NCBI GenBank assembly: GCA_963796285.1
Contig: CAWCKW010000010.1
Span: forward strand, 1-64,000
Reading direction: 5' to 3'
Length of the DNA stretch: 64,000 nucleotides
From: Nitrospirota bacterium
GTDB taxonomy: Bacteria; Nitrospirota; UBA9217
Made by a program: the position numbers and the translations under genes. Every line of letters starts with the position of its first letter. Positions within the stretch are counted from its first letter, which is position 1. Shown one piece after another: positions 1 through 64,000 of the stretch. The notes under the pieces are model-generated. The model was not told where the DNA came from, did no database searches, and was given only the letters and a program-made list of their open reading frames with translations.

Positions 1-2
1 CG

Positions 3-767
3 CAACACAGGGAGCAGCGTCAAATAAACTTTACGAGAGCAACGGATGTTTGGACCGATAAGGATATTGAAAATAATTGGGATGTCGTTAAGAAATGGAC
101 GGATGCAGCGGGTCCGGCGGCTTTAATTCTAGGTTCATTGTTGATATATCAAAATAGCGGCAGTAATACGGGCGCAGCTCTTATTGGGAGCGGCGCCGCA
201 TTGAGATAAGTAGGCAATATAGGCATGTTAGGTCAAATGTTCGGGGGCGTCAATAACAGAACGAGAGCACAGGTTGCCAAAAAAACTATTAACACATTGC
301 AAGATATTGAGGCGTCAAGGCAGGCAAATGAAGATTCACAACTTATGTATGGGTTTTTAAAAAGTTATAGCAATAAATCTGAAAAACTATTAAGTACAAT
401 ATTAACGTTGTCAAACGACGCTAAAGACTTAATGGGTGTAGCTCCCTCTCCCGCTAAAGCGAAAAGGATCGTGGAGCTCTGTGATAAAACGAGAGAGGCA
501 GTAAGTAGCTTCAAAGAGGCTGCCGGATTTGCAGGAGATTACGCCTATCAATTATTAACTATTTATGAAAAATACCATGATGAAGTTTCGCCGCCTTTAG
601 ATAGAAAGAAATATGAGGATGCACAACAAAGCGTGAAAGAATTTAGTTCCAACTATGATAAAATAATTGTTCCTTTCTTAGAGGGCGTACCCGAGGAAAT
701 AGAAGCAATGCAAAATATAAAGGCAGCTATCATTGCAAACAGCATTGCTGATAAGCAGTACTTCTAA
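3..767 (+). CDS. Hypothetical AT-rich helical protein, 5'-partial; ORF 225..767 continues an open frame from the window start across one in-frame TAA (207-209)
   Basis: Frame 3 is open from base 3 (QHREQRQINF...GAALIGSGAALR*) and in frame with the 180-aa ORF; no recognisable motif; more AT-rich than neighbours. Confidence 0.5.
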
Positions 768-841
768 TGATATGCTAAAAGAGCGCGCGACGGACTTGAT
801 GCACAGCCACGCGCGATTCATTGCACGCATGGATGTTAATC

Positions 842-2277
842 ATGACTCCGAAGAGAAAAAAAATCTACTTCAAAACAACGGGCGCGATCATCCTGGTCGT
901 CGTTGCGATCATCCTCGTTCTCCTGCTCAATCTACAAGCCTTTAAACCGCAGATCAGTCAGCTGTGTCGAATGCCCTGGGGATGGAGGTCCGGATCAAGG
1001 GCAGGTTGGGCATCGATCTTGTTCCGGGTTTCGGCATATCGCTGAGGAACGTCAGCGTGCGGAACGGGGGCGCGGATGTCGTTACCGTTTAGAAGATGAG
1101 GATAGGGCTGAGGTTCATTCCCCTGACGAGACACGAAGTTCGGCTAAGCCGGGTCGGGCTTATCAAGCCGGTCTTCTCTCTGGTCCGATATAAAAACGGG
1201 AAGTTCAATTTTGAAAAACCGGGGCGCTCACTGATAGAAAGGCTTCTTACGGTGAAAAAGATATCCATCTCAGAGGGGAGACTTGTTTATACGGATGAAC
1301 AATCCAGCGGGAAGATCCAGGTGGACGACTTCGATGGGACCATACGAGATCTTTCATACGGCATGAGGGAAGGCGCGGGACCATTCATGAACATCTCATT
1401 CTCCGGGGATATCAGATGCAAGGCACTCTTGATCAACAACCTCACCCTGACAAACCTCGTGATGGGAACAAAAGGGGAAAACGGGATACTCGATATAGAC
1501 CCGGTCAGTATGCATATCTTCGGCGGGACCGGGAAGGGAAGCGTTCATATTGACATGACTAAGGCGTCGCCCCATTACCGGGTGATCACTTCGCTTGACA
1601 GGTTCAGGGTCGAGGAACTGATTCAGGCATTATCAACCGGGAAAAGCTCCCGGAGAAGCATTGAAGGAACGGTCAACTTTTCCGCGGACCTGACGGCAAC
1701 GGGGCGGAGCGCGGATGAGGTGAAGAGGTCGCTCAACGGCAGCGTTTCCTTGAACGGGGACAATCTTACACTCTACGGCTTCGATATCGATGCCCTTATC
1801 CCCAAGTATGAACAAAGCCAGAACTTCAACCTCGTGGATGTAGGGGCATACCTGCTCGTGGGCCCCTTCGGACCGGTGCTTACCAAGAGCTACAATTTCG
1901 GAAGCGTGTACGAAGAGTCGCGGGGCGGAAAAGGGACCATCAGCAAATTCGCTTCAAACTGGAAAGTAAAAAACGGCATTGCCGGGGCGATCGATGTCGC
2001 CCTTGCCACAAAAAAATACCGGATCGCCATGAAGGGCGGATTGAACTTCACCACCGACCAGTTTGACGACGTAACCGTGGCGGTCCTCGATAAAGGCGGA
2101 TGCGCTGTTTACAGCCAGAAAGTGCACGGGCCGTTCCGCAACGCGAAGATCGAAAAGATAAGCATGCTTAAATCAATTTCGGGATCCGTGTCGAACGCGC
2201 TGAAAGATGCGTGGAAATTCATTGGTGGAGAGTGCACGGTATTTTACTCAGGTTCGGTGGCTCAGCCCGATGGGTAA
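842..2277 (+). CDS. AsmA family protein (frameshifted near 955-1090)
   Basis: N-terminal TM anchor (GAIILVVVAIILVLLLNL..FKPQI); beta-rich body with SLNGSVSLNG..LYGFDIDALI and WKVKNGIA..DVALAT AsmA-like segments. Confidence 0.75.
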
Positions 2278-2480
2278 GCATAATCCATGACAATGCGGTG
2301 CCTCCCGGGGATTCGGATACGCATTTTCCTATAAAAAGTGAGCACTCTCTGTGTTAAAATGCTGAATCGTGAACTGTTTAACGAATGATCAGCGATAGCG
2401 GGAGAACAGATGGTCAAAAAGCAATCATCGGCTAGACCTCCATCGAAGGGCGTCAGAGCCTTCCTGCGATCAGGTCAGGG

Positions 2481-2509
2481 TTGACAGCGGAAGGATGCGA
2501 ATATATACT
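2481..2509 (+). promoter_or_regulatory. Sigma70-type promoter
   Basis: TTGACA-17 bp-TATACT upstream of the dsbA-like/peroxidase genes. Confidence 0.65.
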
Positions 2510-2699
2510 TTTAGTAACTACGGTCACCTGATCTCTTAGTTCCTGAACTGCTCTCCCTGAACGATGTCCGATCTGGAGGGAGAGGAATAAACCCGAATCC
2601 CCCTGGCAGTTGTGTGATTGCGGACGAGCTTTTGTTTTTCTGAACGGTTGTTGCCAGTAATTTGGAAGGTGACGTGACGATGCGAGAGGAGAACGCTAT

Positions 2700-3286
2700 A
2701 TGAGAAAACTATTTTTCATCATGATAGTCACACTCATCTCAGTGTCTGCTGTTGCTGAAGAAAAGCGGTTTTCCGTACCCATCGGCGATTCTCCGGCGAC
2801 CGGTCCCGCGAATGCGCCGGTGACGATCATCGAATTCCTCGATTTCCAGTGACCGCACTGCATGGCGGCGGGTCCGACCGTCAAAAAGATCATGGATACC
2901 TATAAAGGAAAAGTCAGGCTCGTGATCAAAAACTATCCTTATATATACCGCGATTATTCCCATATCGCGGCTGAGGCTCGCTGGCGGCGCGGGACCAGGG
3001 AAAATACTGGGAGATGCATGACCTTCTGCTCAAGCGGTCGCCGAAGCTCGACCGGGCCAGTCTCATCCAGTATGCGAAGGAACTGGGGCTTGATACGAAG
3101 AAGTTCACTGAATCCCTCGATGCTAAGAAGCATGCGCAGGAGATCGAACAGGACAAGAAGTTTGCCGTGGACATGGACCTCTACAACACGCCCACCTTTT
3201 TCATCAACGGACGCAAGGTCGTGGGTGAACGGCCGTTCGAGTACTTCAAAAAGATCATTGACGAGGAACTGAGAGCGTCGCGCTAA
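2700..3286 (+). CDS. Periplasmic DsbA/thioredoxin-fold selenoprotein (UPHC active site; one frameshift near 2978)
   Basis: RBS GAGGAG, ATG 2700, signal peptide, GPANAPVTIIEFLDFQ-TGA(2850-2852)-PHC, KVRLVIKNYP, GKYWEMHDLL, TPTFFING. Confidence 0.88.
2863..2883 (+). promoter_or_regulatory. Bacterial SECIS-like hairpin
   Basis: UGGCGG-CG-GGUC-CG-A-CCGUCA begins 10 nt after the in-frame UGA; the GGUC apex resembles the E. coli fdhF SECIS. Confidence 0.7.
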
Positions 3287-3409
3287 ATTCACATTCCGGA
3301 GTTCCTGGTCCGGAGTATTCGGAGTTCGGAGTGATTTGCGACCTCCTCCTGCCCCTGGCGCGACGGTTGCGGGTGAGGGGCCTTAGGGATACGATCGGAG
3401 ATAAATGAA

Positions 3410-4471
3410 ATGCCGTTCAACCTGTTCGTGACGATGGGGATCAGCCTTCTCCTGGTCATGCACCATGACGCCTTTGCCGGCAACCTCGAACCTGTTCGAG
3501 CCGTACCGGTCCCGGAACAGAACGCGCAGACGCCGGAGAAGATCGAGCTTGGTAAAAAACTTTTCTTCGACCGGCGGCTTTCCGGGGACGGCACCATGAG
3601 CTGTGTCACCTGCCATGACCCGGAAAAGGCCTTCACCGACGGGTTGGAACTGTCGCTCAGTTATCCCACAACGCGGAACTGGCGCAACTCTCCCACGCTC
3701 GTCAATGTGGCGTTCCAGAAATTTCTTTTTCACGACGGCCGATCCCTGACCCTGGAGGACCAGGCGCTCTTTCCCATGATGTCCGCATTCGAGATGAACC
3801 GGAACCTCGATTTCGTCGAGGAGGTGATCCGGTCGGTGCCGGAGTATGTGGATGCGTTCCAGAAGGTCTTCGGCGGTGAGGTGACGCGGGAGCGCATGGC
3901 AATGGCCATTGCCGCCTTCGAGCGCACGATCATCTCCGTGAATTCCCCGCTCGATAAATACCTGAAAGGGGACAGGAACGCGATCTCGGATGACGCGAAA
4001 AAGGGACTTGCACTATTCCTGGGAAAAGCCAGATGCGGAGAGTGCCATTTCGGCGTTAACCTGTCAGATGACAAGTTCCACGCACTTAACGTGCCTGAGA
4101 ATCCGGAACACCAGAACGACCCCCGGATCGCCGCTACGAGAAGGTTCGTTGCCAAGGTTTACCATTACGATGACTACCGCAACCTGACCGAAGACCCGGG
4201 CCGGTATCTCATCACCAAGGACAAAAAGGACTGGAAGGCGTTCAGGACGCCGACCTTGCGAGAGATCGCGAAGACCGCGCCGTATATGCACAATGGCATC
4301 TTCGCGACACTTGACGAGGTGATCCAGTTCTTTGATAAGGGCGGCGGCGGGGGGAACAGGGTGCTTCAGCCGCTGGGCTTGAACGACAGGGAAAAGAAAT
4401 ACCTCAGGACGTTCCTTGTTGAGGCGCTGACCGGTGAAGACTTCGTCATCCGGTATCCGAAGGTGCCGTAG
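3410..4471 (+). CDS. Di-heme cytochrome c peroxidase (CCP/MauG family)
   Basis: LGKKLFFDRRLSGDGTMSCVTCH, RNSPTLVN, CGECH, FRTPTLREIAKTAPYMHNG. Confidence 0.92.
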   Translation: MPFNLFVTMGISLLLVMHHDAFAGNLEPVRAVPVPEQNAQTPEKIELGKKLFFDRRLSGDGTMSCVTCHDPEKAFTDGLELSLSYPTTRNWRNSPTLVNVAFQKFLFHDGRSLTLEDQALFPMMSAFEMNRNLDFVEEVIRSVPEYVDAFQKVFGGEVTRERMAMAIAAFERTIISVNSPLDKYLKGDRNAISDDAKKGLALFLGKARCGECHFGVNLSDDKFHALNVPENPEHQNDPRIAATRRFVAKVYHYDDYRNLTEDPGRYLITKDKKDWKAFRTPTLREIAKTAPYMHNGIFATLDEVIQFFDKGGGGGNRVLQPLGLNDREKKYLRTFLVEALTGEDFVIRYPKVP

Positions 4472-4511
4472 TCAGTTACGAATCAAATTCTTAAAAAAGG
4501 GAAGAGTTTTT

Positions 4512-4650
4512 TCTCGCAGAGGTGCAGAGTTCGCAGAGAACAGATAAAAAATGTTTTGGGTTAATACCAAGGCTTAAAGGTTTTGATTTAACTCTGCGCC
4601 CTCCGTTTATGCCCGCGCAATGGCAACAGCAGGGTACGTGCTCTGCGAGA
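4512..4650. repeat. REP-like palindromic intergenic element
   Basis: Terminal inverted repeat TCTCGCAGAG/CTCTGCGAGA with internal GCAGAG units; same family at 17553 and 32607. Confidence 0.6.
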
Positions 4651-4775
4651 GTCGCCCTTTTGTTTCCGGCTTGTCCGGGTCAGGAGCTGAGAACGCGAGA
4701 AACTTAAACGGAATACCATGCTTAAATGGATACCTGCCGCTGAACTATCCGATCTAATCCTATTGAAAAGTTTTT

Positions 4776-5534
4776 ATGGACCTCATCGAAGAGCTTATCG
4801 CGAAGAAACCGCATCTCGAGGACCCGCTGCGGTTCTATGAAAAGTCCCTTCAGTTCACGGATGGGGTGAGAGCGCTTGGCATGCCGTCGAAGCCGGGTTT
4901 GAACGCCTATCCACCGGCATTCATTGGTCGGATCGTTGAGCGCTTCTTGTCTGTTTTTGATCTGCCTGAGGGCAGCCTGTCTCCCCTGAAACAGGCACTG
5001 GAGCTTGGGGAGATCGATTTTACCAGACTTCCGTTGCTCGAAGTGCCTGCGTTCTCGCTCCCCTATGCCGAGGACGATCTTACGATGCTCCTTTTCCTTC
5101 TGAGCAGACCGTATTTTTTCGGAATGCATGACGTTTTATCGTATGATGACCGCCTCTGGGAGAAGGGAAGGTGCCCTGTGTGCAGTGCGCGACCGGCCCT
5201 GTCGTCTATTTCCCCGGAAGGCCGTCAACAGCTGTACTGTTCGTTCTGCGGCACGAAAGGACAGTATGATGCCATCGGCTGCCATGTTTGTCATAACCAG
5301 GACCCGGCACGGCTGGACACGATCGTATTTGAGAATGAAGCGGGATTCAGGTTCCGGGCCTGCAACGCGTGCAGATCGTATGTGAAGATCGTGGACAGGG
5401 AATTGCTGGATCGCATGACGCCTGATCTCGCTGACCTTATAAGCCTGCCCCTGGACATTGTGGTCCAGGAAAAAGGCTACAAGCGTCCTTCGCCGAATGC
5501 TATCGGCATGGTGAGGATGTCCGCGAGCGGATGA
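4776..5534 (+). CDS. fdhE: Formate dehydrogenase accessory protein FdhE
   Basis: WEKGRCPVC, LYCSFCGT, CHVC, CNACRSYVK, DLISLPLD...GY. Confidence 0.85.
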   Translation: MDLIEELIAKKPHLEDPLRFYEKSLQFTDGVRALGMPSKPGLNAYPPAFIGRIVERFLSVFDLPEGSLSPLKQALELGEIDFTRLPLLEVPAFSLPYAEDDLTMLLFLLSRPYFFGMHDVLSYDDRLWEKGRCPVCSARPALSSISPEGRQQLYCSFCGTKGQYDAIGCHVCHNQDPARLDTIVFENEAGFRFRACNACRSYVKIVDRELLDRMTPDLADLISLPLDIVVQEKGYKRPSPNAIGMVRMSASG

Positions 5535-5560
5535 AATGAGGTGACGGCGGGTGTGATATT

Positions 5561-7048
5561 TTATCCGCTGATTTTCTGGATCGCCTTTTTGATCTTGTCC
5601 GAATTCGGGTCGAGTTGTAAGGCCTTCTGGTAAGACGTGAGCGCCTTTGCTTTCAGTCCGCTCCTCGCATAAAAGTTCCCCAACTCCAGATGGTACTCGT
5701 TTTTTTCGGGAGCCATCTCGGTCGCCAGCACGATATGTTCTTCCGCGTCGTGGCCTCTGCGCGGGATGCGCGCGAGCGCGAGCCCTCGGTGAAATACGGC
5801 ATCAGCGTTCCCGGGATCAAGACGCGTTGCCCACTCGAAGGCTTCCTCGGCGCCCCAATAATTACCCTGGCTAAACTGCCTCATCCCCTCGTTGAATTGC
5901 GCGAGAGCGGCCTCTTTGTTGTTGACCGATTTTTCCGAATGACCCCGTTCCGCCCTCACGCGCACTCGTGCCCCGCTGGCGAGGTCGATGTTGTATTGGT
6001 CGCGTGCGGCCGGTGTGCTCAGTGTTTCATAGGCATCATGGATCCGGGTAAAGAGCGCTTCAAGTTTCTCTTTCATGTCGCTCATCTCGGGTTCAAAGTG
6101 CCGGTCCGGATGGTAGAGCTTGGCGAGATGGAAATATGCCTTCTTGATCTCCAGGTGTGCGGCGCCGTGGCCCACCTCGAGCACTTCATAATGGTTCTGA
6201 CGTTCAAGACTTTCGAAGGCATGCTGGAGCATCTTTTTTGTGACGGAGATCTCAGCCGCAGCAGGTTCCCCCGCTATTTTCTCTTTGGCCGCGACGGTTT
6301 CGCGCACGACCTCACATACGATTTTTCCCTCTGCGGTTTTGATCTCTCCTGCTTCCGCCATCCTGAGCGCCAGCAGCGTGTAGATCGCCTTGAGCGTGTT
6401 GAAGTCCCCGATTCCCGACAGTACGCATATTTCCTGGATGCTTTTGCAGCCATCGAGGAGCGAAAAGACCGACTGCTGGTCCTGATCGAGGTGGACGCTC
6501 TGGAAGAGGAGTGAGGGGTCCGTGGATGGGCGAAGGATGGTCATGATCGAAGGGAGCGATTTGCGTACCCCCTTCCAGTCGAGCGTGCGTATGCCCTCGA
6601 TGATCAGGTCCCCGGTGCTCATATGGATCGGGACGATCTCGGAGACCGGCAGCGGGCCGCCATCGAACTGGTAGTGTCCGTCGCGCCAGCTGAACAGCTT
6701 AAGGATGATCTCCTTGACCTGGAGCTTCACTTGGGCCACGAGGTCCTGCGCGGTGAGGCTTCCCATCTCGAACAGGACGGCCCCCAGTTTTTTGCCGGTT
6801 CTGATGACGACTTCCGACGATTTTTCGAACTGGGCGCTGGTGATCTTCCCCGTTCGCATCAGGAACTCTCCCAGCCGGTCTTCATCCAAATTTGATGAGG
6901 CGAAGAGGATGTCCCCGTTCTTGAAGAATACCTTTTTTACTTCCGTATCACGCGAAAAGACCACAGTGCCGGTCTCTTTTTCTTTCCGGAGGTCCTGAAA
7001 GAGCCAGGGGAGGGTCATGTCTTTAATATCGCCGGAGGGTGAGATCAT
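5561..7048 (-). CDS. DUF4388/PatA_N-like + DnaJ J-domain + TPR protein
   Basis: N-terminal SGDIKDMTLPWLFQ...ETGTV, RLGEFL, LFSWRDGHYQF; J-domain NHYEVLEV..IKKAYFHLAKLYHPD; C-terminal TPRs. Confidence 0.85.
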   Translation of the reverse strand: MISPSGDIKDMTLPWLFQDLRKEKETGTVVFSRDTEVKKVFFKNGDILFASSNLDEDRLGEFLMRTGKITSAQFEKSSEVVIRTGKKLGAVLFEMGSLTAQDLVAQVKLQVKEIILKLFSWRDGHYQFDGGPLPVSEIVPIHMSTGDLIIEGIRTLDWKGVRKSLPSIMTILRPSTDPSLLFQSVHLDQDQQSVFSLLDGCKSIQEICVLSGIGDFNTLKAIYTLLALRMAEAGEIKTAEGKIVCEVVRETVAAKEKIAGEPAAAEISVTKKMLQHAFESLERQNHYEVLEVGHGAAHLEIKKAYFHLAKLYHPDRHFEPEMSDMKEKLEALFTRIHDAYETLSTPAARDQYNIDLASGARVRVRAERGHSEKSVNNKEAALAQFNEGMRQFSQGNYWGAEEAFEWATRLDPGNADAVFHRGLALARIPRRGHDAEEHIVLATEMAPEKNEYHLELGNFYARSGLKAKALTSYQKALQLDPNSDKIKKAIQKISG

Positions 7049-7384
7049 GGTGCTCCTTGGGGCTGTCAAATAGAGAGCCTGCCGACAAAAACGAATTATT
7101 ATATCACTATTTCCATAGTTTGCACAATTATTTGCGCGTAGCTCCATCCCGCGTATGCTGCCGCAATACCCAATTTTATACGCAGGTCATTGACTAACGT
7201 CCTGCTTCTTATTATAATGAAACATACTCTTCCGATTTACTCCGTGCGAGATTGTCCAGCGTGCTCTCCGGAGCGGGTCTCAAATGATAACGTGCTTTTT
7301 TCGATCTCTCCTCCCATGGCGGACCGATCGACCATTTCCCTTATTATCGTAACTCGCAAATCCAAGGCAGTAAAGGAAAGGCTC

Positions 7385-10300
7385 ATGCAAAAAGACCTCT
7401 TCCTCGGTATCGATATCGGTTCGGTGACCATCAAGACCGCACTCTTCGATAGGGACAAGACGCTTCTCTTCGAGACATACACCCGAATCAAGGGTGACCC
7501 GCTCATGTCCCTCGAGAACGAGCTTCGGACCCTCACGTCGCAATTTCCCGAAAGCGACATCATTGCAGCCGGCATCACCGGCAGCGGCGGCAAGCAGGTG
7601 GCCGGGACCATTGGGGCTTTGTTCATCAACGAGATACTCGCCCAGTCAGCCTTCGCCGGCAGCTATCATCCTGATGCGCGAACGATCATCGAGATGGGCG
7701 GAGAGGACGCGAAAGTCATCACCCTCGCCCGCGATGCGGCCTCTCAGGGGGTCAGGATCGAAGACTTTTCCATGAACGCGGCCTGCGCCGCGGGCACCGG
7801 GTCATTTCTCGATCAGCAGGCCTCACGCCTTCACCTCACCATAGAAGAGTTCAGCGCCATCGCTCTCAAATCCAAAACGCCGCCGCGTGTCGCGGGCCGG
7901 TGCAGCGTATTCGCCAAGAGCGACATGATCCACCTCCAGCAGAGCGCTACACCGGATTACGATATTGTGGCCGGGCTCTGTTTTGCCATGGCCAGGAATT
8001 TCAAGGCAACCGTGGGCAAGGGCAAAAAGTTCCATACGCCTCTTTTGTTTCTCGGCGGCGTGGCGGCGAATCTCGGCATGCGCAGGGCCTTCCGCGAAGT
8101 GCTGGCACTGTCGGAATCCGATATGACGGTGCCCGATCACTTTACCACCTCGGGCGCGATCGGTGCTGCGCTCATGGTCATGGAGCAGCTCCCGCCGTCC
8201 TGTTCCGTACCGAGGCGTCTCCGCGCTTGCCGCCTGCCTCTCCGCAGGAGAAAAGATTGCCGCGTTCCGGCGTAAGCCCTCTTGCCGAGTCCCCGCGGCA
8301 TCATGCCGAATCCGGACTGCGATGCGACACCGGATGCGGACGGCCTGATCGAGGTCTATCTGGGAGTGGACGTGGGGTCGGTCTCGACCAATGTAGTCGT
8401 GATCGACAAGACACATGCGGGTGCTGTCCAAACGGTATTTGCCCACCGCAGGCAGGCCGATCGAGGCGGTCAAGCAGGGACTGGCGGAAGTGGGCGAGGA
8501 GATCGGCGCGCGCGTGAAGATCCTCGGGGCAGGCACCACGGGTTCGGGCAGGTATTTAACGGGCGACATGATCGGCGCTGACGTGGTCAGGAACGAGATC
8601 ACGGCCCAGGCAACTGCCGCCGCCGCCATCGATCCCACGGTGGACACCGTCTTCGAGATCGGCGGGCAGGACTCGAAATATATCAGCCTCCGTGACGGGG
8701 CGGTGGTGGACTTCGAGATGAACAAGGCCTGCGCCGCGGGTACGGGTTCGTTCCTTGAAGAGCAGGCGGAGCGACTTGGCATCAGCATCAAGCAGGAGTT
8801 CGAGAGACAGGGCGTTCGAGGCGCGCATCGCCCTGCAGGTTCGGCGAGCGCTGCACCGTGTTCATGGAGTCCGACCTGGTCCACTCCATGAATACCGGCT
8901 CGGGAGTGGAAGAGCTTACCGCCGGGCTCGCCTACTCCATTGTCTATAACTATCTCAATAAAGTCGTGGCCGGCAAGCGCGTCGGGGACCGCATCTTCTT
9001 CCAGGGAGGCGTTGCCGCGAACAGGGCCGTCGTGTCCGCCTTTGAGACGATCACGAACAGGCCCATCACGGTTCCGCCGCACCACGAGGTTACCGGCGCG
9101 ATCGGCGTGGCCATCCTTGCCATGCGCGAACGTACGGGTGCAAGTACCTTCAAGGGTTTTGACCTGAGCAAGCGCGATTACACGGTCACGACCTTCGAGT
9201 GCGCCGAGTGCGCGAACCGCTGTGATATCCGCCGGGTGGTCTTCGACGGCGAGAAGCCGCTCTTTTACGGCAGCCGGTGCGAGAAGTATGAGGTAAAGAA
9301 GAAGGCGCGTCTTCCGGCGCACTGCGGGACCTGTTCGCGGAGCGGGAGAACCTGCTCATGAACGCGACCGGACACCATCAGCTTGCTGAGCATGCACCGA
9401 GCATCGGCATTCCGCGCATGCTGTATGTGAACGATTTTCTGCCGTTCTTTCAGACCTTCTTTGGCGAGCTTGGTTTCCGGGTGGTGCTGTCGGATCGCAC
9501 GAACCGGACACTGATCAACCGGGCGCTCGAGGCCACCGTGGCCGAGACCTGCTTTCCCGCCAAGGTCGCGCTCGGACACATTCAGGACCTTATCGATAAA
9601 AAAGTGGATATCCTGTTCCTGCCGAGCTTTATCCGGTTTCCCGCATCCGGGGGCCAGGACAAGAACCCGCAGGCCTGTCCCTATGCCCAGGCTTTACCCT
9701 ATATCGCCAGGTCATCGGTTCGCTATCGGTGACATCAAGGCGATCGAGCCGGTCCTCTATCTTCAGGACGAGCGTCATTTCAGCAAGAGCATGCAGCTGC
9801 TGGGTGCATCGCTCGGGAAGGGCAGGGCAGCGGTGAAGAGGGCGCAGCGGGTCGCCCTTCAGGCACAGGAAAAATTTCGTCATGCCGTTGAGGAGCATGG
9901 TCGTGCCGTCCTTGTCCGCGATCAAGCCCGGAGAAAAGGCGGTCGTGCTCATCGGGCGGAGCTATAACACCTGTGACCCCGGTGTGAACATGAACCTGCC
10001 TGCCAAGATCCGGGACCTGGGTATCCAGGCCATTCCCATGGATTTTCTTCCCCTTCACGGCGTGGACAGCCGCGGCCTTGAGAACATGTACTGGTTATCG
10101 GGACAGAAGATCATGGCTGCCGGGAGGATCGTCAGGGAACATCCAAACCTCTACCCCCTCTACATCACGAACTTCGGATGCGGACCGGATTCGTTCATCA
10201 CGCACTTCTTCAGGCATGAGATGTCAGGCAAACCCTTTCTCCAGCTCGAGATCGATGAGCACAGCGCCGATGCCGGGGCGATCACAAGGATCGAGGCGTT

Positions 10301-11572
10301 CCTGGACAGTCTTCATAATGCAGGGCAGGGCAGACCGAGCGGGCCTTTCTCGGTCAAAGGCAGGAGTACGGGAAGGCTTCATGCCAAAAAGGTCTATTTC
10401 CCGCCCATGACCGACCACGCGCATGCGCTCGCAGCCGCATTCCGGGCCTGCGGCGTGGATACCGAGGTGCTGCCCGAATCGGACGATGAGACCGTGCGGA
10501 TCGGCAGAAAACACAGTTCAGGCCGCGAGTGCTATCCCCTTGCGCTCACCACGGGCGATATGATCAAGGCAACGCGCAGGCCAGGCTTCGATCCCGACAG
10601 GAGCGCCTTCTTCATGCCCTCGGGAAAAGGACCCTGCCGCTTCGGACAATATCACCGCTACCACCGGCAGGTGCTCGACAGTCTGGGGCTCGACCGCGTG
10701 GAGGTCCTTTCTCCCATGCAGGACGAGTCGCTTCATAATGACTGTCCGTACGCTCGACAAGGATTTTGTGCTTATGTGCTGGCGCGGCGTGTTCGCCGTG
10801 GACATGCTCCAGAAAGCGCTCTGGGAATACCGGCCTTACGAAAAGCGGAAGGGACAGACAGACCGCATCTATCAGACCGCGCTGAACGAAGTGAGCGCTG
10901 CTATCGAGCGGAGGGCAGACCTCCTTCCCGTGCTGCGTGGCGTCTATGAGGACTTCTCCGCCATCGAGATCACCGAACGCACCAAACCGGTGATCGGCGT
11001 GGTGGGAGAGATCTATATCCGCTCCAACCGGTTCAGCAACGAGGACGTGGTACGGCAGATCGAGAGGCTCGGCGGCGAGGCCTGGGTCGCTCCGATCTCC
11101 GAGTGGCTCCTGTACGTGAACACAACGGCCAAGGTATCGGCAAAGATGAACCAATCATGGAAAGCCCTGCTCAAGGCATACATGACCGGAATGGGTCCAG
11201 CGCAGGGACGAGCGCCGGCTCCTGAGCGGTTTCAATGGCAACCTCCGGAGCCTGCACGAGCCGAGCATAGAACAGACCCTGCGCAGTGCCGCGCCTTACA
11301 TCCACCATTCTTTCGAAGGAGAGGCCGTGCTGTCCGTGGGCAAGGCCATTGACTACATCAACCGCGGCGTCTCGGGCATCGTGAACGTGATGCCCTTCAC
11401 GTGCATGCCCGGCACGATCGCGAGCGCCGTTTTGAAGCGAGTGCGCGAAGATCACCATAACATCCCCCTCCTGAACATCGCTTATGAAGGACAGGGCGAT
11501 TCCCAGACCCTTACCCGGATAGAGGCGTTCATGCACCAGGCACAGGCGTATAAGCAGGCAAGAACGTCATGA
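7385..11572 (+). CDS. CoA-substrate-specific enzyme activase (two BcrAD/BadFG ASKHA domains plus DUF2229/dehydratase-like domains), multiply frameshifted
   Basis: LGIDIGSVTIK, EMGGEDAK, CAAGTGSFL twice, GVDVGSVSTN, ETCFPAK, NFGCGPD, EIDEHSADAG, ECYP, GPCRFGQY, PFTCMPG spread over about 8 ORF pieces. Confidence 0.85.
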
Positions 11573-11669
11573 GCGGACGGCGAACAATGAGAATACGGTC
11601 CGTTTCATATGTTATTGACGCGGTCATTGCAACTGTTTCACTTACACTACTGTTTTTTCAATTATCAGC

Positions 11670-11699
11670 TTGACATGAATGCGGAGAAAACGGTATTCT
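11670..11699 (+). promoter_or_regulatory. Sigma70-type promoter for cspA
   Basis: TTGACA-18 bp-TATTCT. Confidence 0.45.
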
Positions 11700-11757
11700 C
11701 TACCTATCCGAGGAGAATTCCCGGATAATTTCAAAAAAGAAACAGAGGAGAAACAGA

Positions 11758-11958
11758 ATGGCAAACGGTGTAGTGAAGTGGTTCAACAACAGCAAGGGGT
11801 TTGGTTTTATCACGCAGGAGAACGGTGAGGACGTATTTGTGCACTTTTCGGCAATTTCGGGCGACGGTTTCAAGTCCCTGAACGAGGGTGACAAGGTGAC
11901 CTTCGAAGTCGTGAAGGGTCCCAAGGGTCTTCAGGCGGCGAACGTGGCCAAGGCCTAA
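11758..11958 (+). CDS. cspA: Cold-shock protein
   Basis: [42 protein letters not shown]. Confidence 0.97.
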
Positions 11959-11991
11959 GCACGACTCAAAAAATATTTATATAACCACTCC

Positions 11992-12022
11992 AAAGGCCCC
12001 GGAGCGATCCGGGGCTTTTTTT
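11992..12022 (+). terminator. Rho-independent terminator
   Basis: GCCCCGGA-GCGA-TCCGGGGC followed by T7. Confidence 0.85.
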
Positions 12023-12202
12023 ATTAACCAACTATTTCAGAGTGTGTTCGGTGTTTTGCTTCAGGGCGAACAGAGAATCCGGAGAGAGACATAGTGAGAG
12101 TGATGTTTTGTCTTATCTCGGTAACCTCAGGTCCTTTGTGGTAAAAGCAGTTACGCAGTTTTGTGCTCTGAATAGTATGTCGTCTTATCGTAAGGAGCCC
12201 AT

Positions 12203-13551
12203 TTGAAATTCGAACCATTTAAGTTCCATTCGAGTATTACAGCCGGCATAAAGGCGCTCGGTTATACCACTCCGACCCCCATTCAGGACCAGGCGATCCC
12301 GCCGGTGCTGGCAGGGGCGCGATGTCATGGGCCTGGCGCAGACCGGGACCGGGAAGACGGCTGCTTTTGTGCTGCCGATCCTGGAGCGATCTGCTGCAGG
12401 GACCGCGCGGCCGTGTTCGCGCCCTGATCATCGCTCCGACGCGGGAGCTGGCCGAACAGATCCACGTTGCCATTGTCACGCTTGGCCGTGACACAAAATT
12501 ACGCAGCGTCACCATTTACGGCGGCGTGGGCGTGAACCCCCAGATCCAGAAACTGCGTGCCGGAGTTGAAATCGTCGTGGCCTGCCCCGGACGTTTGCTC
12601 GATCACCTCAATCAGAGAACGATCGACCTGTCGCATGTGGAAGTGCTCGTGCTGGACGAAGCGGACCGCATGTTCGACATGGGTTTCCTGCCCGATATCC
12701 GGAGAATCATCAAGCAGGTCCCCGCCAAACGCCAGACGTTGTTGTTCTCAGCCACGATGCCCGACGACATCCGGAAACTGGTGCGCGAAGTGCAGCACGA
12801 CCCGGTCACGGTGCAGGTCGGTCATAGCGCGCCGGCGAACACCGTATCGCACGCGCTCTATCCGGTCGAGCAGCACCTGAAGACGGCGCTTCTCATGGAG
12901 CTCCTGAAACACACGGATACGGAATCCATTCTGATCTTTACGCGCACGAAGCACCGGGCCAAACGCATTGGACAGCAGCTCGAAAAGGCGGGCTACAAGG
13001 CCGCATCGCTCCAGGGCAACCTGTCGCAGAACAAACGCCAGGCAGCTCTCGACGGGTTCCGCGACGGATCGTACCAGATCCTTGTAGCAACCGATATCGC
13101 GGCCCGCGGCATTGATGTCTCGTCCATATCCCATGTCATCAATTACGACATCCCCGACACGGCGGATGCATATACGCACCGTATCGGCCGCACCGGCCGG
13201 GCTGCAAAGACAGGCGATGCCTTCACCTTTGTTACCCATGAAGACGAACCTCTCGTGAAGAGCATCGAGCGCGTGCTTGGCGATAAGATCGAGCGCCGTC
13301 TCCTGAAGGACTTTGATTACAGGAAAACGGCGCCGGCGCGCGATGCCGAATTTGCGCGCCCGCCGCGCGAACCGCAGCGCCGCCGGGAGCATAGCGGGGC
13401 GAAACCAGCAGGGGGGAGAGCGGCGGAATCCCATAGGCCGGCACATCCGGGGGCACGGCCTCACGGTGTTGCCCCGCGTCCTTCCGGAACAACCCATCCC
13501 TCAGGCACCCGGACGTTCAAGCCGAGCCGACCGCGCAATCCAGGCCGCTGA
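12203..13551 (+). CDS. rhlE: DEAD-box RNA helicase, RhlE-like (frameshifts near 12315-12390)
   Basis: [44 protein letters not shown]. Confidence 0.9.
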
Positions 13552-13565
13552 GCAGTAATACAGAT

Positions 13566-13598
13566 AAAAAAAGGCGGTGAGATTTCTCACCGCCTTTT
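13566..13598. terminator. Bidirectional Rho-independent terminator
   Basis: A7-GGCGGTGAGA-T-TTCTCACCGCC-T4 between convergent genes. Confidence 0.85.
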
Positions 13599-13679
13599 GC
13601 ATATTGATTCAGAGTCATTCCCGGCAAGATGCCGTTGCGAATTATCGTACCATTTCCTGATTCGCAAGCTGCACTTGTT

Positions 13680-13997
13680 TTACGCTTTCTGGGCTGCTGC
13701 CTGTTTTCCCTTCACTGCCGAAGGCGCGGATACCACATACCCGGCGACCGTGCCCATGAGCCCGCCTACCACGAGGCACACGGTAGCTGCACAGGCCAGC
13801 CCAACCATGACACCCATGACCACCGCCGCCCTGACGAACAGTGTCGGCTCAACCGTGCCTCCCATCAGTTTCTGGAGCAGGACCAGTGTGCCGAAGCTTC
13901 CGAAGTAGAACCCGGGCATGATGCCGAATACCAGAAATATCAGACCTCCCACCGTTGCACCTATCTTCATCCCCGCTTTTACTGTTTCGTTCTTCAT
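13680..13997 (-). CDS. Small Gly-rich membrane protein (paralog of next gene)
   Basis: IGATVGGLIFLVFGIMPGFYFGSFG; three hydrophobic segments; RBS AAAGGAG. Confidence 0.75.
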   Translation of the reverse strand: MKNETVKAGMKIGATVGGLIFLVFGIMPGFYFGSFGTLVLLQKLMGGTVEPTLFVRAAVVMGVMVGLACAATVCLVVGGLMGTVAGYVVSAPSAVKGKQAAAQKA

Positions 13998-14051
13998 GAC
14001 GATCTCCTTTCAGCCGCAGCTGTATATTTTTTTGTGCTCTTCTTGATTGAA

Positions 14052-14375
14052 TTATTTAATTTTACTCATGACCGCAGTTTCCGGATCGAGTTGATGTCCT
14101 GATGCGTCAAGCACCCGTCCCAGGAGCCAACCTGTTGTTGATGTCGCCGTGACGATCGTGATGCCTGACACGACCACACCAACGAGCATGGAAGCGAGGA
14201 CGATCATGCGTGAGACGATCCCCGGTTCAAGAGGAAGGGTAAAAAGCAAACCGGCAAGCTTAATACCGGCTGCGCCGCCTAACAGGCTGCCGGGAAGAAG
14301 TCCGAAGATCGCAAAGATCACCAACCCTGCACCAGCCCCGATGTATGCTGCTTTTCTTGATAGTGTGTTTTTCAT
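14052..14375 (-). CDS. Small Gly-rich membrane protein
   Basis: IGAGAGLVIFAIFGLLPGSLLGGAAG; RBS AGGAGG. Confidence 0.75.
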   Translation of the reverse strand: MKNTLSRKAAYIGAGAGLVIFAIFGLLPGSLLGGAAGIKLAGLLFTLPLEPGIVSRMIVLASMLVGVVVSGITIVTATSTTGWLLGRVLDASGHQLDPETAVMSKIK

Positions 14376-14414
14376 TTTCGGTTCCTCCTGTTCGTAGTGT
14401 CTTGCCCTTGTTAT

Positions 14415-14431
14415 TGCATCTCGCATGCCAA
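14415..14431 (-). promoter_or_regulatory. Sigma54 promoter
   Basis: Minus strand TTGGCAT-GCGAG-ATGCA gives correct -24/-12 spacing, 40 bp upstream of ATG 14375. Confidence 0.55.
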
Positions 14432-14802
14432 AATATAACTGCTTGAATTTATGAGAAAGCAGCATGCAATTATTTTTGCAGAGATGAGAAAAGGCTGGAT
14501 GGAGTTTTAAGAATGCGAAGAAACGGGGTCACATGCGGGATGTTTTCCCTGACACAGATGATGCTGCGAGGCGGGTATTAAGGTAAACGGGCGCTCTTTG
14601 CATTCAAAGTTCTTGCACGTGCCCTGTTTGGCCAGTACTTGCTAGGCATAGCAAACTAATAGATCAGGCAAAGTGAAGATTGCGGCTGGAGGTCAATGCC
14701 ATGCTTATGCATATGCCTCAATTGAGAAACGCCAGCAGTCTGAAATGAAAAGGCGCCTCAATATGAGGCGCCTTGTGAATGATGTTATTTCCAGTATCTT
14801 GC

Positions 14803-16194
14803 CTATGACCAGCGGCTTGGGCTGCTTGGTCTGGATTTGCGGAAATCTGCGAATTTCCCGCCGTCCTGCCTGACGCTCTTCTTCTCGTCCCTGGAGAAAC
14901 GGCCGTCGGTATCCGACCGGCGCGTGGTTTTCGAACCAAAGGGAGTTCTTGATGAGGCGTTCTGCCCGTACCGTTTGCCGGCTGAGGCGCCCTGCCAGCG
15001 TTTCCCCGATGACGGCGCCGGGCTGCTTCCACTGCTCGATCGGCGTAAGGGGCGCGCCGGCTCCAGTCCCGTGATGACCAGCTGCGGGATGCTTTGTCCG
15101 ATGTAGCGTTCGATGCTGCGCAGGGAGTCGACCTCCCTGGACGATGCGAAGGAGATGGCGATGCCCGTTGCTCCCGCCCGTCCCGTGCGGCCGATGCGGT
15201 GGACGTAATCCTCGGCGTTCTTCGGAAGGTCGTAATTGATCACATGGGTGATGCCGGTGACGTCGAGTCCGCGCGCGGCCACGTCCGTTGCCACGAGCAG
15301 CCGGATCTTCCCGCGTTTCATGTTCATGATGGTGCGGTTGCGTGCGTTCTGGCTCATGTCGCCGTGCAGCGCCGCGGCCGAATGGCCCTGGGCGTGCAGT
15401 TCGTTCGCCAGCTGGTCGGCATTTCGCTTGGTGCCGGAGAAGATGATCGCCCTGGTCATGCCGCTGTCCGAGATCAGGTGCTTGAGCATGCGGTTCTTGT
15501 GCTGCATATCGTCGGCCGTGTGCAGGCGCTGTTCGATCGCCTCCAGCGTGGTCTTCTTGCCGGCGATCTCGATGCGCACCGGATTGTTCAACAAGCGCTG
15601 GGCGAGCCTGGCCATGGTATTGTCCATGGTGGCCGTGAACATCATGGTCTGGCGCGTGGACGGCGTCGCGGCCGCGATGGTGTCCACTGCTTCGCTGAAA
15701 CCCATGTCGAGCATGCGGTCAGCCTCATCGAGCACGAGCAGCTCGAGGCGGGAGAAGTTGATCTGTCCCCGTTCCATATGGTCCATGAGGCGTCCGGGTG
15801 TTGCAACGATCAGGTCCACGGGCTGCGATAAGAGTCTCTGCTGTTCGAAATAGGGCATGCCGCCGAGGATCGCACCGCTTCGGATGCGCATGAACTTGCC
15901 GTAGGTTTTTACCGCTTCGGTGATCTGGTTGGCCAATTCGCGCGTGGGCGTCAGTACGAGAACGCGGGGACCTTTGGATCTTCCTGTTGATGTTGAAGGG
16001 ACGCTCAAACGCTGGAGCGCGGGCATCACAAAGGCCGCGGTCTTGCCGGTCCCGGTCTGGGCCGTGGCGATCAGGTCCAGACCCGCCAGGGCCTTGGGAA
16101 TGGCCTGCTCCTGGATGGGCGTGGGCGTGGTATAGCCGCACAGTTTTATTGCCTTGAGGATCGGTTCGATGAGCTGCAATTTTGAAAAAGACAT
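14803..16194 (-). CDS. DEAD-box RNA helicase (RhlE-like)
   Basis: [48 protein letters not shown]. Confidence 0.95.
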   Translation of the reverse strand: MSFSKLQLIEPILKAIKLCGYTTPTPIQEQAIPKALAGLDLIATAQTGTGKTAAFVMPALQRLSVPSTSTGRSKGPRVLVLTPTRELANQITEAVKTYGKFMRIRSGAILGGMPYFEQQRLLSQPVDLIVATPGRLMDHMERGQINFSRLELLVLDEADRMLDMGFSEAVDTIAAATPSTRQTMMFTATMDNTMARLAQRLLNNPVRIEIAGKKTTLEAIEQRLHTADDMQHKNRMLKHLISDSGMTRAIIFSGTKRNADQLANELHAQGHSAAALHGDMSQNARNRTIMNMKRGKIRLLVATDVAARGLDVTGITHVINYDLPKNAEDYVHRIGRTGRAGATGIAISFASSREVDSLRSIERYIGQSIPQLVITGLEPARPLRRSSSGSSPAPSSGKRWQGASAGKRYGQNASSRTPFGSKTTRRSDTDGRFSRDEKKSVRQDGGKFADFRKSRPSSPSRWS

Positions 16195-16542
16195 ACTACT
16201 CCTTTGATCTCCTCTGCTGGAATGATACGATCCAGAAACAGAGATCCTGTTAGGGGTTTGCGTGCAGGCCGCAGGGACACAACTGTATCCCTGAGAGCGA
16301 AGACGACGCCAGCACAAATATGACCGGCATAACTACATCGTTCGCCAACCATACGTGCTGCTGTGATTTCAGAGTGGGAGCTGAAAACAAGGGGGGTTAG
16401 AGATCGATGATATGAAGGGCAGAGAGATGGTGACGTGTGAGTGTACTTCAGTCAAATCCTGCCGCATTGTTAAACAGTCGACGTGCATAATACAGGATTA
16501 TCGGGAAATAGCAAGAACTATTTTGAAATAATTGAGATAAAC

Positions 16543-17547
16543 TCACAAAGGCATGCTGGGGCGCGGGTTCAGGTCGAGGCGGGAGGTCTCTCCGCGCTGG
16601 TGATGGAGATATCCCGCAAGGGCGATCATGGCTGCGTTGTCAATACAAAGGTCCATGCCGGGAAGATAGAGCGTAATGCCGCGCTTCCCGGCTTCTTCCT
16701 TCATCCTCGCCCTGAGCAGGCTGTTCGCCGCAACGCCTCCGGCAACCACGATCTTGTCCGCACGTGTTTCGGAGGCCGCTTGCATGGTCCTGTCAACGAG
16801 CGTGTCCACGACCGCGGCCTGGAAGCTCGCCGCCACATCCTTGATATTAAGGCCCGGGTCGAGTCCCTTGTCCTTGCTCGTAAAGAGCGCAAGGTGGTTC
16901 CTGACCGCGGTCTTGAGCCCGCTGAAGCTGAAGTCATACCCTTCGAGATGGCCTCGCGGGAATTTCACTGCCCCGGGATCGCCCTCCCGTGCCAGCTTGT
17001 CGACCACCGGACCCCCGGGATATTCAAGGCCAAGCAGCTTTGCCACCTTATCATAGGCCTCGCCTGCCGCATCGTCCCGTGTCTGGCCAAGGAGCCGGTA
17101 TTCGCCGAGTCCCTTGACGTGATAGAGCGCCGTGTGTCCGCCCGACACGAGCAGTGCGAGGTAGGGGTAGCCGATGCCGGGATATTCAATGTGCGCGGCG
17201 AGGATGTGGCCTTCGCCGTGGTGCACGCCGATGAAGGGGATGCCTCGCGCATAGGCGATGGCCTTGGCGGCGGAAACGCCTACGAGCAGCGCGCCGATAA
17301 GGCCGGGTGTGTACGTGACCGCTACGAGGTTGATGTCCTGGAGCGCAACCGAAGCGGAGGCGAGCGCCTCGCGGATGATGGGCATGAGGTTCTTGAGGTG
17401 CTCCCGCGATGCCAGCTCGGGCACCACGCCGCCGAATTTTTTATGGATATCGATCTGCGAGGAGACGATGCTGGACAGGACCTTGTCGTCCTGCAGCACC
17501 GCAGCCGCAGTTTCATCGCATGAGGTTTCTATTCCGAGGGTGAGCAT
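16543..17547 (-). CDS. tsaD: tRNA t6A37 threonylcarbamoyltransferase TsaD
   Basis: LGIETSCDET, GGVVPELASREH, HHGEGH, LLVSGGHT, DDAAGEAYDK, FSFSGLKT, DNAAMIA. Confidence 0.96.
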   Translation of the reverse strand: MLTLGIETSCDETAAAVLQDDKVLSSIVSSQIDIHKKFGGVVPELASREHLKNLMPIIREALASASVALQDINLVAVTYTPGLIGALLVGVSAAKAIAYARGIPFIGVHHGEGHILAAHIEYPGIGYPYLALLVSGGHTALYHVKGLGEYRLLGQTRDDAAGEAYDKVAKLLGLEYPGGPVVDKLAREGDPGAVKFPRGHLEGYDFSFSGLKTAVRNHLALFTSKDKGLDPGLNIKDVAASFQAAVVDTLVDRTMQAASETRADKIVVAGGVAANSLLRARMKEEAGKRGITLYLPGMDLCIDNAAMIALAGYLHHQRGETSRLDLNPRPSMPL

Positions 17548-17552
17548 GTCGT

Positions 17553-17715
17553 TTTTACCGCAGAGAGCGCAGAGTACGCAGAGGAAGGCAGGTTAATAGC
17601 AGAAAAGAAAAAGAAGGCCTGTTGTTGAAAATAATAGCTTGACAGTAACAGCCCTTGTCCCTTATCGGACAATTTCCGGTTTTTTCAGCGACCTCTGCGT
17701 CCTCTGCGGTGAAAA
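17553..17715. repeat. REP-like palindromic intergenic element
   Basis: TTTTACCGCAGAG...CTCTGCGGTGAAAA with 9-nt-period CGCAGAG units. Confidence 0.65.
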
Positions 17716-17719
17716 TGGT

Positions 17720-18653
17720 TTAATTCATCAACCTCGACACGGGCACGATCTCGATCCCCTGGGTGTTGATGCCGGCAAGCCACTTTCTGAGTTCGTCGAG
17801 CGTGACAGGGTGCGGATGCCCGATGCCGATGGCCTTGCCGTGTTTTCGCGCGATGTCCACCAGCGCTGCCAGCTGTTCGCGGATATACGCCGGGTTGTCG
17901 CCTTCATTATCCAGGAACACATCGCGCTTGGCTGCTTTCATGCCAAACTCGATGGCGGTCGCGTAGGCCACGCTCTTCGGATTGGTCAAACTGTCGAGGA
18001 AGAAGAGATTGCGTGCCTTGAGCTCCGCCATCAGGAATTTCATGGCTTCCTTGTTTTCCGTAAGGGCCGAGCCTTCGTGGTTATTCACGCCGACGGCCCC
18101 GGGGACCGATTCCACGTCGTCGCTCACGGTGGTGAGGAACGCCATGGGGGTCATGTCGGCGCTCAGCGTGCCGGGGGACTGTGTTTTTTCGTGGTTCTTC
18201 AAGGGCTCCATGGGCATATGGAGAAGGACCTCACGACTGGCCTGTTTGGCCAGATTGGCAACATCTTTTGACTGCGGCAGTCCCGGCATAACAGCAACAG
18301 TGATGTTTCCGGGCAGCGTGAGGACCTCTTTTGCCTGTTTTACGTCCTGGCCCAGGTCGTCGATCACGATGGCGATCAGAGCCGTTTTTTCAAACGATCC
18401 CGCGACCAGGCTTTCGTGCGTGTTTTTTCGCTTCTTTTATTTGTTTTTTTGCTTTCGGGATTGTTTTCTTCTGCTGCGGTTCCTGTTTCGTTGTTTGCTC
18501 AACAGGCTTCTTTTCTTCCGCAACCCGGAACTTGCGAAGCGGACCCCAGAGCGTCAGCACGATCGCGACCAGGGCAATGACGATCCCCGCGATAACGATG
18601 CGGTCGAACGTACCGCCTGTGCCTTTGCCTCTGGACGAAGGTTTCTTTGCCAT
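17720..18653 (-). CDS. Divergent polysaccharide deacetylase family protein (frameshift near 18390)
   Basis: N-terminal TM; IVIDDLG, LHMPMEP, GVNNHEGS, FFLDSLT, RDVFLD, AIGIGHP. Confidence 0.88.
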
Positions 18654-18854
18654 GGCAAGATTTATACAATATTATGGCGAAAAACACCAGACATTTTTTG
18701 TTGCACGTTGCGGAGAAGGGGCACTGCTGCCGTTGAAAAGGCCGCTTTTTTAACAAACGCTGTTTTTTGGCTTGACTTAGTCAGTGACGGATTTTATACT
18801 GCATGCCACGCATGTACCCATGAAGGTGCGGTGCAGAGGAGGTTTTAACAGGCT

Positions 18855-19882
18855 ATGAGCTTCACCTATGTTCAAGAAATTCCGGCGCCCCAGGAGATCC
18901 TCGCAGCAATGCCGGTTTCCCCGGATCTCGTGGAGGTCAAAAAAAAACGTGATCAGGAAATCAAGGCGGCCTTTACCCGCCGGAACAGCAAATTGGTCCT
19001 GATCATCGGGCCGTGCTCGGCCCACGATGAGGAGGCGGTGTGCGATTACATCTCGCGGCTGGCAAAGGTCCAGGCAGAGGTGAAAGACACGATCGTCATC
19101 ATCCCGCGCATCTACACCAACAAGCCGCGCACCACCGGGATCGGGTACAAGGGCATGGCCCACCAGCCGAATCTCCAGGAAGAGCCGAACATCGTGGAGG
19201 GCATCAAGGCGATCCGGAAGATGCACATCCGCGCGCTGAAGGAATCCCATCTTCCCGCGGCTGATGAGATGCTCTACCCCGGCAACTATCCCTACCTCGA
19301 GGACGTCCTGAGCTATGTTGCCGTGGGTGCCCGCTCGGTCGAGAACCAGGCGCACCGGTTGACGTGCAGCGGCCTCGATATCCCCGTGGGCATGAAGAAC
19401 CCGACGTCGGGCGACATGGAGGTGACGCTCAATTCCATCCAGGCGTCGCAAGCTCCCCACGTCTTCAGCTACAACCGGTGGGAAGTGAAGACCTCGGGCA
19501 ATCCGCTCACGCACGCGGTGCTCCGGGGCGCGGTGGACTATCATGGCCGCGCTGTCCCCAACTATCATTATGAAGACCTCAAGGCATTCACCGAGTCCTA
19601 CCAGAAGCGCGGACTCACCAACCCTGCGATCATTGTGGACACGAACCACGCTAACTCGAACAAGCAGTATGCCGATCAGCCGCGCATCGCCATGGAGGTG
19701 ATGCAGAGCCGCCGGCACTCGTCCCTGCTCAAGGACATGATCAGGGGTTCATGATCGAGAGCTTTATCGAAGAAGGCGCGCAGAAGGTGACGGAGAACGT
19801 GTACGGCAAATCCATCACCGATCCGTGCCTGGGATGGAAGGATTCGGAAAAGCTGATCCGCGATCTGGCGGGGATGGTGTAG
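18855..19882 (+). CDS. aroG: 3-deoxy-7-phosphoheptulonate (DAHP) synthase, class I alpha (frameshift near 19748)
   Basis: IIGPCSAH, RIYTNKPRTTG.GYKG, VGARS, VGMKN, DTNHANS, then MIESF and GKSITDPCLGW in the shifted frame. Confidence 0.9.
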
Positions 19883-19884
19883 GG

Positions 19885-19990
19885 GCAGAGAGCAGAGAGC
19901 AGAGAGCAGAGAGCAGAGAGCAGAGAGCAGAGAGCAGAGAGCAGAGAGCAGCAGAGACTCAACTCTATGCGCTATGCCCCATGCTCTCTG
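19885..19990. repeat. Heptamer tandem repeat (GCAGAGA)x9 plus degenerate inverted heptamers
   Basis: Nine perfect copies 19885-19947, one more at 19951; downstream CTATGCG CTATGCC CCATGCT CTCTGC is partly complementary. Confidence 0.9.
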
Positions 19991-19999
19991 CAACTACGT

Positions 20000-20623
20000 A
20001 TGGATCTCTTCGACGCAATCCAGGGAAGAAAAAGCATCCGCCGGTTCAAGCAGCAGCCGGTGCCTGACGAGGACATAAACAAGATCCTCGATGCGGGGCG
20101 GCTTGCGCCCTCGGCGAACAACACTCAGCCCTGGAGCTTTGTCGTCATCAAGGACAAGGCGCTTCTTGCGAAGATGGCCGGTGCGGTGCGGGAGATGATC
20201 GACCGGATGATCCCTTTTGCCGGTGATGAGAAGCAGGCGCAGCGGCTTGCGGCGTACAAAGGCAGCTATTATACATTTTTTGAGCATGCCCCCGTGGTGA
20301 TCGCCGTGTTCATGGAAGGGTACAGCGCGGGAACGGACCGGCTGCTGGCGAGGATGGGGTATTCCGCTGGGGACATCAAGAGGCTCCGGCCCTTGCCCGG
20401 TCTTCAGAGCGTTTCCGCCGCGATCCAGAATATGCTTCTTGCGGTCCACGCTCTCGGCTACGGCTCCTGCTGGATGACCGGTCCGCTTGTGGCGCAGGAG
20501 TCGTTCGAGAAGTTGTTGGGTTACGGCAAGGACAAGTTCATTGCCGCGCTATTGCCGATCGGTGTCCCGGATGAGAACCCTCCGGCGAGGAGCAGGAAGC
20601 CGCTTGAAGAAGTAGTAAGATGA
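20000..20623 (+). CDS. Nitroreductase family protein
   Basis: AIQGRKSIRRF, APSANNTQPW, AIQNMLLAVHALGYGSCWM. Confidence 0.92.
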   Translation: MDLFDAIQGRKSIRRFKQQPVPDEDINKILDAGRLAPSANNTQPWSFVVIKDKALLAKMAGAVREMIDRMIPFAGDEKQAQRLAAYKGSYYTFFEHAPVVIAVFMEGYSAGTDRLLARMGYSAGDIKRLRPLPGLQSVSAAIQNMLLAVHALGYGSCWMTGPLVAQESFEKLLGYGKDKFIAALLPIGVPDENPPARSRKPLEEVVR

Positions 20624-20792
20624 TCGAACCGGTGTCTCCTCGCAAGGGAATGTCAGTAAAATCCGTTTTACATTTCCCGGGACAATCGCTATAATAACCC
20701 AGAAAATTCCCCGGGGACCCGGATAAGATCATTTCAGTTGTCCATCAGAGCCGATTATTGTCCGGGAGCATCGGTCGTACCTGAGAGCTTCT

Positions 20793-21599
20793 ATGCGAAT
20801 AGCCGGTATACAGATAAGCGCTGGCGAGGATATTGAACGGAATATCCAGCGAGCCGTGGAAATGGCGGAAGTGGCGGCTGAAAAGGACGCCAGGGTCATC
20901 TGCTATCCCGAGCTGTTCCTGACGCCCTGGTTCCCGAAACAAGAGAACAGGTCGCTCTTCTCACTGGCCTTAAGCCCGCTCGGCGAGACCTTCGCCAGGT
21001 TCCAGCAGGTTTCCGAGAAGACCCGGACCGTGCTCATCGTCCCGTTCTTCGAATCCGTCAGCGGCAAATACTTCAATAGCGCCGCGGTCTTTGATTGCGG
21101 TAAACTGCTCGGCAACTATCGCAAACTGCATCTCCCCGATCTTCCCCTCTATCGCGAACAGTTCTATTTTTCCCCTGGAGATACCGGGATCCCCGTGTTC
21201 GAGACGTCGCAGGGCAGGATCGGCGTCCAGATCTGCTGGGACAACCTTTTTCCCGAGGGCAGCCGGGTCCTTGCGCTTAAGGGCGCCGAGCTCGTGTTCG
21301 CGCCAACAGCCGCATCGGTCAAGACGCACAGTCTCTGGGAGCGGGCGATATGCGCCAATGCCTTTGCCAACAACCTGTTCATCTTCCGGGTCAACCGCGT
21401 GGGGAAGGAGGACGGGATCTCGTTCTACGGCAGGAGCTTCTGCGTGGACCCCTGGGGCGAGATGGCATCCGAACTCGCCGGTGGCAAGGAGGCGATCGTG
21501 ATCGCCGATATCGACCTCAAAGAGCGCGTTGCCGCCATGGAGACCTGGGGGTTCCTCAAGAACCGCAAGCCCGCCGAATACGGGGACTTGGTGAAGTAG
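20793..21599 (+). CDS. Carbon-nitrogen hydrolase (nitrilase superfamily; N-carbamoylputrescine amidase-like)
   Basis: E-K-C triad motifs YPELF, YRKLHLP, QICWD; NRVG. Confidence 0.9.
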   Translation: MRIAGIQISAGEDIERNIQRAVEMAEVAAEKDARVICYPELFLTPWFPKQENRSLFSLALSPLGETFARFQQVSEKTRTVLIVPFFESVSGKYFNSAAVFDCGKLLGNYRKLHLPDLPLYREQFYFSPGDTGIPVFETSQGRIGVQICWDNLFPEGSRVLALKGAELVFAPTAASVKTHSLWERAICANAFANNLFIFRVNRVGKEDGISFYGRSFCVDPWGEMASELAGGKEAIVIADIDLKERVAAMETWGFLKNRKPAEYGDLVK

Positions 21600-21915
21600 T
21601 GCTGCCGGGGGTGCTATCCTTTCAGACATAAATACAGAACATCGATTCCTAGGTGAGGTGTCCTGTTAAGCATCAAGGTGAGTGAAATGTTCATTGTGAG
21701 TATGTTCGTATCGCTAGTTCGTATCCCGGCACTGGTTGCAAGCAGTATCTTGCTTTATCAGGGCATATCGATCAAAGAGAAGTCAATAATCGTTGATTAG
21801 TGATCTCTGCAAAATGAATGCAATCCGGATCCGTAAGAGAATCGATAGAGTCGGGATACCAACGTTACTATGAGATAATACTTCATGATATTATCTCCCC
21901 CTGTCCTCACATCAT

Positions 21916-23322
21916 ATGCGAGATGTACCTATCAAAATTCTGTTGATCAGCATTAATCAATGCGACGAGCCCTACCCTGTTTTCCCGCTCGGCCTGGCAT
22001 ACGTTCATTCTGCCTTGCGCCGAGCCGGCTATCAAACCCGGTGGATTGATTGGCAAATGGACCGCACGGTCATGGCCGACACGCTTGCGGACTTTTTACC
22101 GGACTTTGTCGGTATTTCGTTGCGCAACATCGATGATGTCCTCATCAAGAAACGCCGGACTTTCTTCGATGACCTGAGCGGACTTTGCGCGGAAATCAAA
22201 CAGCTCTCATCATGCCCGATTATCCTGGGAGGAAGCGGTTTTTCAATTTTCCCGGAAGAGCTGCTGATGTCGTCCGGTGCCGATTTCGGGATCCATGGAG
22301 AGGGGGAGGACAGCGTCGTTTCGTTGATATCAGCCCTGGAGCAAAAAAAAGATCACTCGGATATTTCCGGCCTCGTTTTTCGCAAGGGCGATCGGATTAT
22401 CATTAATCCCCTGGGCAACAGCACGCCTCTGGACTGCCTGGCAATGCCGGAACGTCCCGGCAGCCTCGCCGAATTCTATCTCAAGAAAAGCGCGATGCTT
22501 AACATACAAACCCAACGCGGCTGCGCGTTTCGCTGCTGCTATTGCACGTATCCGGTGATCGAGGGGCATCAGGTACGCCGGCGCGCGCCTGAAGCGGTGG
22601 CCGAGGAATTTGAAATAATTCAGCACGCGGGCGCGAAATACGTTTTCATCGTTGACGCTGTTTTCAATTCATCCGCCGATCACGTCGCCGGGATCTGCGA
22701 AGCCCTTCTCCAAAAGAACGTAAAACTCAAATGGGGCTGTTTTTTGCACCCCAATAACCTAACCCCCGAATTGATGCGGATGATGTCCCGGGCGGGCTTG
22801 ACGCACATCGAATTCGGGTCGGACTCTCTCTGCGATCCGGTGCTGGAAGCCTACGGAAAGCGATTCACGTTCGAGAACATTTATGAATCGAGCGAACTGG
22901 CGCGTCGCGAAAAAATCGATTACTGCCATTTCCTGATCTCCGGCGGGCCGGGCGAAACGCGAACGACACTGAAGTTGGGTTTCGAGAATTCGCATCGGCT
23001 GCAAAACGCTGCGATTCTGGCGGTAGTCGGCATGCGCATTTATCCGGGTACGGCGTTGCATGAACAGGCCCGTCGCGAAGGCATCAGCTGGACCGGGGCT
23101 GAGTTGCTGCAACCGCGGTATTATCTTTCCCCGGACCTGACGGAGGAGGAAGTCTTCGACCACTTGTGCGAATTTTCGCGCGTTTCGCCCAATTGGATCG
23201 TAGGTGATCCATCGCCCATTTATCTGAAAATGAATGAACGATTGCGCGCTAAAGGGATCGTGAGACCATTATGGAGTTACTTTGCCATGATGCAACGGTT
23301 GTTCGGCGTTCCTCCAAATTGA
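21916..23322 (+). CDS. B12-binding radical SAM protein (lipid-biosynthesis-type subfamily)
   Basis: PYPVFPLGLAY, GISLRNID, QTQRGCAFRCCYCTYP. Confidence 0.88.
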   Translation: MRDVPIKILLISINQCDEPYPVFPLGLAYVHSALRRAGYQTRWIDWQMDRTVMADTLADFLPDFVGISLRNIDDVLIKKRRTFFDDLSGLCAEIKQLSSCPIILGGSGFSIFPEELLMSSGADFGIHGEGEDSVVSLISALEQKKDHSDISGLVFRKGDRIIINPLGNSTPLDCLAMPERPGSLAEFYLKKSAMLNIQTQRGCAFRCCYCTYPVIEGHQVRRRAPEAVAEEFEIIQHAGAKYVFIVDAVFNSSADHVAGICEALLQKNVKLKWGCFLHPNNLTPELMRMMSRAGLTHIEFGSDSLCDPVLEAYGKRFTFENIYESSELARREKIDYCHFLISGGPGETRTTLKLGFENSHRLQNAAILAVVGMRIYPGTALHEQARREGISWTGAELLQPRYYLSPDLTEEEVFDHLCEFSRVSPNWIVGDPSPIYLKMNERLRAKGIVRPLWSYFAMMQRLFGVPPN

Positions 23323-23479
23323 ATCGCTTCAGAGGTCACATCAGGCCGGCGGTACAAGTAAGGTTTCAATCCATAATCGGTAATGAAAACCGATAACAAT
23401 TGGTTTTGTGTAGGCCGTACTTGTTGGTGAATTATTATCATACCGGGCCTCACTCCTTGTAACTTCTCATTTCATATAA

Positions 23480-23496
23480 TGTTACAGTTCTGTTAA
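23480..23496 (-). promoter_or_regulatory. Pho-box-like pair upstream of phoB (reverse orientation)
   Basis: Minus strand TTAACA-N5-GTAACA. Confidence 0.5.
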
Positions 23497-23548
23497 ATCT
23501 TTGTGCCCCCCTTGAATTCCCGCGAAGATACGTGTTATAACTACGCTC

Positions 23549-24244
23549 ATGAATAATAAAATATTGATCGTCGATGATGAACCGGATATCGTTGACCTCG
23601 TATCCTATAATTTGAAAAAAGACGGCTTCCGGGTCACGACGGCCTCAGACGGCGAACAAGCGCTCCGCAAGGTCAGGAAAGACAAATTTGACCTCGTCGT
23701 TCTCGACCTCATGCTTCCCGGCATACAGGGAGTGGAGCTTTGCCGCATCATCAGGAACGATCCCAAGACGGCCGATACTCCGATTATTATGCTTACGGCA
23801 AAGGGCGAAGAGGTGGACCGGGTCATAGGTCTGGAAAGCGGCGCCGATGATTACATGACAAAACCGTTCAGTTCGAAAGAGCTCATTGCGCGCATAAAAG
23901 CCGTATTAAGAAGAACGGGAGAAAAAACAACAACGGAAAAGACCATCCATATCGGCAACCTGCTGATCAATCTGGAAACCCACGGCGTTACAAAGGGGAA
24001 AACCCCGCTGGAGCTCAGCGCAACTGAATTTAAGCTGCTGGTGTATCTCGTCGAACGGAAAGGCAAGCTGTACAGCCGTGAACAGCTCGTTGATGCCGTG
24101 TGGAAAGGGGAGGCCTTTATCGAACCCAGGACCGTTGATGTCCATATTCGCAGACTCAGGACCCAGATCGAAGATGATCCGTCCAATCCGGCGTACATAA
24201 AGACCCGTAGAGGCGTCGGTTATTATGTAGATGCAGACTTATGA
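23549..24244 (+). CDS. phoB: OmpR/PhoB family response regulator PhoB
   Basis: ILIVDDE, LDLMLP, GADDYMTKPFS, RTVDVHIRRLR, TRRGVGY; heads a P-acquisition region. Confidence 0.9.
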   Translation: MNNKILIVDDEPDIVDLVSYNLKKDGFRVTTASDGEQALRKVRKDKFDLVVLDLMLPGIQGVELCRIIRNDPKTADTPIIMLTAKGEEVDRVIGLESGADDYMTKPFSSKELIARIKAVLRRTGEKTTTEKTIHIGNLLINLETHGVTKGKTPLELSATEFKLLVYLVERKGKLYSREQLVDAVWKGEAFIEPRTVDVHIRRLRTQIEDDPSNPAYIKTRRGVGYYVDADL

Positions 24245-25981
24245 AACAACGCATCTTCGGCCGGATATTCTTTCTGTATGCGGTCACGATGCTTGCCGCG
24301 GTCGTCTGTATCGAATTCTTCATCACCGACGCCGTGAGAAGCAGTCATATTAATGAACTTCGAGATCACCTCCTTTCACAGGCAGCGCTCATTTCCAATG
24401 ACCTCTCGTTCAAGGACCAACCCTCTCTCGATAACCGCTGCAAACAGTTTAAGGAGCAAACCGGTTTTCGTGTGACCATCATCGCTCTCGACGGACGGGT
24501 CCTCGGGGATTCGGACAGCGCATCATCCGTCATGGAGAACCACGCGGGTCGTCCTGAAATCCAACAGGCCCTCATGAACGGTACAGGCATGTCCAAACGA
24601 TACAGCGATACCCTGCACGACGATCGGCTGTATGTCGCAAAGAGGATCACGCGTGACGGTCTGCCCGTTGGTGTTGTCCGGCTCAGTATGCGGCTTAACG
24701 TCGTGGACGCCTCGATCGACGCCATCAGATTCAGGATCATCGGGGTCGTCATCGCGATCCTGCTTGCGACGGGCCTGTTCTCAATCAGACAGCTGGAGCG
24801 TATCAGGAAACTGACAAAGCGGATCGGAGACTTTTCGCGCTCTCTCGCGGGCGGCGAAACCGGGAACAAACTGTATTTTGACCGCGCTGGAGAGTTCGAA
24901 GAGATAGCCGAGAGCCTGAATCAGATGTCAGTGGAACTGCGGAACAGCTATTGCCGAGAACGACGGAGAAAGAAAACGGCTGAATGAGATTCTTCGAAGC
25001 ATCCCCGATGTTCTGATGATACTCGAACCGAATGGCACGATTCAGCTCGCAAGCTCCGCCTCACGGCAGTATTTCGGCGACGTCCAATTGACGGGAAAAC
25101 AGGTGTTCGAGGTCATACGAAACCCATTGTTCCTGTCGCTCATGGAAGAGGCGCGCAAGAATCTGACGCCCGGCGTCAGCGAACTGCGGCTTGATTATCC
25201 GGAGGAACGGTATTTTTCTGCGAGGGTTTCGCCTCTCTCCTCTCCGGAAAAGGGACTTGCCGGTTTTGTCGTCATATTGCATGACATCACGCAGCTCAAA
25301 AAGCTGGAGCAGACCCGCAAGGATTTTGTCGCGAACATATCGCACGAGATAAAGACGCCGATCACGGCGATCAAGGGTTTTGCCGACACCCTGCTTGAGG
25401 GCGCATTGAATGATACGGAGCACGCTGAAAAATTTTTAAAGATCATCAAGGCGAACAGCGAACGGATCAACAGTCTCGTTGACGACCTGATGACGATCTC
25501 CAAAATCGAGCTTGGCGTCGCCAGGATAGAGAGGTCCCCGGTGGATCTCTCTGATGCTACTGAACATGCACTGGCCCTGTTGAGAACCAAGGCCGCTGAC
25601 AAGAAGTTGCTCGTGAAAACCGATTTTCCTGCCGAGCATATAAAAATCAACGCTGACAGGGACAAGCTGATCCAAATACTCACGAACCTCGTGGACAATT
25701 CAATAAAATTCACTGAAACGGGCGGAGTGACGATCGGTTTTCGAATAGAAAACGACAAACCATGCCTGTACGTCGAAGACACCGGCATCGGGATCCCGGA
25801 GAAACACCTGCCGCGCATTGGGGAGCGGTTTTACCGCGTGGACACCGCCCGGTCGAGGAAGATGGGCGGCACCGGGCTCGGACTGGCCATTGTCAAGCAC
25901 CTGGTAAAGGCCCACGGCTGGGAGATGCATATTGAGAGCATTCCGGAAAAGGGCACGAAGGTGAAATTGTACGTGAGTTGA
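24241..25981 (+). CDS. phoR: Phosphate regulon sensor kinase PhoR (frameshift near 24950)
   Basis: Two TMs, DGRVLGDS..MENHAGRPE, HAMP, PAS, DFVANISHEIKTP, NLVDNSIKF, DTGIGI, RFYRVDTARSRKMGGTGLGL. Confidence 0.9.
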
Positions 25982-26254
25982 TGCCATTCCCCGGGACACC
26001 ATCATTTATCAGAAGTTAATCCGATCTTTCCGTGTCCAAATGATCTTTGTAGGATAATGTATCACCCGCTCTTTCCATTTGGTGCCGATTCCTCAACCTT
26101 CCATTCGTGTTGTCCCGGTTGTAAAAAAACCTTTCATTAGCTTCCCCCATATCCGATTCACGTTACGCCTGCGTATCCCGTTTCAATCCTTCATAATAGG
26201 ACGCTCAGTATATTCGCGTCCGTTCCCTAAACCGGACTGCTCTTGAAAATTCTT

Positions 26255-26308
26255 TTCATGAACATTTAAACAAACCGACATACTGATGTAACAATAAGAG
26301 AGTAAGTT
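26255..26308 (+). promoter_or_regulatory. Pho-box array (4 x 11 bp) plus -10
   Basis: TTCATG/TTAAAC/GACATA/GTAACA at 26255, 26266, 26277, 26288; TAAGTT at 26303. Confidence 0.6.
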
Positions 26309-26429
26309 ATCCCCCATGCAGAGACGCGCCGAGTGGACAAGAAGAAAGAAAATGTTCCGCTCAGCAGCTATGTACGCCGGGAAACACTTCCGTATTAACG
26401 GAATAATCATAGATCGTGGAGGGTACATC

Positions 26430-27608
26430 ATGAAAAAGGTTTTAGCAGCGCTTGCAGTAGTTGCGGTCAGCAGTTTCAGCTCAATGGTTTTTGCGGCAGA
26501 AGGTGAAGCGCCGGTCGTGAAGGGTAATATAGAGCTCTACGGCGCAGCAAAGCTCTCGGTCGATGTTATCGAGACTGATGCCAGGACAACGGGGGCGGAC
26601 AAGAGTCTTACGAAGGCGTCATCGAACTCCTCGCGCGTTGGTTTCAAGGGCACGGAAGCCTTTAGCGACGATCTGAGCGCCGTCATGCAGTTGGAGCTGG
26701 GTATCAATTACGACAGCACACAGACATCGGTCGTTTCATCCGTCTCGTCGGCCACGACCAACACCTCAAGCGGTGCAACGACAGTGAACACAAAATCAAC
26801 GAACATCGACAAGATCACCTATCGCAATTCATACGCTGGCTTGAGCAGCAAAACATTTGGGGCCCTTATTATCGGCATCCACGACACACCGTACAAGGTG
26901 TCCACCGCTTCTTTGGATCCTTTCGCCGACACCATGGCCGACTACAACGCAATCATCGGCACGGTGAATGGCACCTCGGATTTCGATCTGCGCGCGAAGG
27001 ATACGATCATGTACACATCTCCCAAGTGGGTCGGCATCCAGATCATGGCCGCCACGAGCACGACCGGTCAGGAGTCTGATACCAGCACGAGCGGAAATAA
27101 GCAGGAATATTCCTTTTCAGCATCCTACAGCGGCGGGCCGGCGTATGTAGCTCTCGCACATGAGATTCATAAGAATGGTTATGGAAGTTTGGACATACTG
27201 GGCAACAAGATTGACGGAACAAAACTGGGCGCGGGTTTTACTCTTGAAGGCACAAAGATCGGGCTGGTGTATGAGGCCCTGAAGGACGGCGTTTCGGACT
27301 CCAAAAACACGCGGAACGCGCTGTACGCCGCAGTAAGCCAGAAACTCGGCGATGAAACCATCAAGATCGCCTTCGGAAAAGCCGAGGATGGAAAAGGCCC
27401 GAATACGAAGACTGGGGCGACCTTGATGACCGTAGGTGTCGACCACTCCTTCTCCAAACGCACGACCGCCTACGTCCTGTATGCCAAGACAAAGAATGAT
27501 GCGGATGCCACCTATGGCCTTGGCCAGAGCGGCGCAGGCGGCGCTTATGTTCCCAAGGCCGGTGAGAGCCCATCCGTCATTGCCTTTGGTTTGAATCACA
27601 GCTTCTAA
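26430..27608 (+). CDS. Gram-negative general porin
   Basis: Signal peptide, IELYG, SNSSRVGFKGTE, RNSYAGL, FSKRTTAY, C-terminal GLNHSF. Confidence 0.9.
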   Translation: MKKVLAALAVVAVSSFSSMVFAAEGEAPVVKGNIELYGAAKLSVDVIETDARTTGADKSLTKASSNSSRVGFKGTEAFSDDLSAVMQLELGINYDSTQTSVVSSVSSATTNTSSGATTVNTKSTNIDKITYRNSYAGLSSKTFGALIIGIHDTPYKVSTASLDPFADTMADYNAIIGTVNGTSDFDLRAKDTIMYTSPKWVGIQIMAATSTTGQESDTSTSGNKQEYSFSASYSGGPAYVALAHEIHKNGYGSLDILGNKIDGTKLGAGFTLEGTKIGLVYEALKDGVSDSKNTRNALYAAVSQKLGDETIKIAFGKAEDGKGPNTKTGATLMTVGVDHSFSKRTTAYVLYAKTKNDADATYGLGQSGAGGAYVPKAGESPSVIAFGLNHSF

Positions 27609-27645
27609 CGCCATCATATCAACACATCCGGCATCATCCTCCCTC

Positions 27646-27679
27646 GGGGCGGGCGTACTCGGCCCGCCCCACCCTTTTT
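27646..27679 (+). terminator. Rho-independent terminator
   Basis: GGGGCGGGC...GCCCGCCCC followed by ACCCTTTTT. Confidence 0.65.
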
Positions 27680-27807
27680 GGACAACGAGAAGGACATTTA
27701 CTGACGTAATTTGACCGGGGTGTCCGGATCGTCTCATCAAGTATATTGGGTAGTGATTTATCACAAGCTGTTCACAGAGGAAGCGGCAAAAAAAGATATG
27801 ATCGAAT

Positions 27808-27861
27808 TTCACACAAACTTAACCAGGCTGTAACAGGCATGTAATTAGATCGTGGTAGTAT
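27808..27861 (+). promoter_or_regulatory. Pho-box array (4 x 11 bp) plus -10
   Basis: TTCACA/TTAACC/GTAACA/GTAATT; TAGTAT at 27856. Confidence 0.75.
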
Positions 27862-27924
27862 CCGGCTGACAGGGTTCTTTGAAAACAGACAGCGTCCTAA
27901 CAAGGTTATGAAGAGGCAACGCCC

Positions 27925-28350
27925 ATGAAATACTTCACCAAGATCGTCGACAGCATGATCAAATTCATGATCCCGATAGTGCTCCTTGCCCTTTTGATGG
28001 GTATTGCGCGGGTCATTCTCGACCTTCGCGCAGTATTCGGAAGCCAGACACTGGCTGCCGCTTTCGACATGATCGTAACTAATATCCTTTCCATGTTCAT
28101 CGTGATCGAACTGCTTAGGAGCCTCATAGAATACTTCACCGTGCATCGGCTCAAGATCACGTTTATCACCGACGCAGCGCTGGTCTTTGTCCTGCGCGAG
28201 ATCATGGTCGGGCTTTATCAGCACAAGCTTGAGGCTGGAATGATCATGTCGCTCGCGGCCCTCATCCTGGTGATCGGCGGCATCCGGACGCTTGCTGTGG
28301 TATTTTCACCGGAAAAATGCACTGATACAAAAGAGGTCATCCATGCATAA
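27925..28350 (+). CDS. psiE: Phosphate-starvation-inducible PsiE family protein
   Basis: Four TMs; FIVIELLRSLIEYF, ITDAALVFVLREIM. Confidence 0.85.
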   Translation: MKYFTKIVDSMIKFMIPIVLLALLMGIARVILDLRAVFGSQTLAAAFDMIVTNILSMFIVIELLRSLIEYFTVHRLKITFITDAALVFVLREIMVGLYQHKLEAGMIMSLAALILVIGGIRTLAVVFSPEKCTDTKEVIHA

Positions 28351-28447
28351 TAACGCACAGAAGCAGCTTCCTGAAAAAATCGAGGAAATACTCATTTTCG
28401 CTGCTAGCATAGCAGGTCTTGTATTGATGGTTCTCTATTGGCGATAA
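28343..28447 (+). CDS. Putative 34-aa single-TM small protein
   Basis: MHNNAQKQLPEKIEEILIFAASIAGLVLMVLYWR; ATG overlaps the psiE stop (ATGCATAA); RBS AAGAGG. Confidence 0.5.
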   Translation: MHNNAQKQLPEKIEEILIFAASIAGLVLMVLYWR

Positions 28448-28470
28448 CACGGGGAAACACGGCCATCGGG

Positions 28471-29733
28471 ATGCCAGAGCCAACGAGGAAATCGGCTTTT
28501 CCGGAAGACTTTCAGTGGGGCGTTGCTACTTCCGCGTTTCAGCTCGAAGGCTCTCCGAATGCTGATTGGTCGACCTGGGACCCCGTGTTAAGCGACATCC
28601 CTGAGATAACGAACCACTATGCCGTTTTCAGGGAGGACCTCAAACTCCTTAAGGAATTGGGCGTAAATTCCTATCGCTTCTCCATCGAATGGAGCAGGAT
28701 CCAACCGCGTCCGGACACCTGGGACGAAGAAGCCATCGCGCATTATCAGGAAATCATCGATATCCTGCGAAGCTACAACATCGAGCCCATGGTCACCCTC
28801 CATCATTTCACCCACCCCCGCTGGTTTCTGGAGCGGTATCCATGGCATCGAACTGCGTCCGTTGAAAAATTCCTGCGCTACACGGAGAAGATGGTCTCAA
28901 CGCTCAGGAACGTACGATACTGGATAACGTTCAACGAGCCCTATGTCATCCTGATCGGCGGATACCTTGACGGATGCATTCCGCCGGGTCTGCGAGACGT
29001 ACCCCGAGCCCTCGTCGCCTTGAAAAACATATTCACCTCGCACGGCAAGGCCTACGACATCATCCATCGATATATCCCTGATGCGCAGGTCAGTATCGCG
29101 CATAATATGTCCGTGTTCGCTCCCTGGAAAAAATGGAACCCTTTCGACCGGCTCCTGAAGAAGTCGGCGAACCATTTCTACAATCACTCGATCATAAACG
29201 CATTCCGGACCGGTGTCTTCATCGTCAAATTCCCTTTTTCCCGCGCCGTGCAGATCGAAATCCCGATCAAGGACAAGCTCGACTTTTTCGGCGTGAACTA
29301 CTATACGCGCATCCATCTCCGGTTCAATCCGTTTAAAAAAATGGGTGTGGAGCTCAGACATCTGGACATCGACGGACATGGCCTTACGAATATCGGGTGG
29401 GAAGTGCATCCACGCGGCCTTGCAAAAGTGCTCCGGTATGCGTCAAGGCTCAACCTGCCGATCTTCATTACCGAAAATGGTATCGCAACCCATGATGCCG
29501 AAATGAAGGTAATGTACATGAAGCAGCACGTGGATGTTGTAGAGCGATGTCTGAAGGACGGCCTCGATGTCCGCGGCTATTTTTACTGGACCCTCATCGA
29601 CAATTACGAATGGCTCCAGGGCTTCGATGCTCGGTTCGGTCTCTATCGCGTCGATTTCAAAACACTCAAGCGTTACCCAACGAGCGCCGCAACCTATTAT
29701 GCCTACCTGATCCAGAGCCGGTCAAAGATTTAA
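28471..29733 (+). CDS. Glycoside hydrolase family 1 (beta-glucosidase)
   Basis: FPEDFQWGVATSAFQLEG, YRFSIEWSRI, TFNEP, ITENG, WTLIDNYEW. Confidence 0.93.
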   Translation: MPEPTRKSAFPEDFQWGVATSAFQLEGSPNADWSTWDPVLSDIPEITNHYAVFREDLKLLKELGVNSYRFSIEWSRIQPRPDTWDEEAIAHYQEIIDILRSYNIEPMVTLHHFTHPRWFLERYPWHRTASVEKFLRYTEKMVSTLRNVRYWITFNEPYVILIGGYLDGCIPPGLRDVPRALVALKNIFTSHGKAYDIIHRYIPDAQVSIAHNMSVFAPWKKWNPFDRLLKKSANHFYNHSIINAFRTGVFIVKFPFSRAVQIEIPIKDKLDFFGVNYYTRIHLRFNPFKKMGVELRHLDIDGHGLTNIGWEVHPRGLAKVLRYASRLNLPIFITENGIATHDAEMKVMYMKQHVDVVERCLKDGLDVRGYFYWTLIDNYEWLQGFDARFGLYRVDFKTLKRYPTSAATYYAYLIQSRSKI

Positions 29734-29783
29734 CGAGAATGTAAAATACTCGTCATCCTCCGGTAACACGACTCGTATATGAT
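29730..29783 (+). promoter_or_regulatory. Pho-box array (4 x 11 bp) plus -10
   Basis: TTAACG/GTAAAA/GTCATC/GTAACA; TATGAT at 29778. Confidence 0.7.
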
Positions 29784-29890
29784 CAGCTCAGAGAGTACGT
29801 TAAAAGGCGGGAAACGAAATGCATCCACGATCGGGACATCAACCCTCATAAAGGCAGGTCGTTGATCCCCGGATTTGAAAGGAGATACGT

Positions 29891-30100
29891 ATGAATTTAA
29901 TCAATCTGACATCTCAGAACAATGCAGTATGCGCAGACGCTCATATGGCAACGTGCCCCTATGAAAAAGGGAACAGCAATAATTGTGCTGCCTCAATTAT
30001 GACAGTAGCAACCAGCAGTTATCAAAAGACGAACTATTGCTGGACGGACAATTACGATAGTTGCCCATTGTTCCTGTCGAAGGTTCTCCGAAATAGATGA
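29891..30100 (+). CDS. Small Cys-rich putative metal-binding protein
   Basis: RBS AAGGAG; CPY...C...YC..DNYDSCPLF. Confidence 0.65.
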   Translation: MNLINLTSQNNAVCADAHMATCPYEKGNSNNCAASIMTVATSSYQKTNYCWTDNYDSCPLFLSKVLRNR

Positions 30101-30212
30101 AGAGGATGAAGTGCCGAATGTCCTTTGCTGAACGCCTCAAGGATATGACATAGGGGATAACGAGAGTGGAAAGCTCCATAGTTCACCTGCAGAACAAGAC
30201 AAGGAGGTCCAT

Positions 30213-30437
30213 ATGTCTGAACAGAATGTAAATCCTGCCGTGCTGCATCTCGATGAACAAGAAGCTACCCAGCTCGCTCGCGCAGTTCAGATACTCGTAC
30301 AGGAGCTTGGGTTCGATCCGGAAGAAGTGGATCGCTCCTATAAGGAAAGTCTGGCATTTTTTCTTAAAGATGATCATATCGATCAGAGATCCATGGGCGG
30401 TTCTTGCCTTACCGGGCAGGCAAGTATTACCGCATAA
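30213..30437 (+). CDS. DUF3562-like small helical protein (degenerate C-terminus)
   Basis: RBS AAGGAGG; RAVQILVQELGFDPEEVDRSYKE aligns with the next ORF. Confidence 0.55.
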   Translation: MSEQNVNPAVLHLDEQEATQLARAVQILVQELGFDPEEVDRSYKESLAFFLKDDHIDQRSMGGSCLTGQASITA

Positions 30438-30526
30438 TACTCATTGCATGACAACGAATATCCCCCAGCCGAGCGTTGTCGAATGTGAAGAAGGAATTCG
30501 ATTCAATAAAATAAGGAGAAATACTC

Positions 30527-30757
30527 ATGCAGAATCAAACAACGGCAGATTTGTCACGAAATATGTACGACAAGGACAACGAACCGCACGTCCGTGCTAT
30601 TGACAGCCTCGTGCACGAACTCGGGATATCAGCAGAAGAAGTCAACAAGTCGTACAGGGAGGTCCTGGCGGAACTGAATAAAGACATAAAAGTGAAAACC
30701 TTCCTTCCTATCCTTGTCAGCAGAGTCGTTAAACAACGTTTATTACAGCAACACTAG
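30527..30757 (+). CDS. DUF3562-like three-helix protein
   Basis: RBS AAGGAG; HVRAIDSLVHELGISAEEVNKSYREVLAEL...KVKTFLPILVSRVVKQRL. Confidence 0.7.
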   Translation: MQNQTTADLSRNMYDKDNEPHVRAIDSLVHELGISAEEVNKSYREVLAELNKDIKVKTFLPILVSRVVKQRLLQQH

Positions 30758-30876
30758 TGCGTCCTGTCCTGCGATATGGTCAACGGTTCCAATACTGCGG
30801 GATACGCGAAAACTTCGCTATAATAAAGGACGGAGATCTCAACCTGCCTCGGAAAAGGGCGTGGAGGTGATTGGGC

Positions 30877-30975
30877 ATGAATAAGTCTATCTTGAAAGCA
30901 ATTGAATACAGCCTGACTGCGGCAGGGCTGCTCATCGGGATACTTTTTATTGTCCTGATCATTCGCGGAGGTTGA
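30877..30975 (+). CDS. Putative 32-aa single-TM small protein
   Basis: RBS GGAGGTG; MNKSILKAIEYSLTAAGLLIGILFIVLIIRGG. Confidence 0.55.
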   Translation: MNKSILKAIEYSLTAAGLLIGILFIVLIIRGG

Positions 30976-31464
30976 ATAAGTTGATTTCGAAGAAGTTCCC
31001 CTTGGTCATTGCTACCATTGCATCTCAATCTTGGGTTTTTGCCACACCGGAAGAGGTACAATACGCGGGGCATCCTGTCATGATTTCAGATAAAATATAA
31101 AGGACTTGAATAGTCCTCAAACATCCGGCTAACTTCGCACAAGACCCTGTCTTCAATAACAAGTGCTCAATTCTACTCCTTGTCATGCCACAAAAACCCT
31201 GATACCGGCCTTCCTGATACTAAATCTGCTCATTCATAATTACGTTTTTTTCTGCAAAATCATCGAACTCTTCTTGATAATTTTTCGATCTCGTGATAAT
31301 CTTTTCATGCAGGGACGAAGTTCCTGCAGGTTCGCATGGATTTCTCCCCGTGTTATTAACGGAAAAACGGGCGGACAACTCCACGATCATCGGGGTCATT
31401 CCTTGCGCTATCCCGGGGCAGGGGCCTGGCATGCGTCCTCAACCTGTATCGGAGTCATTCAGAC

Positions 31465-32583
31465 ATGAAAAAGCGCTTGATATTCACCCTCATCGGTCTG
31501 GTCATCCTCGTCGTCATTCTCGTCGCCGTCAAGGCCCTGCAGATCGGCGCGATGATCGACCAGGGCAAGAAGTTCGTACCGCCGCCCGAAACCGTGACAT
31601 CCACGCTCGTCAAGGCCGAATCATGGGAGACAGCCCTGACCGCGGTCGGCACGCTGAACGCCGTGCAGGGGGTCACCATAGCCGCCGAGCTGGCGGGCAA
31701 AGTGGCCGGGATCGCGTTCGAGGCGGGCACGCCGGTGAAGAAGGGGGACATCCTGCTGCGCCAGGACACCTCCTCGGAAGAGGCCCAGCTTCCCGGCGTC
31801 GTTGCCCAGGTGAAACTGGCAAGCACCAATCTCGAGAGGATGAACCAGCTGTTTTCGAAGCAGCTGATCTCACAGGCCGACCGCGATAACGCCGTGGCAA
31901 GCGCGGATCAGGCGCAGTCCCAGGCCGAGAACATTCGGGCCACCATTGCCAAGAAGACGATCCGCGCCCCCTTCAGCGGCCAACTCGGCATCCGCCAGGT
32001 CAACCTTGGCCAGATGCTCCGCGAGGGGGACCCCATCGTCACCCTTCAGGCCCTTGACCCGATCTATGTCGACTTTACCCTTCCGCAGCAGCAACTCCCG
32101 CTGGTGCGTCTGGGTCTGACCGTGCACGTGACCACCGATGCCCTGCCGGGGGATGCGCTGCAGGGGCGGATCACCGCCATAAATCCTCTTGTGGACGCCG
32201 ATACCCGCCAGATCATGGTGCAGGCAACGGTGGCCAACCGCGGGGAGAAGCTGCGCCCCGGCATGTTCACCAACGTGGCGGTGGGGCTCCCCGCACGGCA
32301 GAAGGTGCTCGCCATTCCTGCTACGGCCGTCCTTTACGCCCCCTATGGGGACTCGGTCTTCATTGTCGAGGATGCTGCGGATAAAAAAGGAAAGGTGCTG
32401 CGCCAGCAGTTCGTGCGCCTGGGTGTCAAGCGGGGCGATTTTGTCGCCGTCACGAGCGGTATCAAGGAGGGAGAAACGGTGGTCAGCACCGGCGTCTTTA
32501 AACTGCGCAACGGCCAGTCGGCAGTGATAGACAACAAGCTGGCCCCCGACTTCCAGAAAGCGCCCAAGCCGGAGAACAACTGA
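31465..32583 (+). CDS. RND efflux membrane fusion protein
   Basis: N-terminal TM, VKKGDILL, TIRAPFSGQLG, LRPGMF, GIKEGETVV. Confidence 0.93.
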   Translation: MKKRLIFTLIGLVILVVILVAVKALQIGAMIDQGKKFVPPPETVTSTLVKAESWETALTAVGTLNAVQGVTIAAELAGKVAGIAFEAGTPVKKGDILLRQDTSSEEAQLPGVVAQVKLASTNLERMNQLFSKQLISQADRDNAVASADQAQSQAENIRATIAKKTIRAPFSGQLGIRQVNLGQMLREGDPIVTLQALDPIYVDFTLPQQQLPLVRLGLTVHVTTDALPGDALQGRITAINPLVDADTRQIMVQATVANRGEKLRPGMFTNVAVGLPARQKVLAIPATAVLYAPYGDSVFIVEDAADKKGKVLRQQFVRLGVKRGDFVAVTSGIKEGETVVSTGVFKLRNGQSAVIDNKLAPDFQKAPKPENN

Positions 32584-32606
32584 CCTTTGATGCAGGACAA
32601 AATCCA

Positions 32607-32713
32607 TTTTCACCACAGAGAGCACAGAGGGTAGCGAGAACGTCAAAAGAGTTTTTTTTGGTTAATCCTTACTCGCTTTCACACGGGTTTCCTCCGTGTC
32701 CACTGTGGTAAAA
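32607..32713. repeat. REP-like palindromic intergenic element
   Basis: TTTTCACCACAGAG...CACTGTGGTAAAA with CACAGAG units. Confidence 0.6.
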
Positions 32714-32723
32714 TCTGAATTTT

Positions 32724-35700
32724 ATGAAAATCACCGACCTCTTCATACGCCGCCCTGTTCTGGCCCTGGTGGTCAACCTGGTCATCATCATCGCCGGCCT
32801 GCAGGCGGTCCACACCCTCAACGTGCGCCAGTTCCCGCACAGCGAGAACGCCGCCGTCACCGTCACCACCATCTACGTCGGCGCTGATTCCGCCCTGGTG
32901 CGCGGCTTCGTCACGACGCCGCTGGAGCGCGCCATCGCTGCCGCGGACGGCATCGACTACATGGAATCGCAGAGCAGCCTCGGCCTTTCCACAATCAGGG
33001 TGCGCCTCAAGATCAACTACGACTCCACCAAGGCCCTGGCCGAGATCAGTTCCAAGGTCGACCAGGTGCGCCGCGACCTGCCTCCCGAGGCCGAAGTGCC
33101 GGTGATCAACATCGAGTCGGCCGACAGCCAGTTCGCCTCGGCCTATCTGAGCTTCACTTCCGACATCCTGAAGCAGAACGAGATCACCGACTACCTGGTG
33201 CGCGTCGTCCAGCCGCGACTGTCGGCCATCACCGGCGTGCAGCGGGCCGATATCCTCGGCGCCCGCACCTTTGCCATGCGGATCTGGCTCAAGCCCGAAC
33301 GGATGGCCGCCCTCAATATCAGCCCGGCCCAGGTGCGCCAGGCCCTGGCCGCGAACAACTTCCTGGCCGCCCTCGGCAGGAGCAAGGGGTCGCTCATCCA
33401 GGTCAACCTGACCGCCAATACCAACCTGCGCACCATGGACGAGTTCAAGAGCCTGGCGGTGAGAGAACAGAACGGCGCCATCGTGCGCCTGGGGGATATC
33501 GCCGACGTGGTCCTGGGCGCCGAGGACTACGACGCTGAGGTGCACTTCTCGGGGCAGACCGCCGTCTTCATGGGGATCTGGCCCCTCCCCAACGCCAACT
33601 CCATCGACGTCATCAGGCGCGTAACCACGGAGATGGCGGCGATCCAGAAAGACCTTCCGGGAGGTTTGCAGGCGCGCGTGGCCTATGACGCCACCAACTA
33701 CATCAATAACGCGATCCGCGAGGTGCTCAAGACCCTCGGCGATACGCTGCTGATCGTTGTGATCGTCATCTTCCTCTTCCTCGGCTCCTTCCGTTCGGTG
33801 GTTGTTCCGGTGGTGGCGATCCCGGTGTCGCTCATCGGCGGCGTTTTCCTGATGCAGGCCTTCGGCTTCACCGTCAACCTGCTCACCCTGCTGGCGATCG
33901 TTCTCTCGGTCGGTCTCGTGGTGGACGACGCCATCGTGGTGGTGGAGAACGTGGCGCGCCACATGGGCCTCGGGAAGTCCGCCCGCGAAGCGGCCCTGAT
34001 CGGCGCGCGCGAGCTGGTCGGGCCGATCATCGCCATGACCATCACCCTGGCGGCGGTCTACCTCCCCATCGGCCTGCAGGGAGGTCTCACCGGATCGCTC
34101 TTCCGCGAATTCGCCTTCACCCTTGCAGGGGCAGTCACCATCTCGGGGATCGTCGCCCTCACCCTCTCGCCGGTCATGTCGGCCATGTTGCTCAAGCCCG
34201 CCTCAGGGCACGGCCTGGCAGGCCGGATCACCCGCGACTTTGAGCGCCTCAAGGGTGTCTACGGTCGCCTGCTCGACGCCACCCTCCACGCCCGCCCGGC
34301 GGTCTATACGGTATGGATCGTAGTGAGCCTGCTCACCATACCTATGTTCACCATGGCCGCCAAGGAGCTTGCGCCCATGGAGGACCAGGGGGTCATCTTC
34401 GGCATCCTCGATGCCTCGGCCAATTCCACCCTCGACCAGACCAGTCGTTACGCCGCGGCGGCCAACAAGGCCTTCATGAGCGTGCCCGAGACCGCGTTTA
34501 CCTTTCAGGTCACCTTTCCCAACTCAGGTTTCCTCGGCATGGTGACCAAGCCTTGGGCCGAGCGCAAACGCACCGTGTCCCAGATTTTGCCCGAGGTGCA
34601 GAAGAAGCTCCAGGCGATCCCCGGCATCCAGATGTTCCCGGTCGCCCCGCCCGCCCTTCCTGGCGGCGGCCAGTTCCCGGTCGAGTTCATCCTGGCCTCC
34701 ACGGCCGAGACCGGGCAAATTCTCGAGTTTGCCCAAAAGCTGCAGCAGAAGGCGATGCAGAGCGGCATGTTCGCCTTCCCGCCGCTGATCGATGTCAAGA
34801 TCGACCAGCCGCAGACCGAGTTCGTCATCGATCGAGACAAGGTGGCCGCCCTCGGTCTCAGCCTGGGGCAGGTCGGCGCCGACCTGGGGGGCATGGTGGG
34901 CGGCGATTTCGTCAACCGCTTCGACATAGCAGGGCGGAGCTATAAGGTCATTCCCCAGATCCAGCGAATTGATCGCCTCAATCCGGACCAGTTGAAGAAT
35001 ATTAATGTCACCGGTCCCAACGGCAAGCTGGTGCCGCTTTCCACCGTCGCAACCCTCAGGGAGTCCGTGGTCCCCCGTTCGCTCAACCGCTTCCAGCAGC
35101 TCAACGCGGTCAAGATCAGCGGCGTGGCAATGCGGCCGCTGGACGAAGCCCTGCGTTTCCTGGAGGGCGAGGCGACGAAGATCCTCCCGAAGGGGTATGT
35201 CCTCGACTACACCGGCGAGTCGCGCCAGCTGCGCACCGAGGGGAACAAGTTCCTTCCCGCCTTCGGCCTTGCCATTGTCCTGATCTTCCTCGTGCTGGCT
35301 GCCCAGTTCAACAGCTTCCGCGACCCCTTCGTCATACTCGCCGGCTCGGTGCCGCTGGCGATCTTCGGCGCGCTCATTTTCATCTTCCTGAAGATTCCCG
35401 ACCCGAACACGCCGTTCTGGACCCACGGCTGGACCACCACGCTCAACATTTACTCTCAGGTCGGCCTGGTGACACTGGTAGGTCTCGTTGCGAAAAACGG
35501 CATCCTGATCGTCGAGTTCGCCAACAAGCTCCAGCTGCAGGGCCATAGCAAGCTCGATGCGGTACGCGAAGCGGCCATGACCCGCCTGCGGCCCATCCTG
35601 ATGACCACCGCCGCAACCATCGCCGGTCACTTTCCGCTGACCCTCGTCTCCGGCGCCGGCGCCGCTGCCCGTAACTCCATTGGTCTTGTCCTGGTGGGGG

Positions 35701-35816
35701 GCTTGTCCGTCGGCACAGTCTTCACCCTCTTCGTCGTCCCTTCCATCTATATGCTCATTGCCCGCGACCATAGCAAGGACCGCGAGCGCGAATCAGCCTT
35801 GCCGTCTGAGACCTGA
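32724..35816 (+). CDS. RND efflux permease (HAE1/AcrB family)
   Basis: FIRRPVLA, GLVVDDAIVVVEN, FREFAFTLA, KNGILIVEFA, RLRPILMT. Confidence 0.95.
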   Translation: MKITDLFIRRPVLALVVNLVIIIAGLQAVHTLNVRQFPHSENAAVTVTTIYVGADSALVRGFVTTPLERAIAAADGIDYMESQSSLGLSTIRVRLKINYDSTKALAEISSKVDQVRRDLPPEAEVPVINIESADSQFASAYLSFTSDILKQNEITDYLVRVVQPRLSAITGVQRADILGARTFAMRIWLKPERMAALNISPAQVRQALAANNFLAALGRSKGSLIQVNLTANTNLRTMDEFKSLAVREQNGAIVRLGDIADVVLGAEDYDAEVHFSGQTAVFMGIWPLPNANSIDVIRRVTTEMAAIQKDLPGGLQARVAYDATNYINNAIREVLKTLGDTLLIVVIVIFLFLGSFRSVVVPVVAIPVSLIGGVFLMQAFGFTVNLLTLLAIVLSVGLVVDDAIVVVENVARHMGLGKSAREAALIGARELVGPIIAMTITLAAVYLPIGLQGGLTGSLFREFAFTLAGAVTISGIVALTLSPVMSAMLLKPASGHGLAGRITRDFERLKGVYGRLLDATLHARPAVYTVWIVVSLLTIPMFTMAAKELAPMEDQGVIFGILDASANSTLDQTSRYAAAANKAFMSVPETAFTFQVTFPNSGFLGMVTKPWAERKRTVSQILPEVQKKLQAIPGIQMFPVAPPALPGGGQFPVEFILASTAETGQILEFAQKLQQKAMQSGMFAFPPLIDVKIDQPQTEFVIDRDKVAALGLSLGQVGADLGGMVGGDFVNRFDIAGRSYKVIPQIQRIDRLNPDQLKNINVTGPNGKLVPLSTVATLRESVVPRSLNRFQQLNAVKISGVAMRPLDEALRFLEGEATKILPKGYVLDYTGESRQLRTEGNKFLPAFGLAIVLIFLVLAAQFNSFRDPFVILAGSVPLAIFGALIFIFLKIPDPNTPFWTHGWTTTLNIYSQVGLVTLVGLVAKNGILIVEFANKLQLQGHSKLDAVREAAMTRLRPILMTTAATIAGHFPLTLVSGAGAAARNSIGLVLVGGLSVGTVFTLFVVPSIYMLIARDHSKDRERESALPSET

Positions 35817-36061
35817 CCGGACAAACTGAAACCGATTAAGCCAGCCTGCTCCGCGTCTCTCACAAACGGTACGACGTGATGTATACCTCTCTCCTCGAAA
35901 TATCCGCTGATCACCACACAAGACTCTCGATCCTCCACAGGGCCAGTCCTGGCAATGTTCAGGCGTTCTCATAATTGATGGGTAGTCAATCCGCAGGGCC
36001 TCGCAAAAGCCGCGACGGGCGCTGCGCCTATTACGCATGCCTTGTCTGAGTGCGGTCAAAA

Positions 36062-36593
36062 GAATTAATAGAAACTTCACCTCCTCTTAATACTCCTGCA
36101 ATACCTCTCCTGTATCATCGGTTCGATACTACCTGACAAACGCTCCAGCAAGATCGCGGGACGTCCCATGAGGAACAGCGGCGGAGTGCTGCTTACAATC
36201 AGCTAAGGAGGAAGATATGAATCAGATCATCATCAAGATAGAGAGCGGAGTTGTTGCCGACGTCTATTTCACGGAACCGGTCAACGTAACCATCGTTGAT
36301 CACGACGTCATCGAAGGAGGAGAAACGTTTGAGGGTCGAATGAAAAAGGCGGTCTTGTCCATGACCCCCGATCAGCGCGTCAGGCCAGAGGAAATAGAAC
36401 AGGTGGTCAAGAGGCTGGTGCTCGAATGCAGGCGGCCCGCGGACAGGCGACAGCCTGGGCGGATCATGATCAATGTTGAAGCAGCGGCATAAGCGACCGC
36501 CTTTTCGTCCATTCCAAGTGGACAGGTTATGAAAATCATTTAACCAAAATTTAACTTTTCGTTAATACGGGTGTAACGAGGACATTGTATGAT
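36062..36593 (+). repeat. Triplicated cassette copy 1: Pho array + 91-aa ORF + Pho array
   Basis: Homologous to 52208-52729 and 58783-59355; arrays start at 36065 (TTAATA/TTCACC/TTAATA/GCAATA, TATCAT) and 36540 (TTAACC/TTAACT/TTAATA/GTAACG, TATGAT). Confidence 0.88.
36217..36492 (+). CDS. Hypothetical 91-aa protein, copy 1 of 3
   Basis: RBS AAGGAGG; MNQIIIKIESGVVADVYFTEPVNVTIVDHDVIEGG; near-identical paralogs elsewhere in the window. Confidence 0.85.
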   Translation: MNQIIIKIESGVVADVYFTEPVNVTIVDHDVIEGGETFEGRMKKAVLSMTPDQRVRPEEIEQVVKRLVLECRRPADRRQPGRIMINVEAAA

Positions 36594-36630
36594 CTCATCA
36601 TACTTTTTTGGGCTAATAACGACAGTGAAA

Positions 36631-36746
36631 ATGTTGAATCTCAAATGTCCACTGTGCGCCTCTGAAGCGGTTTATAAATATGGTCATGTAAAAAACAAAA
36701 AAAGCACCTCACATGCGTATTGCGCTGAAGATAGTTTCTCGGCTTC
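36631..36746 (+). pseudogene. Decayed copy of the Zn-ribbon gene at 40765
   Basis: CPLCASEAVYKYGH, then a frameshift and TGA/TAG where the intact copy has GGA/CAG; shares TGCGCCTCTGAAGCGGTTTATAAATA. Confidence 0.75.
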
Positions 36747-36793
36747 ACCTCAAGGTCAATACCTACTGAAACAGGAAATGAGGAGCGTGCGTT

Positions 36794-37615
36794 ATGATCA
36801 CTCTGGAGAATATAAGCGTAACCTACCCCGGCGGGATCAAGGCGCTGCTCCCCACCTCGGTTAGGTTCAAGCAGGGGCAATTCACTGTGCTGCTGGGACC
36901 GTCGGGTGCGGGAAAGTCCACGTTGCTCCGGAGCATCAATTACCTCTGCAGGCCGACGACCGGGATGATATTCGTCGATGGTCTCGGTCCGCTGGCCGAT
37001 GGCAAGATACTGCGCGAGTCCCGGCGGCGGACAGGAATGATATTTCAGCATCATCAACTCCTTGGCAGGTTGACTGCCCTCAGCAATGTAATCATCGGTC
37101 GTTTGGGCTACCATTCGACATTGCGCAGCCTCCTGCCCCTTCCGCATTGTGAACTCGTTATCGGTCTGGAAAGCCTCGACCGTGTCGGACTGCTACACAA
37201 GGCATTGGAGCGGGCCGACGCATTGAGCGGCGGCGAACAACAGCGGGTCGGCATAGCGCGGGCGCTTGCCCAACACCCAAAGCTCATCCTCGCCGATGAG
37301 CCCGTGGCAAGCCTGGACCCCGCAACGTCCGCAATGGTGCTGTCCCTTCTCTATTCGGTATGCGAGCAGGAGAACATTACGGCCATCGTCAGCCTGCACC
37401 AGGTGGAACTGGCCCGGACCTTTGCCGACCGGGTTCTCGGCGTTTCGCGAGGAAAGATCGTGTTCGACGGCGGTCCGGAGGATCTGACGCCGGACGCGCT
37501 GTCCGTAATCTACAACACACCAATACCACAGAACGAGAACGCATACTGCGTTGGAGCAGCGGAACGCGCTGCGTCCGATCAGGCGCCGGTCTCAATGGCA
37601 TTCACTACACTCTAA
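36794..37615 (+). CDS. ptxA: Phosphite ABC transporter ATPase (PhnC family)
   Basis: [54 protein letters not shown]. Confidence 0.9.
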
Positions 37616-38497
<882 letters not shown>

Positions 38498-38505
38498 TGG
38501 TAATC

Positions 38506-39315
38506 ATGTCGACCAGCGTCGAACACCAGTTCAGCCAGGTCATCGCGGCTCAGCGGCGGTCCTGGCAACGCACCCTGACGCTCGGCGCGGCAGTCACGGC
38601 CGTAATCGTACTTTGCTCATGGTTCGTCGGGCTTTTTGACGCTCGTCGGCTGATGGAAGGCGTACCCAGCATCTTGGGCCTGATGCGGGAGGGGTTTCCA
38701 CCGAACTTCAGGGATGCGGGAACATGGATCAAACCCCTTTTCGATACAGTAGCCATGAGCATCGGCGGCACTGCGCTCGCCGTCCTGCTGTCTTTTCCCC
38801 TTGCCCTGTGCGCGGCGTCCAATACATCGCCGCACCCGCTCGTTTACTCTGCGGCGCGAGGTGTGCTGAACCTGCTCCGTTCCATTCCGGAGTTGATCAT
38901 GGGCATAGTGTTCGTTGCCGCGGTCGGCTTCGGCGCTTTGCCCGGCGTCCTCGCGCTGGGGCTGCATTCGATCGGAATGGTCGGCAAATTCTATGCCGAG
39001 GCGATCGAGCTCGTCAATAAGGAGCCGGTGGAAGCGGTGCGCGCTGCGGGCGCGAGAAAGCTTCAAGTAATCTTCCACGGCATCCTGCCCCAGGTGCTTC
39101 CCCAGATGGCCGACGTATCCATTTACCGCTGGGAATATAACTTTCGTGCCTCGACCGTCATGGGCATGGTCGGTGCGGGCGGCATCGGCTTCGAGCTGAT
39201 GGCGTCACTCAGGATCATGCAGTACCAGGATGTTTCAGCAATCCTGCTCGTCATCCTGCTGATGGTCACACTCGTAGACCGCCTTGGTTCTGCATTGCGA
39301 AGGAAGTTCAAATAA
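38506..39315 (+). CDS. ptxC: Phosphite ABC permease (PhnE family)
   Basis: [43 protein letters not shown]. Confidence 0.9.
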
Positions 39316-39337
39316 TTTTGAACGGAGAAAAAAGAGC

Positions 39338-40399
39338 ATGAGACCAAAAGTAGTTATCACCGAATGGGTACACCCCGAAGTCATCGAACGTTTACAAAGG
39401 GAGTGCGACGTTGTTCCCAACGATACACGGGATACGCTGTCGCGTGAGGAGCTTTTACATCGCGCTTCGAATGCACAGGCCATCATGGCATTCATGACCG
39501 ACCGCATTGATAATGACTTTCTCTCCTTATGTCCCGAACTGAAGGTTATAAGCGCCGCGCTCAAGGGCTATGACAATTTCGACGTAGATGCCTGCACCAG
39601 GAGAGGAATCTGGTTCACCATCGTCCCCGACCTTCTCACCATCCCCACAGCAGAACTGGCGATCGGCCTCCTCATTGGCCTCGGCCGTCATGTACTCGAG
39701 GGTGACCGTTTCATAAGGAGCTGCGCGTTCAAGGGCTGGCGGCCGCAACTGTACGGAACGGGCCTCGCGGGCCGGACGCTCGGTATCATCGGGATGGGTG
39801 CAGTAGGACAGGCGGTCGCCCAACGCCTGGCCGGGTTCGGTATGCGCGCTTTGACCTACAATGATCCGGTTCGGCTTCCCCTGGAGACCGAGGAGGCGTT
39901 GCGGCTGTCGCCGACGTCCTTCGAGGAAGTGATGGCGACGAGCGACTTCGTCCTCCCGCTCACACCCCTGACTCCTGCGACCAGGCATCTTATCGGCCGA
40001 CAGGAGATCGCCATGATGATGCGAGGAAGCTATTTGGTGAACGTGTGCCGCGGTTCCGTCGTGGACGAGCAGGCGGTTGCTGAGGCGCTCGCCGACGGCC
40101 ATTTAGCAGGGTATGCCGCCGATGCCTTCGAGCTGGAGGACTGGGCTCTCGACGACCGTCCCCGCATAATCGCACCCGCACTCCTTACCGACGACTCTCA
40201 CACCCTGTTCACTCCGCATATCGGATCCGCAGTCGACGACGTCCGGCGCGAGATCGCTATGCAAGCAGCACAGAATATACTCCAGGCGATGAACGGTGAA
40301 ACGCCGGCGGGTGCGTTGAATGATCCGATGGTGACTACAGGCAAAGGCCTCCCCGGCCTTTACAAGAGCATTGGAGCGGCCTGTTCTCGCTCACGATAG
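39338..40399 (+). CDS. ptxD: NAD-dependent phosphite dehydrogenase
   Basis: [74 protein letters not shown] (catalytic R/E/H present). Confidence 0.93.
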
Positions 40400-40686
40400 A
40401 GCGGCCCGGCGGTGCTATCCGTCTGCGCGGTCTTAACAAGGGGTATATGCCTTTCTCTGCATCGAATATCGGCGGCGATTCGGTCGTCGAGGTCCTGCAT
40501 GAGCTCTTTAGCCCTATTTTGGACTCGGTGCCGGATCGCAATGCCTAACTTCGAACATGCAACTCCCGGTGACACTCGGAATGGCGGCCTATTGCTGCTC
40601 GGATGATAATGATCGATGTCGATGCAGCGGCGTAATCGAAGATCCTTTACGTCCATTGCCGAAGGGAACGGATCATGATAAAAGAT

Positions 40687-40740
40687 TTAACACAATCTTA
40701 ACATTCCCGTAATACGGGTGAAATAATGAGTAGGTATAAT
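40687..40740 (+). promoter_or_regulatory. Pho-box array (4 x 11 bp) plus -10
   Basis: TTAACA/TTAACA/GTAATA/GAAATA; TATAAT at 40735. Confidence 0.8.
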
Positions 40741-40764
40741 CAGTTTAATTAATTTGGATACGTT

Positions 40765-41088
40765 ATGAAGATTATAAAAATGACCAAGAAAACAGACAAT
40801 CTCACCTGTCCGGCTTGCGCCTCTGAAGCGGTTTATAAATACGGCCATATCAACAACGGCAAGCAGCGTCTCAGATGCATTTTGTGCGGAAGACAGTTTG
40901 TTCTCGGCTTTGCGAGGCATGAATTGGAGAAGCGTCCAACCTGTCCCCAATGCGGCTTCAAGATGCACCTTTACATGCATGATAAAAAAGCGATTCGATT
41001 CAGGTGCTCAGAATATCCTGTTTGCAAATCGTATATAAAAATCCCCTTCAAGAAGGAGGTCTCATCTCATGAACTGCTACGTGCATAA
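40765..41088 (+). CDS. Double Zn-ribbon protein (IS1 InsA-like N-terminal ribbon plus topoisomerase C4-like ribbon)
   Basis: CPAC..VYKYGH..NGKQRLRCILCGRQF; CPQCG...FRCSEYPVC; no DDE domain adjacent. Confidence 0.75.
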   Translation: MKIIKMTKKTDNLTCPACASEAVYKYGHINNGKQRLRCILCGRQFVLGFARHELEKRPTCPQCGFKMHLYMHDKKAIRFRCSEYPVCKSYIKIPFKKEVSSHELLRA

Positions 41089-41440
41089 TGTGCCGGGAAG
41101 ACTGCGGATAAAAAGTTCCTTGTTCAAAAAAAGCTCAGTCCACTATGAGGTTCGAAAAGCCCTCGTGGATATGGGTCATGGTATCGGAACCGCTGAATTC
41201 AATCCAACCACAGGCAGTCTTTTGATTCACTATGATCACAAAGAGGTCTGTCATCAGGACATCCTGCGCACCCTGGAGCATGCCGGCTTCTATCATCCCG
41301 ACAAAAAGATCACGAACGACCAGGTAATCCACCGGGCGACGTCCAAAGCATTCAACGTGGTGGCCAAGGCGGTATCCGGAGCTTTCATTGAAACGGCCCT
41401 TCAGGGTTCGGGCTTATCATTTCTGGCTTTATTGCTCTAA
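41069..41440 (+). CDS. HMA2-domain protein
   Basis: YVHNVPGRLRIK, FNPTTGSLLIHYD; hydrophobic C-terminus; RBS AAGGAGG. Confidence 0.8.
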   Translation: MNCYVHNVPGRLRIKSSLFKKSSVHYEVRKALVDMGHGIGTAEFNPTTGSLLIHYDHKEVCHQDILRTLEHAGFYHPDKKITNDQVIHRATSKAFNVVAKAVSGAFIETALQGSGLSFLALLL

Positions 41441-42004
41441 CACAAAGTCCATCTATTCCTTTTCCCAGCATGCACCAGGATCGACGCTGCTCTACTCTCA
41501 TTTTCACGGAGTTGAGACAGGCAGTAAACACGAATGCATCGAATACAAGAACCATACTCATCATGCCATCCTCTCCTCCGTTTCTTATTCGCTGCTACGT
41601 ATGAATGCACTCCCGTGGTGTTCAGCCATATCCCGTTAGAAGTCATCCAGCGCGCGCTTGAGCTTTGAGCGATGAGCCTTTTTCAATTCCGGCGGGAGCT
41701 TGACGACTTTTATGCCCCATTCCTCATTTGATTATGCCTGCCTCTGTTAAGCCCTCACACGTACACGAAAAAAGAGAAGGGGCAGCTATTCTTCAAGATC
41801 ACTTCGTCTGCCTGTCTTTGGTTATATGCACAGGTTGCCGGGAAAGATGTCGCGGATTTTTGAATCAGTAAGCATTCTATCGAAGCTAGACTTAGTTATA
41901 TTTCATTACTTGCGCGTACCGCATCCCGGCATTAGCTTTCCCTTGTGGATTTGCAAGGTCCGATTCATTTACAAGTTCAAAACCGCTATCGGGATCGAGT
42001 CTGT

Positions 42005-42265
42005 TCACAACTCCCGCGAATGGCCCCTCCTGCTTTCTATGTCAGTCGTCGGCGTAGTATCCCGCAGCAGGTCTTTGACGCGCTTTGAGACAAGTGCAGA
42101 GAGAAAGTATTTGATCCGTGCGGTCCGCGAATAGTGCCTCAGCACCATCTGGTAAATGGTCGTAACACGCTCCTTTGGCCGCTTCAGGCTCTGCGCGAGG
42201 TTTTCGACCGCGATCTCGTGATGTCGTGGGCCCGCTTCAATGTCTTGGAGAATGCGTTTGTTCAT
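42005..42265 (-). CDS. DUF3562-like three-helix protein
   Basis: HEIAVENLAQSL...VTTIYQMVLRHYSRTARIKYFLSALVSKRVKDLL aligns with 30527..30757. Confidence 0.65.
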   Translation of the reverse strand: MNKRILQDIEAGPRHHEIAVENLAQSLKRPKERVTTIYQMVLRHYSRTARIKYFLSALVSKRVKDLLRDTTPTTDIESRRGHSREL

Positions 42266-42322
42266 GTTGTGTTCCCCCTTCCTCATCCTTGGCTTTTCAC
42301 CAACAGGCTGCGGGTCATAAAA

Positions 42323-43231
42323 TCAGTCCTTTTGGTAGTCCGGAGTGAGCGCATCGTGCGCCACTGTTGTTGCTTCGTGCTGCCGTGTTTCATATCCCTC
42401 TAAGTAAATGTCGAATAAACCGAATTTCTCCCTCAGCATGTTCTTCATCAGCCTGATGGTTTCACGGCCATTTCCCGATCCGTTCGTCCTGATCCTTGCA
42501 ACGAGGATCACCTTCTCCGGTGAAAGACCCCAGATATGCATATCCTTTACATGATGTATTTCAGGGAACGATCGCTGCAGAAAGCTGGAAACTTCGTCGA
42601 CATCGATCCTGGCAGGACTCCCCTCCATCAGGATCTTAACGCTGTCCCTGATCAAGAAAAAGGTCGGATAGGCAGCCAGGCAGCCGATCAGGATGCCGGC
42701 AAGGGGGTCCACAACATAAAGGTGGGTATATCGTATGATGATGGCGGAACCGATGACACCGACCGAGCCCAGGGTATCGTTCAGGATCAGGAGCAGGGCC
42801 CCTTTTATGTTCACGTCCTTTGAATACCTATACAGTTGAACGAGACCGAAGAGGTTCGCGAAGAGGCCCAGAACGGCAATGACGAGGACTTTATCCGCTT
42901 CAATGGGTTGCGGGTGCAGGATCTTCTGGAAGGCTTCCGTGAAAACATAGAACAGGATGAAGCCAACGAGCATCCCGTTGAACAGGCCGGACAGCACTTT
43001 CGCGCGCTCGTACCCGAAGGTATTGACCTTGTCCGGCTGTCTGCGGGCCAGCCTGGTCACCCAGAGCGCGATGATCTGCCCCGAGATATTGACGGCCATG
43101 AACGACGCGTCGGTCACGAGGGCGATGCTGTGATAATAGAGCCCCCCGAACAATTCTACGAAGAAATAGGCGATTGTTACGACAAGAACGAGCGTCTGGC
43201 CTGTTACGTGCTTTTCCTCAGTTTCATGCAT
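42323..43231 (-). CDS. Cation diffusion facilitator (CzcD/ZitB-like) with atypical metal site
   Basis: FFVELFGG...SIALVTDASFMAVN, TFGYERAKVL, NIKGALLLILNDTLGS, LMEGSP, DMHIW. Confidence 0.88.
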   Translation of the reverse strand: MHETEEKHVTGQTLVLVVTIAYFFVELFGGLYYHSIALVTDASFMAVNISGQIIALWVTRLARRQPDKVNTFGYERAKVLSGLFNGMLVGFILFYVFTEAFQKILHPQPIEADKVLVIAVLGLFANLFGLVQLYRYSKDVNIKGALLLILNDTLGSVGVIGSAIIIRYTHLYVVDPLAGILIGCLAAYPTFFLIRDSVKILMEGSPARIDVDEVSSFLQRSFPEIHHVKDMHIWGLSPEKVILVARIRTNGSGNGRETIRLMKNMLREKFGLFDIYLEGYETRQHEATTVAHDALTPDYQKD

Positions 43232-43259
43232 GGTTCGCCGGCCCTTCAGTATGCCTGCC

Positions 43260-44459
43260 TCACCCTTTCAGGAGAACCGCCTTGTCAGTCAATTCCCATG
43301 GCAGGCCGATATCCATTCTTCCTACATGACCGTACGCTGCGAGCTTGCGATAAAAACCGCCCTTGATCTGAGAGGGGAGGTATCGGAGGTTGAACTGGCG
43401 TATGATCCCCGCTGTTCGAAAGTCGAAATTTTTCTCAACGAGATCTGCTATTTTTTGATCAGATTCTTTCCCGGTCCCGAAGGTTTCCACCTGGATGCTC
43501 ACCGGCCGCGAAAATCCGATGGAATAACTGAGCTGAACTTCGCAAGAGGTTGCAAGTCCGGCTGCGACGACATTCTTTGCAGCATACCGGGCGGCATAGG
43601 CGCCGATCCGGTCGATCCTCGAAGGGTCTTTCCCGCTCAAGGCTGCCCCGCTGTGGCGGGAATACTCGCCGTAGGTATCGATTGCGTTCTTTCTCCCGGT
43701 CAACCCTGAGTGCATGGCAGGACCGCCGCCGATGAAGGGACCGTCGGGATTGACGAAGATCCGGGTGTGCACATCCGGTTTGATCTCCTCGTCCTGAAAA
43801 ACAGGATTCAGCACCATCTCCCGAATATCGTCCTGGAGCCGTTTGGCATCGGGCCCGCCTTTGCCGTCGGCCCGTTTCTGGCTTGCAATAATGGTGATGC
43901 TGTGAACACGCGACGGTGTGCCGTCACGGTATTCGATGCCGACCTGGGTCTTGCCGTCGGGCGCAAGATAGTCGAGCGTTTTCTGGAGCCGTACGGAAGT
44001 GAGCTTCCGGGCAAGACGATGAGCAAGCCAGATCGGAAGTGGCATGAAGGACGCCGTTTGATCACATGCGAAACCGAACACGGTGACCTGGTTCTTGACC
44101 GGGACGCGCTCGATCTCTTCATCGGACATGGCACGCTCATCAACAGGACGACGTTCTTCCTGTGGGAATTCCTTCAAGCTCGTCACAATGCTGCAGGTCT
44201 TCGCGTTGAAGGCATGCTGGTCGTAACCGACCTGGCTTATCACCTGTCGCGCTACATTTGCAAAGTCCATATGAGCAACAGCTGCGAACCTCGCAGCAAT
44301 AAATACGATCGCCGTGGAAACGGCGCATTCGGCAATGACCTTCGCATAGGGGTCTTTTTGGAGGTAATGATCGACAACGGCATCGCTGATGATATCGCAG
44401 AGCTTGTCAGGATGGCCTTCGGTCACCGATTCAGAGGTGAACATGAAATCTTTTTTCAT
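43260..44459 (-). CDS. Divergent MetK (SAM synthetase)-family protein lacking methionine-binding motifs
   Basis: FTSESVTEGHPDK, PDGKTQV, GLTGRK..DTYG, SGKDPS.IDR, AAYGH present; GAGDQG replaced by PVKNQV. Confidence 0.85.
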   Translation of the reverse strand: MKKDFMFTSESVTEGHPDKLCDIISDAVVDHYLQKDPYAKVIAECAVSTAIVFIAARFAAVAHMDFANVARQVISQVGYDQHAFNAKTCSIVTSLKEFPQEERRPVDERAMSDEEIERVPVKNQVTVFGFACDQTASFMPLPIWLAHRLARKLTSVRLQKTLDYLAPDGKTQVGIEYRDGTPSRVHSITIIASQKRADGKGGPDAKRLQDDIREMVLNPVFQDEEIKPDVHTRIFVNPDGPFIGGGPAMHSGLTGRKNAIDTYGEYSRHSGAALSGKDPSRIDRIGAYAARYAAKNVVAAGLATSCEVQLSYSIGFSRPVSIQVETFGTGKESDQKIADLVEKNFDFRTAGIIRQFNLRYLPSQIKGGFYRKLAAYGHVGRMDIGLPWELTDKAVLLKG

Positions 44460-44486
44460 TTGACCCTCTCTATGAACTATGCATGC

Positions 44487-47400
44487 TCAAGTAACTGCAA
44501 AAACTTGATTGCCGTTCAATACCGGAACCGGGGCCGTTGAACTGCCATTCAGCACCAACGATGGAGCAGAGATCCTCTTCGTCGCTTCGTTAATGAGCAG
44601 GGGAGCGACAGCGGTCCCGATCGAAATTGCCAGGTCGAGGGGATTCAGCGGGCTCATCCCGAGGAAACTCCGGAGGCCCGGGACGACCAGGGTTAGCGAT
44701 TGCAATCCCAGCGAGCCTGTCAGGGCAACGGTGAGATAGTTGTTTGGCGCGAGCCGCGCAGCGTCAAAGATACTGTGGGTCTCGGAACGGTGGCTGATGG
44801 CGTGCAGGAGCCCTGCCGTGACAAAGTTCGTGAAAGCCATCGTGCTGGCTTGGGGCCCCTGCCCGTAGCGCAGGACTCCGTAGCCGTAGGCCGTCAGCGT
44901 CCCCGCCGAGATGGTGGAAGCCTCGAAGAGGAGCCTTTTAAAGTCTGCCGTATTGATGAGCTGTTCCTGGGGATTGCGGGGAGGCCGCAGGAGCACATCC
45001 GGCTCGGGCGGTTCCTGGGCAAGGGCAAGGCCAGGGAAGATGTCCGAGATCATGTTGATCCAGAGAAGCTGCATGACGTTGAACGGTTGTCCCATGCCGG
45101 CGGCAAGAGCGGTGAACATGATCATGATCTCGCTCGTGTTCTTCGAAAGCATGTACCGGACAGATTTTCGCAAATTGTTGTAGATCGTCCGCCCCTGGCT
45201 GATGGCCACGACCATTGTCTCGAGGTTGTCATCTTCCAGGATCACGTCTGCTACCTCCCGCGCCACGTCAGTCCCCGTGTGTCCCAGAGCGATCCCGATG
45301 TCGGCCGCCTTGAGCGCAGGTCCGTCGTTGATGCCGTCGCCGGTCATGCCAATGACCTTTCCTGCTGCCTGGAGCGCCTGGACGATCTGAAGCTTGTTGG
45401 CCGGGCTCACCCGGGCGAAGACATGGATCCGCCCGGCAAGTGCCGTCATGACCTCGGGTTCAAGCTGTGATAGATTGGTCGAGTCCAGGATCTCCAGTTC
45501 CTCGCCCTTGCTCAGATTGAGCTCCTTGCCGATGGCATACGCCGTGGGGCTCTGGTCCCCGGTGATCATAACGGTATCGATCCCGGCACGGTGGAACGTG
45601 TTGATGAGATTCTTGACGCCGCTCCTGACCACATCCGCCATGCCGACGAGTCCGACCCAGACGAGTCCCTGCTGGATGATCTCATCGCTGCGCAGGGTAT
45701 CTCCGTTGGTCACGGCATAGGCTACGGCCAGCACGCGGAGCGCTTCACCGGCCATCCGTTCATTTTCTGCATCGAAGACCGCGCGGGTATCGTTGTCCAT
45801 CACCAGTTGCCGGCCGTCCTTGACGTACCATTTGCAGACTGACAGCACATCGGACGGGCTGCCCTTGAGAGCCATAAGCCGCTGCCGGTCATTCGAACTA
45901 TGCACGGTGCTCATAAACTGCCGGTCTTCCGATCGGTAGTTCAGCTTCACGATGGGGTGCTGGGTCCGAAGCGAGTTGACATCCACGCCGGCGCTGAGCG
46001 CAAGGTTCACGAGGGCGTTTTCCGTCGATGAACCCTCGACGAGATAATCTCCTTCCAGTCCCGATACTATCGATTCATTACACAGCACTGACAGATGGAG
46101 CAGACGGAGGACGTCCTCGCTCGTATAGGGATTTATGCTTTTTCCTTCCGCCATGATCCTGCCATTAACAACATCGAGACGGCGCATGCCTGCATGGATC
46201 TGGACCACCGACATCTTGTTCATGGTGATGGTGCCGGTCTTGTCAAGACAGATGGTCTCGACCGAGCCGAGCGTTTCGACGGCGTCAAGGTGACGGATGA
46301 GCACATTCAGACCCCGCATGCGCTTGATGCCGAGCGCGAGGGTCGTCGTCGCAACGGTCGGAAGCCCCTCGGGCACAGCGGCTACAGCAAGGGCAATGGA
46401 GGTCTTCAGCATCTGGAGAAAACCGTAACCACGCAGAATGCCTACGATGAACACGATGCCGCATACAGTGCAGGTGATATACACCAACTGGACCCCCAGG
46501 TGGTCCATCTGCCGTTCCAAGGGCGTGTCGGGCGGCCGCGCTTCTCCCACCATGGTCTGGATCTTCCCGACCTCGGTAAAGCGACCTGTCGCCACCGCGA
46601 CGGCGCGTCCCTGTCCTCCCGTAACCAGGGTGCCCATATAGACCATGTTGGTCCGGTCGCCAAGGGGAATGTCCGATACCTTCAGTTCATCGGTGGTTTT
46701 TATCGCCGGCATGCTCTCGCCCGTCAACGCCGACTCATCGATACTCAGATATTTTGCCTCTATGAGACGGGCGTCCGCCGCGACATAGCTTCCCGGTCTT
46801 AGCACGAGCAGATCGCCGGGCACGACCTCTTTGGCATCGATGGTCGTCATGACCCCGCCGCGGATCACGGTTGAGGTCGGCTGCACGAGGTTCTTCAACC
46901 CGTGGATGATCTTTTCCGACTGGCTTTCGGTGACATACCCGATGGAGGAGTTGGTGACGACGACTCCCATGATCACGACAGCATCGGCGAGCCCGCCTGT
47001 AGCAACGGAAATGCCGGCAGCAACGCAGAGGAGAGCTACAGGAAGGGACTTGAACTGATCGAAAAAGATGCTCCAGCCTGAGCGAGGAACGGATTCAGGC
47101 AGAATGTTGGGACCATATTGGATGTACAAAAGGCGGGCTGCTTCTTCGGATAAACCGTTTGACGCTGATGTGCCCCATCGCTGCAAGACATCCTTCTTCG
47201 CCACACAGTGCCAAGGTTCTGCCTGCTGGTCCTCTGCATTGGCAACCTGTTTGCGAACAGTCCGCAGGCTCGGCACTTCCTTGCCAGCGGGAGTGTGGGG
47301 AGGAGAGACGGCGGTGCGCACGGGGCGTACCATCACCGTCCCTTTCCCCTGCGGCGTATCAGGGGCACGGCGTTCCTTACCCCCGACCGGGTCTCCGTTG

Positions 47401-47633
47401 GTACGCTCGACCACGGACTGCAGGAGGGAGGCCACTGCTGATGAATGATTGCCGTTCTGCGAATCGAACAGCACGAGAACGCTTCCCGTGAGGGTGTTAA
47501 TCGAAACGCTCAGGATCCACGTGTGCTGCGCAAGATTCTGCTCGATCTGCTTTTTCAGGGACTCCGAGCGATACAGGCCCTCTACTTTATAACGGGCCCG
47601 TCCTTTTACCGATGTATGAACGGCCTGGACCAC
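44487..47633 (-). CDS. P2A-type (SERCA-like) cation P-type ATPase with N-terminal HMA2 domain
   Basis: HTSVKGRARYK..NTLTGSVLV; LTGES, AVPEGL, DKTGT, MITGD, GDGINDGPALK, SKNTSE, QLLWINMISD. Confidence 0.92.
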   Translation of the reverse strand: MVQAVHTSVKGRARYKVEGLYRSESLKKQIEQNLAQHTWILSVSINTLTGSVLVLFDSQNGNHSSAVASLLQSVVERTNGDPVGGKERRAPDTPQGKGTVMVRPVRTAVSPPHTPAGKEVPSLRTVRKQVANAEDQQAEPWHCVAKKDVLQRWGTSASNGLSEEAARLLYIQYGPNILPESVPRSGWSIFFDQFKSLPVALLCVAAGISVATGGLADAVVIMGVVVTNSSIGYVTESQSEKIIHGLKNLVQPTSTVIRGGVMTTIDAKEVVPGDLLVLRPGSYVAADARLIEAKYLSIDESALTGESMPAIKTTDELKVSDIPLGDRTNMVYMGTLVTGGQGRAVAVATGRFTEVGKIQTMVGEARPPDTPLERQMDHLGVQLVYITCTVCGIVFIVGILRGYGFLQMLKTSIALAVAAVPEGLPTVATTTLALGIKRMRGLNVLIRHLDAVETLGSVETICLDKTGTITMNKMSVVQIHAGMRRLDVVNGRIMAEGKSINPYTSEDVLRLLHLSVLCNESIVSGLEGDYLVEGSSTENALVNLALSAGVDVNSLRTQHPIVKLNYRSEDRQFMSTVHSSNDRQRLMALKGSPSDVLSVCKWYVKDGRQLVMDNDTRAVFDAENERMAGEALRVLAVAYAVTNGDTLRSDEIIQQGLVWVGLVGMADVVRSGVKNLINTFHRAGIDTVMITGDQSPTAYAIGKELNLSKGEELEILDSTNLSQLEPEVMTALAGRIHVFARVSPANKLQIVQALQAAGKVIGMTGDGINDGPALKAADIGIALGHTGTDVAREVADVILEDDNLETMVVAISQGRTIYNNLRKSVRYMLSKNTSEIMIMFTALAAGMGQPFNVMQLLWINMISDIFPGLALAQEPPEPDVLLRPPRNPQEQLINTADFKRLLFEASTISAGTLTAYGYGVLRYGQGPQASTMAFTNFVTAGLLHAISHRSETHSIFDAARLAPNNYLTVALTGSLGLQSLTLVVPGLRSFLGMSPLNPLDLAISIGTAVAPLLINEATKRISAPSLVLNGSSTAPVPVLNGNQVFAVT

Positions 47634-47688
47634 GGACTATTCCTCCCACAGTGAAATGGAAACCGGTCACAAGCCAGGCGATGACTGA

Positions 47689-48414
47689 TTAAGCCTGTTT
47701 CGACTTCGGGAGGGCACTGCCCGCTACTTCCTTCACACCTTCAACAACGCCGACAAGCATGTCCTTTACCGCCTTGACTGCCGTGTTGCCGATCAAAGCC
47801 GCCGCATCAATCGCGCCAGTGACTGCAACCTTTGCCACTTCCTCGGCATTCCCCCCGACCTCCTTCGTTGCCTCGATCACGCCATCTACGGCCCTGCGGG
47901 CAACCATGGCAACATCAGCGCCGACCTCGGCAGCACCCTTGACAGCGCCGCTGACGGTCTGTCCTGCCACGGAAATAACATCGCCGCCAACATCGCTTAC
48001 GCCCATGATCACCCCTTTTGCCACGCTCTTGGTGCTCAAGATGAGTCCGGTGCCGACCTCTTCAGTGGCCTGAATGGCCCCCTTGACTACATCCTTCGTG
48101 ATACCGACAGCTTCATCGGCCACTGCGCCTGTTGCACGAAGCGTGTTGGATACGATGTTCCTGACGAGGCTGACGATCTCCGCTTCGATCTCGTTGATCC
48201 CCTTGAGACTGCTCACGACACCCTCTCTCACTGCAGATCCTGCTTTGCCGATGTCCCGGGCTGACGTTTCACTACCTATGGACTTTGCGTTTGTCATGTC
48301 TGCTCCTTTAGTTGTTGTCCTAGTTGTAATCTTCTGATCCGATCCCGATGATGTGCCGTGCGGACCGCGCTTCACTGTCTTCTTCGCTGGTGCCTTTTGT
48401 TTGCTGTCACTCAT
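47689..48414 (-). CDS. Hypothetical protein with 11/22-residue amphipathic helical repeats
   Basis: RBS AAGGAGG; KGAIQATEEVG, KGVIMGVSDVG, SGAVKGAAEVG, DGVIEATKEVG, TGAIDAAALIG at 22-aa period. Confidence 0.8.
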   Translation of the reverse strand: MSDSKQKAPAKKTVKRGPHGTSSGSDQKITTRTTTKGADMTNAKSIGSETSARDIGKAGSAVREGVVSSLKGINEIEAEIVSLVRNIVSNTLRATGAVADEAVGITKDVVKGAIQATEEVGTGLILSTKSVAKGVIMGVSDVGGDVISVAGQTVSGAVKGAAEVGADVAMVARRAVDGVIEATKEVGGNAEEVAKVAVTGAIDAAALIGNTAVKAVKDMLVGVVEGVKEVAGSALPKSKQA

Positions 48415-48592
48415 AATATCCTCCTTGCCAAGGTTCACAAAAACTTATCGTATCTTCTTGTATCCTGGATATTTTGATAATTCCGGGAATGGATATCTTG
48501 GGAATGCCGAATTGTCTGCTACTCGAATTTTTCGTAGCTGACAAGGCGGAAAGGAACTGGAAGAGTTCCCGCTTATCTAAGAGCTGCTTATG

Positions 48593-49078
48593 TTATTTCT
48601 TTTCCCCGTCTTTTGTTTTCGAGTAGAGATTGTATGCATACCAGTATGCTGCAGACCACGGTATTGGCCCCGCATTCCCTGACAGGATTTGCACACTACC
48701 CGCTATAACTAATGCTCCGACTGCAAACCCGCTCAGGTCCATATCACCACCCGTGAGGTTCTGTATCTGCCGATCAACGCTCTTGAATGTCTCCCCAAGG
48801 TTCCGGTGAAGATTTGCTGAGGGTACCCTTGAATCCTTTTGTTCCTGTAAAGAAAAAAGGTTCCCGGATCGCGCATACTCCGCAATCTCATGCACCGTCG
48901 TTTGGTGAAGCAAGAGTATACTCCCCGTACCCGGATTCACCTCAATGGAGAGAATGCCCGGACACGCGGCAAGCTGATCCCCCTGGGACTTTAGTGCTGC
49001 AAGGTTCCCTTTTTGTGAGGAGATCCTGATTCGTAATCTCCCGGTCGATGCATGGGCAATGACGGCATCAGGAATCAT
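48593..49078 (-). CDS. HMA2-domain membrane protein
   Basis: IAHASTGRLRIR, VNPGTGSILLLH; C-terminal hydrophobic segment with PWSAAYWYA. Confidence 0.8.
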   Translation of the reverse strand: MIPDAVIAHASTGRLRIRISSQKGNLAALKSQGDQLAACPGILSIEVNPGTGSILLLHQTTVHEIAEYARSGNLFSLQEQKDSRVPSANLHRNLGETFKSVDRQIQNLTGGDMDLSGFAVGALVIAGSVQILSGNAGPIPWSAAYWYAYNLYSKTKDGEKK

Positions 49079-49413
49079 GACGCGGCTGGCCTGCGTTTGG
49101 ATCTTGCCGCTACCGGTGCTGCTGCCGCTGCAACAGCCTCTGCAGCCGTTGGTGCTGCCGCAGCTGCTGCTGTCGACTCGGCCAATTCCGCCTTTGCTTC
49201 AGCCACAATATCCTCCGTGATTTCAGCAACCTCGGCAAAAGTTTCCTTGCCGCGTTCATACATCTGCATACCTCCTTTTATTGCGGCTTTTGCCAGAGGC
49301 TTCGCGATATTGGCAAACAAAGGGATAACTACAGGTGCCAATATTGCTGCTCCGATGCCGATAGCCAGACCAGTAACAATATTACCTTTCAATACATCAT
49401 CAAATAGTGCCAT
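49075..49413 (-). CDS. DUF5132-like GxxxG membrane-associated protein
   Basis: RBS AAGGAGG; TGLAIGIGAAILAPVVIP...KPLAKAAIKGG...EDIVAEAKAEL. Confidence 0.8.
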   Translation of the reverse strand: MALFDDVLKGNIVTGLAIGIGAAILAPVVIPLFANIAKPLAKAAIKGGMQMYERGKETFAEVAEITEDIVAEAKAELAESTAAAAAAPTAAEAVAAAAAPVAARSKRRPAAS

Positions 49414-49955
49414 GAGATATCCTCCTTTTATATTTTAAATATTATCTCCTTCATGCTGTGAAGTCTACCTGCTCTTTCATTACTTCCCTACATAGCACTT
49501 TTGTAACCAATTCATTGCGCAGGCCGCTGAAAAAGGATTTATACTGTTGTCCTGAATCCGTTAACATGTTCAGGACAGCTCGACCTTGCTTCTCACCCGT
49601 GATTTCATCGATTTAAGCAAGGCGCTGGATTTCGGTAAACTCGTTTACTTCGGTTAGCATTTATTCTACTTAGCACGTTGAACGCTAACATCCTTTCAGC
49701 AGGCAAAGCTTGCCACAAGGATCACCCGGCATCCTGCACTAAGTATCCATCGCAAAGAACTTGTGCCAGGTATACTCTTGCCTAGTATGAAAGTGTACAA
49801 TAATATGTAGAATGGCGAGAGTATCGAAACGACTTTTTACAGATTATTCCCCATCACGAAAGGAGCACACTGTGAAGGGTAAGAAACGATCGACGTGAAC
49901 AAAGAGAATCAAACAAAGAATGACGTGAGTGAATGTCCAGTCGAAAACGCCCTGG

Positions 49956-50557
49956 CTGTAACACAATCTTAACTTGACCTATGATCAGAGGTGCGGTAGT
50001 TTATGACATCTAAAAGTGATTGATCTCCGCGAGCCGTTACAAATGGTTTACGATGGAATCGACAACACACTTTCGGATAAAAGCAAAGAATCGCTTTCGC
50101 GTGTGTTAAAGCGCGGCTTGGCAGTTACTTCATTGCTTATGAGTATTCAGATGTGAGCTCCAAAGGCATAGAAGGTCATAAATATGAATTTATTAAATCG
50201 CACGGACGCAAAACAGATCATTGTGGAATATCTCGGGGAAAGCTTCGGGTCGTACACAGCAAAGATGCCTATCCTCGATATAAACGAGACTGGCGTTAAG
50301 GGTCGGAATTTCCTCGGTAAATGCGCCTTTGAAGAATGTTGGGTCGCGTACATGACGGATAACAGAACTCGCTTCAGCCTGGCTCCCTCTCGCATTATTT
50401 GCATTCTGAAGAAGACGGGTGAGATTATCTATGACGGCAGCGAAGGCGGCGGGAACCGAGAAAAAGCCTGACGAGCTATCCGAGTATCTGAAGTGCAACC
50501 TCCTCTGCCCATAACCTTACAATACCCCGTCTGTAACACAATCTTAACTTGACCTAT
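49956..50557 (+). repeat. 27-bp perfect direct repeat (49956-49982 and 50531-50557) containing a Pho-box pair
   Basis: CTGTAACACAATCTTAACTTGACCTAT twice, flanking ORF 50184..50471. Confidence 0.85.
50184..50471 (+). CDS. Hypothetical protein
   Basis: 95-aa ORF with GAAGGT RBS; ends SRIICILKKTGEIIYDGS. Confidence 0.55.
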   Translation: MNLLNRTDAKQIIVEYLGESFGSYTAKMPILDINETGVKGRNFLGKCAFEECWVAYMTDNRTRFSLAPSRIICILKKTGEIIYDGSEGGGNREKA

Positions 50558-50676
50558 TTATAGATTTATAGATATCCTATAATAATTATCCACCCTTTTT
50601 AATTCCGTTCTTTTTTTTATCTAGATTGTTTTTAAATTGGTATTTTTTCTACAGAATGCGATAGGAGATTGCAATT

Positions 50677-51117
50677 ATGACCAAACCAAAGGCGTTATTC
50701 CTTTGTACAGGGAACTCAGCCCGCAGCCAAATGGCTGAAGCATTTCTCAGAAAATATGCTGGGGAGAAGTATGAAGTTCACAGTGCAGGTTTGGAGCCAA
50801 AAAGAATTAATCCTTATACAATTCGTGTAATGGAGGAAGTTGGCGTCAGTTTGAATGGTTATAAATCAAAAAGTGTGAAAGAATATATGGGGAAGGTACA
50901 TGTCGCATATTTTTTCACCGTCTGCGATCAAGCTGAAAAAAACTGTCCGCGAACTTTTCTGATGAGCGTAGGGCGACACGTCCGTTGGGGGTTTGAAGAC
51001 CCCGCAGCATTTGAGGGAACAGATGAGGAAAAGCTATCAAAATTCCGGGAAGTTCGAGACCAGATTGACCAAAAAATCATAGAGTGGTTAGGAGAACAAG
51101 GCGTTACTGTTCCCTGA
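50677..51117 (+). CDS. arsC: Arsenate reductase, LMW-PTP/thioredoxin-coupled type
   Basis: LFLCTGNSARSQMAE, SAGLEP, TVCDQAEKNCP, WGFEDPA, FREVRDQI. Confidence 0.9.
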   Translation: MTKPKALFLCTGNSARSQMAEAFLRKYAGEKYEVHSAGLEPKRINPYTIRVMEEVGVSLNGYKSKSVKEYMGKVHVAYFFTVCDQAEKNCPRTFLMSVGRHVRWGFEDPAAFEGTDEEKLSKFREVRDQIDQKIIEWLGEQGVTVP

Positions 51118-51182
51118 ACAACACATTGAGGAAAAAACATGGGGGCAGCCTTTGACAGGAGACACTTTATGGCGGTATGGGC

Positions 51183-51383
51183 ATGAAGATTCAAGACATT
51201 AAGGACATTGCAAAGAAAAAAGGCGTTAATGCTGGGAAAATGAATAAAACAGACCTTATTAGGGCTATTCGAATAGCAGAAGGGAGCAACGTATGTTTTG
51301 CTACCTTCTCTATCCAGACATGCAGTCAAAAGAATTGTTTATGGCGCGCAGACTGCATGGAGGGCATGCTCAAGCCGGACTAA
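51183..51383 (+). CDS. SAP/Rho-N-like helical domain plus Cys cluster protein
   Basis: MKIQDIKDIAK..GV..GKMNKTDLIRAI..AEG...CFAT....C.Q..CLWR.DC. Confidence 0.7.
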   Translation: MKIQDIKDIAKKKGVNAGKMNKTDLIRAIRIAEGSNVCFATFSIQTCSQKNCLWRADCMEGMLKPD

Positions 51384-51451
51384 CAATGCTTTCCATCTGA
51401 CGGCGCTGCGGTTTACTCCACAGGCTAGAATAAAGAGTAAGGAGTCGAACA

Positions 51452-52006
51452 ATGACAAACACATTAACAACTGTACTCGAGAAAGTTCAGGAAGGTCTTG
51501 GACAGGGCGGCGTTTTAGATCAGATCGATAAACTTTTTCGTAAGCAGCAAAGAATCAATCTGTTTGAAAAGCTCGAAAAGATCGAGAACAAAGAGGTAGA
51601 TAATTTTCCTGTTGTGCTTTATAAGAGCATAATGCCAAACGGGAAAAAACAGCCTGCCTTATTGCGCTTTTACCTTCCGTCTTGGAAAGATCATGATGAA
51701 ATCTTTTGGCAATCGCTCGGTGATTATATTATTCTCGCGATGCACCGAGTGACAGATGTCGAATTCGATAGCACCAGAGGCCGGATAAAGGTTAAATATT
51801 TTCCCAAGATAAAAGGCCGGATAAAACATCCGGAAGACATCAGGGTGATCATCCAAAAAATTGCTTATCTTGTGGATACAGAAGGTTTGCCGACAGACTT
51901 CACTCGCTTCCGACGCATGACAGAACGACGTGATAGCTTGGGCGAGATGAGCAAAGAACAGGCCGCACTTATCGGCGTGGCATTAAAGCTTATCCAAATA
52001 CCTTAG
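51452..52006 (+). CDS. Hypothetical protein
   Basis: 184-aa ORF with RBS AAGGAG; no motif recognised. Confidence 0.6.
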   Translation: MTNTLTTVLEKVQEGLGQGGVLDQIDKLFRKQQRINLFEKLEKIENKEVDNFPVVLYKSIMPNGKKQPALLRFYLPSWKDHDEIFWQSLGDYIILAMHRVTDVEFDSTRGRIKVKYFPKIKGRIKHPEDIRVIIQKIAYLVDTEGLPTDFTRFRRMTERRDSLGEMSKEQAALIGVALKLIQIP

Positions 52007-52045
52007 TAGCAATTTATTTGCTGAAAATCACGTCCTCCCCGTAAA

Positions 52046-52171
52046 GGGCTAAGCTGGAGCTTCGAAGACCCCTCGACGTTGACCGGCACTGACGAGGAAA
52101 AGCTCCAAGCCGTCAGAAGAATACGCGATCAGATTTACCAGCAGATCGTTGAGTGGCTGAAGACGGCCTGA
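52046..52171 (+). pseudogene. C-terminal fragment of a second arsC
   Basis: WSFEDPSTLTGTDEEKLQAVRRIRDQIYQQIVEWL* mirrors WGFEDPAAFEGTDEEKLSKFREVRDQIDQKIIEWL; no N-terminus. Confidence 0.8.
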
Positions 52172-52207
52172 CCAGGAACCGTACAAAAGCCGCAAAATAA
52201 ACCCGCC

Positions 52208-52729
52208 GAATTTAACGTAAACTTCACTTCTGCTTCATTCTCCTGTAACAGCCCTCCTGTATCATTGACACCATAAATACAAATGCGTACCACGCCATGG
52301 AGAAGGTCGGACGAGTATTTGGCGAAATCAGAAGCTCAAGGAGGATCACATGAACCACATCATCATCAAGATTGAAAGCGGAGTTGTCGACGAAGTCTAC
52401 TACACCGAACCGGTTTCCGTGACCGTCGTTGACGATGACGTCATCGAGGGTGGAGAAACGTTTGAGGGTCGTATGAAAAAAGCAGTTCTGTCCATGATGC
52501 CCGATCAGCGCGTCAGGCCCGAGGAAATCGAGCAGGTGGTCAAAAGGCTGGTGCTCGAATGCAGGCGCCCTGCTGACAGGCGACTGTCTGGGCGGATCAT
52601 GATCGATGTCGACGCAGCGGCATAAGCGACGATCGTTTCTGTCAATTTCCGGGTGGGCAGATCGCGATAAAACATTTAACCAAAACTTAACACCATTGTC
52701 ATAAAGATGTAGCGAGGGTGGCGTACAAT
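52208..52729 (+). repeat. Triplicated cassette copy 2
   Basis: Arrays at 52212 (TTAACG/TTCACT/TTCATT/GTAACA, TATCAT) and 52676 (TTAACC/TTAACA/GTCATA/GTAGCG, TACAAT). Confidence 0.88.
52350..52625 (+). CDS. Hypothetical 91-aa protein, copy 2 of 3
   Basis: MNHIIIKIESGVVDEVYYTEPV...; RBS AAGGAGG. Confidence 0.85.
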   Translation: MNHIIIKIESGVVDEVYYTEPVSVTVVDDDVIEGGETFEGRMKKAVLSMMPDQRVRPEEIEQVVKRLVLECRRPADRRLSGRIMIDVDAAA

Positions 52730-52789
52730 TCGAACCAGATATAAAGAGACCATAATAAAAGAGGCATTATCTCATCTTTGGAGGACCCA

Positions 52790-53671
52790 ATGAAACAGCT
52801 CATGGCAGGTATTGTTCTATTTGCAGTTCTCGCACTCAGTTCGAACGCCGGTGCGCAGGAGTCCAAGATCTTCGACGGGATAATCCGCATCGGCGGTTCG
52901 ACGACCCTGCTTCCCGTAATTGCGGACAGCGCCAGCCAATTCATGGAGAAGTTCGAGACATGGGACAAAGTCGACTCCGCGCTTCCCAAGGTGCCGATCC
53001 TGATTTACGTGACAGGCGGCGGCTCAGGGTTCGGCGTAAAAGCGGTCACGGACGGCACGGTCATGATCGGGATGGCATCGAGGGACATCAAGGAGAAAGA
53101 AAAGGCCGCACTCGGGCAGCATAAAGAATATCTGATCAGCAAGGACTGCGTCGCCTTCGCCGTGAACAAAAAGAATCCTCTTGCGAAAATCGAAAATCTC
53201 ACCCGCGAGGATGTCGTCCGGATCTTTTCCGGTGAAGCCGCTACGTTCAAGGATATCAAGGCAACTCTTCCCAATAAGCCGATTCTCGTGCAGATGCGCG
53301 ATGCTGCTGGCGGGTCCACGGAAGTCCTCCAGAAGGAGGTCCTGAAAAACAAGACTTTCACACAAAAGGCGATCCAGGTGCCGTCTCAGGGCGCAAACCT
53401 TAAAAAACTACAGACAAATACCAGCGTCATCGGCTATATATCGTCGGTGCTCGCACTCCAGAGCCCCGAGCTCAAAGTTTTTCGGTTCGAGGGCGTTGCC
53501 CCCACGAACGAGAATGTCATAAACGGCAAATACTCGCTGACGCGTCCGCTCCTGCTTCTGGTGAAAGGAGATCCCGAGCCCGCCGTTGAAAAGTTCATCA
53601 CGTTCATGCTCAATGAAGGTCAAAAAACCGTTGAAGAGCACGGCTACGTTCCGGTAAAAGCTGTCCAATGA
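52790..53671 (+). CDS. pstS: PstS-family substrate-binding protein
   Basis: Signal peptide; IGGSTT, GGGSGFG, GMASR, IGYIS, YSLTRPL. Confidence 0.82.
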   Translation: MKQLMAGIVLFAVLALSSNAGAQESKIFDGIIRIGGSTTLLPVIADSASQFMEKFETWDKVDSALPKVPILIYVTGGGSGFGVKAVTDGTVMIGMASRDIKEKEKAALGQHKEYLISKDCVAFAVNKKNPLAKIENLTREDVVRIFSGEAATFKDIKATLPNKPILVQMRDAAGGSTEVLQKEVLKNKTFTQKAIQVPSQGANLKKLQTNTSVIGYISSVLALQSPELKVFRFEGVAPTNENVINGKYSLTRPLLLLVKGDPEPAVEKFITFMLNEGQKTVEEHGYVPVKAVQ

Positions 53672-54573
53672 TACAGTTCAGTATTCCGCAGCATCGTTTT
53701 ACGAGCGACGGTCTAGTCCGTTTCGCCAGCTTAGCGGCGCTCTGCTCCGGAATTTTTCTGCTCCTGCTCATCATTGCCTTTGTGCTCCGCGAGTCATCAG
53801 TCTTTTCCGGATTCGGTTTGAACATGCTCGATTTCCTCGTGCGGGACCCCTGGGCGCCGCTTGCCACGCCGCCTACCTACGGCATCTTCCATGCGTGGCT
53901 GTCGACGCTCATTGTCGCAGGAATGAGTCTGGCTGTCGCAGTCCCCTTGGGTCTCGGCATCGGCCTCTTCATCGCTGAGCTCGCGCCCCGGCCGCTGCAG
54001 CAACTCATGCAGCCTGCGCTTGAACTCCTTGCAGGCATTCCCGCGGTCGTCTACGGGTTTTTTGGCTATGTCATGCTGGTCCAAAATTTTGAAACGTGGT
54101 TTGCAATGCCGGCAGGAGAATGCCTGCTCATTGCGGGTCTTATCCTCGCCGTGATGGTCCTCCCGTTTATCGCGAGCACCGCGGCCGAATCCTTCCGAAG
54201 TGTGTCCCGGGAACTGAAAGAAACGGCATATGGTTTCGGCGTCACCAGGCTGTATGTCATTCGCAGGATAGTCATGCGCAAGGCGTTGCCGGGCCTGTTC
54301 GCGGCCGTGGCCCTCGGTCTGGCAAGGGCACTGGGAGAGACACTCGCTGTTCTCATGCTTACGGGAAATTCTTCGGCCAGCCCCGGTTCCCTCCTGGACC
54401 GCGGCCAGCCGATTACGGCGCTCCTTGCAACGGAACTCGGCGAGACGGCCAGCCAGTCGCAAAAATACAAAGCCCTATTCGCGTCAGGTTTTTTTCTCAT
54501 GCTCGTTGTCCTGGCAATCAATATGGCGGTTTGGTTCCTGAGAAAACGGGCCTTGGAGCACTCCCATGCATGA
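53668..54573 (+). CDS. pstC: PstC-family permease
   Basis: ELLAGIPAVVYGFFG, MVLPFI, RALGETLAV. Confidence 0.85.
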   Translation: MIQFSIPQHRFTSDGLVRFASLAALCSGIFLLLLIIAFVLRESSVFSGFGLNMLDFLVRDPWAPLATPPTYGIFHAWLSTLIVAGMSLAVAVPLGLGIGLFIAELAPRPLQQLMQPALELLAGIPAVVYGFFGYVMLVQNFETWFAMPAGECLLIAGLILAVMVLPFIASTAAESFRSVSRELKETAYGFGVTRLYVIRRIVMRKALPGLFAAVALGLARALGETLAVLMLTGNSSASPGSLLDRGQPITALLATELGETASQSQKYKALFASGFFLMLVVLAINMAVWFLRKRALEHSHA

Positions 54574-55477
54574 CATAAGCATACCCTGCCTGCTCGCCGC
54601 AGACCCTGCTGATGCACGCGTCAGACTCGCTTCGTACCGGCGTTCGGTTTTCGTTGATCAGCTATTTCATATTATTTTGTGGGTTTGCGGTCTTCTCGGC
54701 GTCCTTCTCCCGGTATTTATCATCGGCTACCTGCTGATTCACGGAAGCCACAGCCTGTCGTGGACATTCCTTTTCGACCATCCGCGAGGCGCGCCGCTCG
54801 GGACTGCGGGAGGCATAGGGCCGGCTATACAGGGTTCTCTTGCCCTCGCGTTATGCGGGCTTCTCATGGCGTTTCCGCTCTCGCTCGCGGGAGGCGTCTA
54901 CCTTTCGGAGTATGGACGTTCCCGGGTTTTTAACGATTCAGCGCGTTTCATCGTCGAATGCCTGGCGGCAGTTCCTTCGGTCATTTACGGGCTTTTCGGG
55001 TACGCTTTCCTGGTCGTTTTTCTTAAGTTCGGCATTTCTCTTTTCGCGGGAAGCATTGTCCTGGCGCTCATCATGTTCCCGATCATGCTTATTTCCATTC
55101 AGGAAGCGTTCAGGGCAGTTGATCCGGGGTACCGGGAGACAGCGCTCTCCCTGGGCGTTACCCGCTGGTACCTCGTGCGGAAGATACTTCTGCCGAAGGC
55201 ATGGCCGGGCATCGTTGCCGGAGTAGTTTTGGCCGTAGGCCATGCCGTGGGCTCCGCCGCGCCGGTGCTCTTTACCGCGAGCGTCTACTTCTCCAAGGGA
55301 GGCTTGAAACTTGAACAGCCCGTGATGACGCTGCCCACGCATCTCTATCATCTCGTATCGGAAGCAATCTCCTTCGACCAGGCCTACGGCACGGCACTCG
55401 TCCTCATTATCGGATTGCTGCTCTTTAACATGAGCGCCCTGCTTATACGTAAAATAGGGGGCGCTGCATCCACGTGA
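54566..55477 (+). CDS. pstA: PstA-family permease
   Basis: GGIGPAIQGS, YLSEY, LAAVPSVIYGLFG, ALSLGVTRW. Confidence 0.85.
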   Translation: MHDISIPCLLAADPADARVRLASYRRSVFVDQLFHIILWVCGLLGVLLPVFIIGYLLIHGSHSLSWTFLFDHPRGAPLGTAGGIGPAIQGSLALALCGLLMAFPLSLAGGVYLSEYGRSRVFNDSARFIVECLAAVPSVIYGLFGYAFLVVFLKFGISLFAGSIVLALIMFPIMLISIQEAFRAVDPGYRETALSLGVTRWYLVRKILLPKAWPGIVAGVVLAVGHAVGSAAPVLFTASVYFSKGGLKLEQPVMTLPTHLYHLVSEAISFDQAYGTALVLIIGLLLFNMSALLIRKIGGAAST

Positions 55478-56300
55478 CCATACAAACGGAAATTCTCCAT
55501 GCGATCGCGTCTTCCGACGGTATCGCGCCGCCGGCCTTGCATCCTGCGGTTATTTTTGAAGTCAGGAAGCTGTGTGTTTCCTTCAACGGCCGCACTGTCC
55601 TGAACGACGTAAGCACGGCCGCGCTGGACCGCCAGGTGCTGGCCGTTATCGGCCCTTCGGGTTCCGGAAAGTCACGCTTTTACGCGCAATGAACCGGACG
55701 CTGGAACTTGTCCCGGATGCCCGCGTTATTTCGGGAACAGTTCATTTCAAAAACAATAACCTCTATGAACGCGATATCGATGCCAGAATCATTCGGAAGC
55801 GCATCTGCATGGTTCATCAGAAACCCGCACCCTTTCCAATGTCGATCCGGGAAAACGTGCTGTTTGGAGTACGTTTTCATAAGAACTGGAACGGCCGCGG
55901 CAAGGATGAAATCGTCCGGACCTGCCTCGAACGGACAGGCCTCTGGAGCGAAACAAAGGACAGGCTGAGCGAGCCGGCCTCCCGCCTGTCGGTCGGGCAG
56001 CTGCAGCGGCTGTGTATCACCCGCGCCCTGGCCAACGATCCCGAAGCGCTCCTGATGGACGAACCCTGTTCGGCGCTGGACCCGGTCTCAACAGGCAGGA
56101 TCGAAGAACTGATTCTCACTCTGAAGCGCCATCTTCCGGTCATCATCGTCACCCATAACCTGGCGCAGGCGCGCCGCATCGCGGACCGCTGTCTTTTTCT
56201 CTACAGCGGTTTCTCCCTGGAACAGGGAACGACCGAAAAAGTATTTCTGGAACCGGAAAGCAACCTGGTCCGTGATTTTGTAACGGGAAGGACAGGATAA
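55474..56300 (+). CDS. pstB: PstB-family ATPase (frameshift near 55672)
   Basis: IGPSGSGKS then TLLRAMNR, QKPAPFPMSI, LSVGQLQRLCI, LMDEPCSALDP, VTHNLAQA. Confidence 0.85.
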
Positions 56301-56307
56301 CCGCCGA

Positions 56308-57438
56308 ATGCGAAACAAACAGCAACGCGCCGTAATATGCATGTACGACGGTTTCGGGAGCGACTATTACGAACGGAGCCGTCTGCCGATCATGAAAGAC
56401 ATGGCCCGACAGGGCGTGATGAAGCGGGGCCGCGCTATTTTCCCGACGCTCACGAACGCAAATAACATTTCCATTTGTTGCGCATCCTGGCCCGCAGAGC
56501 ATGGCGTGACGACCAATTGCTATTTTGATGAAGCCACGGGAACAGCGCGTTTTCTCGAGGACGCTAAATTCATTCTTACGCCGACCATATTTAACCGATT
56601 CCGGGACAGGGGTGTTCGTTCTGCGCTTCTCACCTGCAAGGCAAAGACCCTTCTTCTTGTCGGCGGAGACGCCGATATTGCCGTGGCAGCCGAATCTCCC
56701 TCGAAAGAGGTCATTGAAAAGTACGGTCCGCCGCCCCCCATGTACAGTCCCGAGGTGAACTATTGGCTTTGGAAAATAGCCGTCGATATTCTCTCGTCAC
56801 AGCCGGATATCGGTCTCCTGTATGTGCACACTACGGATTATCCCATGCATATGTGGGGACCGGAGGAACCGCAGTCTCTGACCCACATGGCCCATCTCGA
56901 CAGATTGTTGGGCGAAGCCAAGAGGGTTGCCCCGGATGCGCTGTTTCTCATCACCGCGGACCACGGGATGAACCCGAAAAAACGGTGCATCGACCTTCGT
57001 AAAACGTGCGCTGCAAACGGAATACAGATTCGTTTCTCGATCTCTCCGGTTGCGGACCGGCTGGTAAAGCACCATCGTGGTTTCGGCGGTGTTTCGTATA
57101 TCTATGTCCAATCAATTGAAGAGATTTCTTTTGTTCAGGCATACTTGAGCACACTGGATGGCGTGGACAAGGTCCTGCAGCGTCATGAAGCTGCTCACCG
57201 TTATCACCTTATGCCGGAACGTATCGGCGATCTCGTGGTCCTGGCGGATATCGACACCGTGTTCGGGGACCTGGACGGACCATATGAAGAATTGGAGAAA
57301 GGGTATCGCAACCATGGTTCGACATATGAGGAGGATATTCCGCTTATCCTGTATGGGTATGAGGGAATATTACCGACTCCGAACGAGTTCGCGATGAATT
57401 TTGATTTGACGCGGTGGCTCTGTCGCACGGTGCTTTAA
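56308..57438 (+). CDS. Phosphonoacetate hydrolase (PhnA)-like alkaline phosphatase superfamily protein 1
   Basis: YDG, PTLTNANNISI, HGVTTN, TTDYPMH, ITADHGMN, KHH, RIGDLVV, RNHGS. Confidence 0.8.
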   Translation: MRNKQQRAVICMYDGFGSDYYERSRLPIMKDMARQGVMKRGRAIFPTLTNANNISICCASWPAEHGVTTNCYFDEATGTARFLEDAKFILTPTIFNRFRDRGVRSALLTCKAKTLLLVGGDADIAVAAESPSKEVIEKYGPPPPMYSPEVNYWLWKIAVDILSSQPDIGLLYVHTTDYPMHMWGPEEPQSLTHMAHLDRLLGEAKRVAPDALFLITADHGMNPKKRCIDLRKTCAANGIQIRFSISPVADRLVKHHRGFGGVSYIYVQSIEEISFVQAYLSTLDGVDKVLQRHEAAHRYHLMPERIGDLVVLADIDTVFGDLDGPYEELEKGYRNHGSTYEEDIPLILYGYEGILPTPNEFAMNFDLTRWLCRTVL

Positions 57439-57453
57439 AAAAAAGGAGACAAT

Positions 57454-58580
57454 ATGGCGACTCAAGAAGTCAATCAGCGTATCGTGGTAGCCCTCATCGA
57501 CGGGCTCGGCATGGATTATTTTGAGCGAGGACCAATGCCGGTCCTGCACAAAATGAGCGAAGAAGGGTTCTACCGGCCAGTCAAGGCCGTTGCCCCGACC
57601 GTGACGAATGTCAATAATGTGTCGGTTTGCTGCGGCGCCTGGCCCGATGAACACGGCATTACGGCAAACTCTTATTTTGATCAGAGTGCCGGAAAAGCAC
57701 GATATATGAATTCCTCCGATATGATCAGATGCGACACTATTTTTCAGCGCGCGCAAAAGAGGGGGGTTAAAGGCGCGCTGCTTACCTCCAAGGGAAAGAC
57801 GGTGGAACTTTTTCACAAGGACACACAACTTGCGATCGCGGCCGAAGCCCCGCCTCCGGAATTCACGGAGCGCTTCGGCCCCGCCCCGGAATTTATACAA
57901 GCGAAATCAACGAATGGCTTTGGCGGGTGGCGATCGATTTGCTCAATACGCGGCCTGACATAGGAGTTCTCTACGTGCACACCACCGACTATCCCATGCA
58001 TCGCTGGGCCCCCGATGAAGAAGGGTCAATGAAGCACCTGTCGAGGATGGACGCGCTTATCAGCGAAGCGAGGGCGGCGGCCCCCGACGCCGCATTATTC
58101 ATCACGGCGGACCACGGAATGAACGCGAAGAAAAAATGCTGGGACCTTGCGCGGGCATGCGCGGAGCAGGGGGTTTCGCTTAAATTTGCCCTCTCCCCGG
58201 AACGGGACTATTATATCCAGCATCATAGGAATTTTGCGGGCACGGGATGGGTTTGGGTTGAGCGGCAATCGGACTTGGCGGACGCCCAAGCAATTTGTCG
58301 CGGACTTGCGGGTGTTGTGAGCGTTATCACACGAGAGGAGGCGAGTGCGCAGTTCAGGCTTCCCGGCGAGTATATCGGCGACCTTATGGTTTTTGGCGAT
58401 CGTCAAACGGTGTTCGGCGATCTCGAAACCGTGTCCGAGGAGTTGCCCTCAGATTATCGGGCGCACGGCTCGCTCTTTGAGCTCGATGTTCCGTTGATCA
58501 TTCACGGCTGGAACGGAGATCTTCCTGCTTACGACTATTTCGAGCGCAACCTTCACCTCACTCGTTTTCTCTTTCGGTGA
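57454..58580 (+). CDS. PhnA-like alkaline phosphatase superfamily protein 2 (frameshift near 57890)
   Basis: IDG, PTVTNVNNVSV, HGITAN, TTDYPMH, ITADHGMN, QHH, IGDL, RAHGS. Confidence 0.8.
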
Positions 58581-58782
58581 TGAGCCTGCATGATCACACC
58601 AAAATCATGACGACACCGGATGGGAGATAGTATATGTCCCTCGAATTGAGCGACCTCAGCTGTTTGAAGCAGCACAGCCTGCCTTGAATTCCCTGTGCAC
58701 TATTTAGAAGCCTTGGATAAATGCAGCATTAGAGCTGCAAAATCAAACCATCGAGACTTGTTATCTCTTAGCAAAACCCACC

Positions 58783-59355
58783 GAAATTAATGCAAAATTC
58801 ACATCCCCTTCATACTCCTGTAATGGCCCTCCTGTATCATGGACACAGTAATTAATCAGCGGCCGATTCCGCATCATCTCGGAACATCCAGCTACGGAAA
58901 CGACGAGAGTGACGTAACCAGACAGTTCAAGGAGGAAAACATGAACCATATCATCATCAAGATTGAAAGCGGAGTTGTTGCCGATGTCTATTTCACGGAA
59001 CCAATCAACGTGACCATCGTTGACCATGACGTCATCGAAGGCGGAGAAACGTTTGAGGCTCGCATGAAAAAAGCGGTCATGTCCATGACCCCCGATCAGC
59101 GCGTCAGGCCCGAGGAAATCGAGCAGGTGGTCAAGAGGCTGGTGCTCGAATGCAGGCGGCCCGCAGACAGGCGACTGCCAGGGCGGATCATGATCAATGT
59201 GTGAAGCAGCGGCGTAAACAGGCCTCTGTTGATCAGTTGCGGGAAGGACATGCTCCACTGGAAAGAGTATCGCTCCGGAGCAGCCGATGGCCCGGAAAAA
59301 ATTAACGCAAATTTCACACTTCTGTAATACGGTGGTAACACTGTTCCTGTAGTAT
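58783..59355 (+). repeat. Triplicated cassette copy 3
   Basis: Arrays at 58787 (TTAATG/TTCACA/TTCATA/GTAATG, TATCAT) and 59302 (TTAACG/TTCACA/GTAATA/GTAACA, TAGTAT). Confidence 0.85.
58941..59217 (+). CDS. Hypothetical 91-aa protein, copy 3 of 3 (one extra base near 59201 gives an early TGA at 59204)
   Basis: MNHIIIKIESGVVADVYFTEPINV...; RBS AAGGAGG. Confidence 0.82.
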
Positions 59356-59362
59356 TCTGACA

Positions 59363-60056
59363 ATGCTTCTGTGTGACTTTCATATTCACACCACCTTTTC
59401 CGACGGTTCGCTGGAGATGAGAAAGACAATCGATCTTTTCGGCCAGGCTGGTTTTGATGTTATCGCGATTACCGACCACGTCGTGAACGGCGACAACACG
59501 ATGGGCAAGTTCGCGCGCCAGTTCAATCTGTCGATCCGGGGAGACAATTTTGACGAGTATCTCGACACACTCAAGCAGGAGGCCGAGCGGGCATGGGGGA
59601 AATACGGTATGCTCGTGATCCCCGGTGTTGAGATCAGCAAGAATTATATCTCGAAGGATGAGTCGGCCCATCTTCTTCTTCTGGATATCAAAGAATATCA
59701 TTCCCGCCTGCATGAGTTACGATGAGATCTTTCTCGAAGCAAAGCGCCAGGATACCCTGACCGTTGCCTGTCACCCTCACCATACCCCGGACATGGTGAA
59801 CAAAGATACGCTCTATCTCTGGAACAACCGCGACAGGTACGCAAAATACATAGATGCCTGGGAGATCGCGAACCGGGACGACGTGTTCAATGTGATCAGC
59901 CTGAAAAAATATCCCTATATCGCCAACAGTGATTTTCACAAGGCCCGGCATCTGTACTCGTGGAAAACGCTTTTAAACTGTGAAAAGAACGTTGAATCCG
60001 TCAAGAACTGCATTCGACACAACAAGGGTGTCGCGATCACGCTCTTCAGGAATTGA
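59363..60056 (+). CDS. PHP-domain phosphoesterase (frameshift near 59700)
   Basis: DFHIHTTFSDG, AITDH, PGVEI, AH, CHPH, ANSDFH. Confidence 0.85.
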
Positions 60057-60106
60057 ATGATGACGAACCAATCAGCGAACACGCATCATCATAGAGGAGG
60101 AGCCAC

Positions 60107-61348
60107 ATGAACATATTTGCCATATGTGCGGCGATCTCAATTGTAGGAATCATCCTTTACCTGCTTCAGGTTGGGGCTACCTATTCACTTTTGAGAAAGA
60201 AACCGAAACTGGACGACCAGGCAACAACGTACGATGTTAATTGTTCCCCACCGGTCTCGATCCTGAAACCCCTCAAGGGACTTGACGACAATCTTTTCGA
60301 CAACCTCTCCAGTTTCTGCCTCCAGGATTATCCCGAACACGAAATTCTTTTTTGCCTCCAGGACTTCAACGATCCGGCCTACAAAGTAGCAAAAAAAGTA
60401 CAGGACAAGTACCCCGACCGGAATATATCCCTGGTCGTGGAAAAGTGCAATGTCGGACTCAATCCGAAAGTCAACAACCTCATACCCGCCTATCGAAAAG
60501 CCCGTCATCCTTACATACTCATCAGCGACAGTAATGTCATGGTGGACAGGAACTACCTGAAGGAGATCATGCGGCATACCCAGGACCCCTCGGTCGGGCT
60601 CGTAAGCAACCCCATCCACGGCGTCGGCGGACGCAGTCTCGGCGCCATCTTTGAGAATCTCCATCTTAATTCATTCATCATCGGAAGCGTCAGCTTTCTC
60701 GACAGGTTCCTGGGAATGCCCTGCGTCATCGGAAAGTCCATGCTTATGAAAAAAGATGATCTGGAGGCGCTGGGAGGCCTGGCAGCATTCAAAGATATCC
60801 TGGCCGAGGATTTTATTATCGGCAGAGAGATGCAGCGGAGCAATAAAAAGGTCGTCCTTTCGAACTACCTGATCAGCAATGTCAACGAGTACTGGGATGT
60901 TAAACGATTTCTGAATCGCCATACTCGATGGGGCAAGCTCAGGTGGAAAATCGGCGGGGCAAAATATTTTATCGAACTGCTTGTCAATCCTGTGTTTATT
61001 GCCGCGTTGCCCGTTCTGCTCATGGGGCCGTCGCACAAGACCCTCTCCTTTGCGGCCCTCATAGGACTCATAAAGGTTCTTGGTGATTCCCTGATCGGAA
61101 GGATGATCGAATCATCAACAGCACGTACATATCTTCACAAAAAATCGCCGCTCATCTATTTCCTGGCTCCGATAAAGGATATTTTCATTGGAATACTGTG
61201 GTTCGTGCCGCTTTTGAGTTCAACGGTTGTTTGGCGGGGAAACCGGTATGTGATAGGACAGGACTCCCGGTTATCGCCCTGTCCGGACACGGGTGTATGG
61301 TCCTGGGGCTATCGTATCACGAACAGCATTCGCGCCCGCATGGCTTGA
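60107..61348 (+). CDS. GT21/ceramide-glucosyltransferase (HpnI-like) glycosyltransferase
   Basis: VSILKPLKG, QDYP, NPKVNNL, ISDSN, LAED, RHTRW. Confidence 0.88.
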   Translation: MNIFAICAAISIVGIILYLLQVGATYSLLRKKPKLDDQATTYDVNCSPPVSILKPLKGLDDNLFDNLSSFCLQDYPEHEILFCLQDFNDPAYKVAKKVQDKYPDRNISLVVEKCNVGLNPKVNNLIPAYRKARHPYILISDSNVMVDRNYLKEIMRHTQDPSVGLVSNPIHGVGGRSLGAIFENLHLNSFIIGSVSFLDRFLGMPCVIGKSMLMKKDDLEALGGLAAFKDILAEDFIIGREMQRSNKKVVLSNYLISNVNEYWDVKRFLNRHTRWGKLRWKIGGAKYFIELLVNPVFIAALPVLLMGPSHKTLSFAALIGLIKVLGDSLIGRMIESSTARTYLHKKSPLIYFLAPIKDIFIGILWFVPLLSSTVVWRGNRYVIGQDSRLSPCPDTGVWSWGYRITNSIRARMA

Positions 61349-61383
61349 CATAAGTATCAAGGAATTGCAGGGAGGGACTCTTT

Positions 61384-63237
61384 ATGATGGATCAAACACA
61401 ATCAAGCCGGATATTTGACTTGAACGTCTCTTTCAAGAACCCGCTGCAGAACAAACTATTTTCGATGATGAAGGGACCGATCGAGCATGTTCTCGACTTT
61501 CCCCGAATGAACCGGCTTTACGATGACGTCCACAGGATGCATGACAACCGGCCCTTTTCGGACAAGATCCTGGAAGAACTGGGAGTGACATACGATGTAC
61601 CGGAAACGGACCTTTCCCGGATCATGATCCCCAAAGGCCCGGTGATCGTTGTGGCGAATCATCCCTTCGGCGGTATCGAAACCGTCATCCTTGCCTCGAT
61701 CCTCCGTTCGATGCGTTGCGATGTCAAGTTCATGGCCAACTATCTTTTGAATGCTATACCGGAAATACGGGACTTGCTGATCCCCGTGAACCCCTTTTCG
61801 GGAGCAACCTCGGTCCGCGACAATATCAGGCCGATCAGAGCATGCATACAGTGGGTGAGGGACGGCGGCATGCTCGTGGTCTTCCCAGCCGGCGCGGTCT
61901 CTCACTTTGATGCACGAACCGGCTCGATCTCCGATCCCGCCTGGAGCCCGAGCATTGCGCGCATTATCCGGAAAACCGGGGCGCCGGCGCTTCCGGTATT
62001 CTTTCAGGGCACGAACAGCGCGGCCTTTCACATGGCAGGTATGGTGCACCCGCTCTTGCGCACGGCCATGCTGCCCAAGGAGTTTTTCAACAAGGACCGA
62101 AAAGAGATCCAGGTGCGCGTCGGCAACCTGGTGCCTGCTGCGAAGCTGCAGGCCTTTGCACAAGATGACGATATGACTGCGTATCTGCGGCTTCGCACCT
62201 ATATTCTGGCGCATCGCGGCGACAAGGCAGCGGTGCCGAGCATTGCGTCCTTTATTCGAAAGGTAAGACACGAGACGAATGGCTCGATCATGCCGCCCCA
62301 GAATCCTGAGATCATGGCCGAAGAAATTTGCCGGCTGCCGTCGAGCCAGACGCTCGTCGAGAGCAACGAGCACGCGGTGATCCAGGCAACGACCGACCAG
62401 ATACCGCACCTTCTGCTTGAGATCGGCAGGCTGCGGGAGATGACCTTCCGCGCTGTAGGAGAGGGTACGGGAAAAGCCGTCGACATTGACCGCTTCGATC
62501 ACTCATATACCCACCTCTTTATCTGGAATCGTGAAAAGAAAGAAGTCGTCGGCGCCTACCGCCTCGGCAAAACCGACGAGATCATCAGGCAGAAGGGCAT
62601 GCGCGGCCTTTACACGAGCACGCTATTTATCTATAAACCGGGGTTTTTTGAACATCTGGGGCCTGCCCTGGAAATGGGGCGCTCGTTCATCCGGCCTGAA
62701 TACCAAAAGTCTTTCACTCCGCTCCTGCTCCTCTGGAAAGGTATCGGCAGATTCGTTGTCGAAAACCCGCGGTATAAAACCCTTTTTGGCCCCGTAAGCA
62801 TCAGTGACGAGTACCAGGCGCTGTCAAGACAATTCCTGGTCAGTTACCTGAAAATGACCAGATACCGCGGCGATATGGCCGGCTTCGTGAAGCCACGAAA
62901 ACCGCTCCATACGAAGCCGTTGAAAGGCTGGGACATCGAGGCCGCGGTCCGTCTTCTGAAGGATGACGTGGAGAACATATCGGAACTGATATCCTGCGTG
63001 GAATCAGACCGCAAGGGGGTCCCCATCCTGCTGAAGCAATATCTCAAACTGGGAGGCGAGATCGCGGGTTTCAACGTGGATCCCGCCTTCGGAAATGTCA
63101 TTGATGGCCTGATCATCGTCGACCTGACGAAAACCGAACCGCGAATGCTGGAACGGTACCAGGGCAGGGAAGGCGCTCGCATGTTCCTTGCCCACCATGA
63201 AGCGCTGAACCGGGACCGTCTTGTCGCCTGCGCGTAA
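61384..63237 (+). CDS. Bifunctional acyltransferase + GNAT (OlsF-like amino-lipid synthase)
   Basis: VANHPFGGIE and FPAG (PlsC-like); LREMTFR..GEGTG...DIDRFD, GAYRL, LEMGRSF, LLWKGI (OlsB-like GNAT). Confidence 0.82.
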   Translation: MMDQTQSSRIFDLNVSFKNPLQNKLFSMMKGPIEHVLDFPRMNRLYDDVHRMHDNRPFSDKILEELGVTYDVPETDLSRIMIPKGPVIVVANHPFGGIETVILASILRSMRCDVKFMANYLLNAIPEIRDLLIPVNPFSGATSVRDNIRPIRACIQWVRDGGMLVVFPAGAVSHFDARTGSISDPAWSPSIARIIRKTGAPALPVFFQGTNSAAFHMAGMVHPLLRTAMLPKEFFNKDRKEIQVRVGNLVPAAKLQAFAQDDDMTAYLRLRTYILAHRGDKAAVPSIASFIRKVRHETNGSIMPPQNPEIMAEEICRLPSSQTLVESNEHAVIQATTDQIPHLLLEIGRLREMTFRAVGEGTGKAVDIDRFDHSYTHLFIWNREKKEVVGAYRLGKTDEIIRQKGMRGLYTSTLFIYKPGFFEHLGPALEMGRSFIRPEYQKSFTPLLLLWKGIGRFVVENPRYKTLFGPVSISDEYQALSRQFLVSYLKMTRYRGDMAGFVKPRKPLHTKPLKGWDIEAAVRLLKDDVENISELISCVESDRKGVPILLKQYLKLGGEIAGFNVDPAFGNVIDGLIIVDLTKTEPRMLERYQGREGARMFLAHHEALNRDRLVACA

Positions 63238-63238
63238 C

Positions 63239-64000
63239 GTGACATTGAACACCGGTGGGGCTGTCGTGGAACCGGCGCAGTCATGCAAGGCGTCATGGAT
63301 TGATCCGCTCTTCAGAAAATCGTTCTTTCTTATACCGCTTGGGGTCATTGGAAATGTGGTCTTTGTCCTGATCGCGAATGACGGGTCCCTGTTCCGCTCT
63401 GAGGTCCATTTCGCGCCGGGATATATCATCATTGCCATGCTCCTGAGCATTACGCCCTGGTTCACCGGTTCGCTTCGTCTGCTGCTCTGGAGCAGGTTCC
63501 TTGGAAACAGACTTCGCTATGGTGAGGTGTTCAGGATCGCGCTCGGCGCGGAGCTCGGTGCGGCGATAAGCCCGCCCCTGATCGGAGGAACCGCGGTCAA
63601 GACCGCCATGCTCATGCGGAAGGGCTTCGCCGGAGGCACAGCGCTGTCCCTTACTGCGCTCGAAAGCATGGAGGACGGACTGTTCTTCCTCATCATGGTG
63701 CCGCTGGCCCTCACGCTTTCCTCTTCCTGGGACCTTCCTGTGATACAGGGTCTGCTATCCGGCATCCGTCATGCCTCGTTCCGGCTGTTTCTGGCAGGGA
63801 GCGGGCTTGCCTGCAGTGCTGTCCTGGTGCTGACGCAAACGCGCTGTAGAACTATAGTAATGCGGTTCCGGCCAGCTTCCCGCCTCTCATCCATACTGGG
63901 GGCGGCATATCATAATTTTATAGGGACGTGGAGCACCATCATTTCCGATGGAAAATCGGTCTTCGCTCTGACCTTCGCGTTGACCGCTGTGCAGTGGATC
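63239..64000 (+). CDS. Lysylphosphatidylglycerol synthase TM / flippase-like (UPF0104) protein, 3'-partial
   Basis: Frame open from GTG 63239 toward the window end; multiple TMs; AAISPPLIGG.AVK..ML, LESMEDG. Confidence 0.7.
   Translation, partial: MTLNTGGAVVEPAQSCKASWIDPLFRKSFFLIPLGVIGNVVFVLIANDGSLFRSEVHFAPGYIIIAMLLSITPWFTGSLRLLLWSRFLGNRLRYGEVFRIALGAELGAAISPPLIGGTAVKTAMLMRKGFAGGTALSLTALESMEDGLFFLIMVPLALTLSSSWDLPVIQGLLSGIRHASFRLFLAGSGLACSAVLVLTQTRCRTIVMRFRPASRLSSILGAAYHNFIGTWSTIISDGKSVFALTFALTAVQWI

What the first reader, a model, noticed from the sequence alone, without database searches (positions are those of the whole stretch)
41069..49413. Candidate new system: ferrosome-like accessory proteins + HMA2-fused P2A ATPase + methionine-blind MetK + His-less CDF
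Seen: a compact minus-strand operon of DUF5132-like GxxxG protein, HMA2-TM protein, 11/22-mer amphipathic repeat protein, HMA2-P2A ATPase, divergent MetK, divergent CDF and DUF3562-like protein. A convergent, Pho-linked HMA2 gene lies next to it, all inside a P-starvation region. Established: ferrosome (fez) operons pair small GxxxG and HMA-like proteins with a P1B-6 ATPase to build iron-phosphate storage vesicles. Here the pump is instead a PEGL-type P2A (Ca/Mn-like) ATPase, and two more genes have altered ligand sites. Inference: a membrane-bound cation-(poly)phosphate storage or mobilisation compartment (acidocalcisome-like), or another undescribed metal/phosphate module. I saw no Pho array for the minus-strand operon itself.
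Basis: partly seen in the sequence, partly recalled or inferred. Interest (0 to 1): 0.9.

Follow-up and report, generated by a model that had tools for sequence, protein, structure and literature searches.

The report
Phosphate-starvation calcium-pump cassette with altered MetK
A conserved, widely shared gene cassette sitting among phosphate-starvation genes couples a calcium-type ion pump to a MetK-derived protein that can no longer bind methionine and to three small membrane-associated proteins, and nobody seems to have described what it does.

Summary
Window 42005-49413 (minus strand) encodes DUF5132, a CoBaHMA(HMA_2)-TM protein, a 22-residue helical-repeat protein, a CoBaHMA-fused P2A ATPase, a second MetK, a CDF and a DUF3562 protein. 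A convergent Zn-ribbon/CoBaHMA pair lies behind a perfect Pho-box-like array.

The five-gene core is conserved in order. Of 56 loci with enough flank, 55 hold the ATPase, 54 the repeat protein, 50 CoBaHMA-TM and 45 DUF5132. By record titles these span Nitrospirota, Desulfuromonadales, Binatia, NC10, anammox Planctomycetota and, in a reduced form, cyanobacteria. CDF and DUF3562 are variable.

The neighbours are Pho genes: pst, phoU, phoBR-like, psiE, ornithine-lipid and glycolipid genes.

- **MetK paralogue:** 78 of 78 have lost the methionine ligands (E55R, D238H, Q98 gone) but keep the triphosphate/metal residues.
- **Pump:** it keeps SERCA-type Ca ligands in M4-M6.
- **CDF:** its HD-HD site is F,N / L,(N)D.

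It is not a ferrosome: there is no P1B-6 pump and no recurrent iron genes. It does share the parts kit seen at ferrosome and cyanobacterial Ca-carbonate loci.

Most likely it is a phosphate-limitation-linked Ca-type cation module at a specialised membrane. A compartment and any polyphosphate link are unproven; PPK1 and PPK2 were not found in this genome.

The parts
49474..49491 (-). Cassette-specific upstream element GTAGG(G/T)AAGTAATGAAAG. It is followed by a -35-like TAGACT (49462-49467) and a -10-like TAATAT (49439-49444).
   Evidence: The core is invariant in 11 aligned upstream regions. It is unique in the window and in the genome. In 39 of 51 loci it has 2 or fewer mismatches, mostly 77-110 nt before the DUF5132 start. 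The -35/-10 reading is my inference from the alignment.
49075..49413 (-). DUF5132 protein (112 aa): an N-terminal hydrophobic GLAIGIG segment followed by a conserved helix.
   Evidence: Pfam PF17195, 45.7 bits. It is the only copy in the genome. Alignment A2. Hydrophobic segments at 7-36.
48593..49078 (-). CoBaHMA (HMA_2) domain with a C-terminal hydrophobic hairpin (161 aa). Its start overlaps the DUF5132 stop by 4 bp.
   Evidence: Pfam PF19991, 54.6 bits, profile positions 10-151 of 154. Motif HASTGRLRIR.
47689..48438 (-). Helical-repeat protein with 22-residue repeats. The likely true start is ATG 48414, behind an AAGGAGGA ribosome-binding site.
   Evidence: No Pfam or NCBIfam family. Periodicity. 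AF2 model with pLDDT 79 and seven helices. It is 58-88% identical across most loci. Start context.
44487..47633 (-). P2A-type cation ATPase (1048 aa) with an N-terminal CoBaHMA domain and a poorly conserved linker of about 65 residues.
   Evidence: Pfam and NCBIfam. The closest solved structures are SPCA1 and LMCA1. Ion-site and catalytic motifs are conserved in 62 of 62 full-length relatives. Linker conservation.
43260..44459 (-). MetK-derived paralogue (399 aa). The methionine ligands are replaced and the triphosphate/metal ligands are kept.
   Evidence: TIGR01034 scores 376 bits against 605 bits for the genome's canonical MetK. Residue table. Monophyletic clade.
42323..43231 (-). CDF transporter with a degenerate transport site: TM2 DASFMAVN and TM5 LILNDTLGS.
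   Evidence: Pfam. Alignments to ZnT7 and SLC30A10. The same residues occur in 14 of 14 CDFs of the loci.
42005..42286 (-). Small basic DUF3562 protein (93 aa, pI 10.5). It is variable in the cassette.
   Evidence: Pfam, 30.2 bits. pI. A family of this kind occurs in 26 of 81 loci, window included.
41069..41440 (+). Convergent small CoBaHMA protein (123 aa), with no transmembrane segment found in my hydropathy scan. Its start overlaps the end of the Zn-ribbon gene.
   Evidence: HMA_2, 29.7 bits, just under the cut-off. Genome search gives 28.3 bits. Motif HNVPGRLRIK. No transmembrane segment in the scan.
40765..41088 (+). Double Zn-ribbon protein (107 aa, pI 9.7), a candidate regulator.
   Evidence: NCBIfam IS1/IS1595 N-terminal Zn-binding domain, 47 bits. 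This family occurs in 38 of 81 loci, usually paired with the small CoBaHMA gene.
40687..40714 (+). Pho-box-like array (TTAACA-N5-TTAACA-N5-GTAATA) overlapping the -35 of the Zn-ribbon/CoBaHMA promoter.
   Evidence: Perfect match. Promoter-like TTAACA, 18 nt, AATAAT with an upstream TG. The same placement before the Zn-ribbon gene accounts for 16 of 80 box hits in the loci.

Best explanation
This is a real accessory gene cassette that spreads between phyla and belongs to the phosphate-limitation gene neighbourhood.

Its engine is a SERCA/SPCA-like P-type pump whose membrane ligands fit Ca2+ best. The pump carries an N-terminal CoBaHMA domain.

The next gene is packed tightly behind the pump gene, often with overlapping stop and start codons. 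It encodes a protein derived from SAM synthetase (MetK). That protein can no longer hold methionine but keeps the pocket that grips the triphosphate of ATP with Mg and K.

In anaerobes three small proteins precede the pair:
- a GxxxG membrane protein (DUF5132);
- a CoBaHMA domain on a membrane hairpin;
- a very conserved helical-repeat protein.

A second divalent-cation carrier often follows. It is a CDF with oxygen-only ligands, or CorA, or MgtE.

My reading is this. When phosphate runs short, the cell switches the cassette on. In this genome the signal probably passes through the Pho-controlled Zn-ribbon/CoBaHMA pair and a dedicated operator. In some other genomes Pho boxes act directly. The pump then moves Ca2+-type cations out of the cytosol across a specialised membrane patch or internal vesicle, which the CoBaHMA, DUF5132 and repeat proteins organise. 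The MetK-derived protein acts as an ATP- or triphosphate-binding partner, either a hydrolase or a sensor.

**Shown:** the genes, their conservation, the altered sites and the Pho neighbourhood.

**Inferred:** the ion, induction by phosphate limitation, the regulatory cascade, the specialised membrane, and any contact between pump and MetK-like protein.
For: **Synteny**
- The MetK paralogue fetched 80 loci.
- Of 56 loci with at least 5.2 kb upstream, 55 hold the ATPase, 54 the repeat protein, 50 CoBaHMA and 45 DUF5132, in the same order.
- The ATPase stop overlaps the MetK start by 4 bp in 29 of 75 loci. The gap is 34 nt or less in 62 of 75.

**Pump**
- TGES, DKTGT, TGD and GDGxND are present in 62 of 62 full-length relatives.
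- So are E422 (M4), N832 and E835 (M5), and N860 and D864 (M6). S/T863 is present in 61 of 62.
- The best solved relatives are SPCA1 (512 bits) and Listeria LMCA1 (478 bits).
- A CoBaHMA domain is found on 60 of 62 full-length pumps by a local HMM. The other 2 show the motif by eye.

**MetK-like protein**
- E55R in 78 of 78, D238H in 78 of 78, and Q98 never Q.
- H14, D16, K17, E42, R244, K245, K265 and D271 are kept in 78 of 78.
- The ligand roles come from a passage in PMC1282579.
- A canonical MetK is also present in 6 of 6 carrier genomes tested.
- The clade is monophyletic and more conserved than the pump: mean identity 0.75 against 0.63.

**Pho context**
- Recurrent neighbours are PstB-like ABC ATPases (21 loci), PstC/A (19), PstS-like binding proteins (15+9), an OmpR-type regulator (14), a PAS kinase (12), PhoU (10), PsiE (7), OlsA/OlsB-like acyltransferases (13/10) and GT21 (9).
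- The window itself is a Pho island.
- Pho-box-like arrays are enriched: 13 against 1.67 expected.
- In the loci they precede the Zn-ribbon gene (16 hits) and PstS-like genes (15 hits). In some loci they precede the cassette itself: 3 boxes in L051 and a perfect box in L042. About 17 of 60 loci have a box just before the repeat gene.

**Dedicated operator:**. It also precedes a relocated CDF in L035.

**Second cation carrier after MetK:** CorA 9, CDF 8, MgtE 2 of 69 loci.

**Parts kit shared with mineral-inclusion loci:** passages.

**Expression hint:** contigs from two soil RNA libraries of one study lie on MetK, the ATPase, the repeat protein, CoBaHMA-TM and DUF5132, and bridge three gene junctions.
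Against: - No experiment and no localisation exists, so a specialised membrane or vesicle rests on analogy only.
- In this window no Pho box lies in the right place before the main operon. Its Pho control is therefore indirect at best.
- The cyanobacterial loci have no CoBaHMA-TM or repeat gene and no Pho neighbours. Hydrococcus keeps a DUF5132 gene before the pump. The pump-MetK pair therefore works without most accessories and outside Pho islands.
- One genome (G103) has DUF5132, CoBaHMA-TM, the repeat protein and the pump but no MetK-like gene. The partner is not strictly obligatory.
- The M8 acidic ligand of SERCA/SPCA is Q (50), G (11) or E (1) of 62. Scores stay below the NCBIfam equivalog cut-offs. 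Ion specificity is therefore not settled.
- Some relatives of the repeat protein carry a MucR/Ros DNA-binding zinc finger. That fits a regulator or scaffold as well as a membrane coat.
- The RNA evidence is contigs from relatives. DNA carry-over cannot be excluded.
Confidence: 0.45

Rival explanations
1. This is an ordinary cytoplasmic-membrane Ca2+ (or Mn2+/Mg2+) efflux and homeostasis pump, switched on in phosphate limitation as a phosphate-sparing measure. One example would be replacing cation movement that otherwise rides on metal-phosphate transport. On this view DUF5132 and CoBaHMA-TM are small regulatory subunits of the pump, in the manner of phospholamban or MgtS, the CoBaHMA domain senses anionic lipids, and no compartment is involved.
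For: - The closest solved relatives are plasma-membrane or Golgi Ca pumps.
- The Hydrococcus locus keeps DUF5132, the pump and MetK only, which suits a pump with a small subunit.
- Genes for phosphorus-free lipids (OlsA/B-like, GT21) recur nearby. The membrane's anionic lipid content would therefore change just when the cassette is on.
- CoBaHMA is proposed to bind anionic lipids, as cited in the passages.
- CorA or MgtE after MetK fits general cation homeostasis.
Against: - It does not explain the very conserved helical-repeat protein.
- It does not explain the several CoBaHMA proteins per locus.
- It does not explain the near-obligatory MetK-derived partner.
- The phosphate-sparing rationale is my own inference and has no test.
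Confidence: 0.3
2. The MetK-derived enzyme is the point of the cassette. It would transfer the adenosyl group of ATP to a new, negatively charged nucleophile, or split ATP into adenosine and triphosphate. The product would be a metabolite or a phosphorus-recycling step needed in phosphate limitation, and the pump and small proteins would serve that chemistry.
For: - The two acidic methionine ligands are replaced by basic residues in every member: E55R and D238H in 78 of 78, and K269R in 78 of 78.
- The catalytic triphosphate/metal residues are all kept.
- The protein is under stronger constraint than the pump.
- ArsC and phosphonate/phosphite genes are occasional neighbours.
Against: - Two of the four adenosine contacts named in the literature passage are lost: S99P in 64 of 78 and R229P in 67 of 78.
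- No candidate substrate gene recurs in the loci.
- One cassette lacks the gene altogether.
- No chemistry was tested.
Confidence: 0.12
3. It is a ferrosome (fez) variant that stores iron phosphate.
For: The architecture is similar. There are R-rich HMA-type N-termini on the pump and on a 2-TM protein, plus a GxxxG protein (passages).
Against: - The pump is P2A. The D[YF]SCA and HNxxT motifs are absent, and heavy-metal P1B models score far lower.
- Of the 35 most recurrent neighbour families, the 28 I put a Pfam or NCBIfam name to include no iron-homeostasis family.
- The neighbours are Pho genes.
Confidence: 0.03
4. The genes are neighbours by chance and do not work together.
For: CDF and DUF3562 are variable, and the cyanobacterial loci are reduced.
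Against: - The same order of five genes occurs in dozens of genomes from several phyla.
- Start and stop codons overlap.
- Divergence of pump and MetK-like protein is correlated (Spearman 0.67 over 1830 pairs, though kin are not independent).
- A promoter element is shared.
Confidence: 0.02

Closest known systems
Ferrosome (fez) gene clusters (bioRxiv 10.1101/2020.01.10.902569; passages read)
   Same: A P-type pump with an R-rich N-terminus, an HMA-type protein with two membrane helices (FezC), small GxxxG membrane proteins (FezA and others), and a broad, patchy spread among anaerobes.
   Different: The pump here is P2A with Ca-type ligands, not P1B-6. The neighbours are Pho genes rather than iron genes. 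A MetK-derived protein and a helical-repeat protein are added. Sequence homology to FezA and FezC was not tested.
Calcyanin (ccyA) neighbourhood of Microcystis, linked to intracellular amorphous Ca carbonate (bioRxiv 10.1101/2024.07.07.602159; passages read)
   Same: DUF5132 proteins, a CoBaHMA domain on a helical hairpin, a further small CoBaHMA protein and a Ca transporter lie side by side. In Microcystis, ccyA is co-expressed with DUF5132, the CoBaHMA-hairpin (DUF454) gene and cax.
   Different: The transporter there is a Ca/H exchanger, not a pump. The marker protein calcyanin, with its triple glycine zipper, was not identified here. There is no MetK-like gene and no Pho context there.
SPCA1 / LMCA1 / SERCA Ca2+ pumps (PDB 8iwp, 6zhf, 5ztf)
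   Same: Full P2A architecture and catalytic motifs, PEGL in M4, and N/E in M5 and N/(S,T)/D in M6 as in SERCA (residue roles recalled).
   Different: An extra N-terminal CoBaHMA domain and linker. The M8 acidic ligand is replaced by Q or G. A conserved His lies in M8 in 61 of 62. Scores are below the NCBIfam equivalog cut-offs (621 against 798; 521 against 703).
Canonical SAM synthetase MetK (E. coli, PDB 1rg9 family)
   Same: The three-domain fold and the triphosphate, Mg and K ligands. It scores above the TIGR01034 cut-off.
   Different: All three methionine ligands are replaced, as are two of four adenosine contacts. GAGDQG becomes (K/R)NQV, and there is a 5-residue longer gating-loop region. 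It is always a second copy, next to the pump.
CDF zinc transporters and SLC30A10 (PDB 8j7t, 9kvx)
   Same: The fold and the conserved Asp of TM5. SLC30A10 also has Asn in place of the TM2 His.
   Different: The site is F,N (TM2) and L,(N)D (TM5) instead of H,D / H,D. This holds in 14 of 14 cassette CDFs. No histidine ligand is left.

Membership tests
Ferrosome (fez) cluster | P1B-6 ATPase with D[Y/F]SCA and HNxxT membrane motifs | tested here: not met
   Neither motif is in the pump. PEGL is present instead. The best NCBIfam models are P2A; the heavy-metal models score 226 bits or less.
Ferrosome (fez) cluster | Small proteins with a hydrophobic GxxxG segment | tested here: met
   DUF5132 has GLAIG at residues 15-19, and G19 and G21 are invariant in 28 sequences. 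Homology to FezA was not tested.
Ferrosome (fez) cluster | N-terminal R-rich motif on the pump and on an HMA + 2-TM protein (FezC) | tested here: inconclusive
   GRARYK, GRLRIR and GRLRIK motifs are present, with the same architecture. No Fez sequence was available for a direct comparison.
Ferrosome (fez) cluster | Association with iron-homeostasis genes | tested here: not met
   The recurrent neighbour families that I named are Pho, lipid and cation genes. Seven of the 35 most recurrent families had no Pfam match or were not scanned, and the rarer families were not annotated.
CoBaHMA / Pfam HMA_2 (PF19991) | Profile match above the curated cut-off | tested here: met
   54.6 bits (TM protein) and 39.3 bits (pump) against a cut-off of 30. 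The plus-strand protein scores 29.7, just under.
CoBaHMA / Pfam HMA_2 (PF19991) | Extra strand beta0 with a conserved His, and conserved basic residues in beta1/beta2 | tested here: inconclusive
   The sequence motif H-x(2-4)-GRxRx[KR] is in all three proteins. It is in 59 of 62 pumps. No structure of these domains was modelled.
P2A Ca2+-ATPase (SERCA/PMR1/LMCA1 type) | Catalytic motifs and the 10-TM P2 architecture | tested here: met
   Pfam E1-E2_ATPase, Cation_ATPase_N/C and Hydrolase. TGES, DKTGT, TGD and GDGxND are in 62 of 62.
P2A Ca2+-ATPase (SERCA/PMR1/LMCA1 type) | Ca-site ligands in M4, M5, M6 and M8 (roles recalled from SERCA) | tested here: inconclusive
   The M4 E, M5 N and E, and M6 N, S/T and D are conserved. 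The M8 acid is Q (50), G (11) or E (1) of 62.
P2A Ca2+-ATPase (SERCA/PMR1/LMCA1 type) | Score above the NCBIfam equivalog cut-off | tested here: not met
   TIGR01522 scores 621 against 798. TIGR01116 scores 521 against 703.
Methionine adenosyltransferase (MetK) | Family profile above the cut-off | tested here: met
   TIGR01034 scores 376 bits against 309.
Methionine adenosyltransferase (MetK) | Methionine ligands Glu55, Gln98 and Asp238 (E. coli numbering) | tested here: not met
   R, L/S/V/F and H in 78 of 78 paralogues. They are conserved in the 12 canonical sequences, one of which has a gap at E55 and Q98.
Methionine adenosyltransferase (MetK) | Triphosphate and metal ligands | tested here: met
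   H14, D16, K17, E42, R244, K245, K265 and D271 are kept in 78 of 78. K165 is kept in 77 of 78. K269 becomes R in 78 of 78.
CDF Zn/Co/Mn exporter | Transport site A: (H/D)xxxD in TM2 and HxxxD in TM5 | tested here: not met
   FxxxN and LxxxD, with an extra N before the D, in 14 of 14.
Intracellular Ca-carbonate (ccyA) gene set | Calcyanin with a triple glycine-zipper C-terminal domain | not testable with these tools
   No calcyanin sequence or profile was at hand. The repeat protein matches no Pfam family and no natural solved fold.
Pho regulon | Pho-box array at the promoter | tested here: inconclusive
   Met for the Zn-ribbon/CoBaHMA operon. Not met for the main operon in this window. Met in some other loci, such as L051, L042 and about 17 of 60 before the repeat gene. 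The box consensus for this phylum is inferred from its placement before pstS, phnC and psiE.
Acidocalcisome-like polyphosphate store | Polyphosphate kinase in the genome and a proton pyrophosphatase in the gene set | tested here: not met
   PF02503 and PF03976 were not found in this 96%-complete genome. An H+-PPase exists but lies on another contig.

The most novel reading that the evidence does not exclude
The cassette may build or serve a so far unseen bacterial calcium compartment that is switched on by phosphate hunger. In it, a P-type pump would work hand in hand with a soluble enzyme recruited from SAM synthetase. That enzyme would now act on the triphosphate chain (ATP, tripolyphosphate or polyphosphate ends) rather than making SAM. 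This would be the first P-type ATPase with a MetK-derived partner, and a third member, after ferrosomes and Ca-carbonate inclusions, of a class of CoBaHMA-organised mineral or ion organelles.
Probability: 0.22. Interest if true: 0.92.

Novelty: new variant of a known kind. Interest (0 to 1): 0.78.

Why it matters
**A neofunctionalised housekeeping enzyme.** A whole clade of MetK has given up methionine while keeping its triphosphate chemistry, and it is tied to an ion pump. That is a clean, testable case of a core enzyme taking on a new function.

**A shared parts kit.** The same kit (CoBaHMA domains, DUF5132) now appears next to three different cation transporters: a P1B-6 pump, a Ca/H exchanger and a P2A pump. 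This suggests a general machinery for handling ions at special bacterial membranes.

**An unexplored response to phosphate scarcity.** The cassette sits among phosphate-starvation genes in soil, peat, sediment and anammox lineages, going by MAG record titles and coded run labels. It may be part of how uncultured anaerobes cope with low phosphate.

**Concrete handles for experiments.**
- The 18-bp operator and the Pho-controlled Zn-ribbon gene give a regulatory circuit to test.
- Cultured cyanobacteria carrying the reduced pump-MetK pair (record titles Hydrococcus rivularis NIES-593 and a Nostoc MAG) offer a way in.

Tried and rejected
**Contact between DUF5132 and the pump.** Complex prediction with pump residues 160-1040 plus DUF5132 residues 1-95, using my own alignments A1 and A2, gave no verdict. 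The score was 0.00 in two runs and the controls were not run. I draw nothing from it.

**A docking motif in the pump's linker.** Residues 61-135 are poorly conserved, so I did not test the CoBaHMA linker against MetK.

**Fusion proteins as a sign of contact.** Of 135 long MetK relatives, only 3 join P-type ATPase domains to a MetK-like part (P0064, P0065, P0078). All three are singletons, and all are shorter than the pump plus MetK. They may be frameshifts or decayed genes, so this is weak evidence.

**Riboswitches or other known RNA families.** Rfam over 40000-53000 gave only one chance-level hit. The window holds no tRNA.

**Polyphosphate link.**
- PPK1 and PPK2 were not found in the own genome.
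- PPK1 was found in 2 of 5 other carrier genomes.
- PPK2 was not tested in the others.
- Ppx/GppA and an H+-PPase exist elsewhere in the genome.

**MucR zinc finger.** None was found in the repeat proteins of my 80 loci.

**Fold of the repeat protein.** Foldseek against the PDB gave no match at E <= 0.001. The nearest chains are de novo designed helical repeats. The protein atlas gave only unnamed clusters and one 'phasin' cluster at 0.93, which is a weak lead.

**RNA runs.** These are contigs only, from relatives 92-99% alike. Depth cannot rank genes, parts without cover prove nothing, and DNA carry-over is possible.

**Literature.** Searches found no paper on this cassette or on a pump-linked MetK paralogue.
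- The paper that defines CoBaHMA architectures (Gaschignard et al. 2024) is not held. I know it only from citations and recall, and it may already list CoBaHMA-fused P-type pumps.
- Supplementary tables of the ferrosome paper could show whether DUF5132 or HMA_2 proteins sit in fez clusters. They were closed.

Full report
**What is there**

The window carries eight long ORFs at the stated coordinates.

| Window coordinates | Strand | Assignment |
|---|---|---|
| 49075-49413 | - | DUF5132 |
| 48593-49078 | - | HMA_2 over nearly the whole protein |
| 47689-48438 | - | no family |
| 44487-47633 | - | P2-type ATPase with N-terminal HMA_2 |
| 43260-44459 | - | MetK |
| 42323-43231 | - | CDF |
| 42005-42286 | - | DUF3562 |
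| 41069-41440 | + | small HMA_2 protein, just under the Pfam cut-off |

The small HMA_2 gene overlaps the end of a double Zn-ribbon gene at 40765-41088(+). The minus-strand genes are packed: a 4-bp overlap, then gaps of 154, 55, 27, 28 and 36 bp. All three HMA_2 matches of the 3.58-Mb genome lie in this locus, as does its only DUF5132 match. HMA_2 is the Pfam name for the CoBaHMA domain (passages; domain defined in PMC8890360, passages).

**Is it a unit?**

I used the MetK paralogue to fetch related loci from species-representative genomes. Of 385 relatives, the best 80 were kept.

- tblastn with the window's proteins and an ORF clustering show the same order: DUF5132, CoBaHMA-TM, repeat protein, pump, MetK.
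- Of 56 loci (window included) with at least 5.2 kb upstream of MetK, 55 hold the pump, 54 the repeat protein, 50 a CoBaHMA gene and 45 DUF5132.
- By their record titles the loci come from Nitrospirota and Thermodesulfovibrionia, Desulfuromonadales, Geobacteraceae, Syntrophales, Binatia, Methylomirabilota/NC10 and Brocadia-type Planctomycetota.
- Two cyanobacteria carry a reduced form. Hydrococcus has DUF5132, pump and MetK. A Nostoc MAG has pump and MetK.
- The pump's stop overlaps the MetK start by 4 bp in 29 of 75 loci. The gap is 34 nt or less in 62 of 75.
- CDF (14 loci) and DUF3562 (26 loci) are optional.
- The cassette is patchy. A paralogue-type MetK (at least 61% identity) was found in 43 of 301 sampled genomes of the phylum, and in 3 of 8 genomes of the window's own genus.
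- DUF5132 was found in 16 of 121 sampled genomes of the phylum. Fifteen of those 16 are paralogue carriers.
- The exception, G103, has DUF5132, CoBaHMA-TM, the repeat protein, the CoBaHMA-pump and a convergent small CoBaHMA gene, but no MetK-like gene. It is flanked by CBS/cNMP-DUF294 nucleotidyltransferase genes.

**Phosphate context**

The most recurrent neighbours in the loci are as follows:

| Neighbour family | Loci |
|---|---|
| PstB-like ABC ATPase | 21 |
| PstC/A | 19 |
| PstS-like binding proteins | 15 + 9 |
| OmpR-type response regulator | 14 |
| PAS histidine kinase | 12 |
| PhoU | 10 |
| PsiE | 7 |
| OlsA-like acyltransferase | 13 |
| OlsB-like acyltransferase | 10 |
| GT21 glycosyltransferase | 9 |
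| PHP phosphoesterase | 9 |
| CorA | 9 |

Reading the acyltransferases and GT21 as genes for phosphorus-free lipids is my inference from the family names.

The window itself is a Pho island. It holds:
- a PhoB-like regulator and a kinase;
- a porin and PsiE;
- a PhnCDE-like transporter with a PtxD-like dehydrogenase;
- ArsC and PstSCAB;
- three phosphodiesterase ORFs;
- GT21 and a bifunctional OlsF-like gene.

A direct-repeat motif, TTAACA-N5-TTAACA, occurs 13 times in the window against 1.67 expected. It resembles the Bacillus PhoP box as I recall it. It sits before the phnC-like gene, psiE, arsC and pstS. A perfect copy lies at 40687-40703, overlapping the -35 of the Zn-ribbon/CoBaHMA operon.

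In the loci, boxes with at most one mismatch lie before the Zn-ribbon gene (16 hits), PstS-like genes (15) and a small unknown gene (9). In some genomes they lie before the cassette itself:
- three boxes before the operon in the Brocadia locus L051;
- a perfect box before the repeat gene in L042;
- hits before the repeat gene in L022, L023, L027 and L052.

With two mismatches allowed, about 17 of 60 loci have a plus-oriented box just before the repeat gene.

In this window the main operon has no such box. Instead it has an 18-bp element, GTAGG(G/T)AAGTAATGAAAG (49474-49491).
- The element is followed by -35-like and -10-like hexamers.
- It is invariant in 11 aligned relatives and unique in the genome.
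- It is kept with at most 2 mismatches in 39 of 51 loci.
- It also precedes a relocated CDF in L035.
- It tends to co-occur with the Zn-ribbon gene: 22, 3, 3 and 4 in the two-by-two table of 32 full-flank loci. Kin are not independent, so this is only a lead.

The lead is a cascade: PhoB activates the Zn-ribbon protein, which then acts on the operator. That cascade is inference.

**The pump**

- The best solved relatives are human SPCA1 (512 bits), Listeria LMCA1 (478 bits) and SERCA2 (399 bits).
- In 62 full-length relatives, TGES, DKTGT, TGD and GDGxND are invariant. So are E422 in the PEGL motif, N832 and E835 in M5, and N860 and D864 in M6. S/T863 is present in 61.
- The M8 position that is acidic in SPCA1 (seen in the alignment) and in SERCA (recalled) is Q in 50, G in 11 (this window's subgroup) and E in 1. 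A His follows in 61.
- This is closest to a SERCA-type two-site Ca pump with a neutralised M8 ligand. The ion is still an inference, and scores stay under the NCBIfam equivalog cut-offs.
- P1B-6 motifs are absent.
- The N-terminal CoBaHMA domain is found on 60 of 62 full-length pumps by a local HMM, and the other 2 show it by eye. The cyanobacterial pumps have it too.
- The linker behind the domain is not conserved.

**The MetK-derived protein**

- The genome has a canonical MetK on another contig: 605 bits to TIGR01034, against 376 bits for the paralogue.
- Five other carrier genomes also have both kinds.
- I aligned 78 paralogues with 12 canonical sequences, including E. coli MetK taken from its genome record.
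- A review passage names Gln98, Asp238 and Glu55 as methionine ligands, and Asp163, Arg229, Phe230 and Ser99 as adenosine contacts (PMC1282579).

| E. coli residue(s) | Role | State in the 78 paralogues |
|---|---|---|
| Glu55 | methionine ligand | Arg in 78 |
| Asp238 | methionine ligand | His in 78 |
| Gln98 | methionine ligand | never Gln |
| Ser99 | adenosine contact | Pro in 64 |
| Arg229 | adenosine contact | Pro in 67 |
| Asp163 | adenosine contact | kept in 77 |
| Phe230 | adenosine contact | kept in 72 |
| Asp118 | GAGDQG motif | Asn in 70 |
| H14, D16, K17, E42, R244, K245, K265, D271 | triphosphate/metal | kept in 78 |
| K165 | triphosphate/metal | kept in 77 |
| K269 | triphosphate/metal | Arg in 78 |

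- The paralogues form one clade: 78 of 78 tips, support 0.89, stem 0.86 substitutions per site.
- They are more conserved than the pump, with mean pairwise identity 0.75 against 0.63.
- So this is a constrained protein that keeps the ATP-triphosphate/Mg/K pocket and has turned the methionine pocket basic.
- I cannot tell whether it hydrolyses tri- or polyphosphate, transfers adenosine to an anionic partner, or only senses a ligand.

**The CDF and the slot after MetK**

- Against ZnT7 and SLC30A10, the TM2 pair H(or N),D is F,N. The TM5 pair H,D is L,D with an added Asn.
- The same holds in 14 of 14 cassette CDFs.
- In 69 loci with enough sequence, the next same-strand gene after MetK is CorA in 9, this CDF in 8 and MgtE in 2.
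- An oxygen-only site and the Mg channels that can replace the CDF hint at Mg2+ or Ca2+. This is inference.

**The small proteins**

- The three CoBaHMA proteins share H-x(2-4)-GRxRx[KR] and TGSxL.
- DUF5132 has an invariant small-residue segment and a conserved acidic helix.
- The repeat protein is unusually conserved: 58-88% identical across most loci, where the pump is 52-90%.
- It has a basic N-terminal tail of about 60 residues. Its model has seven helices, pLDDT 79 and pTM 0.67. Its nearest solved shapes are designed helical repeats.
- Five of its 63 database relatives carry a C-terminal MucR/Ros zinc finger. The repeat module can therefore be joined to a DNA-binding domain.

**Expression**

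Contigs from two soil RNA libraries of one study, 92-99% alike, lie on MetK, the pump, the repeat protein, CoBaHMA-TM and DUF5132. They bridge the MetK/pump, repeat/CoBaHMA-TM and CoBaHMA-TM/DUF5132 junctions. They come from relatives, and DNA carry-over cannot be excluded.

**Comparison with known systems**

- *Ferrosome clusters.* They pair a P1B-6 pump bearing an R-rich N-terminus with FezC (HMA plus two TM helices) and GxxxG proteins. The architecture matches, but the pump class and the neighbourhood do not.
- *The Microcystis ccyA neighbourhood.* It holds two DUF5132 genes, a CoBaHMA-hairpin gene, a small CoBaHMA gene and a Ca/H exchanger. DUF5132, the CoBaHMA-hairpin gene and the exchanger are co-expressed with ccyA. 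This is the closest published parallel.
- *A polyphosphate store.* This is not supported by gene content.

**Mechanism and rivals**

I favour a phosphate-limitation-linked Ca-type cation module that works at a specialised membrane, with the MetK-derived protein as its triphosphate-binding partner (0.45).

The rivals are:
- a plain efflux pump with small regulatory subunits (0.30);
- a cassette built around new adenosyl or triphosphate chemistry (0.12);
- a ferrosome variant (0.03);
- chance adjacency (0.02).

**Limits**

- No Fez or calcyanin sequences were at hand.
- The CoBaHMA architecture paper is not held.
- The complex prediction gave no verdict.
- Nine literature searches found no description of this cassette.

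Noticed in passing
P0001, P0003, P0006, P0026, P0043 (database relatives of window 47689-48414): Some relatives of the helical-repeat protein carry a C-terminal MucR/Ros-type zinc finger (PF05443) after the repeat domain. One is named a MucR family regulator from a Syntrophobacteraceae MAG.
   Followed up: partly
window 52350-52625 and 36217-36492 (+); partial copy near 40590-40660: Two paralogous small ORFs of about 91 aa with no Pfam family each end just before a Pho-box-like array and a phosphorus-uptake operon (pstS and the phnC-like gene). The last roughly 40 bases of this unit recur before the Zn-ribbon gene. The Pho promoters therefore look like copies of one repeated module.
   Followed up: partly
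window 49955-49981 and 50530-50556: A 27-bp direct repeat containing a Pho-box-like site flanks a 95-aa ORF (50184-50471, no family) and precedes arsC. One DNA-run contig skips 50495-51167, so some strains seem to lack this stretch.
   Followed up: no
window 24241-24987 / 25016-25981, and 57454-57963 / 57927-58580: The sensor kinase next to the PhoB-like regulator is split into a Cache/HAMP ORF and a PAS/kinase ORF. One of the phosphodiesterase genes is split into two overlapping ORFs. These may be frameshifts, decay or assembly errors.
   Followed up: no
window 36794-40399 (+): A PhnCDE-like ABC transporter is followed by a PtxD-like 2-hydroxyacid dehydrogenase. This looks like a phosphite uptake and oxidation operon behind a Pho-box-like array at 36540-36567.
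   Followed up: no
window 60107-63237 (+): A GT21 glycosyltransferase is followed by a 617-aa protein that joins an acyltransferase and an OlsB-type GNAT domain. It looks OlsF-like and would make phosphorus-free lipids.
   Followed up: no
whole genome G000: Neither PPK1 (PF02503) nor PPK2 (PF03976) was found in this 96%-complete genome. A Ppx/GppA and an H+-pyrophosphatase are present.
   Followed up: partly
L117:1299-3263 and L106:1853-3022 (genome G103): A cassette without the MetK-like gene is flanked on both sides by DUF294 nucleotidyltransferase genes; the complete one (L117) also carries CBS and cNMP-binding domains. These might stand in for the MetK-like partner.
   Followed up: partly
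window 51452-52006 (+): A 184-aa ORF without any family recurs near the cassette in 7 loci at 59-89% identity.
   Followed up: no
L012:12941-15658, L013:12520-15159, L023:12599-14281: Some loci hold a second P-type ATPase without a CoBaHMA domain a few kilobases after the MetK-like gene.
   Followed up: no
window 48001-52000: G+C falls to 0.43-0.49 here, against about 0.55 elsewhere. Together with the patchy spread within the genus, this fits an acquired island.
   Followed up: no

Follow-up and report, generated by a model that had tools for sequence, protein, structure and literature searches.

Does a protein with the fold and the database name of methionine adenosyltransferase (MetK, EC 2.5.1.6; MAT) still make S-adenosylmethionine (SAM) once its methionine site has been rebuilt, and if not, what does it serve? 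The question is raised by an open reading frame in the window, by which we mean the whole 64,000-nucleotide stretch of a Nitrospirota contig analyzed here (Table 1). An earlier note on this DNA had described the frame as a full-length MetK homolog that lost its methionine-binding residues and kept its triphosphate and metal ligands. The frame is indeed intact: it starts with ATG and contains no internal stop codon.

Table 1 Features of the MetK-like gene and its neighborhood (positions within the window).
Feature	Position	Strand	Remarks
Zinc-ribbon protein, 107 aa	40765..41088	+	Overlaps the start of the 123-aa CoBaHMA gene
CoBaHMA-like protein, 123 aa	41069..41440	+	29.7 bits (Pfam cut-off 30); divergently placed
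DUF3562 protein, 93 aa	42005..42286	-	Conserved in the cluster's Nitrospirota form
CDF (cation diffusion facilitator) transporter	42323..43231	-	Begins 28 nt past the MetK-like stop
MetK-like paralog, 399 aa	43260..44459	-	MetK fold with triphosphate/metal residues retained; Arg57/His250/Arg281 in place of the methionine site; no GAGDQG
Spacer, ATPase stop to MetK-like start, 27 nt	44460..44486	-	GAGAGGG (ribosome-binding-like) 6-7 nt before the ATG
P2A-type (SPCA1/LMCA1/SERCA-like) P-type ATPase, 1048 aa	44487..47633	-	Invariable upstream partner
N-terminal CoBaHMA (Pfam HMA_2) domain of the ATPase	47448..47633	-	
No-family protein, 249 aa	47689..48438	-	Gly/Ala/Val-rich repeats
CoBaHMA (HMA_2) protein, 161 aa	48593..49078	-	Full profile matched
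DUF5132 protein, 112 aa	49075..49413	-	The genome's single DUF5132 match

Profile searches matched all three S-AdoMet_synt Pfam domains (PF00438, PF02772, PF02773; E values of 3e-33 to 1e-55). The AlphaFold2 model (pLDDT 93.2, pTM 0.92) returned the three-domain MetK fold, with TM-scores of 0.85-0.91 to solved MATs (normalized by query length, among the matches listed) and sequence identities of 40-44% to the solved MATs listed. The protein scored 376.3 bits against the TIGR01034 metK profile (cut-off 309.4), far under the 604.8 bits of the canonical copy in its own genome, and two of five other variants fell below the cut-off (290.7 and 286.9 bits, the latter from a cut contig). At NCBI and JGI its relatives are listed as methionine adenosyltransferase, just as the note had predicted for automated annotation.

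Through alignment to E. coli MetK (mature E. coli numbering), every substitution that had been read by eye was found to hold: E55R (GGEI to AARF), Q98F (KQSPDI to EFPQEE), R229P (GRF to GPF), D238H (GGPMGDCG to GGPAMHSG), K269R (PSKVDR to PSRIDR) and the replacement of the GAGDQG loop by PVKNQV. HMMER alignments to two solved MATs gave the same substitutions. The four methionine contacts E55, Q98, D238 and K269 (human E70, Q113, D258 and K289) are thus all replaced, by R, F, H and R, and the proposed loss of the methionine site stands. By contrast with these positions, the triphosphate/Mg2+/K+ ligands H14, D16, E42, K165, R244, K245, K265 and D271 are complete in this protein, and D163 is kept as well. 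Among the adenine/ribose contacts (human S247, the R249 backbone, the F250 stack and D258), F230 is kept, with T227 changed to D, R229 to P and D238 to H.

In these assignments we take K269 (human Lys289) to hold the methionine carboxylate and H14 to be the acid catalyst for C5'-O5' cleavage in MetK; the roles that we give to single triphosphate/Mg2+/K+ ligands, H14 and K165 included, are partly our assumption. In the available part of the text of PMC6850014, Glu70, Gln113 and Asp258 of human MAT have methionine-contact roles and a Phe (E. coli Phe230) stacks on the adenine, while Lys289 is listed merely among the residues involved in catalysis. In the same part of that paper, patient mutants of MAT-alpha1, Asp258Gly and Lys289Asn among them, are reported to show significantly reduced SAMe levels with phosphatase activity unaffected, which fits the idea in the earlier note that a triphosphate function could be kept.

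The substitutions are shared across one monophyletic clade. Variants lie on one side of a branch with an SH-like support of 98 (23 versus 90 rows) and, in a second tree, an SH-aLRT of 100 (65 versus 28 rows). The signature of a missing GAGDQG with the new His and Arg occurs in 118 of the 120 closest database clusters and in 22 of 23 clade members clustered at 50% identity. Among the 23 tree-defined members, GAGDQG is missing from every one, and the new residues are nearly fixed (His at D238 in 22, Arg at K269 in 21, Arg or His at E55 in 20, Leu or Phe at Q98). Most old ligands are equally constant: D16 in 22, E42 in 22, R244 in 23, K245 in 23, K265 in 22 and D271 in 21. The earlier note is right on the triphosphate and metal ligands of this protein but missed that K165 varies within the clade (K in 12 and Q in 5 of 23; K in 47 of the 65 rows of the larger set), and the Methylococcus capsulatus variant, aligned to E. 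coli MetK, also lacks K17. In the larger set, H14 is present in 61/65 and D163 in 60/65, and Phe230 is found in 31/65 (8/23 of the tree-defined members). Fifty-two of these 65 rows came from a scan demanding His250 and neighboring motif residues, which biases those columns, and the canonical comparison sets were likewise picked by the motifs they then display. Compared with canonical MetK, the variants carry a conserved acidic helix motif (residues 106-120; median net charge -4) in place of the GAGDQG and gating loops, and a 7-residue insertion (LPxxxKGGF) near the C-terminus.

The clade spans Nitrospirota (42 of 301 sampled genomes of the phylum) and at least seven further phyla, with members in Thermodesulfobacteriota, Cyanobacteria, Methylococcaceae and other groups; named strains, as opposed to metagenome bins, include Methylococcus capsulatus Texas, Chlorogloeopsis fritschii PCC 6912 and Nitrosospira sp. 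Nsp14. A canonical metK with GAGDQG and GGPMGDTG lies elsewhere in the same genome (C12:1042045-1043163), and all five other carrier genomes tested have one too, so that the variant is a second copy in 6/6 genomes. Because the whole clade shares the substitutions, they are not chance decay, and dN/dS values of 0.134 and 0.137 to two orthologues likewise agree with the suggestion that the changes were selected. Together with the separate canonical gene and the conserved new residues, these results indicate a repurposed MetK paralog and not a housekeeping enzyme.

The genomic context was absent from the earlier note; we consider the coupling to a cation pump the decisive context. In all 64 testable loci (of 80), the C-terminus of a P-type ATPase is encoded directly upstream on the same strand, within 293 nt and at a median gap of 39 nt. 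Across 41 related genomes, an orthologue of this ATPase (at least 61% identity) is present in 8/8 variant carriers and 0/33 others, whose ATPases show at most 40% identity and lack the N-terminal domain. C. fritschii PCC 6912 has two variant copies, each behind its own ATPase copy. The MetK-like gene and the CoBaHMA-headed, Ca2+-ATPase-like P2A pump are inherited and arranged as a unit. This constant place directly behind one calcium-pump-like gene across many phyla makes the MetK-like protein probably a repurposed enzyme working with the pump.

The closest solved proteins to the pump are SPCA1 (512 bits) and Listeria LMCA1 (478 bits). Its TM4 motif PEGLP is aligned, and the Asn and Glu of TM5 and the Asn and Asp of TM6 align with SERCA2. 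It differs from these pumps in an extra N-terminal CoBaHMA domain followed by a variable linker, in a Gly at the position of the SERCA TM8 Glu, in scores below the cut-off of every NCBIfam equivalog, and in its obligate MetK-like neighbor. Given the TM8 change and the sub-equivalog scores, Ca2+ is a putative substrate. The CoBaHMA (HMA_2) signature, judged by eye, is present in the first 100 residues of 40/40 full-length ATPases, and R12, R14 and L20 are invariant in a 41-row alignment of this domain.

The pair sits in a larger island. All three HMA_2 matches and the one DUF5132 match of the genome fall inside it, so that CoBaHMA-associated cation-system features and a P2A ATPase share one locus, and variant-locus neighbors in other genomes include Na_Ca_ex, MgtE, DUF5132 and HMA_2 proteins. 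Copies of the 249-aa protein, 56-85% identical, lie upstream of the ATPase in 18/80 loci; it gave zero matches to Pfam and NCBIfam. The 107-aa zinc-ribbon gene is conserved together with the 123-aa CoBaHMA gene in 10/80 loci. The CDF transporter is a lineage-specific addition (2/80 loci; four of seven related Nitrospirota loci). Phosphonate-type ABC and pst operons border the island in this window but do not accompany it in the seven related loci, and we place them outside the system. Rfam searches of the whole window at gathering thresholds found no riboswitch or other RNA family, giving no leader clue to a ligand.

Contigs of a 90-99% similar strain from two metatranscriptome runs cover parts of the stretch, with gaps and depth not readable and DNA carry-over possible; one of these RNA-library contigs crosses the ATPase/MetK-like junction, which is weak evidence given the same possible carry-over. 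In a plasmid collection, 157 records matched, all below 60% identity and the top ones annotated metK, and the variant copy was not found among them; a Fischerella megaplasmid that PMC8890360 mentions therefore stays unconnected with it.

Our leading reading, to which we give a probability of roughly 0.45, is a neofunctionalized MetK that has lost SAM synthesis but not its triphosphate/metal subsite and that works for the pump. The protein would be a cytosolic triphosphate-site protein that binds, and probably hydrolyzes, inorganic triphosphate (PPPi), short polyphosphate or a nucleotide triphosphate; this activity is inferred solely from residue conservation. The former methionine pocket, with its basic and hydrophobic set of Arg57, Leu/Phe98, His250 and Arg281, may take an additional anionic group. 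The protein would then act as a pump regulator or accessory enzyme in a system that exports or sequesters a divalent cation, probably Ca2+. Some lineages may have a changed triphosphate-site catalysis, or none, because K165 is variable and K17 is gone in M. capsulatus. The kept H14 and D163 would fit an enzyme that still performs C5' cleavage of ATP just as well, an observation that counts against this reading.

Such cleavage is the core of one alternative, which we consider unlikely: an adenosyltransferase for another, anionic acceptor, in which ATP would be split at C5', a nucleophile bound by Arg57/His250/Arg281 (e.g., a thiol, a carboxylate or an inorganic oxyanion) would accept the adenosyl group, PPPi would be released and hydrolyzed, and the product or PPPi would then serve the cation system. 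The near-universal His14 (the presumed acid catalyst) and Asp163 speak for it, as do the Phe230 adenine stack kept in this protein and in nearly half of the larger variant set, and the conserved new pocket residues, which are expected of a new substrate site. However, GAGDQG is gone, K165 and the Phe230 stack vary within the clade (Phe in only 8/23), as do the contacts equivalent to Ser247 and Arg249, and the adjacent conserved genes include none handling an adenosylated product.

We give similarly low odds to a non-catalytic subunit (pseudoenzyme) that, with or without a bound phosphate ligand, would assist the ATPase in its regulation or assembly or, in a less likely form, enter mixed dimers with canonical MetK. 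The strict pairing with the pump is consistent with this, as are the lineages in which K165 or K17 is missing and the new acidic surface motif (median net charge -4), set against the conserved basic residues of the CoBaHMA domain. A pure scaffold, however, would need none of the triphosphate/metal ligands, of which a near-complete set is conserved. Complex prediction with two MetK-like chains and ATPase residues 1-80 (the CoBaHMA domain), both entered as alignments and run without controls, scored 0.00 (mark 0.32) and carries no weight for or against a contact. Three singleton ORFs that fuse the ATPase to the MetK-like protein (P0274, P0275 and P0288; three among 135 matches from 6771 longer-protein candidates) could favor a physical partnership, but they are truncated, each confined to one contig and without whole domains; they look like deletions or assembly errors, and we rejected them as evidence of domain fusion. 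Locus L071 resembles these singletons.

It is very improbable that the protein is simply a further SAM synthetase isozyme whose methionine site is unusual but functional, even though the fold is that of MetK and the TIGR01034 cut-off is passed. The GAGDQG loop and each of the four methionine contacts differ from those of MetK, and canonical metK is never replaced, both genes being present in each of the six genomes checked. According to the available part of PMC6850014, Asp258Gly or Lys289Asn alone significantly lowers SAMe in human MAT-alpha1. The variant is altered at the same two positions, but the patient mutants each carry one loss-of-function change in a housekeeping enzyme, whereas the variant's His and Arg are fixed across a clade and accompanied by further changes. 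A decaying, functionless duplicate, for which nothing speaks beyond the lost canonical motifs, can be dismissed almost outright in view of the intact frame, a dN/dS of about 0.13, at least 120 database clusters 75-97% identical to the protein and a clade of many phyla with conserved synteny.

The reading of a neofunctionalized MetK that serves the pump can be taken one step further, to a more doubtful proposal: the MetK-like gene and the CoBaHMA-headed P2A pump may form the core of an undescribed divalent-cation (probably Ca2+) sequestration system that acts in or at an intracellular compartment. Such a system would be widespread in bacteria, and some of its parts would be akin to those of the calcyanin amorphous-carbonate toolkit. 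Calcyanin (ccyA, with three GlyZip repeats) is the diagnostic marker of the intracellular amorphous CaCO3 toolkit. Inorganic triphosphate and pyrophosphate are strong Ca2+ chelators and mineralization inhibitors, and the MetK-derived enzyme might make, hold or destroy one of them. In the part of the Microcystis preprint that was available (bioRxiv 10.1101/2024.07.07.602159), ccyA is flanked by CoBaHMA and DUF5132 proteins and a CAX exchanger. Small CoBaHMA (HMA_2) proteins, DUF5132 membrane proteins and a Ca2+-type transporter are together in both neighborhoods; the transporter is a P2A ATPase with its own CoBaHMA domain here and a CAX exchanger there. The preprint contains neither "adenosylmethionine" nor "MetK" and does not mention a MetK-like gene. 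If the proposal is true, phosphate-anhydride chemistry would be coupled to pump activity or mineral formation.

CoBaHMA architectures are reportedly defined by Gaschignard et al. 2024, whose list may already include the CoBaHMA-ATPase architecture. Literature searches turned up no account of a MetK paralog that is paired with a P-type ATPase or CoBaHMA, although neighboring genes could be listed in the supplements to PMC8890360 and the Microcystis preprint.

Few known enzymes are as strongly conserved as MetK, whose annotation is taken to be reliable. The clade described here is large, carries the name methionine adenosyltransferase in databases and is almost certainly misnamed. The pairing with the pump provides a testable functional link for an orphan MetK paralog, and also for the CoBaHMA domain, which has no assigned ligand, and for a pump subfamily outside all curated equivalogs. 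Furthermore, since several carriers are named strains, bench work is directly possible.

The MetK-like ORF, intact from its ATG start, matched all three S-adenosylmethionine synthetase Pfam domains (PF00438, 3.2e-33; PF02772, 1.2e-34; PF02773, 1e-55) and scored 376.3 bits against the NCBIfam metK model (TIGR01034; cut-off 309.4). Among solved structures it matched 45 distinct MAT sequences (top match 7r3b_A, 7e-96); the AlphaFold2 model, built from a 65-row alignment, was confident (pLDDT 93.2, pTM 0.92) and retained the MetK fold, with TM-scores by query length of 0.85–0.91 to the solved MATs listed. We aligned the ORF with E. coli metK, the canonical MetK of the same genome and three distant relatives (mature E. 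coli numbering). Replaced were E55→R (GGEI to AARF), Q98→F, T227→D, R229→P, D238→H and K269→R, with PVKNQV at the GAGDQG position; H14, D16, K17, E42, D163, K165, F230, R244, K245, K265 and D271 were retained. The changes at E55, Q98, GAGDQG, R229, D238 and K269 and the retained residues that the earlier note had read by eye all hold, and the alignment restored none of those lost. The roles of H14, K165 and K269 in MetK are those we presume. In human MAT, whose residue numbers we mapped to E. coli via common motifs, Gln113 is bonded by the carboxylate, Asp258 additionally bonds ribose O3, and adenine receives bonds from Ser247 and from the Arg249 backbone, with Phe250 stacked; MAT-alpha1 mutants found in patients, Arg249Trp, Asp258Gly and Lys289Asn among them, are reported to show significantly reduced SAMe levels, with phosphatase activity unaffected (PMC6850014).

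A canonical metK was found elsewhere in the genome (13 contigs, 3.58 Mb, 96% complete), scoring 604.8 bits with GAGDQG and GGPMGDTG present. The best 120 database clusters, 75–97% identical to the ORF, are named S-adenosylmethionine synthetase or methionine adenosyltransferase at source, with Nitrospirota as the organism where one is given; together with the TIGR01034 score, this is the automated metK label that had been anticipated. In 118 of the 120, GAGDQG was absent, D238 was His and K269 was Arg; the remaining two were unscorable by regular expression. Against two orthologues (~86% identity), dN/dS was 0.137 and 0.134. The intact frame, these ratios and the like clusters bear out the claim that the changes were selected; judged from sequence, the ORF is neither the housekeeping metK nor a decaying copy.

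Table. Features of the MetK-like/ATPase island, its surroundings in the window and the canonical metK.
Feature	Position	Strand	Remark
MetK-like ORF	43260-44459	-	399 aa
P-type ATPase (pump)	44487-47633	-	1048 aa, directly upstream of MetK-like ORF
249-aa repeat protein	47689-48438	-	upstream of pump, no family match
161-aa CoBaHMA protein			upstream of pump
112-aa DUF5132 protein			upstream of pump
CDF transporter			downstream side; starts 28 nt past MetK-like stop
DUF3562 protein			downstream side of island
Zinc-ribbon + CoBaHMA-like protein			divergent pair, downstream side of island
1030-aa ORF	32724-35816	+	within 32001-36000, G+C 0.62 (~0.50-0.58 around)
ABC transporter and dehydrogenase	36794-40399	+	phosphonate/phosphite-type
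ArsC/LMW-phosphatase-like gene	50677-51117	+	just past island; score below arsC cut-off
pstS-pstC-pstA-pstB-like transporter	52778-56300	+	phosphate; just past island
Canonical metK	C12:1042045-1043163		C12, contig of the same genome

A search of 1.84 billion representative proteins returned 17,688 matches at E ≤ 0.001. The best 150, filtered to 340–470 aa (fragments and long forms left out), gave, once six close relatives and the canonical copy were added, a 113-row FastTree set, in which one branch (SH-like support 98) parted 23 rows from 90; on the 23-row side, D238 was His in 20, Asn in 1 and unscored in 2. A quick IQ-TREE run (LG+G4) separated 65 variant from 28 canonical rows with SH-aLRT 100; a MetK clade does share the substitutions. 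Counted over the 23 tree-defined members, D16 (22), E42 (22), R244 (23), K245 (23), K265 (22) and D271 (21) were retained and D163 was Asp in 20 and Glu in 2; E55 was Arg in 15 and His in 5, Q98 hydrophobic, D238 His in 22 and K269 Arg in 21. K165 was variable (Lys in 12, Gln in 5), and Phe stood at position 230 in just eight. The 65-row set showed clade-specific Cys45, Leu274, Ile282 and a seven-residue insertion, LPxxxKGGF, at 361–369, with conservation at His250 and neighbouring motif columns biased by the 52 rows that came from a scan demanding those residues; canonical comparison sets were chosen by GAGDQG and the Asp motif, making their 100% values true by construction. The gating loop of the variants is swapped for a conserved acidic motif, F-D-E-R-x-L-S-D-E-E-I-D-x-I-P, and the median net charge over segment 95–126 is −4.

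Within the variant clade of the IQ-TREE tree, cyanobacteria, Methylococcaceae and Chromatiaceae each formed their own group; Nitrospirota rows were intermixed with Thermodesulfobacteriota and one Binatia row, which makes some horizontal movement of the gene likely. The orthologue of the cultured carrier Methylococcus capsulatus Texas (L088:1448-2638, minus strand) reads GHPDC for GHPDK (K17→C) and PDCTTQV for PDGKTQV (K165→T), and thus lacks two basic triphosphate residues. Four representatives on the canonical side (P0153, P0162, P0233, P0242), in which GAGDQG is missing and the D238 position is taken by Ser, Lys, Tyr or Phe, may represent additional, independently repurposed MetK lineages. 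MetK proteins of 790–1240 aa (P0279 and many more) carry intein and LAGLIDADG domains (PF14890, PF14528), are named, where an organism is given, from Nanoarchaeota or Aenigmarchaeota bins, and have no bearing on the present finding.

The variant occurred in 8 of 41 related genomes (76–100% identity), the others having only proteins of at most 48% identity, and in 42 of 301 genomes of an even phylum sample (32 of 229 in the high-quality subset). A scan for the back-translated pattern GGPxxHxGxTGRKxxxDTYG over one-genome-per-species contigs yielded at least 116 stretches, of which 80 were turned into loci. Those listed come from Thermodesulfobacteriota, Nitrospirota, Cyanobacteria (Chlorogloeopsis fritschii PCC 6912, Tolypothrix, Rivularia, Richelia, Crocosphaera), Methylococcaceae (including M. 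capsulatus Texas), Chromatiaceae, Alpha-/Betaproteobacteria (Aquabacter, Nitrosospira, Thiobacillus), Acidobacteriota, Binatia, Roseiflexus and a Mycobacteriaceae bin. All five carrier genomes searched from the 80-locus set had a canonical metK (474–629 bits) alongside the variant (287–404 bits). C. fritschii PCC 6912 has two variant genes, as does G171, a genome of the phylum sample.

In the window, 27 nt separate the stop of the P-type ATPase from the MetK-like start, with GAGAGGG ahead of the ATG. At all 64 testable loci (those with 600 nt or more of upstream sequence and the MetK-like N-terminus intact), the C-terminus of an orthologous ATPase lay 0–293 nt upstream on the same strand (median 39 nt); the other 16 of the 80 fall outside the count, the contig or stretch ending there. 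Exactly the eight variant-bearing relatives had an adjacent ATPase of at least 61% identity aligned from residue 2; for the other relatives, listed ATPase matches reached at most 40% identity and began no earlier than query residue 90, so these ATPases lack the N-terminal domain. In C. fritschii each variant copy is preceded by its own ATPase copy (L149 and L150, two pairs in one genome); at L149 the ATPase match breaks in two at ~5469/5474, with a gap of ~645 nt to the MetK-like gene. The reading of the ORF as repurposed in the earlier note is strengthened, and the strict ATPase coupling is new relative to it. Single ORFs joining partial P-type ATPase to partial MetK-like sequence (P0274, P0275, P0288 and L071:739-3390, minus strand) are singletons missing whole domains, and are probably deletions or assembly errors; we do not favour true fusion. 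Two metatranscriptome runs contained close-strain contigs over the MetK-like gene and pump, one of 556 nt crossing the junction (44279–44834); such assembled contigs, from RNA libraries that may contain DNA, hint weakly at expression of the pair rather than showing a single transcript.

The ATPase has E1-E2, Hydrolase, Cation_ATPase, Cation_ATPase_N and Cation_ATPase_C domains and an N-terminal HMA_2. Its nearest solved structures were SPCA1 (512 bits) and Listeria LMCA1 (478 bits), and the top-scoring model was that of PMR1-type Ca2+-ATPases, although at 621 bits it fell below the cut-off of 798. Alignment with SERCA2 showed TM4 PEGLP, TM5 Asn and Glu, and TM6 Asn and Asp in common, which we take to be Ca2+ ligands, whereas Gly stands where SERCA has its TM8 Glu. 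By eye, the H..GR.R..V..L signature of HMA_2 was found in the first 100 residues of 40 of 40 full-length partner ATPases; in a 41-row alignment R12, R14 and L20 were invariant and H6 almost so, followed by a variable linker.

HMA_2 (PF19991) is the CoBaHMA domain, defined on calcyanin, the protein that marks intracellular amorphous calcium carbonate; an anionic partner has been proposed as the ligand of the domain (PMC8890360; bioRxiv 10.1101/2024.07.07.602159). The genome's three HMA_2 matches and single DUF5132 match all lie inside the island, and neither family was found in 14 control genomes. Island gene order is kept in seven related genomes, and the neighbours of the pair in other phyla include DUF5132, HMA_2, MgtE and Na_Ca_ex genes. 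In Microcystis, ccyA has genes for two DUF5132 and two CoBaHMA proteins and for a Ca2+/H+ exchanger as its neighbours; the preprint describing them mentions no MetK-like gene (bioRxiv 10.1101/2024.07.07.602159). The 249-aa protein, with a Lys/Ser/Thr-rich head and long Gly/Ala/Val-rich repeats in which acidic and basic residues recur at regular intervals, has copies of 56–85% identity across phyla and could be a coat or scaffold of the system. In this genome the island lies between two phosphorus-uptake operons, an ABC transporter (PhnC, 275.9 bits; substrate-binding TIGR01098, 264.6; PhnE, 294.4) and the pst-like one. Behind the former comes a D-2-hydroxyacid dehydrogenase of 371 aa that stays below every equivalog cut-off, a layout that we take to resemble ptxABCD phosphite oxidation; related genomes do not keep this block next to the island.

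With the MetK fold, conserved triphosphate/metal residues, a separate canonical metK and strict pump pairing in hand, a repurposed MetK paralog that does not make SAM and is functionally tied to the pump is highly probable. More specifically, with the methionine residues turned into a conserved Arg/His/Arg and hydrophobic set, we propose that the protein would be incapable of SAM synthesis, would still bind Mg2+ and K+ together with a triphosphate-type ligand, and would accept an extra anionic group in its former methionine pocket, now cationic; together with the pump, it would hydrolyse or hold PPPi or short polyphosphate, or exert ligand-dependent regulation. To this composite we give a probability of about 0.45. 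An adenosyltransferase for an anionic acceptor would fit the retained H14 and D163, but is unlikely with GAGDQG lost and the adenine contacts variable. Also doubtful is a non-catalytic subunit, for which the absence of K165 and K17 in some lineages and the new acidic surface motif, with a basic CoBaHMA patch as its possible counterpart, would speak. An ordinary SAM synthetase isozyme is very improbable, and decay, set against the dN/dS values and the identity of the best 120 clusters, hardly conceivable. A literature search, beyond whose reach lay the CoBaHMA-defining paper and supplements, found neither the variant clade nor its ATPase pairing described. What is new here is a MetK-superfamily clade with an altered substrate site, joined to a new conserved genomic partnership.
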